A DNA stretch of 63,940 nucleotides, the filler included, from Octopus bimaculoides (lineage: Eukaryota): NCBI RefSeq assembly GCF_001194135.2. It is 4 parts of 4 records of this genome, joined end to end, with 100 filler letters (N's around TTAATTAATTAA, not from the genome) between each part and the next. Parts side by side here need not be neighbours in the genome. Positions count along the whole stretch, not along the records: positions 31,386 to 44,440 come from NC_069004.1; 3 more parts are not named here. One strand, 5' to 3'. This document shows positions 1 to 63,940 of this stretch, in pieces. The stretch's first letter is position 1, and the number at the start of each line of letters is the position of its first letter. The notes beneath the pieces were generated by a model. The model worked only from the letters and a program-made list of their open reading frames with translations, had not been told where the DNA came from and did not search any database. Both the position numbers and the translations under genes were made by a program.

Positions 1-240
1 CACGCGCGTACACACAGATTTGACTTCGCCATGTCAACAAACTTCAAAATTGGCAAAAGTTTATCGATTTTTACAGGTATACGCGGGTACCTCTGAGAGA
101 GAAAGTTCACTAAAATGCACATAGGGTCATTCCGAATCTTCTCCTAAAATTGGAGCGACATGCGTGCTAATTTGTGGACGTGCATAAACCACATTCACGT
201 ACACACACACACAAACATCCTCTGTTTTATAGATATTGAT
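1..240 (+). mobile_element. 3' end of a probable non-autonomous Helitron-like (HINE/DINE-type) repeat
   Basis: Ends in a (CA)n tract followed by atcctctgttttatagatattgat, which resembles HINE 3' termini. It is CpG-rich relative to its flank. Confidence 0.3.
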
Positions 241-2683
241 TACAGTTAACCATGTTGTACAGCAATACAGTGGTTCAATTATGGAGCCACAAATTTGTTA
301 GCTTCAAATGTTAAGTCTAAATCCTGTGCATAATTCTATGTTTTACTTTCAGAGGATGTCAACAGCTATTTGGAATCCATATCACTGGAATTAATTCTTT
401 ATCTTTCAAAAGTAACAAATCTCTACAGAGCAGAGATTGTTATACAAATATATAAATATGTGTATAATACATTGATAAACTATTTCATGAGGTATTAGAA
501 TTGAAGTGAATTCATGGTAAATTACCGAATGGAAATTTGTCCTATTTTATATAGAGGAAATAGATGGGGGCATACGAATTTTGTCTCTTTTAGCAGAAAA
601 AGGGAGAAAACAAATAACTACTCATATCAAGAAGATATTATTGATTTCACCTTACCCTACCTGCCCACCTAAACATAAGCAGCATCCAGCTCTAAATATT
701 AAATGTTAGACCTCATTCTCTGAGGAATTCTCATGGTGAAAGCACATCCTTAACATAGCCAGGGATCACACCTAAAAGATGGCCCTTCTTTTCAAGGACT
801 GAAAATATTTCAATCTCCTCAACAGTTGCTGCCATTCTACAAAGCTCAGGTAAGGTAACTATAATGACCTCTGCACTTCAGAGCTGGCTGGCTGGTCCCA
901 TATCATCTCTACTCATGTACTTCAACTCACTCATTTATCTGCCTATTATCACCCATGATGTCTCTAATCCTGCTAGGCTCCACATTAACCATTAAACACT
1001 GTCCTTCCACCCCAGAACGTTGGCCCTCTGAAGTTCCTTCCTTGCTCATGTCTTTTCTTGCAACACTTTAAGTAGAGCTTAGCTACATTGATCTCATCTG
1101 TTTAGGAGGGTCTACAAAGGCCATAAGCTTGGTCCCTTCATCTAGTCCTTGCAAGTAAAAACATAAATTGATAGATACAGTATCCATGTACATAAGATAT
1201 GGAGTTAAGTAAATATCACCTAAGCTCTGATCATCACTTAAGACTTAGTGATCAGCTCTGGTTTTGTAATAATTTGTTACATGATATAAATCTCTTCTGG
1301 GATAGGAAATCAGTGTATCTCACCATACATTTCAGATAAACTGATGCTGCATTTTCTGGCATCCAAATCGATGTAGCATATAGTATAAACATGGAGTGTA
1401 AACATTCAAACAATTTCAATATCTTTCCAAATCGTACTGCATTTCACATGGAATTTTTTTATCCTCCAAAGTTGTCTTGGTGTATACATTCTCATTTTTA
1501 GCTGTAAATTTTGGTTTGAAAAATTCAACTTGTATGTTGGGGAAAATGCATTATATGTTTTTAACAACTTGGTAACCTGAGGTATATAGGCTTTAGCACA
1601 CTGTACAAATATTAAACAAAATGCCTAAAGTGTGTTGTAACAGAAGATCTATCTTGATAGCTCAGTTTCATATTAATTTAATCATCTTGCAGTAAGAATT
1701 GATAGTGAGAATACTTTTTCATTTGTGAAAACTTGTAGAAAATAGCAATTAAAATAAACAACTGTCTACTGCCAGTTCCATCTACATACTTCAGCAATGA
1801 AGGAGCCTCTATGCAAGAAGTAGCAGCCATACCTTAGTGTCTCAAAGATAGACAAGATATGTTTGTAATGAGATCCCTAAAAAGGTCAGATGGTCATGGC
1901 TGTAATATTTTCAATCATATGTCTGCTTGATTGCTGTTGATTTGGGGCTCAATAATAACATATCTCACAGTGATATGGAAATAAAATGAAAAAAGGAGGG
2001 GGAAATTTTTGATAGATAGCATCAGTTAAAGAGAAATAGAAGAATGATATTTCATTCCTAAATTATAAATAGATTTGGAGTTTGCCATCAGGGTCTGAAG
2101 ATGACCTGCCAAATTAGAGAATAATGGTTTATTCTCTGTTTATTCCCAGTGATATAAACAGTCATCTTTATTTCTTCCAATTGTGCCAGCCATTCTATCC
2201 CCTTTCTTTGTCACTCCTCACTGTCATATATTTTCCTACTTCATGTATCAATCGAATTAGTAGACACACAACTACATATTCTTTGGATTGAAGAGAGCCA
2301 TGGCATAGTAATGGTGAAGTAAAAATATCAAATGACCTGAAGTAACTCATATGTTCAACATAGTCTTTATGCTAAACTTCAGTTTGATCAGAGACTATGT
2401 TATATATTGTAGGGTCATGTTGAGTGTAATGAGACAATCATTAAATGTTGAATCCACTTTGAAGTCAAACATGTTAACCTATGACTGAAAGCTTCAGTGC
2501 CACTTGTTGCAGAGATGGACAAATTAGAAGCAGTCGATGTGTGATTTCTTCAGATTCACTGAACATGGAGATAAAACTTGTACATGATTTGAACCTGGCA
2601 AAGCAACAGATGTTGCTGCTCTTTTTTAAATTTTTTTTTAGAGAATAGGGATGTGTCCATAATGATTGTAAGCATTTATAAGT

Positions 2684-2988
2684 GCAGGAGTGGTTGTGTG
2701 GTAAGTAGCTTGCTTACCAACAACATGGTTCCAGGTTCAGTCCTACTGCATGGTACCTTGGGCAAGTGTCTTCTACTATAGCCTTGGGCCAACCAAAGCC
2801 TTGTGAGTGGATTTGGTAGATGAAAACTGGTGTGTTTACGTCCCCCATAACTTAGCAGTTTGGCAAAACAGACTGACAGAATAAGTACTAAGCTTACAAA
2901 GAATAAGTCATAGGGTTGATTTGCTTGCCTAAAGGTGGTGCTCCAGCATGGCTGCAGTCAAATGACTGAAACAAATAAAAGAATAAAA
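2684..2988 (+). mobile_element. tRNA-derived SINE, family 1 (CORE-like central domain), internally deleted
   Basis: A-box-like tggttgtgtgg, B-box-like ggttcagtcc, central ccttgggcaagtgtcttctactatagcc and tail aatgactgaaacaaataaaaga; many other copies in the window. Confidence 0.85.
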
Positions 2989-4199
2989 TTCTGGTGACCA
3001 GTCAGATTACTACTTTTAATGTATATGTGTAATTTGTGTTTGCCTGGGTTTGGTAGGACAGATACTAATTTTTAATGGTGTTATAGTGTTTTGTAGCTTT
3101 TCTCATTGTGTCCAGGTGTTTGTGGGTGGATTAGTTATTGAGACTTTGTTAGTTGGAGCAAGTTGCAATCCTGAATGATATTTCTTGTTTGTTTCAATGG
3201 TCCTTCTGGTATATAATTGTCTAGTTGTGTAAAAGGCCTATGGGTGTGGTATATTAAACCACCTGTCATAATGCTATAATCTATACTTTTAAGAAGTATA
3301 TCAGTTTCTAAATATTACTTTCTTTGACACAATTATAGAAAAAGTTTTTTATGAGTTAACCAGAGGAGCAGGTCAGTGCCAATGACATTCACAGGTCTTT
3401 GCCCCAACTGGCAAAACTGATATGGATAATATTCAACTTGAACAGCTGGATGTTGACATCTACAGGAAGAGCATAAGTAGTAGAGAGTAAAGTTCAGAGG
3501 GTTGAAGTTCTGAAGAAGAACAGTTGAATGTTGTGTTTGCTGTGGGATCTTAAAGGTAAGACATGATAGTAGTGACAAAAAGAGCAAGGATGATGTGTTT
3601 TGAATGGTCTTGGGTGACAAGATTTTGGAGCTTGTTAGCTAAGAGGGGAAGAGGTCTTTCAATAACTATAGAAGAAAGACAAATAAAAAACTACATCTGT
3701 AAAGTAGTGGTTCTAGTGTCTTCCTGCCAATCAACCAAATAACCTTTTTGATACTGACTAGGATATTTGTGCATGTAGCAGCAGTGGTGTCCCAGAAATT
3801 TGAACAAAACCCTAATATAAGTCATACTTGGGTTTTAAAGAGAATCAGCAAGCAATGAGGATCAGATAATTTTCTGGCCCTGAAGAGAAATCCTAGTCTT
3901 TGGGATAAAGTTTTGGCACTATGTAAAGTCTGTTTGAAGGTTCATTTGAGATTGTGAGGCCAAGCATACATAGAGACTTTGTAGTTGCTCAACCTGCTAG
4001 AAATAGCAACTAAATTTCCTCATAACACACTGTACAGTCTTAAAAAAGAAATGGGATACTGGTCAATATAGTCCTAGAAATACAAAATGGCAGAATGGTC
4101 AGGACTGAAGTGTATTTCATCATAGGTCAGCTAAATCAGAGTTGACAACAATTTTGAGGGTTTAAAAAATTGTGTTATTCATAAGTAAGGATTGGAAGT

Positions 4200-5140
4200 T
4201 TGGAAGTGGTGATGACTTTTGTTTCCGCCTATAACAGTAGTATGATAGTTTCACTTTTATTCTTTCATTTTTGATGTAATATTGTTTCACCTTTATTCTT
4301 TCACTTTTGACTTCTGCTTTTTTTTTTCAGTGGTATAATATTGTTTCTCTTTTACACATTCACTTTTGATAAGACTATAATATTGTTTATTCTACAATAC
4401 ATACAGCTGCTTACAAAATAGAGATTAATGTATAATTTTTTCTATGTTCATAATTTTTTGTATACAATATTGAAAGATGCCACCAAAGAAAAGATGTAAT
4501 CTCTTCAGAAACAACTATAAAGCAAGGAGGATTGTAGAAAACCAAAGGCAAGAGTCTCAAGAGAGGAAGATGAGACTCTTTCTCAAGATCAGCAAACCAC
4601 ATGCTGCAGCACATCAAATGGAGTCTCAAGAGAGAAGGGAAATGAGACTTTCACAAGATCAGCAAATGCATGCTGCAGCATGTCAAATGCAGTCTAAAGA
4701 GAGAAGAGAAATGAAACTTTCTCAACATCAGCAAATGTATGCTACAGCACATCAAGTGGAGTCTCAAGACAGAAGTGAGATGAGACTTTCCTAAAATTTC
4801 CAAATAAAACTAATGGCATGCGCTGCTCAGGCAGTAAGGTAACATTGCCAGCACTACCAGCTCCTCCTCAACCTCTTATAGATCTGGAAGGCACTTCCAT
4901 CCAGTCAAATGATTTTCTGAGCAATATCAGACAATACAACTCTGCATTTCAAATGATATCATTTGGTGCAGCTAAGAAGATAGTTGAACATGGATTTATG
5001 CCAATGTTCAAAGTTCAAGAGCAAGTCTATCATCTTATTGCTTCCCTGTTACCCACAAATGAACAACTACACTTCCTTCAGATTTACTTCTTGAGTGATA
5101 TAGGACAACAAACCCGAAGGAGGTGTCAAAACTTCAGCCG
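4200..5140 (+). mobile_element. Helitron Rep/helicase N-terminal remnant
   Basis: MPPKKR start, 23-aa E/Q/R-rich repeats, then GMRCSGSKVTLPALPAPPQPL...FLSNIRQYNSAFQMISFGA...MPMFKVQEQVYHLIASLLP...FLQIYF, typical of Helitron proteins. Stop at 4792 plus a frameshift or deletion. Confidence 0.85.
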
Positions 5141-5519
5141 ATGGGTCGTGTTAGACTCAGAACTGACTGATGCAAAGGAGAGTATATCCACTGACAGCCT
5201 TTCGGTGCATTCAAAAATCACATACCCCCAATTTTCATGACGGGTTAGGGCCAGAAATACTCCAAACAGAGGCATGACATGTTGCTTAGTCGAATTAGCC
5301 CATCATTTACTCCACAAATGTTTTGTTGTCAATGCTGCACTTTCCCATATCACCTGTTTCAACATAACTGTAATATATATACAAACTATGCCATTTTAAT
5401 CCCGAGCAATGCCGGTATCTCTACTAGTATAATAGAAGTTACACACAATATTGTTATGCCTCTACTAAGTAAGTTTCCAATAGAATTATATAGGTCATGC
5501 AGCTTGTAGAAAACCCTTG

Positions 5520-6900
5520 GCTATTTAAGAATTGTTTCTATTCAGAAGACATTTTGGTTACTCCCGCTGTCTTAAAAAAAGCAACAATAGCATGCCAAAA
5601 ATAGAGAAGTGATGGTTCAAGCATTTTCTAACAACAGATGTATTTGTACCAGAGCGTGAATAGACAAATGGAAAATGAAGAAACTTTGTCAATTATGTTA
5701 CATGTACATTTGAATTATTAGAAGAAGTGGCTCTTTAAAATCTATTGATAAGCATTCAAATGAATAGGTAGCTTTTTATTAAAGGGGCTTTGTTTGGACA
5801 ATCAAAGTTAGGTTTAATTTTGTGCAGACTTACCATACTTCATCAACAGAAAACAGTAAGCTGTATACTTTTATAAAATGAATGTACTAAGGAATTATAC
5901 AGTAATTCTAAATTTATAGTTGTCAAAAGCAGTCGCACAAGTATGAGACATTTGATCGGCTGAACGATTCCCTAAGCCAGATCAGTAGTTTATAGTGTAT
6001 GAGAGAGGATGTTTGATTCTTCAGCAGAGGATTTTAGAAATTTTTTTTTCATTTTTCTTTCCCTGCTTTTTTATTGTCAAACATGAATGAAATGGATCTT
6101 TGATGTGTCACTAAAAATAAAATGTTTCGTGAGTAAATATTTCCATTTTCTCACAATTTTTGTAACTGCTTAAGCTTCTTTTTTGACAATGTAGTAGGAG
6201 TTTTTCAGAATTATTTAAGGACCATGAGAAACATACCACAGGTCTTATACAGTGTGATAATTTTGCCACAGTAGCTTCATTAGAGGCATCTGTTTTGATA
6301 GTAAAAGACAAATCATTACCAATGGTGGCCACAGCTACTCATTTAATATCATTTAAATAGAATTGGTGTATTTTATAGTGTTCTCAGACAGATGGAAACT
6401 TGCACCAGCTAACAACCTAATTTTAGAAAAGTGGGATAGGATCCATTTAACATATTTAAAAATCTCAAGCCTCTTTTGTATTTCTTTTTTTTACTAAATT
6501 AAATTATAGATAGCTCTTCAAGAAGTCAAACAAGTTCTGAATCAACGTGTAATTCTCCATGTGAAATCAGATTAGTTAACAGTTATTAGATTATCTTCAA
6601 ATTTATTTTTATTTAAGGTCAGATTATCGCATATTTTGATGGCAATTTTTTAAAAAATTCAAAAGGATTGTATCATGTTCTAATTTTGTTTTTCTACAAA
6701 CTAAAATATCTTAAAAATATAAACAGGTACCTTTAAGATTCTTTTTATTGATAAATTTATTCATGATTTGCTGAAACACTGAAATACCATTTATAATATC
6801 CATAGGAACTTCAGCAAAGTGATACAGATCTCTGCCCCCAACTGCTTTCTATAGGTATTATCCAAATTTGTTAATAAGTACTACTTAGATCAATTTTCTA
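5520..6900 (-). mobile_element. Degraded Ty3/Gypsy pol (RT, RNase H)
   Basis: RNase H motif FTIKTDASNEATVAKLSHCIRPVVCFSWSL (ORF 6111-6332). RT remnants FQQIMNKFI and DILVCRKTKLEHD lie upstream on the minus strand. Confidence 0.75.
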
Positions 6901-7949
6901 CAATGTTTATCTTTAGATAGCATATTTACTAGAGGTTGAATAAATGAAAAAGATGGCTTAGATTGTGAAGCAGAAGTGGTGTGACCAGCAGACCAATATG
7001 CAATAGCCTAGTTTTATGCTTTTACACTTTCAACACACAGCAGTTTTAGCTGGACATTAGGTTTAAAGATTGACTATTGAGTTGCCACAGAAAATACCTG
7101 TTCTTGAGGTATTAGAGGATACTGTGGAAATTTGTTCAAATTTATCCCTTAAGTGTCCATTGATAACACCTAAGTATCCCAAGGAAACAACAAACATTTG
7201 ATATGTTTCTTCTTTGAGTTTGTTCCAAAGGTTTAGCCTGCTTGCCAGATGACACTAGCCAGTGTTGAGTATTTTAAAAAAAAATTAAATTTATGTTCAA
7301 TATTCTAACTGTTCAGAGTAAAAAGAAACGGTTGGGTTTTAATATCCTTATGCATTCAATAAATAATAATTAAAATAAAATGGTTATGTCTCTTGCATTT
7401 TCATCTAGTACCATGCCAACTTTGGGCAACAAATAATATAATGATAAGTTTATTGTATACAGTGCTCAAATGTACTACAACTCATCAGAACAGATTAATA
7501 GGTGGGATAGAAAGCAGAAATATAATTCCCCTAAAGAAAGACAGTAATGAAGGCTATAAGCATGAGCACAGTACAGAGAATATTACATAAAACAGTAGAA
7601 AAGTGAACATCAAGAGATTCATAAAAAAGGAAAAGTGGTTATGTAGTGATGAAGAATTTCTGGAAGCATGGAATTTTTTAAGGATGCAGTGTTCTGTCAG
7701 CTAACAGCTGACATGAGTATTTTTTTTTCCGTGCTTTGAAAATTCTGAGCACAAAAGCTAATTATGTTGGAAAGATGATGGATAATCTTGTGGGCTACTA
7801 CTATATCACTTGCTATATGCTGAAACTTTAGTGTGTTAATGCACAAAAAGTAAAATGTTCAAAATATGGTAAGTGCTTGACAGAGATTATTCATTTGGTT
7901 GCTCATCTTTGGACAGCTTCCAGCATACTAATATTTTGAACAAGAGAGA

Positions 7950-10130
7950 GGTTCCAGTCTGGAGATGCAAACTCTAAGTGTGGACATACCATATAGCTTT
8001 AAATAGATAGTTGTTGAAAGCTGACAAAGGCCTTACTCAATGATGCTAAGACACATTTGGCGTTTTAGAAATGTGGTTCATCCAACATGAATGTGGTTGA
8101 TAATAATGTAGGTTACATTCACCAACAGATTTCTTAAAGTTGGTGTTGCAGAAGGAGCTGATAAATTCTGGGTGTTTCCACCTAAAATATATAGTGGTGC
8201 ATTTGTACAGCAGTTTGAGTTGCCACTCAGCAATCTCTTGTTGCATTCTGTCATGGTCAAAGTGCAGGAAAGATCTGAAAGATCTGTATGGTATAGAATC
8301 TTTTGTTTTTATTTCAGTTTACAGCTTAACGTCACAGCATGTTTCAACACAGCAATATTCTTCATGTTGGCATCTGTTTCATTTATGTATGCAGCAAATA
8401 ACAGTGGGCCAAGAACAAATTCCTGTAGGACACCAGCTATCATCATATTAGATGCAGTATGTACTAATAGTCTGAGTACCACTTTTTGACCAAAAATTAA
8501 GGATTTCAACCAGTTATAAAGATTAACCTTTTCGTTCATTGCAGACAGCTTCACTGAAAATTGTTTGTGTGGTACAGAATTAAAGACTTTGGTGATAGAT
8601 AACATCCATCCATAATTTGGATAATGTTTTCAAGAAATTTAATGAGTTGGTCAAATAAAGTTATGAGAGTTCCAGAAGTTCAAGAGTGTCTCTCTAACAT
8701 AGGGCTCCATCAATTTGGCAATATGGCTTGTGAGACTGTCTGGATGGTAATTGACAGGTGTTGTGCAGTCACATTTTTTGAATAGGTGAATAATGCTGGC
8801 AATTGTTCTGAAGCAATGCAATTATTAAGACAGAACTGGAAAAGTAATGAAAGCTGGTGTTGTAGAAAGAGCCCTTTGCATTAAAGTAGTTAAGTAACAC
8901 CTTCAAGACCAGGTGAGGCATAGCTATGCATATGCTTCAGGTGATGTCACAGCATTGCAGGAATAAATTCAACAAATGATATGGAATTTGGTATCAGCAG
9001 CAGTGATGACAGTACATCTGGATCTTCAACAGTAAAAATGACAGCATAGCGTTTGGTAATAAGTTCTGCACATTCTTTGGGATCATCAGTGATCAGACTT
9101 GTGTGAAGAATGTGAAGAGGGTCAACTGGAGAGTGAGGCCTTTGCTTTAAATTCACATATTTTCAGAACATTTTACTGTTCAGGCTGGTTGCTATGCATT
9201 GTTCAAATTGAAGTGCTGTCTTTGTAGTCCCCTGCTTGATACAGTTCAATGCTCTACTGCATTTTCTCCTTTTATTCTCTCTTCTGCATAATCTGAATCC
9301 GCATTCAACAACTTGTTCTTTCCTGACAAAGCAGACAGGTGCAGTCTTTCATATTGCACTTCTGGGGTCTCTAATGAGTTTATATGGTCTGACACTTTGC
9401 ATGTGGCCCAGATTGAATTAAGAATTAACTGACATTTCTAGAATCATAAAATGCAAGTCAGTTTGAGTATTGCAACTCAGTACACAGTGAGTTCTAGTCA
9501 GCTTTGTTTCAGCCAAAACAAGCAGTTTGGAAGTGGTGATGACTTTTGTTTCTGCCCATAACAGACAGACTGGTAATGATTATAGCATGATTGGAGTCAC
9601 CTAAAGGTTCCCTGATAGTGATATTGATGACAACAATTTCAGGAGCAGTGATGAGTAGTAGATGCAAAGTGTTGGCATCTCTTGTAGGGAAGGTGACTAA
9701 TTGGGACCATTTTGAATCTTGCACAAAGTCAAGGAAATCTTTTGCTCTTTGTGGCCAGTGGAAAGTTTCCTGATCAATCTGTAGGCAATTGTAATCACCA
9801 GTGAAGAAAAGATAGGTGGTTGTTTTCCAAGATGCAGCTCTGAGGATATAAAAAATCTCTGTCTCTTGACGGTAGTTTGGGGGATGGTAAACAGCCCCAA
9901 GTAGAAGTGATGATATATGTCTCTTTTAAATTGATTAAAGTATAATAACTGGAACTTTCATTGCTGGTATTTTCAGTGAATCTGATGACGACAATATTTG
10001 AGTGTATTTCACATATAAAGAGTCCCTTATAAATGATAGTGTATTTTCTTCATCTGTTATAGCTTTAAAACCATAATCATGAGTTAATACAATTAAATTC
10101 TAGCCATTTTTAGAGCATCATCAAAAGTTG
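7950..10130 (-). mobile_element. Degraded CR1/Jockey-clade LINE ORF2 (APE endonuclease + RT)
   Basis: Endonuclease end QLVTFPTRDANTLHLLLIT...EPLGDSNH (9509-9724) and RT KVFNSVPH...LYNWLKS...GVLQEFVLGPLLFAAYINE (8309-8605); many stops. Confidence 0.85.
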
Positions 10131-10263
10131 TACAATCATATATGGTGTATACTATATTAAGCACAATGTGTGTGTGTGTGTGTGTGTGAGCAAGGGCCTG
10201 CCTGAGTTTGTTAGGATTAAAGTCTGAGTCAGTAATTATTAGGAAATTCTCCTAATCCATAAT

Positions 10264-10492
10264 TTAACCCTTTAGCATTTAAACAGACCATATCTAGCCT
10301 AAATATTCTACCAATTCTATATTCTAACTGACCAGATTGAGCCTCTCACACCTATCATACAATGTCATTCTAAAAATAGACAGTCACTTTATTGAAGTGT
10401 TGAAGCTACATGATAATGCATGATTAATTCAAAACAATGTGAATAAATAAGAATTACATTTGACAGAGTAATCATAATGCTAAAAGGCTTAA
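10264..10492 (+). mobile_element. piggyBac-type MITE
   Basis: TTAA|CCCTTTAGCATT ... AATGCTAAAAGGC|TTAA termini; second copy at 11128. Confidence 0.7.
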
Positions 10493-11127
10493 ACTTCTTA
10501 TCATATAAAGAAGATTTTGTTGGAATATTAAATTTCTCTGATCTAGCCATGCTATCCATTTTCCTTCAGTGATTGATATCTTTTTAACTGATTAAACTGT
10601 TATGATAAAGAACTTCTGGATATAATCCTTTGGTTACCATTGCTGACCCACAATGCTTCCAATGCACAAGTACATAGATTGCAGAATTACTATCCACTAA
10701 TTATTTCCTATTTAACAACAAGAGTCATCAGTAAACAAGTACTGAAAGTATGCAGAGACAAGGAAGTTGTTAATAGGAAATTATGTAGAGTGTAAAATTT
10801 CAATTTTCAAATCCTAATTTTCATGAATTTTTGCAATCTGAGTAACATGCTCCAGCATTAATTTAGCTCTTTGCCTTATCAAAAAGTTAGAGTTAAAATG
10901 TTAGATTGAGCAATATATACTGTCTTTTAGAGACAGTATATGTTGCTTGACTAAAAGAAATAAGTGAGATGCAGATAGAGATGAAAGGAAGAGAGATAGA
11001 AAGAGAGAAAGGGGGGAAGGAGAAATAAAAGGGGAGAGAGAGGGAAAGAGAGGGAGTGAGGGAGATCACGTTAGTTGCATAATTAATGATACATGCTAAA
11101 ATGTAACACACGTCCGTTAATTTTAAT

Positions 11128-12462
11128 TTAACCCTTTAGCATTTAAACTGACCATATCCAACCCAAATATTCTACCCATTCTATGGTCAAACTCACCAAA
11201 TCCAGCCTCTCACACCTACCATACAATATCATTCGAAAAATAGACAATCACTTTATTGGAATGTTGAAGCTACAAGATAATGCATGATTCAAAACAATGT
11301 GGATAAATAAGAACTTATAATGGAATTGAAGGCTTGTGATACCTGTGGAGTATCTCTTTCTCCCATTATAATAGTTTTGTAGCTTCAAGGAGCTGGAATG
11401 AGTTGCCGGTTTGTGCCATCTGTGAGAAGCAATGTGATGAGGATGGCTCCATGGTACATCACATGGTTGATACAATAAATATAAATAGAACAATGCATAC
11501 ATGTGCCAGAGAGAAATAAGAGACACAACCGGGAAGAATGTTTAAGAGAAGATTTATTGATATGTTAACATGTGTGATTGTGTGTGCATCATATATCCAG
11601 AATGATAGACAGACCGTCATAAGAATAAGATGTATGCAGGTTTTTTGTAGACATAGACAAATGTGTGTTAAGAACATATAAGGATAGCGATGAAGAAGAG
11701 ACAGTGAAAGAGTCTATAGCCATCGAAGTGAGGAGTAAGCTCATAGACACAAGAATGATAAATGCCAGTTCGTATTCAGTTGTACACGATAGTTGAAATA
11801 TTGTATCAAGAAGTTGTGGCAATGATGCAGAGCTGATTGCGGTACATGTTATACATGTAGTTGTAGCTGTGATGCTGCTGCCTGGATCACTTGGTACAGG
11901 AGTTCTCGCAGGTTGTATATTCACTGTTGATCCATGGTGAAGTAGTTCATGAACAGTGCAATGTTGTAAGAGTATGTAGAGAGATGTTGACGTTGGGACG
12001 AATGGTGGCGATGGAGATGGAGGTTGCCGAATGCTGTTGGACGAAGTTGGTGAGTCTCCACGTGGCTGCTGTTGTGTTGTCACTGGAACTGGCTGTGTCT
12101 TGTGTGATCAGTGGCTAGACCTTAAAAGGTCTGGAACTAAAAGACCTCGAGATGAGGAATAGTTGGGTTTTTTATAAGGAGTTGTAGGTTCAGCTGAGGT
12201 AGAAAACAGGCTGTCACATGTGACCTTATTTGAAGGCTGCGATTGATAGGGTTGCATATTGGTGTGTGATAGAGCAAGAGACAAATTGCGCCAATACCAA
12301 CCAATCAGAGTAGTGGACACAACAGAGTCTAAAATGCAGCCAAAGGCTAGCTGTTATCTACTATGTTCGTATGTATGTATATATAATAGAGAGGAGAGGA
12401 ATTTCACTCAAGTGTATGCTACAAACTACATCTAACAGAGTAATCTCAATGCTAAAAGTTTA
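11128..12462 (+). mobile_element. Second piggyBac-type MITE, split by a nested insertion
   Basis: 11128-11315 matches the 5' part of the 10264 copy and 12424-12462 matches its 3' end. Confidence 0.7.
11316..12423 (-). mobile_element. Solo-LTR-like insertion (about 1.1 kb)
   Basis: Flanked by a 4-bp AACT duplication, with TA(TG)taat...ctaCA ends. TATA-like and AATAAA motifs read on the minus strand. No coding remnants. Confidence 0.5.
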
Positions 12463-12822
12463 AACTTAACCATATTAAGTTGATCCAAATGATCTCAATC
12501 CATACCAATAAAAGTTTTCGCTCCTCAATTTTAATTACCGCAATGCAGTATCAGTAAAATATTTCATCCCTGATGTATGAATTTGTTTCAAATATCAATT
12601 CCCACTTCACTTCATGATGTAATCCTTTTAATAAATGACTCATTTGTGTATACTTACCATCTACTTTAAAATTCCTGACACCATTTTAAATTGTGTCTCA
12701 TCATACATCATTAAGTATTCCATTTGAGCAGTGTATGTGCTGTCTTTTGTTAATATCAGGGGTGGGGGCTGAGGGGCATGTGTCCCCACTCAAGAAAATA
12801 AATGTACCCTTCTAAATAATGT

Positions 12823-13073
12823 ACATTATTTACAATGGACAGAGAGGTGTCTTCACCTTGTTTGTTGTTACCACAATGTTTCGGTTGATGTTCTGTCCAG
12901 CCTTGGCTGATGTACTCTCCAGGGTTGTGCTCAAAATTCCACCAGAACACATGCTGAAGGCTGGAAAATACATCAGCTGAAATGTTGTGGTAACAACAAA
13001 CAAGGTGAGGACACTTATCCGTCCATTGTAAATATTGTACATAATTCCTCATCTCAAAAATATAGAATAGTAT
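12823..13073. mobile_element. Palindromic Penelope-like non-autonomous element, copy 1
   Basis: Inverted arms of about 90 bp carrying degenerate ...aaggctgg...cagccgaaac motifs; 14-bp TSD cttctaaataatgt at 12809-12822 and 13074-13087. Confidence 0.7.
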
Positions 13074-13497
13074 CTTCTAAATAATGTTATTACACCCTTT
13101 TCTCCTTAATTGTATTCCCTTCTGACATTGTGCCCTCCCTTCAAAAAATTCCTTGGACCGCACCTGAATACTATGTTCAACACAAACATGCTTTAATAGA
13201 AGCTTATGTTATAAGAATCAGTAAGAGGTATCAGAAAGATTTCTCTGTAGTAGCATATATAGTTTTTGCTGCTTTATTTTTATAAGCATCATGGCACTGG
13301 CTTTACCACAATATTACCACACCTGCATTAATTGGATGACCTAAATAACATTTATTTTCAGTGAAAAGATTTATATTGTTGATGCTATCAATAAGGTGAA
13401 TGCTCTGGTTTGAAAAAAATGTGTCTTAAATACCATCTATTCATCTGTTAGGTACATTCTCTCTCTCTCTCTCTCTCACCACATACATATATATATC

Positions 13498-14396
13498 TAC
13501 AAAGTCTGATCAATAAGTATCCGGACTGTTGCCATAGTAACGAAGCTAAAGCATGCAGAGTGAAGTTGCTTAGCAAAAATTGACCTTCAACTCTACTGTG
13601 CATGCACACTAAGTTTTAATGTTCTAGCTCACTTCCGCTGTTTACAGCAGTGCTTGGAATGAACGTGTGCATCGTGTGATCATCGCATTGACAATGAGAG
13701 AAAGTTGTCATGGTGATACCTGTTCAGAGGCCTATACAAAGTTGAGCAAAGTGTATAGAGAGGAGTGTATGAACTGCACACAAGTGTACAAGTGGTTCAG
13801 ACATTTCCAAGATGGGCAAAAAAATGTCAATATTGATGAATGTTCTTGAAGACCTGCAACCAGCAGAACTGAGAAAAACATCACAGATGTGTATGCAACT
13901 GTGAGGGGAAATCGTTTAGTCATCATCCAGGAGTTATAAGAGGATGTGCAGATTACTTACAGTTCAGTTAAGTTCATTATCACTGAAGATTTAGGTATGA
14001 GGCACGTGTCTACTGAGTTTGTGCCAAAACTTCTTTCAGCTGACCGAGAAGACACTCGAGTTTCAGTTGCACAAGATTTCCTTAATTGTGTCAAAAATAA
14101 TGAAAACTTTTTGAAAACTTTGTGCACGCCTCTGAGCAGGTATCACCAAGCTTTTGGCAAAATTTGATGCAGATTCTCTGATCAACTTTCTCTGTCATTG
14201 TCAATACGACAATCATATGATACACATGTTCCTTCAAAGCACTGCTGTAAACAACATAAGTAAGCTAGAATGTTAAAACTTTGTGCACATGCACAGCAGA
14301 GTTCAAGGTCAATCTGTGCCAAGCAGCTACATTCTGTGTGCTTTAGCTTCGTTACTATGGCAAGAGTTCAGATACTTATTGATCAGACCACTTGTA
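13498..14396. mobile_element. Fold-back mariner derivative (two inverted 5' ends)
   Basis: The left arm encodes a degraded mariner HTH (VYKWFRHFQDG...EDLGMRHVSTEFVPKLL). The right arm (about 14110-14396) is an inverted copy of TIR, 5' UTR and MTEKVDQRICIKFCQKLGDTCSEA. TA at both ends. Confidence 0.85.
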
Positions 14397-15637
14397 TATA
14401 TGTGTATAAGTTCATTCTTTGAATCTTCTGTTATGCTTCATAATGACCAGAACAACTATACTAATTTTCTCTTTCAGTATTATGTTTTGTTTTTATTATA
14501 TTTTACCTTTATTTATTTGACTTCATGTCTTTCAGTTTCAGCCTTTCTTAACAGTTTAATAATTTCTGACAACTTTTCTATTGATCCTATAAAGAAATTA
14601 GGTCGTTTATACAAAACAGTTCCCAGGGGCAATATGTCTTTGAATCCTCTTTTTAAAACCTTCATGAATAAGGTGGCAGTAAGAGAAAATATGAGCATTG
14701 TCTTCAATGACTCTCACTATGACTTCAAAATTCTACACTGAAAGAAATTAATGTTCAAGTCATTGCCACCATTATTAGTTTATATGTGTTATATGTGTGT
14801 ACTGCTGTAGATGCAGAATGAGGTCTTCTCTAGATCAACAAATAGGAAAGTAGCTTTCTTAAAGCTGTCTCACCAGATTTAATCCATCAGTAGGTTTGAC
14901 ATTATTTATACAGACAAAATTTTGTCCTGTCAATCTTAAATATACGCTGCTCTATTTTTTTCTGACTCATCCTATTAACTTCATTTGTAGTCTCTTAGCT
15001 TCATTCTGCTACAATTGCTCTTATGTAAAGCATACATTATGCATACATATTTATACAGATATGAGTATGTATGAAATGAAAGGGGAGAAATGTAAAAGCA
15101 TTTGCATTACTCATGGGGGTGCAATCCAAACTTTATGGAATACAAAATAAACTGAGAGCTACATATTGCTGAGTTGTTAAGATACTTTGATAAATGTGAT
15201 GTGAGAGATTTGGCTGCTATTTCTAGCTCCAGCTCAACTCTGACTGAGCAGATATTTGATTGAAGGTATTCTAGTCATGACCATACCATCTTTTTTGCAG
15301 GATATCTAGAACTACATTATTTAATACATGTTCTATCATTTTTTTTAAGACAAGGGGGTGAGATTTAGTTGCCTTTTCTAATAGGCTGTATGATGATGTA
15401 GCAATTTCATCATTTTAAGAGTCTTAATGGGTTGATAGGAGCCAGTGGCTCATTCATTGTTGATGGTGTTTAATAAATGAGAAATAAGGCTATCTTTTTA
15501 CTGGAGTAGGTAATAATTCCTCATGGCCAGACTTGCTTTCATAGAATATTGGAAATGAATAACACTGCTTGTATGACAACGACACTCATTTACAACTATC
15601 ATGTGATGTCAAGATATGGAGACACAAACACACATAT

Positions 15638-15683
<46 letters not shown>

Positions 15684-16197
15684 NNNNNNNNNNNNNNNNN
15701 NNNNNNNNNNNNNNNNNNNNNNNNNNNCACACACACACACACATGCACGCATACACCCACATGTATATCCAAGATGCAGACAAGTACCAGTGTCCCATGT
15801 GGCAGGCTTGATAATTACTGAGACATCTTCTCAGCATAAACAATTGTAGCTTTGTTAACCCATGGATAAAGATTATGTATCCACTCATTCTCACCGTCTG
15901 ATATTAGCACTTATATATATANNNNNNNNNNNNNNNNNNNNNNNNNNNNNNNNNNNNNNNNNNNNNNNNNNNNNNNNNNNNNNNNNNNNNNNNNNNNNNN
16001 NNNNNNNNNNNNNNNNNNNNNNNNNNNNNNNNNNNNNNNNNNNNNNNNNNNNNNNNNNNNNNNNNNNNNNNNNNNNNNNNNNNNNNNNNNNNNNNNNNNN
16101 NNNNNNNNNNNNNNNNNNNNNNNNNNNNNNNNNNNNNNNNNNNNNNNNNNNNNNNNNNNNNNNNNNNNNNATATATATATATATATATATATATATA

Positions 16198-16360
16198 CAG
16201 CAGGCTTCTTTCAGTTTCCATCTATCAAATCCACTCCCAAGGTTTTGGTTGGCTCAGAGAAGACATTTTCCCAAGGTGCTATAAGCAGGCTTGAACCCTC
16301 ATGTGGTGGGGAACCCACTAAACCAACATGCAGTCAGGAAGTAAGCTTCTTACTGCACAG
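16198..16360 (-). mobile_element. SINE family 1, 5' part
   Basis: Reverse match to the family-1 head and core. Confidence 0.7.
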
Positions 16361-16914
16361 AAGTGAAGTGACAATGACTTTGAAGTTTCAGCCAGTGGGC
16401 TTTGTCAGAAAGTCTGATGAAGACTAGCATACTGATATGACACCCCACTTCTTGCAAAAGTTTAATAAACATATACTCACCTAAAAATACTTCTTCTAAA
16501 CTAAAAGCACTAAAAATAATTCTTTACTTTAATGTTAAATTATTTTTATATATAACTTGACATAAGAACAAGTCTGGCCGTATAGCCTTTTCTGTTTATT
16601 TTACTGTTTCATTTTTCTGTCTTGTTTACTGTCCGCCACTACATTCCTCCATGGTACAAATTTAATTTGTTGTCCGTGGGAAGAGTCATTTTAACAATGC
16701 GTCCTGCCCTAACTCTTCGAAACGCCAGTGTTAGAATGGTGGCAGCTGATGAAGGAAATGTTCTCTATGTGGCCTGTGTGTTTTCTGTACTCTGTTCCTC
16801 ATTTTGTCTGTTTTGTTTGCAACGTCCTGTACCCAGAAATGCAACTATATATACAGGTAGATGTAGGTATGTATATACATGTACGTATATATGCATATAC
16901 TCATTTATTATTTA

Positions 16915-17513
16915 TATGGGCTGAGGTGGTGAGGCAAGACCTTCGAACATTGGGCCTCNNNNNNNNNNNNNNNNNNNNNNNNNNNNNNNNNNNNNNNNNN
17001 NNNNNNNNNNNNNNNNNNNNNNNNNNNNNNNNNNNNNNNNNNNNNNNNNNNNNNNNNNNNNNNNNNNNNNNNNNNNNNNNNNNNNNNNNNNNNNNNNNNN
17101 NNNNNNNNNNNNNNNNNNNNNNNNNNNNNNNNNNNNNNNNNNNNNNNNNNNNNNNNNNNNNNNNNNNNNNNNNNNNNNNNNNNATCCTGAGCGTGACCGT
17201 TACCAGTACCGCCTGACTGGCCTTGTAGGGTTTTCGAGCGAGATCGTTGCCAGTGCCCCTGGACTGGCTCTTGTGCGGGTGGCACATAAAAGACACCATT
17301 TCGAGCATGGCCGTTTTCGTGCAGGTGACACGTAAAAGCACCCACTACACTCTCTGAGTGGTTGGCGTTAGGAAGGGCATCCAGCTGTAGAAACTCTGCC
17401 AAATTAGATTGGAGCCTGATGTAGCCATCCGGTTGCACCAGTCCTCAGTCAAATCATCCAACCCATGCTAGCATGGAAAGCGGACGTTAAACGATGATGA
17501 TGATGATGATGAT
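16915..17513 (+). mobile_element. 5'-truncated RTE-clade LINE 3' end (spans a gap)
   Basis: WAEVVRQDLRTLGL C-terminal RT remnant, 3' UTR, and tail ggacgttaaac(GAT)n. Confidence 0.8.
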
Positions 17514-17924
17514 ATATATGGATATAGATATAGATATAGATCCAATAAAGGTAGAATCAACAAAAATGTATTCCAACCAGTGAGAGATAAATATAAGTTT
17601 AATACACAACCAAAAGAGCTACAAATAGTTTCATGCTTTTATGAGACTTTAACTAGGCATATTTATAAAATACAACATGTATCTCCAGGCAATCGTTCAG
17701 TCTGTGTTCATGTGTTATATATATATTTCAAAAACAAGGATGCTGGGCAGTGAGAAAATAAAAATAAAAGTGAAAAAAAAAATGTGAAGAAAGTTGATGC
17801 AAAGAAAAAAAGGAATGAGAAGCAAAAAACGAAATCAAGAAAAATAAGATCCCAATCCGCCCTGATTACAGAAACCACAATTAATACAGCTGTATAGAGC
17901 AAAATAGTGTAGTAGGGCTTTTTA

Positions 17925-18325
17925 CATGCCATTGGCACAGGAGCCAGTCTGGTGGCACTAGCATCGACCACGCCTGAATGGTGCTTTCCACATACCACTG
18001 GTACGGGTGCCAGTCAGGCAGCACTGGTATCAGTCATACTTGAATGGTGCTTTTTACATGCCACTGGCACAGGTGCCAGTCAGGCAGAACTGGCATCAAC
18101 CACACTGGAATGGTGCTTTTTATGTACCACCAGCATAGGTGCCAGTCAGGCAGCACGGGCATTGGCCACACTTGAATGGTGCTTTCTACGTGTTACCAGC
18201 ACTGGTGGTAGTCAGGCAGCACTGGCATTGGCCACAACTACAATTTCACTTGACTCAACACATTTTCTCAAGCACAGGCCGACGATTGAAGGGTACTTTT
18301 AAACGGGCCAGTTATGTTACACTGG
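17925..18325 (-). mobile_element. RTE LINE 3' fragment with about 5 x 66-bp tandem units
   Basis: tggtgc recurs at 17979, 18045, 18111 and 18177 (period 66). Confidence 0.75.
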
Positions 18326-18342
18326 CATATATATATATATAT

Positions 18343-18632
18343 ATCATCATCATCATCATCATCGTTTAACGTCCGCTTTCCATGCTGGCATGGGTTGGAC
18401 GATTTGACTGAGGACTGGTGAAACCGGATGGCAACACCAGGCTCCAATCTAATTTGGCAGAGTTTCTCCAGCTGGATGCCCTTCCTAATGCCAACCACTC
18501 CGAGAGTGTAGTGGGTGCTTTTACGTGTCACCTGCACGAGGGCCAGTCAGGCGGTAGTGGCAACGGCCACGCTCAAAATGGTGTCTTTTATGTGCCACCC
18601 GCACAAGAGCCAGTCCAGGGGCACTGGCAACG
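18343..18632 (-). mobile_element. Young RTE LINE 3' end, truncated by a gap
   Basis: (CAT)n-gtttaacgtcc tail; inverted relative to the 17184-17513 copy. Confidence 0.85.
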
Positions 18633-19807
18633 NNNNNNNNNNNNNNNNNNNNNNNNNNNNNNNNNNNNNNNNNNNNNNNNNNNNNNNNNNNNNNNNNNNN
18701 NNNNNNNNNNNNNNNNNNNNNNNNNNNNNNNNNNNNNNNNNNNNNNNNNNNNNNNNNNNNNNNNNNNNNNNNNNNNNNNNNNNNNNNNNNNNNNNNNNNN
18801 NNNNNNNNNNNNNNNNNNNNNNNNNNNNNNNNNNNNNNNNNNNNNNNNNNNNNNNNNNNNNNNNNNNNNNNNNNNNNNNNNNNNNNNNNNNNNNNNNNNN
18901 NNNNNNNNNNNNNNNNNNNNNNNNNNNNNNNNNNNNNNNNNNNNNNNNNNNNNNNNNNNNNNNNNNNNNNNNNNNNNNNNNNNNNNNNNNNNNNNNNNNN
19001 NNNNNNNNNNNNNNNNNNNNNNNNNNNNNNNNNNNNNNNNNNNNNNNNNNNNNNNNNNNNNNNNNNNNNNNNNNNNNNNNNNNNNNNNNNNNNNNNNNNN
19101 NNNNNNNNNNNNNNNNNNNNNNNNNNNNNNNNNNNNNNNNNNNNNNNNNNNNNNNNNNNNNNNNNNNNNNNNNNNNNNNNNNNNNNNNNNNNNNNNNNNN
19201 NNNNNNNNNNNNNNNNNNNNNNNNNNNNNNNNNNNNNNNNNNNNNNNNNNNNNNNNNNNNNNNNNNNNNNNNNNNNNNNNNNNNNNNNNNNNNNNNNNNN
19301 NNNNNNNNNNNNNNNNNNNNNNNNNNNNNNNNNNNNNNNNNNNNNNNNNNNNNNNNNNNNNNNNNNNNNNNNNNNNNNNNNNNNNNNNNNNNNNNNNNNN
19401 NNNNNNNNNNNNNNNNNNNNNNNNNNNNNNNNNNNNNNNNNNNNNNNNNNNNNNNNNNNNNNNNNNNNNNNNNNNNNNNNNNNNNNNNNNNNNNNNNNNN
19501 NNNNNNNNNNNNNNNNNNNNNNNNNNNNNNNNNNNNNNNNNNNNNNNNNNNNNNNNNNNNNNNNNNNTAGAAGTTGTTTCCTGTTTGTTTACAGTGTTTA
19601 TTGCACCTGAACATCTGCCACATACAAAAACTAACTTCGTAGTTAATCTGCCTTTGATATTGCTGCACCTCTTATGTGTCCATAGCTTGCACCGGGTACA
19701 TCTTATAGAGTTACTACCTACTCCTTTTCTACATACCGAGCAGGGCCATCTACCTGAAAGGGCCTTGTGTTTTATCTACCTTCCTACTTATTAGGATTTT
19801 GGTTTTG

Positions 19808-20960
19808 TCATCATCATCATCATCATCACCATTGTCTACTATCTGTCTTCCATGCTGGCATGTATTAGATGGTTTGACAATAATTGCCAAGCCAGAGAAC
19901 TGTCCTGGTTCCAATTGTCTGTTTGGCATGGTTTCTACTATCCAACCACTTTACAGAGTGTGCTTGGTACTTTTTAAGTGCTACTGGCATGGATGTTTCT
20001 TACGTGGCACCAGCATGAGTATGTTGTATATGGCACTAGCAATGTGCATTTTATGTGGAACTGGCACTAGTGCATTTAACATGGCACCCGCATGGGTGCA
20101 TTGGCACTGGCATCTGCCAGTCAAAGTTCTCTCTGCTGAGAGAGGGAGTAGTAGCATGGCCATAAGGTACATGTATGTATGGCTCCAATTTCATTAGCTT
20201 GATGTATCTTCTCAAGTACAGCAAATAGCCAGAGGTCTCAGTTCCTTATCATCTCCTTTGTGAGGCCCAGCATCTGAAGATTCTTTCTCACCACTTTGTC
20301 CCGCATCTTCCTGGATCTACTCCATCCACAAGATCACTTCACAATTAAAGATCAGCACTTCTTTATGCAGCTGTTCTCATCTATATGCATCACATGACCA
20401 TTCCAGCACAGCCTTCTCACTTTCATACAATGTATGATGCCTCTTATACCCAGTTTTTCTCTAAAGTCATTTACACTCTGTTGTATGTGCATACTGACAT
20501 TACTCATCCAGCAGGTATGCTGACCTCATTTCTTTCAAGCCTTTGCATGTCCTCTGTAGTCATAGCCCATGTTTCACTGCCATGTAGCATAGTTGAACAA
20601 TCTGCCTTTCACTCTGATGGAGAAGACCTTTGTTACCAACAAATGTAGTATCTCCCTGAACTTTGCCCAGCCCATTCTTATTTTAGCAACTAAGTTTTCA
20701 GAACCTCCTCTTCTTGATAGCCCAGGTAACAGAAGCAATCTCCTACTTCTAAGGATCCCCCCAGGCATTGCAGGAAGTCTATTCTCTGGACATTCCTTTT
20801 GCTTGTTGTACCTGCACATTTTCCACACACAAAAAACTATTTTCTCTGTTAACCTTCTTGTGATACTTGTTATGTCTTTGGAGTTTCTCCCAACACACTT
20901 CTTATATATAGAGTAGAACTATCCCCCAGCGATTTGTCTGTTTTCTTACTTACTAGGACT
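19808..20960 (-). mobile_element. Older RTE LINE 3' portion with RT C-terminus
   Basis: GGSENLVAKIRMGWAKFREILHLLVTKVFSIRVKGRLF (ORF 20574-20828), followed by the 3' UTR and a (GAT)n tail. Confidence 0.85.
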
Positions 20961-21119
20961 TTGGTCTTTGTTAAATTAACTCTAAGGCTCTTTTATTCTT
21001 GACCTTGCTTCTACACCTGACATGTCTTCTCTAGTTCAGGTAGTGATTCAGCTATAAGAACATGGTCATCAGCATAGAGAAGTTCTCAGAAGCAGCCAGT
21101 CTTGAATTCCTCTGTTATG

Positions 21120-22152
21120 GCATCCTTACTTGTTTTTCTAAAATGCACCATAAATGTTCAATAATATTGAGATCTGGGGACTGTGGTGGTCAGATAAGAT
21201 GTTCAACTTCACTAGAATGTTCCTCGTGCCATTCAGTAACAATTTTAGCTGTGTGAATTGGTGCATTATCATCCTGAAACATTGTGTTTCCGTCTGGAAA
21301 CAGTTTCACAGCCATAGGATGAATTTGATCAGATAAAATGCTTAAATAATCTTGACTATTAATTCTGCCATGAAGAGAAGCCATTGGGCTGGCAGATTTC
21401 CAAGATATAGCCCCCACCACCCAGATCATTACAGATCCTCCTCCCTGTTTAACAGTTGGAAGTAGGCGGTCTGGGTCAAATGCTTCTTTTGGCTGTCTCC
21501 ACACGTATACTCTGCCGGTAGTTGAAAATAAGGTAAAGGATGACTTGTCCGAGAAAATAACATTCTTCCACTGCTCTAGGGACTATTTCTGTAGGTTTTT
21601 ACTCCACTCTAAATGCTTTGCAACGTTTGTTTTTGAAAGTAGTGGTTTTCTTATTGCAGCCCTCTCGTGAAATCCGTCTTTGTGCAGCTCCCAGTGAATA
21701 GTTTTTGTGGAAACTGGGTTCTTGAGGTGGTCATTAAGCTCTGCTATAATTTTGGGAGCTGTACTTTTGTGATCCTTTCTAACAATTTGTGTAAAAGTCT
21801 GATGGTCCCCATCTGAAAGTTTTGGTTTTCTTCCGGAGTTTTGTTTTGACGAGGAGGTTTTTCCCTCTTTCTCAAAGGCTGTCATTACTTTCAAGACACT
21901 ACTTCTTGATACACCAAACATTTCAGCTGTTTTCATTACGCTAGTGCTTGCCATATGAGCACTAACAATTTGACCTCTTTGAAAGTCGGATAGATTTGTC
22001 ATTTTAATGAGTTTTAATTAGCTTTGTTCTGATGATATCTGAAAAGAAACAGCAATTTTAGCAAAACATATTAAGCAACACTAATAATAAATCAAAAAGC
22101 ATAAAAATAAACAAGCTTTTGATGGTTTTATAGATATTTCAAAATTATGATA
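21120..22152 (-). mobile_element. Tc1-superfamily transposon with DD36E transposase (pseudogenised)
   Basis: MTNLSDFQRGQIV HTH, GRKPKLS, VIFSD, FQDDNAPIH and PPQSPDLNIIEHLW. Two Trp>stop changes. 36 residues lie between the second D and the E. Confidence 0.9.
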
Positions 22153-23342
22153 NNNNNNNNNNNNNNNNNNNNNNNNNNNNNNNNNNNNNNNNNNNNNNNN
22201 NNNNNNNNNNNNNNNNNNNNNNNNNNNNNNNNNNNNNNNNNNNNNNNNNNNNNNNNNNNNNNNNNNNNNNNNNNNNNNNNNNNNNNNNNNNNNNNNNNNN
22301 NNNNNNNNNNNNNNNNNNNNNNNNNNNNNNNNNNNNNNNNNNNNNNNNNNNNNNNNNNNNNNNNNNNNNNNNNNNNNNNNNNNNNNNNNNNNNNNNNNNN
22401 NNNNNNNNNNNNNNNNNNNNNNNNNNNNNNNNNNNNNNNNNNNNNNNNNNNNNNNNNNNNNNNNNNNNNNNNNNNNNNNNNNNNNNNNNNNNNNNNNNNN
22501 NNNNNNNNNNNNNNNNNNNNNNNNNNNNNNNNNNNNNNNNNNNNNNNNNNNNNNNNNNNNNNNNNNNNNNNNNNNNNNNNNNNNNNNNNNNNNNNNNNNN
22601 NNNNNNNNNNNNNNNNNNNNNNNNNNNNNNNNNNNNNNNNNNNNNNNNNNNNNNNNNNNNNNNNNNNNNNNNNNNNNNNNNNNNNNNNNNNNNNNNNNNN
22701 NNNNNNNNNNNNNNNNNNNNNNNNNNNNNNNNNNNNNNNNNNNNNNNNNNNNNNNNNNNNNNNNNNNNNNNNNNNNNNNNNNNNNNNNNNNNNNNNNNNN
22801 NNNNNNNNNNNNNNNNNNNNNNNNNNNNNNNNNNNNNNNNNNNNNNNNNNNNNNNNNNNNNNNNNNNNNNNNNNNNNNNNNNNNNNNNNNNNNNNNNNNN
22901 NNNNNNNNNNNNNNNNNNNNNNNNNNNNNNNNNNNNNNNNNNNNNNNNNNNNNNNNNNNNNNNNNNNNNNNNNNNNNNNNNNNNNNNNNNNNNNNNNNNN
23001 NNNNNNNNNNNNNNNNNNNNNNNNNNTAGGTGAGCCCTTCCTCTATCATTTCTTTACTCCTCTTCACCCCTTTGTAAACTGTCTTCCTCTTTTCTCTATT
23101 CTACTTGCATCTTTCCACCTCCCCCCCCCATACACTCACCATTCCTTCAGTGTTCTGCTTTGTTATAACCAGAAATGGCTCTGACAAAAGTAGCATTATT
23201 AAGTTGTTCAATTTTTCTCAATTGATCAATAGACCAATTGAGTAAACATATCAGTAATGTACCTATAATGACCACTGGAAACAGCTGTAAGCCAAATTTG
23301 CTCCAGTAAAGAAAAAATATGCAATGACCATTATTTTTAGCA

Positions 23343-23690
23343 TGTTTTATATTTATATATGGAGGAGCACTCTGTCAGTTATGATGACGAGGGTCTCAGC
23401 TGATACGATCAATGGAACAGCTTGCTCGTGAATTTAACATGTAAGTGGGCGAGCACTTCAGAGACATGAGTACCCTTAATGTAGTTCTCAGGGAGATTCA
23501 GCATGACACAAAGTGTAACAAGGCTGGGCCTTTGAAACACAGTTACTACTCATTTTTGCCAGCTGAGTGAACTGGAGCAACATGAAATAAAGTGTCTTGC
23601 TCAAGAATACAACGCACTGCCAGGAATTGAACTCATGACCTTATGATCGTGAGCCAAATACCCTGACCACTTAGCCACGGGCTTTCTTTA
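23343..23690 (-). mobile_element. tRNA-derived SINE, family 3
   Basis: On the minus strand: A box tggctaagtgg, B box gagttcaattcc and central ttgagcaagacactttatttcatgttgctccag; second copy at 25785-26085. Confidence 0.8.
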
Positions 23691-23705
23691 TATGTATATA
23701 TATAT

Positions 23706-24980
23706 TGATGCGACCACCGAAAATACAAATTAGTGTTGTATCCCTATCTCCCAAGCTAGGTTTTGAAACCGTATTCTGGTTGTTGGGGACAATGGCATTT
23801 CCTTTGTCTTGTCAGCAACCACAGCTATTTTTAGCGTAGGAGTGATCGCTGCCTCTTTCCGGTCAGCGAAAGTTCAGAAAGGCAGGATAGGAATTGTACT
23901 GAACTGACCCAGCNNNNNNNNNNNNNNNNNNNNNNNNNNNNNNNNNNNNNNNNNNNNNNNGGTTTTGAAACCGTATTCTGGTTGTTGGGGACAATGGCAT
24001 TTCCTTTGTCTTGTCAGCAACCACAGCTATTTTTAGCGTAGGAGTGATCGCTGCCTCTTTCCGGTCAGCGAAAGTTCAGAAAGGTAGGATAGGAATTGTA
24101 CTGAACTGACCCAGCTTTGGGAGGGAGTAAAGTATTGGGCTACGGTATTTGTGAGAAATATGAGAACAGGAATTGGCGCGAAGCAGTCGGCGAGGATTTG
24201 GGGGCAGTCGAGTGGTAGTAGTCGGCCGAAGCAGTTGGCGAGGATTTTGGGTGGCAGTCGAGTTGTACAGGCGAGTTGGCCGAAGAGATGAAGTGAAGAT
24301 GAGAATGATAAGTCTGACAGAGAGAAAGCTATAGTCAGCAGAAATGCATAGAGTCTCAGAGAGAGAGGGACAGAGAGATGGGATTCTGGCAGAAAAAGAG
24401 ATAGCAGTAGTCAGTTGTTTACCTCTTGGATTATAGTGAGTTTGAAAGAAAGGAAGTTATTACAGCAAAGGTTTGTCTAAATATTCTTCCAAGAAAAATG
24501 TACTTGTCGTTATGATGTATAAAGAAAAAGAACTGTTAACTTTGGTGTAACTTAAAAGAGAAAGAAAAGAAAGAACTTTTACATGTGGTGTAAAAGAAAA
24601 CAAAGAAAAGAAAGAACTTTTAAAGGACTCGATGTAAGAACTCTTGTTTATGTAATGATTGCAAACCCTTGATTATGTTCCATGCGCTATTATATGCTAT
24701 TGAATTTATTATTACACAATGTTTTATTCTGATGTATTGATGTAATGTTTTATTATGATGTTTGATGTTAAAAGAAAAGGTTAGTTCCGCTACCCAACGT
24801 ATGGTCCCCGTGTTGTTTCTTCCTCCCCTCCTTTTGCCTGTGTTGTTCTTCACTGTGTGCTCCGGCTGGAGCTTATTGGTGGCCATGGTGAGTGTGCCGA
24901 CTCACAGAGTGTTCGACGTTCGCACGTGCGCGAGTTCTCTCTTCGTTAAGGAGGTGCTTCGCGTGCAGGCGTTCGTAACA
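23706..24980. mobile_element. Solo-LTR-like sequence inserted in an (AT)n tract
   Basis: TG...TAACA ends flanked by atatat; no ORF. May be two fused LTR fragments. Confidence 0.35.
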
Positions 24981-25027
24981 ATATATGTGTGTGTGTGTGT
25001 GTGTGTGTGTATGTATATGCATATGTA

Positions 25028-25230
25028 AGCCGTCCCATTCCAGACACCTAACTGACACTCTGAGCAGAACTTACCTGCAGGTATCGGTAGTACAAATCAG
25101 AGGTGCAATCTGTGGGTGTTTTTTCAAAACATTGTCTGGTTTAAAAAGCCACATCAGACGCCATGAAAGGGCTAAGGTGTAGGTGCAGGAGGTGGTCAAA
25201 CTCTGTGTAAGGAGTAGACAACCACCATAT
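25028..25230 (+). mobile_element. 3' end of a second RTE-type LINE (C-terminal zinc-finger remnant)
   Basis: AICGCFFKTLSGLKSHIRRH* followed by a short 3' UTR. Confidence 0.55.
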
Positions 25231-25784
25231 GCATATGTATTCGTGTGTGTGTGTGTGTTTGTGTTTGTGTGAGTGTGTGTATTTACAAAATCATATAATT
25301 TATAGACATTACTTCATAACCATGCAACCATGACTCTCTATCCAGAATATATAGTCAAGATAATTTTAAGGAGTGGTGGGGGATGGAGTTGTAGCTATTG
25401 TGTCTCTTGTCTTACAATCTAAGTGAACACAACTATGGAAATTGACAACTTACCTCCTCCCCTTCATTCATGTCAGTTCAAGGTCTTATGTTATTACAAC
25501 AAAAGAGAAATAGACTGCTATATATTATCATTATCGTATGAAGCCCTTTGTAAATCAAGTATGAGACTTGTTTTATATGTGTATTTTCATCCATTTTCAC
25601 TTTATCTATGTTGCTAATATGTAGAGAAAGAAAGAAGAAAGCATGAATGTTACAACCTCAATCTGCTTTCATTAGAGCCTTGGATAGAATGTCTTGCAGT
25701 AATTGTTTGGACTATCTGCACTCTGAATTCAAATCCCATTGCGATCAACCATGCCTTTGACCCATTTAGGTTAACTGGTACACC

Positions 25785-26085
25785 ATTGGTTACGATGGCA
25801 AGGGTTCTCCAGTTTATCCAATGGAACAGCTTGCTCATGAAATTAATGTGCAAATGGCTGGGCACTCCACAGACACGTAGTTCTCAGTGTGATTCAGCAT
25901 GACACAGGATGTGACAAGGCTGGCCCTTTGAAACACACGTTTTACTTGTTTTTGCCAATTGAGTGGACTGGAGCAGCATGAAATAAGGCGTTATACTTAA
26001 GGACACAATGCACTGCCAGAAATTGAACTTGCAACCTTATGATCATGAGCCGAACAACCTAACCACTACACCACATGACTTCTCA
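25785..26085 (-). mobile_element. SINE family 3 copy
   Basis: Colinear with 23343-23690. Confidence 0.75.
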
Positions 26086-28575
26086 ATAAAAAGTACCACT
26101 CCAGAGAAATGGATTGGCAGACTGTTCTGGCTCCTTTTGTTTTGACAACAATGCCGGCAACAAACCTGGTGCCAAGCAGTATCACTCCAAATTAACAGCC
26201 TTTCTCTTGAATAAATATCAATATTGAAAAGAGGTTAGACTTGCCTGCATGAGAAACTTCTAGTCTTTTTGAAAAAAATCTTGCCCAGGTCTGCACATGA
26301 ATAAACATATGCATGGTCAGCATTAACTGACCAAGGCTGAGGAAAGGCAATATCCATAATGACTATTTTCAGGACCTCCAAGATTTGTTGGAAGGAGTAA
26401 GGAAGTTATTCTTAGACTGAAGACCTGGCCTGAATGTTTGCAACAGAGGAGATTCAACAAAAAGCACCCAACAGGCAATTAGTGTTAAACTGGATGTCAG
26501 GTTATGTTAACCACCCAATACTAAGTAATATCCAGCATTATGTAGATACATATATTTTAGTAATTTGGTGTTTGTAGCATTGGCTTTGATTGTTCAATAA
26601 AACAGTTTTTTCCTACTAATATCCCTATACATTCTTTGTGAGTCAGAAATAACAACACAATGTTTAATTTTGTACTTCGCCTTAGTATTTTAGTATCCAT
26701 GTTAAGGTACCAGTGAAAGATAGCAATTGTTGTTGTTATTGTGGTTTATCCAATGTCCATTCTAGTTGGGGTGATCTATAGTCAAAGGAATTTAAGCTAT
26801 GACCATTTTTAGGCATATGTAGGATTGCATTATTCAGGCATATCTTGTTTCTATATAAGAGACTAGGGTGTGGTTTGAGAGAGATAAGGAGCTGTTTTTA
26901 ACAGACCAAGTAACATGTATAGACTCCCTCATTGGCCTATGTGAAAAACAGTATATTTTAAGAAGGAAAAGAAAAGCTCGGATTGGAGCATAAGGTATTT
27001 CCCTTTATAATTCTTAGAATACTTGTTTAATGTATAGCTGTAAAAGTGTAAAGCTGTAACTGTGTTTTTTTTTTAATTTTATATTATGAGGATGGTTTGT
27101 GGTGAAGGTAGATGGAACAGAGTTGGTGACATATTAACAAGTTTAGCCCTTAGAAAATATTATTGGTTTAATGTGTTTTAGTGCCTGCATGAAGAGATTA
27201 GTTCCCTATATACTAATCAAATTGCATAAAAACAATGAGCACTTAGAGAGAAACAAATAGACATACAACCTTTACTCAAATACTTTTGTGAACATCAAAG
27301 CATGAGAAGCAATTTTCTATATTAACAGAGCCATGATATGCCTGACTAATAACTCCTACCTTACAAATGAAAACAAAAAAATGCCCTAAATAACAACATG
27401 TAAAGAAATGTCTGACTTAAACTTACTACCTTCCTATATTACTAGGAGCTTAAATACTGGACTATGTACTTTTGACCTTTGCACTGTTAAAACAAAAGGC
27501 TTAAATCCAATAATGCCTAAAGCAACAAATATACTGTCACACCTTGTGCTTACCTAATAAAAGACACACACCTACATACTTGTTTACAAAGTTCTGCATA
27601 CATGAATAAATTCTAAAACCAATCATAAAAACCTAATTACCACCCCCATTGAAACCCAAGGTAGATTTTAACTTAACAGAGACTATATAAAACTAAATAA
27701 AGGCAAGATATATATGTATATGTATATATATATCTTGCCTTTATTTAGTTTTATATAGTCTCTGTTNNNNNNNNNNNNNNNNNNNNNNNNNNNNNNNNNN
27801 NNNNNNNNNNNNNNNNNNNNNNNNNNNNNNNNNNNNNNNNNNNNNNNNNNNNNNNNNNNNNNNNNNNNNNNNNNNNNNNNNNNNNNNNNNNNNNNNNNNN
27901 NNNNNNNNNNNNNNNNNNNNNNNNNNNNNNNNNNNNNNNNNNNNNNNNNNNNNNNNNNNNNNNNNNNNNNNNNNNNNNNNNNNNNNNNNNNNNNNNNNNN
28001 NNNNNNNNNNNNNNNNNNNNNNNNNNNNNNNNNNNNNNNNNNNNNNNNNNNNNNNNNNNNNNNNNNNNNNNNNNNNNNNNNNNNNNNNNNNNNNNNNNNN
28101 NNNNNNNNNNNNNNNNNNNNNNNNNNNNNNNNNNNNNNNNNNNNNNNNNNNNNNNNNNNNNNNNNNNNNNNNNNNNNNNNNNNNNNNNNNNNNNNNNNNN
28201 NNNNNNNNNNNNNNNNNNNNNNNNNNNNNNNNNNNNNNNNNNNNNNNNNNNNNNNNNNNNNNNNNNNNNNNNNNNNNNNNNNNNNNNNNNNNNNNNNNNN
28301 NNNNNNNNNNNNNNNNNNNNNNNNNNNNNNNNNNNNNNNNNNNNNNNNNNNNNNNNNNNNNNNNNNNNNNNNNNNNNNNNNNNNNNNNNNNNNNNNNNNN
28401 NNNNNNNNNNNNNNNNNNNNNNNNNNNNNNNNNNNNNNNNNNNNNNNNNNNNNNNNNNNNNNNNNNNNNNNNNNNNNNNNNNNNNNNNNNNNNNNNNNNN
28501 NNNNNNNNNNNNNNNNNNNNNNNNNNNNNNNNNNNNNNNNNNNNNNNNNNNNNNNNNNNNNNNNNNNNNNNNNNN

Positions 28576-29130
28576 CATTAGGAAGGGCATCCAGCTGTAG
28601 AAACTCTGCCAGATCAGATTGGAGCCTGGTGCAGCCTTCTGGCTTGCCAGTCCTCAGTCAAATCGTCCAACCCATGCTAGCATAGAAAGCGGACGTTAAA
28701 CGATGATGGTGATGATGATGATATAAATATATATATATTTATATCATCATCATCACCATCATCGTTTAACGTCCGCTTTCTATGCTAGCATGGGTTGGAC
28801 GATTTGACTGAGGACTGGCAAGCCAGAAGGCTGCACCAGGCTCCAATCTGATCTGGCAGAGTTTCTACAGCTGGATGCCCTTCCTAATGCCAACCACTCC
28901 GAGAGTGTAGTGGGTGCTTTTACGTGCCACCGGCACGAGGGTCAGTCACACGGTACTGGCAATGGCCACGCTCAAAAAGGTGTTTTTGATATGCCACCTG
29001 CATGGGAGCCAGTCCAGTGGCACTGGCAATGACCTCGCTCAAATGATTTTCTAATGTGCTACCAGCACAAGTGCTAGAAGGCAATGCTGGTAACGATTAC
29101 ACTCAAATGGTGCTATTTAAGGGCCAGTAG
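28576..29130 (-). mobile_element. RTE LINE 3' end with a mirror-image duplication at the gap edge
   Basis: 28576-28889 is a perfect palindrome; the minus-strand copy continues to about 29130. Confidence 0.8.
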
Positions 29131-29632
29131 CATGACATACACACATACACACACACATATATATATAATATGTGTGCATTAATAACAATTTAAGGGTGAT
29201 CAAGTCAACACATCCAATCCAGTTATGTTAGATGTGCTAATTATTATTCATTACAAATACTGCTGCTGTCACTAATAACTAATTTATTAATAGCCTCCCA
29301 GCTTTTTGCAATATCACTGGCTGTTTGGTCATTATCATACTATATCAGTTTGACTGATTTTCCATCTAGCATTCAGTGCAAAGCTGATCTGTCACTGAAG
29401 ATCCACAGTAAATGGTGAATTCACGTGATACAGTTGTGCCATCCACCACTGCAGACGTTAATTTCATCAGCTGATATAGTTAGTGCTTAAGAGCATGTGT
29501 TGTCAACATGAGGTTGTATCTCTGGACATTAATAGCAGCTTAAAGGTGATATAGTTGACACATCCAGTTATGTTGGATGTGCTAATTATTATCTATTACA
29601 ATTACTGCTTCTGTTGCTAATAGCTAATTGGT

Positions 29633-29893
29633 ATACAGGATGTGTCAGTTTTTTTGAGGTCATTTGTATGAATTTAGACAAAGACATGTAGCACATCAAA
29701 GTAAAGCTGTATTTGAAAACAAATTGGCACAAATAATCTAGAGAATCCGTTTATCCCACCTTTTCAACATCAATGGCTGCTTCAATATGGATATAGAAGA
29801 GCTGACATGTCCGAATCGAATGATCTATATCAATTTTGGACATAGTGCTGGTTATGGCAGACTTCAGAGATTGTTTGGTGTTATGAGGGTCTT

Positions 29894-29942
<49 letters not shown>

Positions 29943-31026
29943 TACACCTCCATATGTAAGAGTCTAGTAGACTGAGGTCTGATGAGCTAGGAAGCCATGT
30001 GTCTCTAAATATTTCTCTGACAAAGTGTCTCTGAAAAATGAGTACACACATTGAATGATTAAAAAGTAAGTGTTTATTAAAGATTTGATAGAATCTACAG
30101 ACAGAATTTAATTTTTTTTATTAATGCCTGTTTTTAAACAGATGACTTTTCTGGTTCAGACACTACTGAGAATGAGAAGTCTTAGAACTGTAAACATCAA
30201 GAAACATTTTGTTCCCTATTTCAGCGCATTCTTATTCAATAGCTGCCCTCAATTCATCAACCTGTGCTAGTTTTGCATTTTAAACTTTATATTTTACATA
30301 TCCCCTTACAAAAGTGTTGTAGTGTGAGGTCTGATGAAAACAAAAGGTATTCTACTGAATGCCTTCATCCAATCTACCCTCTTTGGCAACATCTCACCAA
30401 GGACCAGTTCCACTACCATCAAATAGAATGGTCCAATTAATCATTTTGGTGATAAGCCATGCTGCACTGTACTCCTGATAAATTAACATGATGTTCCTCC
30501 ATATGTGGATTCTCAGGTTTCCAGTAGGTGCAATTTTGGGTTAAATGGACCTTTTAATTTAAATGTAGCCTCATCATCCCAAATAATCTTTGTGTCTCTT
30601 CTACACGTCTTATCAAGTACCTCAAGCAAAACTCTACTTTTTGGTCTGAATCATTTTCATTGAGAGCATGAATTATTCTTCGAATGTAAGTTTTTATATG
30701 ACAGCACAATAGAATGTAATGGATACTTGATTTTGAAATTCCTATCTCAAAACTTGCTTACTGTACAGATTTTCTTGAGTTCTGATAGTATCTTTCTAGC
30801 ATCTTTTCTTGCTTTGTGGAGCTCATCGATGTCTGCAGTCAACCAGATTGTTTCTTGTGGACATTCTGAACAATTCCATCTGCTTCAAATTTATCTCTAA
30901 TCATAGAAAGTCATGTTGGTGGATCTGCTTGAAACTCCCTCCTAAACTGTCTCTGCACCTTGATAGTGTTTTCAAACTTCCAGTAGATTTCCATTATTTT
31001 CAATGGGTTAAATCTAATGGGAACAC

Positions 31027-31030
<4 letters not shown>
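29633..31030 (-). mobile_element. Degraded Tc1/mariner-superfamily transposon (DUF4817-type N-terminal HTH)
   Basis: Minus-strand remnants VQRQFRREFQADPP..IRDKFEADG, KIIWDDEATFKL and LIGPFY; TACAGG(A)TGTGTC-like TIR at 29633. Confidence 0.7.
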
Positions 31031-31086
<56 letters not shown>

Positions 31087-31285
31087 ATAATATTAGGGAC
31101 AAAATCCAAAATTACAGGTAAAAAACTCAATTAAAATCAATTTATAAAAATTAAAATTAAATTGAGCCTTATAGATAAAGTATATATAAAATATATAGTT
31201 TTAGGGAAAATAACCAATTTTCAAGAACTCATCGATGAAAATCCACTATCACATATAGAAAAATTAATAATTAAAAGCACAATAA

Positions 31286-31385
31286 NNNNNNNNNNNNNNN
31301 NNNNNNNNNNNNNNNNNNNNNNNNNNNNNTTAATTAATTAANNNNNNNNNNNNNNNNNNNNNNNNNNNNNNNNNNNNNNNNNNNN
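31286..31385. other. Artificial scaffold-join spacer
   Basis: 44 N + TTAATTAATTAA + 44 N = 100 bp; the 12-mer has stops in all six frames. Confidence 0.95.
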
Positions 31386-31417
<32 letters not shown>

Positions 31418-31971
31418 CATAGTTCAAATTTACAGGAAACATGAGTCGTCGAAGAGAGGTGAGGGAACAACAAGCAGGTGTATTAGTTTGACGTTCGGAA
31501 AGAATAGAAATATATATTCTTCAATTAGTTTTTGCTGTTATATTGGCGTAAAGAGTGAGATGAAATCTCCTTCATATGAAATAATATATTCATACGGAGT
31601 TTCTTTCTATCTAGCAACGTACAACATGATCTGCCTTTTCGTTTGTCGCAGTTTTGGAAGCTCAAACCACTTTTCTATCAGTGTATCAGTTTGTCTCACA
31701 TCCTAACCCCATGCCTTCACCTCCCCACCACACACATGCGCGCACAGTTTCTTGAATATTTGTATATCTGTTGTCTCAAACTTCTGCTATCTAGCACCTT
31801 CGGATGACCTCTATTCAACCGCTACACAACTGCTACTCGACTGCTACTCAACACTCCTACCACGGCCAGACTACCTCTATTTATATGTTTTGGGAAATCC
31901 TACTTCTTCGCCTGGGGGCGTCGACACAACAATATCTTACTGTCTATTGCCTGTTTATCGTGAATATATGC

Positions 31972-32052
<81 letters not shown>

Positions 32053-32292
32053 TGTGTGTGTGTGTGTGTGTGGTTTGTGTGTGTGCGTGCATATTTATAT
32101 ATATATAGATATATGTTTAAAATACTTGATATATATTCACATATATATATCTTTAAATGTATATTCTGTCTCTCTCGCTCTCTTTCACTTTCTCTCTCTC
32201 TCTCTCTTTCTTTCTATTTTATGTGTAGGTGTATTTAAATACTTTCTTAAGTGCACACACGCACATAGAGACAGGCAGACAGACAAACAAAC

Positions 32293-32293
<1 letters not shown>

Positions 32294-32360
<67 letters not shown>
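32294..32360. repeat. (GATA)n microsatellite
   Basis: Direct inspection. Confidence 0.95.
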
Positions 32361-32361
<1 letters not shown>

Positions 32362-33089
32362 TCTCGTATGCTCTTCCAACAACGCTAACAAACTTCCTGT
32401 CTATTTCATGCGTACCCACAGTCAACTATTACATTGGTTTAACACGTATGAACATTCAAAATGCGTTGTATTCACAACACAAACAGTTTTCCTTCACGTG
32501 CTATACAGCCACTTTCTCAAGGTTGACTTGGACTGTAAGTCTGAATCCCGCATATTCTGATATAGCAAAACTTTGTCTTTCGCAACAGCACAGAACCAAC
32601 GTTGAAATCAAAGTGAAATGTAAATGAAAATGTAAATTGTTTATTCCGTCATAAGATATCTTTGTCTCAACCAATTCATGATTCATATATTTCTACTGAC
32701 TTAAGACTTCATATTTGTTCAAAAACTACAAGACAATCAGTTTTCAATAATTTGAACGTCGGTTATATCTTTCATTATATACATTATACGATCTGAAACT
32801 ATATAACCTTCATACATGAAACATATGTATACCACATATGCATGATATTGCAATGCTCTGTTTTGTCACTCTCACTTCTCCTCATCCCTCTTTATACATC
32901 ACGCATCAGCTAATATCTCACATTTTACAAAACTAGCTTTAGGCCATCCATCCACACCATGCATCGTCCAGCTACGAGAAACCTTTGCTTCCGGTTTTAA
33001 GCTTTGTCATGAGTATGCTTCTAAACCAGTTCCATATCTAGCAGCCCTTATTTCCTAGTTGTTGACCTGATGGTATCCTGTAGTTGTAG

Positions 33090-33196
33090 GTTACTCAACC
33101 CGGCTCTTTCTATTACCAATATTTTCATGACCCTAAAGTAGCGTCTCTGCAACTTGCTTATGGTTCTCAAGAACCTTCAGTTATTTTCCCAAAGTT
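33090..33196 (+). CDS. Possible upstream exon of gene A (VTQPGSFYYQYFHDPKVASLQLAYGSQEPSVIFPK)
   Basis: Acceptor gttgtAG and strong donor GTAAGT; phase 0 to phase 2, compatible with the phase-2 exon at 36015. No homology support. Confidence 0.2.
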
Positions 33197-34092
33197 GTAA
33201 GTATAATTCAGCATCAGAGTGTGGTAAATGTATTTAGAGGGCGTCAAGTAAAACAAACAGTTCTTGAGATCATCAACTTTGACGGTTGAGGGGAAATCCA
33301 TTGAAACAGAAAATGAATAACAAAGTTACTTCAAACAAGTATGATTGTTTGATTGTATTTCTTTCATTATAATTATTCATACATAGAAATATATACATAC
33401 TCCTATACACATAAGTACATTTAAAATTTACAAACTTACGGAAACTTATACACGTATATATATAAATAAAACAAATCCAGTGGTCTGTATGGTATGCCTA
33501 CAAGAAATGAAAACTGCAATTTTGTTTTTTTTTGTTGTTTTTTTTGTTAATAAAAGATATTTAGCAAATAACATTTTGTATTTCTCATATGTGCATAATC
33601 TGCACGGTTTCCCATCATGAAGTCAAGCTACTGATGTGATCTTCAGCTAGTATGCTAAAGTGTGCATAAGTGAAATTAGCTATACACAAATGAAATTATC
33701 TATCACATGTTTCCTGAACATGATATCGTCGGTAGATTTTTGAACTATTTTCTCTAAACAAAAGTTTCAGTTAACCTATATATTTTTAAAGAATGGTTAA
33801 TATGTTCTCCGTGAGCTGTTAGCGCATTTACAATTGAAAGGCGCCTTAGCCTCGCAATGCTGTGGGCCACTATTTCGAGAATTGATTACTTTTGAAGACG
33901 GTATTGTTTGTGCCAGATCGAGTGTGGTGGAGTACAACATTTTCGTCCTACATCTATTAAAAATATATTTGCTCTTCTAGGAGAAAACCGATGACAAAAT
34001 TGCAGCTTATATTGTTCACGTGAATTCTTCGGAGTTCGTAGTCAACAATCAGCATTTAATGTGTTTTATAAAATCAATAATGCAAGATGAAC

Positions 34093-34155
<63 letters not shown>

Positions 34156-34240
34156 TTACATATACGTATNNNNNNNNNNNNNNNNNNNNNNNNNNNNNNN
34201 NNNNNNNNNNNNNNNNNNNNNNNNNNNNNNNNNNNNNNNN

Positions 34241-34298
<58 letters not shown>

Positions 34299-34789
34299 TG
34301 TATGTATGTATGTATGTATGTATGTATGTATGTATATAAGAACCGAGTTCAAAATAATGGTCAATATATATAATTCTTTCAATAGAGTTAATTTGGTTTA
34401 CAGTTGTTTCCAGTTGTCATTATAGCTACAGTAGTAATAGGTTTACTTAAGTGAGTAAACCTATCAGTAATGTACCTATAATGACCACTGGAAGTAGCAG
34501 TAAGCTAAATTTGCACTATTAAAGGAATTATGAGTAATGGCAACAATTTAAACTTGTTTCATATATATCACTCTGAAAAGCCAGTTTGTCTGGAGCCCCC
34601 CACCCCCGGATTTACAATATAGAAATTTTTGATGAACCATAACTGGAGACCCTACCAAAAGATTACTTGGCGGTCTTCACTAATCTAAGTAATATTGTTA
34701 GCCTGGTGTGCCAACAGAGTGCTTATGAAGTATTTTTATCCCGGATTGATAATCGCTTGTTATTTTTTTACACAATCACACACACACAT

Positions 34790-34845
<56 letters not shown>

Positions 34846-36014
34846 ACACTCTCTTTACTCTTTTACTCTTTNNNNNNNNNNNNNNNNNNNNNNNNNNNNN
34901 NNNNNNNNNNNNNNNNNNNNNNNNNNNNNNNNNNNNNNNNNNNNNNNNNNNNNNNNNNNNNNNNNNNNNNNNNNNNNNNNNNNNNNNNNNNNNNNNNNNN
35001 NNNNNNNNNNNNNNNNNNNNNNNNNNNNNNNNNNNNNNNNNNNNNNNNNNNNNNNNNNNNNNNNNNNNNNNNNNNNNNNNNNNNNNNNNNNNNNNNNNNN
35101 NNNNNNNNNNNNNNNNNNNNNNNNNNNNNNNNNNNNNNNNNNNNNNNNNNNNNNNNNNNNNNNNNNNNNNNNNNNNNNNNNNNNNNNNNNNNNNNNNNNN
35201 NNNNNNNNNNNNNNNNNNNNNNNNNNNNNNNNNNNNNNNNNNNNNNNNNNNNNNNNNNNNNNNNNNNNNNNNNNNNNNNNNNNNNNNNNNNNNNNNNNNN
35301 NNNNNNNNNNNNNNNNNNNNNNNNNNNNNNNNNNNNNNNNNNNNNNNNNNNNNNNNNNNNNNNNNNNNNNNNNNNNNNNNNNNNNNNNNNNNNNNNNNNN
35401 NNNNNNNNNNNNNNNNNNNNNNNNNNNNNNNNNNNNNNNNNNNNNNNNNNNNNNNNNNNNNNNNNNNNNNNNNNNNNNNNNNNNNNNNNNNNNNNNNNNN
35501 NNNNNNNNNNNNNNNNNNNNNNNNNNNNNNNNNNNNNNNNNNNNNNNNNNNNNNNNNNNNNNNNNNNNNNNNNNNNNNNNNNNNNNNNNNNNNNNNNNNN
35601 NNNNNNNNNNNNNNNNNNNNNNNNNNNNNNNNNNNNNNNNNNNNNNNNNNNNNNNNNNNNNNNNNNNNNNNNNNNNNNNNNNNNNNNNNNNNNNNNNNNN
35701 NNNNNNNNNNNNNNNNNNNNNNNNNNNNNNNNNNNNNNNNNNNNNNNNNNNNNNNNNNNNNNNNNNNNNNNNNNNNNNNNNNNNNNNNNNNNNNATATAT
35801 ACGTGTGTGTGTACGTACGCACCCAAATCTCGTTTCTCTCAATCGATCTCTATACATTTATCTACCTATCCATCTATATCATCTGTGCATCCACTACATA
35901 TCCATCTATTTATATCTCTCTTACCCGTCCGACTTTTTATTATATGTCGACCAGTTGCTAATCTCTTTGACTACATATCTAACTCACAACCTCTCGGGAA
36001 TTTCTTTCCATCAG

Positions 36015-36330
36015 ATCTGCATCAAACAACCAGAGTGCAGCTTGCTGTGAAATCACTAGTTATCATAGCGAACTTTTAAGTGCTTCTACACGGACTGGTC
36101 AGAGTGTGACAATTCATAAAACAAATGACTTAGTACAACGAATGTTCATAAAGTATTGTAGCGCGGTATCTGTGAATAAGGCCTGCAAATACATAAGAAA
36201 TGGCCTGTCGTCCAAGTGTGTACAACTACACATACAGCAACATGCTATCGTAAAGCTAAGTGGTGATCCAAAGATGTACTATACATTCATTGAAGTTCCA
36301 TCAGGCTGTGACTGCCAAGTAGTCCAATGA
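36015..36330 (+). CDS. Terminal coding exon of a secreted Spaetzle/neurotrophin-like cystine-knot protein (copy A, intact)
   Basis: Acceptor tttctttccatcAG ends at 36014. After a phase-2 base the frame is open for 104 aa: SASNNQSAACCEITSYHSELLSASTRTGQSVTIHKTNDLVQRMFIKYCSAVSVNKACKYIRNGLSSKCVQLHIQQHAIVKLSGDPKMYYTFIEVPSGCDCQVVQ*. Cys spacing is CC-x36-C-x8-C-x10-C-x29-CxC. The A..G..V.I..Q..C..C..S.C.Q..F..VPSGCxC pattern matches the Spaetzle/NGF-type knot. A paralogous exon lies at 40762 and AATAAA follows at 36383. Confidence 0.85.
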
Positions 36331-36382
36331 ATTTTTATCTTTAACTGCAGTTATACTATTGTCGAACACGTTTATAAATTAC

Positions 36383-36388
36383 AATAAA
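36383..36388 (+). terminator. Probable polyadenylation signal of cystine-knot gene A
   Basis: AATAAA 53 nt after the stop codon; conserved in the paralog at 41123-41128. Confidence 0.5.
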
Positions 36389-36574
36389 ATATATCAAATT
36401 TCTGCCATTTCGTTTTATAGTAAATGTACTTGATTTATTGTCTGTTATGTATTCATTTAGTTATTTTACATTTTTGATTTATGCGACTGCTTCGGCTATC
36501 AATGACCTCTAATTTTTCAACGGTGTGTCTCTGCCAGCACATATTTGAGTGTGATACACACACACGCGTGCGCT

Positions 36575-36606
<32 letters not shown>

Positions 36607-37448
36607 AACAAACATACATACACACAAACGCATATACACACACGCACACAGGTTATCAAGTAAGATTATGACGTTTACATCTTTTAACAAGATGGCTGAG
36701 ATATTACATGAGTATGGCTAATAACAACGAAGGAAGTAATAAGCTGTGTCCATAATCACTTCCAGCTGTTTCGAGAATAGATGCGCAAATGAAGCGTTTT
36801 ACGCAAAACAAACGGTGGCTAGCAATATAGCACTGATCTGTTTCATTATCTGAGGTAGAATGTCATATAACAACAATATATTCCATCGTTGGAGGGAGAA
36901 TGAGAGAGCCGTAGTAGATAACATTGGCTTGCAGCTAATCGGCTGAATAGAAGATTTAAATAATAAGAGGCAGAGAAAATGTGGTCATTCTAAAAGGAGG
37001 ATAGATAGAAACTAACAATCATATCAATAGATAGAGATATACTCATTTCAAATGTGGTTATTCCCCTCTATATAAAGAGGGGAAAGCCAGTGTCACTATG
37101 GGAAAGGTGAGAGGATACTAATTGATCTGGTGAGAAGAAAGTCATGTCTAAATGGCGAGGGCCAATGAGCCAAAAATAGCAGAGTAATCAATTATCAAGG
37201 TTGATGAATAACACATATCAACCATCTACATCAGTTTGATATAGCGTTTAGCGCGATCTGGTGTCACAGATATTTTATGTCGTTGAAACATTTTAGACGT
37301 TCAATGGACTACATTTAGAGTTGTAATATAAGTTAAATAGGTATAAGAGTAAGTCTATTCTATGTGGATCAGACTTGTGCTAAAAGATTCAAATTCCTGC
37401 GATTATATTTGTTATAAAGTCGGAGTGTTGTAAATCATCCATGGACAC

Positions 37449-37453
37449 ATGTG
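37449..37453 (+). CDS. Candidate first coding micro-exon (ATG TG|gtaaac) of gene B
   Basis: Phase-2 donor that joins 37847 to give M-W-I-P-G. A TATAAA lies at 37413-37418. The splice is inferred only. Confidence 0.3.
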
Positions 37454-37846
37454 GTAAACCCTTCATTTTGTCTGTTAAATTAGTGTAGAGGATTATGTAA
37501 AAAGATTTGTTTACAACCTTTTAAGCATAAACACCATGGGACATTTTCGCCCTGCTATGGAACATCGGAGTATACGATATCCCCAGTAATATTATATGAG
37601 ACACTGGCTTTTTTAAAGGTTAAGAGTGCAGTTACCTAGTGAGGTACATTTATTGTACTTATAAGATATAAAGGAGCTGAGGTGAACTAAATACCGGTAA
37701 TTAAAATTAACTGTGGGTCCAATATGAATATTGATTAAATTTTGTTGTATGTTAAGGATGCTACACTCCTAAACATTAAATCTTGTGCATTTGCCTTGTA
37801 ATGGACACTTATTACGTATTTTACAGTTGCAGCCTTTCTTTTTTAG

Positions 37847-37898
37847 GATTCCTGGCATTGTGCTATTAGTGTTATTACTAGGATATCTAGCTTCTCAA
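37847..37898 (+). CDS. Candidate signal-peptide exon of gene B (IPGIVLLVLLLGYLASQ)
   Basis: Acceptor tttcttttttAG and donor GTAATG, running phase 2 to phase 0; encodes a hydrophobic core typical of a signal peptide. Confidence 0.5.
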
Positions 37899-38053
37899 GT
37901 AATGTCTATTTCGAGAGAGACATTACTAATGAGGTATCTAACAAGGATAAGGCTTTATTTACGAAGATAAGAGAAATAGAGGCATAGTTATGAAATAGAT
38001 ACATAGTATTGAAATTTCAGGATGAGATATTCTTGTTATTGAAATGAATCCAG

Positions 38054-38203
38054 GCTTTAAGACACTTGTACCAAACCAGAGGTAATGGGTCTAATCCTGC
38101 CCAGAATGATTCTACTAATCAAGTTGAGGGCAGATCTAGTAGGGATGATGATCCGAATCGATGGTTTAAAATTCAAATCCGATTTGTCATCCTTAAGTTT
38201 GAA
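38054..38203 (+). CDS. Candidate pro-domain exon of gene B (ALRHLYQTRGNGSNPAQNDSTNQVEGRSSRDDDPNR...)
   Basis: Phase-0 acceptor (atgaatccAG) compatible with the preceding exon. The frame is open and polar, with NGS/NDS sequons and an RSSR (RxxR) site. The 3' donor is ambiguous (near 38081, 38163 or 38203). Confidence 0.35.
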
Positions 38204-39122
38204 GTGAGAAGATTTAGTAGCACACGGCTCCGTTCGATTATTCACTTCCAGCTTCCTGATTTGTTCTCATTATTGGTGATTAATCATATCCAAGGCAGAT
38301 ACAAAAGATTTAAGTAGTTCCTTGCAAATGAAGATCAAATATTCTTCAACATTAATAGTGTATAAAATATCGGTGTTACCAGAAAAACGTGCACATTAGG
38401 TAATCTTGTGATTAGGCATACGCTTGCAAGTTATTTTTTGTAGGCAGAAGATTATGAAATTAAATATGAAATTAACGCGCTTAATATTTGAAACCTCAGC
38501 TTAAAACTATTCCAGTACAGGGGTATTAGGAGTACATATTGTCGTATTTTACTGTCATGCATGTTTGTGCAGTGCGTGTGAGTGTCTCTGTGTATGTGCA
38601 TCTGCAAGATGTCATGCAGTGGGTCTGAACCCGGAACCATGTAGCTAGGTAGCAAACTTCTTACCACACAGCCATGGCTGCACCAATAGTTATATTGATA
38701 TGTATACATATACTTTTAGGTTTTTCAGTTACTTTGCAACTGTGAGAAATTTTATTCAAGATTTATTTTGTTGCATATTTTTCTTAGTAACTCAGTCTCA
38801 TCTACAATATATGTTTCATAAGTAAACACACAAGTGCACATCCTCCCACACAAATACACACATATTCGCGCATACAGCCATACACAGTGACACACACATA
38901 TGTATACACATACTCACACATACATGTGCGTGTGTGTGTATGAGTGTATGTATTTAAATGCATATATATATATAAATACACATTTATATTTGTTAATATG
39001 CAAATACATACACACGCACACACACGCACACACACGCACACACACAGAGGTAGAAAGTATGAAGGGGACTAAAAGACAGGGTAAAAGAGTCGTACAAAAT
39101 TTAAATACATACTTACTATAAG

Positions 39123-39563
39123 GTGAGCACAAGTGTGTACGTGCGCCGCTATATGCATATATATAGATATAAATGATGGAGCAAAAATGCAATAGAGGAC
39201 AATAAAACATTCCGACAGATAGACGAAACAAAGGCGGACAAGAAAAACAACAATTAGAAGGACAGAGGGGAAAAAAGGACAGGTCATTTGTGGCCCTCTT
39301 TCTTCAGTCAAGTTACTGCATGTCCTTACAGTTTCGGGCAGTTACACATGAGGCTGTTCGATCTGGTTGCCCCCCAAAATGTCTAAGCTAAGAGCATTAG
39401 ATTTTTTGTAAGAAAGCTAGCGAATGTGTAGGGCAACAAAGACAAAAAACGGAGAACATGGTACACAATGACCTGTCCAATTTCCCTGTCCTTATAACTG
39501 TTTTTATTCCATTTTTTATATTTATATATACATATAGTGCTATACGTACACACTTGTGCTCAC
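39123..39563. mobile_element. MITE-like inverted-repeat element
   Basis: Perfect 18-bp terminal IR gtgagcacaagtgtgtac (39123-39140 / 39546-39563) plus imperfect internal IR. Confidence 0.45.
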
Positions 39564-39596
39564 GTTATATATACATACATACATACACACACACAC

Positions 39597-39629
<33 letters not shown>

Positions 39630-40003
39630 CATATATGAGTATGCAATTTATACGAAAGATCCAGGGGAATATTTACAAGGTGGCTGAATGTTGTTTAAGT
39701 GTCCTAGGAAACAATGCTCACACTTGTGTGTGATTTGATTCCGTGATAAGTAAGTTGTATTTAAGAGAAAATAGGACAAATTGAAAATGGAGACAAACGC
39801 TCAGGATGGTATTAAAAGATTTATGTCTTCATATCTTCTACATATGTTTCGATGGATGCATTCAAAATACTTCCGACAGGAACAATCATCGTCAGCTAAG
39901 CATCAATTTATATATATATATATATATATNNNNNNNNNNNNNNNNNNNNNNNNNNNNNNNNNNNNNNNNNNNNNNNNNNNNNNNNNNNNACATGCATGCA
40001 CAC

Positions 40004-40048
<45 letters not shown>

Positions 40049-40559
40049 AGAGAAATTACAATAATCAAAACATTATATCATTTGTTCCCTATGTACATTT
40101 GTATCACGTGATCAAGATGGGAAGGATGACTTCCCTTTGCAAATACAGGCAGGACACAGATGTGTGTCAATAGCCAGCAGTAGGAGATGTTCTCCTGGGG
40201 CTAAAAGCAACAGTAACATTCACCCTTAGGGTTTAGCCGCATTTAAGTGGCAAATATACTTCACGTTGTCGTGCAGTTGCTATTTATACCTCGTTCAATT
40301 TAGCTTTTAAGGTTTTCACGAAATGTAATGCTCCTTATCAATTTGCCCTCAAAGTAAAATTTTTTCCTGAAACATCGCGGGCAATTTTGGGAGATTTTAT
40401 ATTTTTATAATTTTAAATGTAGACCACCGCACCTACAACACGGATTTGGTCGTGACTTCTTTTCTGTTTTGTTCTTATTTGTTACCGGTCAACACTCTTG
40501 AATCTGAGAGCAATCTTTCTCTTCAGTTTTCTTTGGCACATGCCCACACATATAAGTAT

Positions 40560-41975
40560 GTCTCTGTGTGTGCGCGCGCCAAAATCGCGTAATTTATATC
40601 GATCTCTATACATTTACTTATCTATCCACCTATGTGTCCATCCATCACATATCCATCTCTTTCTCTCACCTGCCTGTCCGACCTTTTATTACATGACTCT
40701 TCGACTATATATATCTAATCTCTTTTACTGCATATCTAACTCACAATCTCTCGGGAATCAGATATGCATCATACAACCAAAGTGAAATCATTAGTTATTT
40801 AAGCAAACTTGTAAGTGCTACTTCACAGAATGGTCAGGATGTGAGAATTCATGAGACAAAATCAATAATTCAATGCTTCTTCATGAAATATTGTGGCTCA
40901 ATATCTGCGAATAAACCCTGAAAATACATACGAAATAAGCCTGACGTCCCAGTGTGTACAACAACGCATATTTCACCATGCTATCGTAAACGTAGGGTAT
41001 GATTCAAAGCCATACTATCGTTTCATTTCGGTACCATCAGGTTGTGACTGTCAAGTAGTCAGCTGAATTTTTATCTTTGTTTAACTGTAAAAATACTACT
41101 GTTGGATTCGTTTATAAACTACAATAAAATATATCAAATTTCTATTATTTCGTTTTACTGTCAATGCAATTAATTTGTCTGTTGTGTTGAGTTTTCAACA
41201 GTATGTCTCGCCAGCACATATTTCAGTGCGATACACACAATTAATCCACACACAAAAGCACACACACAGATTATCAGATTAGATTATGACATTTACATCT
41301 TTTAACAAGATGCCTGAGATATTAGATGAATATGGATAATAACAACGAAGGAAGTAATAAGGTGTGCGGATAATCACTTACAGCTGTTTCAAGAATAAAT
41401 GCGCAGATGTGGCGTCATACGCTAAACAAACAGGGGCTAGCAATATAGTAGTGATTTATTACATTATTGGAGGAAGAATGCCATATAACAACGATATACT
41501 CCATTGTCGGAGGCAGAATGAGGGAGAGCCTTGTTAGATAACTTTGGTTTCTTGCTGATGCGGTGTACAGAGGAAGGTTTAAATAATAACAGGCAGAGAA
41601 AAATAAGATCATGCCAATAGGAGGATAGATAGAAACTAATCATCATATCAGTGGATAGATATATAAATTGTAAGACTTAAAGGAAGATATATAGAGGGGA
41701 ATGGGCAGTGTCGATATGGGAATGGTGAGAGGATGCTAAGTGATCTGGTGAGAAGAAAATCGTGCATAAATGGTGAGAGTGAGGGGACAAAAACAATAGA
41801 GTTATCAGTTAGCAAGGCTGGCCACCGGATGTGAGGTTGCTGTATAAGATGAAGAATATGTATTATCAACATTAGTTTGACATAGCATTCAGCGCTATCT
41901 GTGTGGGAGGGGAAAGGTTATGTTAAGTATATGGGTTGAATATTAAAATATTGAGAACGTATTTTGTGGTTGAAA
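40560..41975 (+). repeat. Tandem segmental duplication, unit B
   Basis: Colinear homology with 35800-37290, for example the shared gaaggaagtaataag and tgatctggtgagaaga blocks. Confidence 0.85.
40762..41066 (+). pseudogene. Disabled paralog (copy B) of the cystine-knot exon
   Basis: Manual alignment gives about 58/100 identical aa to copy A: YASYNQS----EIISYLSKLVSATSQNGQDVRIHETKSIIQCFFMKYCGSISANKP*KYIRN/SLTSQCVQQRIFHHAIVNVGYDSKPYYRFISVPSGCDCQVVS*. Lesions: a 12-bp deletion removing AACC, TGC>TGA at 40919-40921, a +1 frameshift near 40937, and loss of the 10-nt acceptor pyrimidine tract. Confidence 0.85.
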
Positions 41976-44393
41976 TCGTAATCTCCTGTATCGCAAACAT
42001 AGGAATGGGAAAAAAATTAGGAAAAAAAATAAGGAGGCGCGGAAATGTCACCTCCGATATGTTAGAAAGAAGAGATAAAGGACAGGATTTCTGGGAAAAC
42101 TTCTTTTTAAGTTTATATCGAAGATCAGGATTTTAAATATGCTCATCATAAATACAAATTACACATAAGAAAAAGATCATTTCAATCGGATTTGAGCTGT
42201 AAATATACGCGTGCACACTGCAAGAAATTGAAATAACACCCATATTATCAATTCCACAGAATAAGAGAATACCGGAGAACATGATAAGAGGGATGAGTCT
42301 GTGAAACACGTTTAAGTTGTTATGTCGAACACAAATGAGAATATCATGATTTTCATGGGGATGGCTACTTCAGTAGATGTGGGCTCATTAAAACAGCGTA
42401 AAATGTTATTTACTATAGTTTGCTATAGACGTAAAGAACGCAGAAACGCACTCATAGAATTGATAATATTAAAAACACCAAAATGTACACATACGAAGGT
42501 CAAATGAAACGAAATGTAGTCAATATAGGTGCAAAACATACTTTCTGTAGCAGAGTTATGCTATAAAAAGATGGAAAGTCACCATTATAGTAAAAGACGC
42601 TATGCGTGATCAATGTAACAAAGTACAAAAAGCCAACATTTATTTGAAACATGTACTAAATGTTATAAAATTCACGACTGAATATCACGGTGAAGAAAGT
42701 GAAAGTCCAAGAAAATTCAGAAGGCATAATTAAATTTTTCATACAAAAATAATATATTTACAATTTTGAAACAAAAGATGAATCAAGTGTATAGGAAGAA
42801 AGATGCTGTTGTAACGTTAATTTAAAATATTTGCTGAAGGATGTATGTAGCAAGATATAAATTAATTTGACATTATTACATATTTTTAACTGTGTAACGT
42901 TATAAGCTGTAGAATAAATACTGACTAACACAGTAAAAAGGTTGTGTGGCGTTGATACTCAGAGTGATGAAGAAGCTTGGGAGGACTGTTAAATATTATC
43001 TTGAAACTGGTTAGAAGGAGTGGAATAACATTTCTGTAATTATATTGAAAGAGCCGCTGAGTCTTTCTACTTCGCCAAGTTACCGAATTTATTGTAATAA
43101 CCAGAATAACATTTTTTTGTAGATATATTTGCGAGTATTGTGAGTGGTGTTAAATCAGCCAAATTTTCAAGTTGCTAGTACTTCAAAGTGGACGCTGTTG
43201 TTCGTTTAAAGTTCAGGCCGCAACCTAAACTTTCAATATCAGCGCGTTTCACTGTTGGGCGGGAGTAAGTTACTTACATAAACTAAGACAAACACACATA
43301 CATTAACGCACACTTGAAGCCTACTTCTGTCCCTGTGTGTGTCGATCGTCACAAAAATGTATATATACTGACCGACATACATCGTCACACACATATACTT
43401 GTCAGCCATCGGCCTAACGTAGGTAACGAACGCGCGAACACTCTCATATAGAAAATGTAACGTTATTGTCGTTGTGGTGGTGATATAAAATGTCGTTTAC
43501 GATAGGTGACTAAAAGAAAAATGACAATGCTAAATTTTTGTAACGCAAATGTGTGAATGAAAATATAGTTTAATTGGTAGATAGAAGCCTACTGAATCTT
43601 TTGATACCCCATACGTCAAAATCGGTAACTCGGTTTTGGAATGCATAAGGAACGTACGCATACACACACATTCATACGAACTCCCTTTTATATATATATG
43701 ATAGTAAATTTCATGAAGGGAATGAATATGATTTGTAGTTAGTGTAAAAGAAGTATACGAATGAAAAAAGAAAGTTCTTAAATCTTGTAACTTAGAAGAC
43801 AATATTCAGAGTAGAAAGTAAAATACGTGGTCGATAGAGAATAATATTTAGTTAAACGTTTGCAATGTAATTCCAATCAGAATGCATAGGGAAATTAAGA
43901 ATTATGGAATATGGAATCGTACAGAATTCAAGCATGTAGTAAATTTAGAATGGGGAAAATAATGTATTAGGGCTTTGTTTCGAAAAATAGGGGATGCGCT
44001 TTGTTTAAGGCTTAGTGAAAAAATACATTTTATGTAGGCAGCTCGACGCAATATTTTACCGTATAGGCAAAATCTGGTCATCACTAATTGTGACTGTATG
44101 TGCTACAAGCAGTCATCTAGCTTGTCAGTATATATTTATTTATATATGCATATCTACTTTTGTGTGTGTTTCTCTCAGAATATATGTGTATATGAATATA
44201 TCGAAATGTATATGTGTGTGCATCTATGTGTGTATATGTATGCATTTATCTATGTATCTCCATGTATATATGTGCACATGTATGTGAGTGTATATGTGTA
44301 AATGTCTGCTTGGTTGTCTTTTTGTGTGCACGCGTGTGTGTGCCTGTCCCTTTCTATCACCCCTTCTCACTCTTTCTCTCTCTGTACATGCAA

Positions 44394-44440
<47 letters not shown>

Positions 44441-44540
44441 NNNNNNNNNNNNNNNNNNNNNNNNNNNNNNNNNNNNNNNNNNNNTTAATTAATTAANNNN
44501 NNNNNNNNNNNNNNNNNNNNNNNNNNNNNNNNNNNNNNNN
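44441..44540. other. Artificial scaffold-join spacer
   Basis: 44 N + TTAATTAATTAA + 44 N. Confidence 0.95.
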
Positions 44541-44659
44541 TATATATACATATATATATATATAGATAGATATAGATATATATGTATGTATACACGAGAG
44601 ATATATGTATATATCTGTATATGTGTGTGTGTCTACCTGTCTGTCTGTCTGTCAGTCTG

Positions 44660-44697
<38 letters not shown>

Positions 44698-44961
44698 AAT
44701 CTATGCATCTAGAGATGGATTGAGATATAAATATACGCACGTATGTATGTATACACACACACACATACACACACTTACACACACACACATACACACACTT
44801 ACACACACACACATGGAAAGAAGAAACACTTCAATATATCGGCTATACTATGGATCCACGTCATTATAGTAGCTTGTGGTTGTAGCCACCACCACCATAT
44901 ATATATATATATATATATGAGTAAATGTCTGTGTATAAGCACTCACAAACGCACATACAAA

Positions 44962-44969
44962 ATGATGAC

Positions 44970-45022
<53 letters not shown>

Positions 45023-45047
45023 CGACGATGATGATGATGACGATGAT
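44962..45047. repeat. (GAT)n microsatellite
   Basis: Direct inspection. Confidence 0.95.
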
Positions 45048-45117
45048 CTGCCGCTTGGTCAGTCTGAGGCTATAGTAGAAGACACTTGCCCAAGGTTCCA
45101 CACAGTGGGACTAAACT

Positions 45118-45320
45118 GGTAGAATCGTTGGCACGCCGGGCGAAATGCTTAGCGGTATTTCGTCTGTCCATGCGTTCTGAGTTCAAATTCCAACGAGGTC
45201 AACTTTGCTTTTCATCCTTTCGGAGTCGATAAATTAAGTACCAGTTGTGTACTGGGGTCCCCCCCCCCCGACACCCGCAAAAAATTTTGGGTCTTGTGCT
45301 TAGAGTGGAAAAGAATATTT
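45118..45320 (+). mobile_element. tRNA-derived SINE, family 2
   Basis: B box gagttcaaattcc, central gtcaactttgcttttcatcctttcggagtcgataaattaagtacc; other copies at 50780, 55745, 55960 and 61740. Confidence 0.85.
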
Positions 45321-45458
45321 TGATATTGGTATGCTTACTAGAACAGTTAACGCAAAGATGGCTCCCAATCGGCCGGAAACCAAAACTCCAAGATCAACGT
45401 GTCTACTTATCCAGAATATGGTACCAGAAACAAACAACCACATAAATAAATAAGCCAA

Positions 45459-45500
<42 letters not shown>

Positions 45501-47451
45501 NNNNNNNNNNNNNNNNNNNNNNNNNNNNNNNNNNNNNNNNNNNNNNNNNNNNNNNNNNNNNNNNNNNNNNNNNNNNNNNNNNNNNNNNNNNNNNNNNNNN
45601 NNNNNNNNNNNNNNNNNNNNNNNNNNNNNNNNNNNNNNNNNNNNNNNNNNNNNNNNNNNNNNNNNNNNNNNNNNNNNNNNNNNNNNNNNNNNNNNNNNNN
45701 NNNNNNNNNNNNNNNNNNNNNNNNNNNNNNNNNNNNNNNNNNNNNNNNNNNNNNNNNNNNNNNNNNNNNNNNNNNNNNNNNNNNNNNNNNNNNNNNNNNN
45801 NNNNNNNNNNNNNNNNNNNNNNNNNNNNNNNNNNNNNNNNNNNNNNNNNNNNNNNNNNNNNNNNNNNNNNNNNNNNNNNNNNNNNNNNNNNNNNNNNNNN
45901 NNNNNNNNNNNNNNNNNNNNNNNNNNNNNNNNNNNNNNNNNNNNNNNNNNNNNNNNNNNNNNNNNNNNNNNNNNNNNNNNNNNNNNNNNNNNNNNNNNNN
46001 NNNNNNNNNNNNNNNNNNNNNNNNNNNNNNNNNNNNNNNNNNNNNNNNNNNNNNNNNNNNNNNNNNNNNNNNNNNNNNNNNNNNNNNNNNNNNNNNNNNN
46101 NNNNNNNNNNNNNNNNNNNNNNNNNNNNNNNNNNNNNNNNNNNNNNNNNNNNNNNNNNNNNNNNNNNNNNNNNNNNNNNNNNNNNNNNNNNNNNNNNNNN
46201 NNNNNNNNNNNNNNNNNNNNNNNNNNNNNNNNNNNNNNNNNNNNNNNNNNNTTCATATATATATATATATATATATATTTATACACACACAAATACATAT
46301 ATACACACAAACATACATATATGATTGTGCATGTATGTGAATGTGCGCTTGCGAGTTTGAGTGCGTGAGGGTTTGTGCGTGTGTGTGCGAATGTGTGTGT
46401 GTGCGTGTGTGCGTGTGTGTGTGTGCGTGTTTGTGTGTGTGTGAGTGTTGTATGCAAATGTGAATAAACAGATGATCAAATGAATTGAGAAACTTTCGTA
46501 CATCAAAAGGACAGCAACAAGAGGAAAAAGAACACCCAGCTATTATACTGGAAATTTTCAATGTATGCGCACACACACACTCTTACACATACTAACACAC
46601 ACATATTTATACACCCTCACACACGCAAACACATATATATATATTTATATATATACATACATGCTTATATATATAAATACACAAACACACACACACACAT
46701 ACACACACATATATATATATACGTAGGTACGTAGGTTCTCATAATTGCTTCTCGTTCCCACGCCTTTAGCCTTAAGAGGTGTATTGTTTAAGAACGCCAA
46801 TTGAAATTGAAACCGACACTTCGCAGTTACCTTCACCCACAATCACATCCCACTTCGTACTTTTCATACAAGCTACCATCGTTTGGCGGACATCAGTTGT
46901 GAATGACTTAGAAACTGTGACCGCTAACACCACCACCACNNNNNNNNNNNNNNNNNNNNNNNNNNNNNNNNNNNNNNNNNNNNNNNNNNNNNNNNNNNNN
47001 NNNNNNNNNNNNNNNNNNNNNNNNNNNNNNNNNNNNNNNNNNNNNNNNNNNNNNNNNNNNNNNNNNNNNNNNNNNNNNNNNNNNNNNNNNNNNNNNNNNN
47101 NNNNNNNNNNNNNNNNNNNNNNNNNNNNNNNNNNNNNNNNNNNNNNNNNNNNNNNNNNNNNNNNNNNNNNNNNNNNNNNNNNNNNNNNNNNNNNNNNNNN
47201 NNNNNNNNNNNNNNNNNNNNNNNNNNNNNNNNNNNNNNNNNNNNNNNNNNNNNNNNNNNNNNNNNNNNNNNNNNNNNNNNNNNNNNNNNNNNNNNNNNNN
47301 NNNNNNNNNNNNNNNNNNNNNNNNNNNNNNNNNNNNNNNNNNNNNNACCACCACCACCACCATCCCCGCCGCCGCCACTATAAATAGTGGTGCATTTATA
47401 AGTAATACAAATATCTTGAAATTGGTCTCAAATCGTCTACTTGGTATTTTA

Positions 47452-47475
47452 TACTACTACTACTACTACTACTAT

Positions 47476-47528
<53 letters not shown>

Positions 47529-47560
47529 ATAATAATAATAATAATGATAATAATAATAAT
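47452..47560. repeat. (ACT)n-(AAT)n compound microsatellite
   Basis: Direct inspection. Confidence 0.95.
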
Positions 47561-47719
47561 AGGTAATAATATGAAAATGAAAGATACCTGTCGTGTGCGT
47601 ATCTCTCTCTCTCTCACTATATATATGTGTGTGTTTGTGTCTGTGTGTGTGTGTGTATGTTTGCTTGTGTGTGTACGTGAGCGTGCATATACGTGTGCCC
47701 TTGTGTGTAGGTGGGTGTC

Positions 47720-47935
47720 TTTGTGGCTGTGTTTGTCTCCCACCAAGTTATGACAACCTGTGTTGGTGTGTTAACGTCCCCGTAAGCCAGCAATAAGTAC
47801 CAAGCTATAAAAGGAAAATAAATAAAATAAAATAAATGAAATAAAAATAATTACTGGTATCGATTCGTTCGACTAAAATGCTTCAAGGCGGTGCCCCAGC
47901 AAGGCCGCAGTCTAATCCGTAAAACAAGTAAAAGA
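47720..47935 (+). mobile_element. SINE family 1, 3' part
   Basis: Matches the family-1 tail (gtgttaacgtccccgtaa ... ggccgcagtctaa). Confidence 0.7.
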
Positions 47936-49663
47936 TTCTTTTAAAACTTCACTTATTCACACACGATTCTGTTGAATCAAGCCGCAACCCTTGCGCCATT
48001 TACGTCCATCGCTCCGAACCAACAAACACCATCTTACCAACCGACAAGCCAACCAACCGACCAAACCATCTCTCCGGTATCAGACCCACCCGATCGCATG
48101 GGTTTTCGTCTTTAAACCTTTCTTATTCAATAAATTGTTTCTGGGTCTCCCTTAACACACACACACACACACACACACACTCCTCAACAATAACAGCAAT
48201 AACATGCACAAGGAGTAGTACGAGGCGATGAAAAAACGACTACGCCGACGGTGCTGGCGGCGTCGGGGGCGGCGGTGGTAACAACACATTGTTATCATCC
48301 CTGCCCTCTTGTAACACATGTAAACTACTTCAGCACCTGGGGGTAGGTCGAGGTAGAATAAAAATTCGCCGCAGGGATTCTTCCAGGGGTATATTGTACA
48401 TAAAGAGCCGCTGGATAATACAGAATGAGAAGCGGAGGAGAACGATATATATATATACATACATATATANNNNNNNNNNNNNNNNNNNNNNNNNNNNNNN
48501 NNNNNNNNNNNNNNNNNNNNNNNNNNNNNNNNNNNNNNNNNNNNNNNNNNNNNNNNNNNNNNNNNNNNNNNNNNNNNNNNNNNNNNNNNNNNNNNNNNNN
48601 NNNNNNNNNNNNNNNNNNNNNNNNNNNNNNNNNNNNNNNNNNNNNNNNNNNNNNNNNNNNNNNNNNNTATATATATATATATGTATATATATATATGTAT
48701 GTATGTATGTATGTATATATGTATGTATGTATGTTGTGAGTGAGTTTGTGTATATGTGTGTGTATACAGAAAAGAAAGAACTTGATAAGTAGGGGTGGAT
48801 TGAGGGTGCTTTGTATGGGGTGGTTGTGTATGTGGGCAGATGTGTGTGCGTATGTGCGCGTGCGTGCGTATGTGTGTCGGGAGGAGTTTTTTTTATCATT
48901 TCTCATGAATGAGAACCTATGTGTTTTAGTGTTTGTGCATGCTTCTCTCTCACCCCCTCTCTCTGTCTCTCTCGCTATCCCTCTCTGTGTCTATGTGTGC
49001 GTGTGTGCGTGTGTGTGCGCGTGTGTGTATAAAAGTAGCGTTTTGTTGAATGTTTGAGAATCTGGAAACGTAGATTTTGGTTCGCAGCGTCGTAAAACTT
49101 TCAGCCCAATGGAATATCAACAAGAGTTAATGTATGTTTATGTATGTATTCTCATGCATATAGTCGCATATCTAGATATGCTCATATATATTTAAATGCT
49201 AAACTTCAGGAAAGTTTTACAGATTTTTACAGTTCCATTGATGGATTAGAGCTGTGGTTATCGAATTCGCTTTCTCCTTTCTGATTTTGTATATATGTAT
49301 ATATGTATGTACGTACGTATGCATGAGTATATGCTTGTTTGTATGTATGTATGTATGTATGTATGTATGTATGTATGTATGTATGTATGTATGTATGTAT
49401 GTATGTGTGTATTTGCATATGTGTTCATGCATAGAATCCTTGTTCGCTTATGTTAATATTCTGAATGCTTAATAAACAGGTTTATAAGGCTGCTACGTAG
49501 TGGTTCATCAGACAGGAGCGATGAAATTTCCTAGACTTATTTATTTGATCTACATATTCGGCTAAAACTCACGAAAGGAATATCGTGGTATGGCTGCATT
49601 CCAATGACTACGATTAGTCATTTAGATATATGCATACATACATACATAGACACATATATATGT

Positions 49664-49708
<45 letters not shown>

Positions 49709-49779
49709 TTTGCATTTCTAAACGTAAGTAAGAGAACTCAATACATGTAGCAGGGTGCATTTATGTTTGTCGAATAAGG

Positions 49780-49905
49780 TGACTCACTCTGTCGCTATGT
49801 ACGGCCATTTTGAATGATTTCCTCAACCAATAGCTTTGCGCAATCTGCTGCTGCCATCATACGACAACATACGACGAGCAGGTTCTCATTTTTTCATTAC
49901 ATAAT
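49780..49905. promoter_or_regulatory. Candidate enhancer/promoter motif cluster
   Basis: TGACTCA, CGGCCATTTT, CCAAT, TTGCGCAAT and ATTACATAAT within 126 bp of CpG-rich unique DNA. Confidence 0.35.
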
Positions 49906-50421
49906 CTACACAGGAATCATATGACTATCCTCCCTATCCCTCTCCTTCCCCCCTTTTTTTATGCGCCCTTTTTTTATAATTTGTTCTTGCAAGTTAATGA
50001 TGAAAGAAATTTTTTTTTACGTCTGGAATCTGTTAGACTTTAACCATCCTGGCAATTTTTTGTCTTCAGAGAAGTTGTTGACGAGATCACCCTGTTAAGT
50101 TTTCTCTTATTAGAGCTAAAGCTTTTTTTCACCTCTTAGCTTTTTTCTATATTCTATCAGAATCCTTATATATACCATTCTTTCTTATTCTAATTTCTCA
50201 ATCACCAAATTTCACGTCATTTTTTTCTTCTCATTTCTTTTGTTTTTTTTTTCAATTTTGAGTATTACATCTGTTTTAACTCTACATTTTTTATCCTATT
50301 TCTTTCTCTTACATGCTATACAGACATACATACATACACATGCATGCTTGTGTATGTGTATTTACATGCATTTATATGTGTACACATAACTCACACTTAT
50401 ACATGCATACGTACAAATATA

Positions 50422-50479
<58 letters not shown>

Positions 50480-50480
50480 C

Positions 50481-50532
<52 letters not shown>

Positions 50533-50779
50533 ACATACAGACATTCATATATGTACGCATGTACGTAAGTATGTCTGTGAAAGTGATTGACTTGCGGATC
50601 ATGGTGTTGAGCTCAATATCATAATAAAATCGTGAGCTCAATTCCAGGTCGGGCTGTGCATTGCTCCTTTGAAATACATTGAAACACATTATCACCCCAC
50701 CACAACTTGAAGCCCTGTCTTCCTCCATCTGTCGTATCCACGCTAATCACTGTTTCCTATTATAATATCTTCAATATTA

Positions 50780-50945
50780 TTCGTCTGTCTTTACGTTCTG
50801 AGTTCAAATTCTGCCGAGGTCGACTTTGCCTTTCATCCTTTCAGGCTCGATAAATTAAGTAGCAGTTGTGTACTGGGATCGATCTAATCGACTGGCTCCC
50901 TCCCCCAAAATTTCGGACCTCGTGCCTAGAGTATAAAAGAATATC
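50780..50945 (+). mobile_element. SINE family 2 copy
   Basis: Matches 45118-45320. Confidence 0.8.
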
Positions 50946-51292
50946 TTCCACGTTGTTGATATATTCTGCCATATAGCCATGACATGAGATTATGTTCAAC
51001 TATATGTTCTACATGAGCCGAGGTTAAATATATCGTCACCTTCCCCTATCATCCTAGCGGGGTAGATAAAATGAGAGTAACAGTTGTGTACTGGGGCCGA
51101 ACTTTCTGGCCAAAATTGAAAACCACGATTATTATTATTATCGTTGTTAATTTGACTCAGTTTCGGTTTTATTCCTGATAGGATTTCTGCAAGTACCGGG
51201 TTAATAACCTGAACCTTAGGTCACTACTGGCTTTCAATAGCCTTCGACGTACTTTGAAACCTGATAATTTTTCCTGTTTCTTAGAAGCAAGC

Positions 51293-51304
51293 TTATTATT
51301 ATTA

Positions 51305-51365
<61 letters not shown>

Positions 51366-51370
51366 TTCAA

Positions 51371-51404
<34 letters not shown>
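51293..51404. repeat. (TTA)n-(CAT)n compound microsatellite
   Basis: Direct inspection. Confidence 0.95.
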
Positions 51405-51481
51405 NNNNNNNNNNTGCGATTCTTTCAGAGACTTCTCTTGTACCTGTGCCTATACTCATAAGTTCCTTCTTTCTTCATTCC

Positions 51482-51536
<55 letters not shown>

Positions 51537-52231
51537 CCAAGCTTATATACACATATACGTACATATATAGACACATCCATGCATGCACGCTTACACCACA
51601 CACAGATACACATAGACATATGTATATACGTATATATATGCATATACATACACATACATACATATATATATGTATATACATACAAACACATATATATGCA
51701 TATGCATACACACATACATATATGTATATATATATATATATGTATATATCTATATACATATATACACACACACACAATGCTACCATATATCACAGCGTAA
51801 AGCCTCGGTGTCCTTTCAGTCCATCTATTTTCATTAAACACCAATGATAGATATATCACTTCCAATTATTTCCAACTCAGATGATTTATCGAAAGTGAAG
51901 TAAACAGCACAATATTATAAATCTCTCTCGCTCTTTCTTTCTTTCCCTCTGAACACACACGCACACACAGACACATACACACAGACACGCACACACAGAC
52001 ACAACACACAGACACACATACACACACATATGTATACACACATGTACATGTATATATAAAGACACAAACATGTACATGCTTGTAGGTGTGTGTGTGTGTG
52101 TGTGTCTGTATTTGTGCATGTGTGTGTTTGTGTGTATATGTATGTTGAAACCCACAGGTTCGAGTTGGGGAGGGAGTTTTCGCATGATACATAGATACAC
52201 GTGTATATGTATTTTATATACGCAAAATAAA

Positions 52232-52266
<35 letters not shown>

Positions 52267-52371
52267 GTGAAATTCTTATTTATATTTAGTATCTGATTTC
52301 AATTGTATGATTTATATATTTATTTTTTTCATCAGTTATTCGTTGCTAACGTAACGGTTTTGCAAGATATG

Positions 52372-63940: not shown

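What the first reader, a model, noticed from the sequence alone, without database searches (positions are those of the whole stretch)
36015..36330. Intact Spaetzle/neurotrophin-type cystine-knot ligand in a cephalopod-like genome
Seen: an exon with a clean acceptor, a 104-aa open frame, a stop and a poly(A) signal. The ORF track misses its first 30 aa, including the CC pair. Established: the C...C-x8-C-x10-C-Q...PSxCxC layout characterises Spaetzle (the Toll ligand) and the related neurotrophin/coagulogen knot. It differs from IL-17 (no RSxSPW) and from TGF-beta and PDGF spacing. Inference: this is a divergent, probably lineage-specific secreted signalling or immune ligand. Spaetzle-like ligands are poorly characterised outside arthropods, so this locus is the best candidate here for an undescribed system.
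Basis: partly seen in the sequence, partly recalled or inferred. Interest (0 to 1): 0.8.

Follow-up and report, generated by a model that had tools for sequence, protein, structure and literature searches.

The report
Octopus neurotrophin/Spätzle-type ligand, alternative last exon
The exon is real: it encodes a complete secreted growth-factor-like protein of the nerve-growth-factor/Spätzle type in Octopus bimaculoides, and it is one of four interchangeable last exons (plus one dead copy) that share a single secretion leader, so one gene can apparently make several different ligands.

Summary
Window 36015-36330 (+) has a Py-tract/AG acceptor, a 104-codon frame, a TGA stop and AATAAA 53 nt downstream.

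The peptide passes Pfam's Spaetzle threshold (35.2 bits, cutoff 27). An alignment-based AlphaFold model (pLDDT 90.5) matches NGF, NT-3, NT-4 and BDNF (TM 0.72-0.81). Spätzle and coagulogen come next. IL-17, PDGF and TGF-beta do not match.

The piece is Octopus bimaculoides chromosome CM046624.1. The exon is the last exon of RefSeq LOC106880251 isoform X3, named "uncharacterized".

New here is the gene layout. One set of 5' exons (signal peptide, short pro-region) ends in a split Arg codon that completes a Lys-Arg site. Five tandem knot-exon units follow it:
- A, B (this finding), E and D are intact.
- C (window 40762-41066) is dead.

RefSeq models join the leader to A, B or D.

The knots belong to a conserved protostome family (molluscs, chelicerates, ants) with an N-terminal CC doublet, intermediate between neurotrophins and Spätzle. 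B is the most divergent copy.

The receptor (Trk/p75-type or Toll) and the expression of B could not be tested. This is a known kind of ligand in an unusual multi-ligand gene. Interest is moderate.

The parts
36001..36014 (+). 3' splice site of the terminal exon: polypyrimidine tract tttctttcc plus atcAG
   Evidence: Read directly. The same Py-tract + cag|AT acceptor stands before the three other intact knot exons. Ten bases of the tract are deleted in the dead copy C.
36015..36330 (+). Terminal coding exon 'B' of LOC106880251 isoform X3. Its first base completes the Arg of a Lys-Arg processing site. It then encodes the 104-aa mature cystine-knot domain and the TGA stop (36328-36330).
   Evidence: Translation. 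Pfam PF16077 Spaetzle 35.2 bits, E 2e-8. 100% identical to residues 69-172 of XP_052832272.1. AlphaFold pLDDT 90.5. Foldseek top hits NGF/NT-3/NT-4/BDNF, TM 0.72-0.81.
36043..36048 (+). TGC TGT: the CC doublet. The second Cys aligns with knot Cys I. The first is the extra, seventh cysteine.
   Evidence: Invariant in all 8 relatives and at least 90% conserved in 54 family members. Alignment with BDNF and Spz1C.
36331..36388 (+). 3' UTR up to and including the poly(A) signal AATAAA (36383-36388)
   Evidence: The block acaATAAAatatatcaa is conserved behind all five knot-exon units.
35806..37203 (+). Duplication unit B: intron tail, exon, 3' UTR and about 0.8 kb downstream. The left edge is cut by the assembly gap 34872-35794.
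   Evidence: blastn of B against C: 74-78% identity over 658 + 598 bp plus a 49-bp piece at about 90% (L003 coordinates + 6853). MAFFT alignment.
40565..41820 (+). Duplication unit C, the sister of unit B
40762..41066 (+). Pseudo-exon C, a dead copy of the knot exon. A 10-nt deletion removes most of the polypyrimidine tract. A 12-nt deletion removes the CC pair. The codon matching Cys57 of B (the fourth cysteine, knot Cys III) is now TGA (40919-40921). A 1-nt insertion near 40937 shifts the frame. A relic AATAAA stands at 41123.
   Evidence: tblastn. DNA alignment. Coordinates and three-frame translation.

Best explanation
Window 36015-36330 is one of four intact, mutually exclusive last exons of the Octopus bimaculoides gene LOC106880251.

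Gene layout (shown from sequence):
- Three shared 5' exons lie 16-19 kb upstream, outside the window. They encode a hydrophobic signal peptide and a roughly 50-aa pro-region ending ...HLRNIK(R).
- The last Arg codon is split AG|A across the intron. Splicing to any knot exon therefore rebuilds a Lys-Arg site exactly at the start of the mature domain.
- Each knot exon carries its own stop and poly(A) signal.

Likely mechanism (inferred):
- Exon choice, coupled to alternative polyadenylation, decides which of four different about 104-109-aa cystine-knot ligands (A, B, E, D) is made from one promoter and one secretion leader.
- The precursor is secreted. A proprotein convertase cleaves after Lys-Arg.
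- The knot folds like NGF/Spätzle and dimerises. The dimer is probably covalent, through the extra cysteine of the CC doublet.
- The dimer acts as an extracellular ligand. I consider a neurotrophin-type receptor (Trk/p75NTR-like) slightly more likely than a Toll receptor, but nothing here decides this.

Origin (shown by sequence comparison):
- The array arose by tandem duplication of the ancestral single last exon, after the octopus lineage separated from the other molluscs sampled here.
- B is the fastest-evolving intact copy, and its sister C has already decayed.
For: Identity of the domain:
- Pfam Spaetzle is above threshold for B, A, D and E, at 33-39 bits.
- A profile of the relatives hits Aedes Spz1C at 8e-10, BDNF/NGF/NT-3 at about 1e-6 and Drosophila Spätzle at 7e-5.
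- The AlphaFold model has pLDDT 90.5.
- In Foldseek the 35 best hits are neurotrophins (TM 0.72-0.81), followed by Spätzle, Spz1C and coagulogen.

Gene model:
- XP_052832272.1 (X3) is the 68-aa leader plus B. X1 (P0061) is the same leader plus A. X2 (P0062) is the same leader plus D.
- All three are called from one start at the same locus.

Architecture:
- The leader exons occur only once in 56.7 kb.
- All four intact knot exons have a Py-tract, a cag|AT phase-2 acceptor matching the exon-3 donor AG|gt, and a conserved AATAAA.
- No leader copy lies in the 4.4 kb between B and C, which is contiguous apart from 60 N.
- The frame upstream of B is closed.
- The dead copy has also lost its Py-tract.

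Ancestral state: oyster and Lottia orthologues have a single knot-encoding last exon, with the intron a few codons before the basic site.

Family:
- An HMM built from 52 non-octopus members scores A 108, E 92, D 89 and B 51.5 bits.
- The octopus copies are monophyletic, with 73.5% bootstrap.
- All seven cysteines are invariant.
Against: - No transcript data could be examined. Use of exon B rests on a RefSeq (Gnomon) model, and exon E is in no RefSeq isoform.
- Assembly gaps lie between the units (window 34872-35794 is only 220 bp upstream of B). They could in principle hide small unit-specific exons.
- B matches only 5 of the 17 near-invariant family residues (plus the sequence).
- dN/dS is 0.84 between B and dead C, and 0.6-0.75 between B and its intact paralogues, against 0.36 for A-E. 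B may therefore be under relaxed constraint.
- The cleavage site is K-R with Asn at P4, which is not a canonical furin R-x-[KR]-R site.
- Dimerisation, processing and receptor are inferred, not shown.
Confidence: 0.72

Rival explanations
1. Exon B is a decaying or already non-functional copy. The open frame survives only because too little time has passed, and isoform X3 is a prediction or a low-level splicing by-product.
For: B is the most divergent copy: 51.5 bits against the family HMM, versus 89-108 for its paralogues. It has the longest branch in the tree. It has replaced 12 of 17 near-invariant family residues. dN/dS is 0.84 against C and 0.6-0.75 against the others. Its closest relative C is dead. 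No independent protein record for B exists beyond the RefSeq model.
Against: B keeps all seven cysteines with exact family spacing, the invariant Q41 and Q70, an intact Py-tract/AG acceptor and its AATAAA. Over the same period C acquired a nonsense codon, a frameshift and two deletions. Pfam still scores B above threshold, and the model folds confidently. Fast evolution is also what a diversifying ligand would show.
Confidence: 0.18
2. The five knot exons belong to separate tandem genes. Their own leader exons are hidden in assembly gaps or are too divergent to detect, and the shared-leader isoforms are an annotation artefact.
For: N-runs lie between the units: L003 23288-24532, 27317-27387, 28019-28941, 37588-38929, 43601-43876 and 45710-46186. 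The 2015-era records for D and E are single-exon fragments. Tandem whole-gene duplicates of this family exist in a spider, as adjacent Oedothorax loci.
Against: The leader spans about 3.1 kb in three exons. No gap between units exceeds about 1.3 kb. No second leader copy is detectable by tblastn or blastn in 56.7 kb. The B-C interval is essentially gap-free and has none. The B-C duplication unit starts only a few hundred bp upstream of the exon. Every acceptor has the phase required by exon 3. RefSeq gives three isoforms from one start.
Confidence: 0.08
3. The mature protein is a true Spätzle, that is, a Toll-receptor ligand acting in immunity or development, rather than a Trk/p75-type neurotrophin.
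For: Pfam Spaetzle passes threshold while NGF does not. The best solved-structure sequence hit is the Toll5A ligand Aedes Spz1C. The Cys I-II and II-III spacings (36, 8) equal those of Spz1C, not BDNF (44, 9). B has the Spätzle-like Pro in PSGCDC. Octopus has TLRs and MyD88 (PMC4199593 listed; PMC10279657).
Against: The modelled fold is much closer to neurotrophins than to Spätzle. The wider family HMM scores BDNF at 39 bits, above Spz1C at 26.6 and another arthropod Spätzle at about 25. Family members from Lottia and a tick also pass the NGF threshold. The family motif C-R-[FY]-[IV]-D...S-x-C resembles the neurotrophin signature (alignment). The interchain Cys of Spätzle (PSCCxC) is absent. 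The pro-region ends in a convertase-type dibasic site, as in neurotrophins. Wilson 2009 (PMC2772990) found neurotrophin-like but no Spz genes in lophotrochozoans. Cephalopods have the smallest mollusc TLR repertoires.
Confidence: 0.35

Closest known systems
Protostome neurotrophin-like / 'Spaetzle domain-containing' small cystine-knot proteins, e.g. Lottia LOTGIDRAFT_157400, Crassostrea virginica LOC111131014 and Dermacentor and Limulus homologues. These are probably the protostome neurotrophins of Wilson 2009, PMC2772990.
   Same: Same domain, with seven cysteines at the same spacing (CC-x36-C-x8-C-x10/12-C-x29/30-C-x-C). Same prepro layout, with a basic site shortly before the CC. The knot is encoded by the last exon, with an intron just upstream.
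   Different: Oyster and Lottia have one knot exon. Octopus has five tandem units behind one leader. The octopus copies, B above all, have lost much of the otherwise strongly conserved CCP...PLGG...LYRD...YTYxYA...R.DY signature. That the Wilson 2009 sequences are this same family is inferred from taxon distribution and was not checked sequence by sequence.
Vertebrate neurotrophins (NGF, BDNF, NT-3, NT-4; Pfam PF00243)
   Same: Best structural match (TM 0.72-0.81). Six knot cysteines. Secreted pro-protein cleaved at a basic site. The mollusc precedent ApNT/ApTrk is cited in PMC3966541.
   Different: B does not reach the Pfam NGF threshold and fails the PROSITE neurotrophin signature. It has an extra N-terminal cysteine, whereas neurotrophins are non-covalent dimers (established knowledge). 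Its pro-region is much shorter. Vertebrate precursors are encoded in one exon (PMC2772990).
Arthropod Spätzle (Toll ligand; Pfam PF16077; PDB 3E07, 7B1C)
   Same: Passes the Pfam gathering score. The best PDB sequence hit is Aedes Spz1C. Cys I-II-III spacing is similar. There are seven cysteines. B has a Pro before Cys V.
   Different: The seventh Cys is beside Cys I, not beside Cys V (PSGCDC against PSCCKC). The pro-region is short and ends in K-R. Structural similarity to Spätzle is lower than to neurotrophins. No evidence for a clip-protease cascade or Toll binding.
Alternative-last-exon peptide-hormone genes such as calcitonin/CGRP (CALCA) or arthropod CHH/ITP (own knowledge)
   Same: A shared signal peptide and N-terminal pro-region is joined, by alternative 3' exon choice with alternative polyadenylation, to different mature bioactive peptides.
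   Different: Here the alternatives are four paralogous, tandemly duplicated copies of a whole cystine-knot growth-factor domain, not unrelated peptides. Usage is inferred from gene models only.

Membership tests
Spaetzle (Pfam PF16077) | Profile HMM score at or above the curated gathering score (27 bits) over the full domain | tested here: met
   35.2 bits for the exon peptide (profile 3-96 of 96). 33.4 bits for the full isoform X3. Paralogues score 36.5-39 bits.
Spaetzle (Pfam PF16077) | Six knot cysteines plus an extra Cys adjacent to Cys V (PSCCxC) that makes the interchain disulfide in Spz1/Spz2-type proteins (PMC2772990) | tested here: not met
   The six knot cysteines are present. The C-terminal motif is PSGCDC, so no Cys is adjacent to Cys V. 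The extra Cys is the first of the N-terminal CC.
Spaetzle (Pfam PF16077) | Binds and activates a Toll receptor after cleavage by a clip-domain protease cascade | not testable with these tools
   No receptor or protease data. The cleavage site is a K-R dibasic site rebuilt at the splice junction.
Neurotrophin / NGF family (Pfam PF00243, PROSITE NGF signature) | Pfam NGF profile score at or above the gathering score (27 bits) | tested here: not met
   No NGF hit was reported for B even at E <= 10. Paralogues D and E score 21.3 and 24.1 bits. Lottia (34.5) and the tick (30.5) family members do pass.
Neurotrophin / NGF family (Pfam PF00243, PROSITE NGF signature) | Signature [GSRE]-C-[KRL]-G-[LIVT]-[DE]-x(3)-[YW]-x-S-x-C between Cys III and Cys IV (quoted in PMC2772990) | tested here: not met
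   The regex matches BDNF only. B has A-C-K-Y-I-R-N-G-L-S-S-K-C, one residue shorter. The wider family has a similar C-R-[FY]-[IV]-D...S-x-C.
Neurotrophin / NGF family (Pfam PF00243, PROSITE NGF signature) | NGF-type cystine-knot fold (elongated beta-hairpin pairs) | tested here: met
   The model has pLDDT 90.5 and is all-beta. The 35 best Foldseek PDB hits are NGF/NT-3/NT-4/BDNF, with E from 2.5e-6 to 2.8e-4 and TM 0.72-0.81. This rests on a predicted model, not a solved structure.
Neurotrophin / NGF family (Pfam PF00243, PROSITE NGF signature) | Signals through Trk and/or p75NTR receptors | not testable with these tools
   No receptor data. Protein-database searches were exhausted before octopus Trk/p75 could be looked for.
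Protostome CC-type neurotrophin/Spätzle-like family (unnamed; molluscs, chelicerates, ants) | Significant score against an HMM built only from non-octopus members | tested here: met
   B scores 51.5 bits (E 3e-17), A 108, E 92 and D 89. BDNF scores 39 and Spz1C 26.6 on the same model.
Protostome CC-type neurotrophin/Spätzle-like family (unnamed; molluscs, chelicerates, ants) | CC doublet plus five further cysteines at family spacing, and invariant Q41/Q70 | tested here: met
Protostome CC-type neurotrophin/Spätzle-like family (unnamed; molluscs, chelicerates, ants) | Near-invariant (at least 90%) residues P12, P20, G22, G23, L33, R35, F43, Y44, S66, Y74, Y76, A77, V79, R88, D90 | tested here: not met
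   Of these 15, B keeps only S66, A77 and V79 (with the CC pair, 5 of the 17 near-invariant columns). Several of the other changes are conservative: I33, K35, F44 (columns read against the sequence). B is a divergent member.
IL-17 / PDGF / TGF-beta cystine-knot cytokines | Profile or fold match | tested here: not met
   No Pfam hit. Foldseek E is 0.49 (IL-17A), 0.40 (PDGF-B) and 0.34-0.58 (AMH, TGF-beta2), with TM below 0.45.
PTTH / Trunk (Torso ligands) | Sequence similarity to a solved PTTH chain | tested here: inconclusive
   No chain named prothoracicotropic hormone appears among the 22 PDB matches at E <= 10 or in the Foldseek rows listed (the 50 best of 372 matches at E <= 10). That a PTTH structure is in the PDB is from my own knowledge. 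Trunk itself was not compared.

The most novel reading that the evidence does not exclude
The array is a ligand-diversity device. Individual octopus cell types, for example neurons, would choose among four knot exons behind one promoter and leader. The conserved extra cysteine would allow covalent homo- and heterodimers, giving up to ten distinct neurotrophin/Spätzle-type ligands from one gene. This would be a secreted-ligand counterpart of the clustered, variable-exon protocadherins that are expanded in octopus. The fast-evolving exon B would be a neofunctionalised ligand with altered receptor specificity.
Probability: 0.2. Interest if true: 0.75.

Novelty: new variant of a known kind. Interest (0 to 1): 0.5.

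Why it matters
- Ligands of the neurotrophin/Spätzle superfamily are barely characterised in lophotrochozoans. A 2020 paper states that a Spätzle homologue had been described outside arthropods only in one clam (PMC7773633). Wilson 2009 found no Spz genes in lophotrochozoans.
- Whether octopus has an NGF-like factor was posed as a question years ago. The attempt recounted in PMC8814914 stayed unpublished, and I found no paper describing one.
- This locus gives concrete candidates: a single octopus gene that appears to encode four alternative NGF/Spätzle-like ligands. It also offers a clean natural experiment, with conserved copies, a fast-evolving copy and a dead copy.
- It makes two questions directly testable: which receptor class (Trk/p75 or Toll) such protostome ligands use, and whether alternative last exons are used to diversify growth-factor signalling in a large invertebrate brain.
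- The protein family itself is known and the gene is already modelled in RefSeq, so the advance is moderate, not categorical.

Tried and rejected
- Single-sequence AlphaFold gave an unusable model (pLDDT 35). It was replaced by an alignment-based run.
- Single-sequence phmmer against the PDB gave only marginal hits (Spz1C E 0.77). The profile search was needed.
- The first word-indexed protein search found only the RefSeq model itself.
- Exact look-ups of P0002, P0003 and P0032 found no contig. L003 was reached through P0062 instead.
- Kassabov et al. 2013 (ApNT) is not held. I therefore could not check whether ApNT belongs to the CC family or compare its splice variants.
- IL-17, PDGF and TGF-beta were rejected on Pfam and fold grounds. 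PTTH/Trunk found no support.
- Rfam found nothing in the piece.
- No other ORF of substance lies on either strand of the piece. Long 'ORFs' are N-runs or microsatellite translations.
- The idea that the knot exons have private leader exons was tested by tblastn and blastn and not supported.
- dN/dS among the older paralogues is of limited value, because dS is about 0.85-1.2 and near saturation.
- The neighbour-joining tree has modest support (73.5% for octopus monophyly). The octopus clade's position outside the other molluscs is probably a long-branch effect.
Full report
**1. Observation**

- A polypyrimidine tract and AG (tttctttccatcag, 36001-36014) precede an exon that starts at 36015.
- From 36016 the frame runs 104 codons: SASNNQSAACCEITSYHSELLSASTRTGQSVTIHKTNDLVQRMFIKYCSAVSVNKACKYIRNGLSSKCVQLHIQQHAIVKLSGDPKMYYTFIEVPSGCDCQVVQ. 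It ends at TGA 36328-36330.
- AATAAA lies at 36383-36388.
- The mechanical ORF list begins at GTG 36106 (74 aa). It therefore misses the first 30 residues and the CC pair.
- The frame is closed 12 codons upstream of the acceptor, with no ATG. The peptide cannot be a stand-alone protein.
- The opposite strand holds only ORFs of 39 aa or fewer here.
- The rest of the piece (31386-44440) has no other substantial ORF, no Rfam match, several microsatellites and three N-runs.

**2. What the peptide is**

- Pfam gives a single hit, Spaetzle PF16077: 35.2 bits against a gathering score of 27, E 2e-8, covering profile positions 3-96 of 96.
- HMMER against 1.84 billion representative proteins found eight relatives. 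All share CC...C-x8-C-x10/12-C-x-Q...G-C-x-C.
- A profile of these relatives matches solved structures as follows:
  - Aedes aegypti Spz1C, the Toll5A ligand, at 8e-10;
  - BDNF, NGF and NT-3 at about 1e-6;
  - Drosophila Spätzle C-106 at 7e-5.
- AlphaFold without an alignment failed (pLDDT 35). With a 54-sequence alignment it gave a confident all-beta model (pLDDT 90.5).
- Foldseek against the PDB returns 35 neurotrophin chains first (E from 2.5e-6 to 2.8e-4, TM 0.72-0.81). Spätzle, Spz1C and coagulogen follow. IL-17A, PDGF-B, AMH and TGF-beta2 are insignificant (E > 0.3).
The rejection of IL-17, PDGF and TGF-beta is upheld.

**3. Where it comes from and the gene around it**

The peptide is 100% identical to residues 69-172 of XP_052832272.1, "uncharacterized protein LOC106880251 isoform X3", from Octopus bimaculoides chromosome CM046624.1. 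The window piece equals L003 coordinates plus 6853.

The full protein begins with MLLVKLFCLLLAASCCHS, a hydrophobic signal-peptide-like N-terminus with Kyte-Doolittle value about 2.5. A short pro-region ending HLRNIKR follows, then the knot.

The leader is encoded by three exons at L003 10001-10024, 10837-10928 and 13000-13087. The last ends ...ATA AAA AG|gtagaa. The A at window 36015 completes the Arg codon, so the splice junction coincides with the Lys-Arg site.

Two other RefSeq isoforms start at the same ATG and carry the same 68-residue leader with different knots. X1 (P0061) uses an exon ending at L003 22473. X2 (P0062) uses one ending at 46756.

tblastn over the 56.7-kb locus shows exactly one copy of the leader and five knot-exon units:

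| Unit | L003 coordinates | Status |
|---|---|---|
| A | 22143-22473 | intact, isoform X1 |
| B | 29162-29477 | intact, this finding, isoform X3 |
| C | 33909-34213 | pseudo-exon |
| E | 41670-42000 | intact, present only as an old ORF record (P0003), in no RefSeq isoform |
| D | 46426-46756 | intact, isoform X2 |

- Each intact unit has a Py-tract, a cag|AT phase-2 acceptor and a conserved acaATAAAatat block 50-75 nt after its stop.
- Sensitive blastn finds no second copy of the leader exons.

**4. The dead copy inside the window**

Unit C lies at window 40565-41820, with its exon equivalent at 40762-41066. It is the closest relative of B, at 74-78% DNA identity over at least 1.4 kb that includes intron tail and downstream sequence. 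It carries four lesions:
- a 10-nt deletion in the Py-tract;
- a 12-nt deletion that removes the CC pair;
- TGA (40919-40921) at the codon matching Cys57 of B (the fourth cysteine, knot Cys III);
- a 1-nt insertion near 40937.

That the dead copy also lost its splice signal is consistent with these exons depending on splicing to the shared leader.

**5. The family**

A second, alignment-based database search found 55 proteins. They come from bivalves, gastropods, a chiton, ticks, horseshoe crabs, a spider and two ants.
- Most are 130-190 aa. Nearly all are precomputed as hitting both PF00243 (NGF) and PF16077 (Spaetzle).
- All are named "uncharacterized", "Spaetzle domain-containing" or "NGF-related domain-containing".
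- In my own scan the two Pfam models score them similarly. Lottia scores NGF 34.5 and Spaetzle 33.7. The tick scores 30.5 and 34.7. The octopus copies pass only Spaetzle.

An HMM built from 52 non-octopus members scores as follows:

| Sequence | Bits |
|---|---|
| Octopus A | 108 |
| Octopus E | 92 |
| Octopus D | 89 |
| Octopus B | 51.5 |
| Human BDNF | 39 |
| Aedes Spz1C | 26.6 |
| Other arthropod Spätzle (two domains of P0007) | 26.2 and 24.7 |

- The octopus knots are therefore members of this family, and B is the outlier.
- Cysteine spacing is CC-x36-C-x8-C-x10-C-x29-C-x-C. The first two intervals equal those of Spz1C. BDNF has 44, 9, 11 and 28.
- The extra, seventh cysteine is the first of the CC doublet, next to Cys I. 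In Spätzle it is next to Cys V.
- The family thus sits between the two named families.
- Its taxon range (ticks and Lottia, not flies) matches the "protostome neurotrophins" of Wilson 2009. That paper also reported no Spz genes in lophotrochozoans (PMC2772990). I could not verify the identity sequence by sequence.

**6. Evolution**

- In oyster and Lottia the orthologue has one knot-encoding last exon, with an intron a few codons upstream of the basic site. The octopus array is therefore a tandem multiplication of the ancestral last exon.
- The four octopus knots are monophyletic in a neighbour-joining tree (73.5% bootstrap), and B has the longest branch.
- Nei-Gojobori dN/dS is 0.36 for A-E, 0.55-0.75 for the other intact pairs and 0.84 for B against the dead C.
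- B keeps all seven invariant columns but only 5 of 17 near-invariant ones. It is either under relaxed constraint or diversifying.

**7. Mechanism proposed**

- Shown by sequence: the leader, the junction-encoded K-R site, the knot, and a private stop and poly(A) signal for each unit.
- Supported by gene models only: mutually exclusive use of A, B or D with the common leader.
- Inferred: secretion, convertase cleavage after K-R, dimerisation through the spare cysteine, and receptor binding.

On the receptor I lean slightly to a neurotrophin-type (Trk/p75NTR-like) receptor, for four reasons:
- the fold ranking;
- the family HMM ranking;
- the dibasic processing site;
- the Aplysia ApNT-ApTrk precedent cited in PMC3966541.

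A Toll receptor remains a serious rival. The points in its favour are the Pfam ranking, Spz1C as the best PDB sequence hit, the Spz-like spacing and the Pro in PSGCDC.

**8. Novelty and limits**

- The protein belongs to a known superfamily, and the locus is already modelled in RefSeq. UniProt labels the D exon product a Spaetzle domain-containing protein.
- I found no paper on an octopus Spätzle or neurotrophin.
- Published statements stress how little is known of such ligands outside arthropods. They also recall an old, unpublished search for an octopus NGF.
- What seems new is the arrangement: one leader, four alternative whole-ligand last exons and one decayed copy.
- The main weakness is that no transcript evidence could be inspected, and the assembly has gaps between units.

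Noticed in passing
window 40762-41066 (unit 40565-41820): A pseudogenised sister copy of the finding's exon. It has lost the Py-tract and the CC pair, and carries an in-frame TGA where B has Cys57 (the fourth cysteine, knot Cys III), plus a frameshift. It keeps a relic stop and AATAAA (41123).
   Followed up: yes
L003 41670-42000 (outside the window; window-equivalent 48523-48853): A fourth intact knot exon (E) with a good acceptor and poly(A) signal. It is in no RefSeq isoform and is known only as a 134-aa MetaClust ORF (P0003) that reads through from the intron.
   Followed up: partly
window 34170-34240, 34872-35794, 39930-39989: Assembly gaps (N-runs). The 923-N gap ends only 220 bp upstream of the exon. 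This truncates the visible intron and the left edge of duplication unit B.
   Followed up: partly
window 31991-32089, 32293-32361, 34096-34142, 34241-34335, 34777-34843, 36575-36650, 44394-44440: Dense di- and tetranucleotide microsatellites, (TG)n, (CA)n, (AGAT)n and (TATG)n, flank the gaps and the exon. A (CA)38 run starts 245 bp after the stop. They produce the long spurious 'ORFs' in the six-frame list.
   Followed up: no
window 36298-36318 (codons for EVPSGCD): B, and dead C, have Pro-Ser-Gly before Cys V, recalling the Spätzle PSCCxC motif. All other family members examined have K-[SA]-G-C. This is either convergence or a retained ancestral state.
   Followed up: no
L003 47657-47995 (outside the window): An ORF downstream of the last knot exon contains a motif that looks like a retroelement reverse transcriptase (…LDYKGAFHSVPHSW…). 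It was not checked against Pfam.
   Followed up: no
Protein family, not in the window: The CC-type family is strongly conserved between molluscs and chelicerates. Among insects it appears in the hit list only for two ants (Camponotus, Harpegnathos). The spider Oedothorax has at least three copies, two of them adjacent.
   Followed up: no
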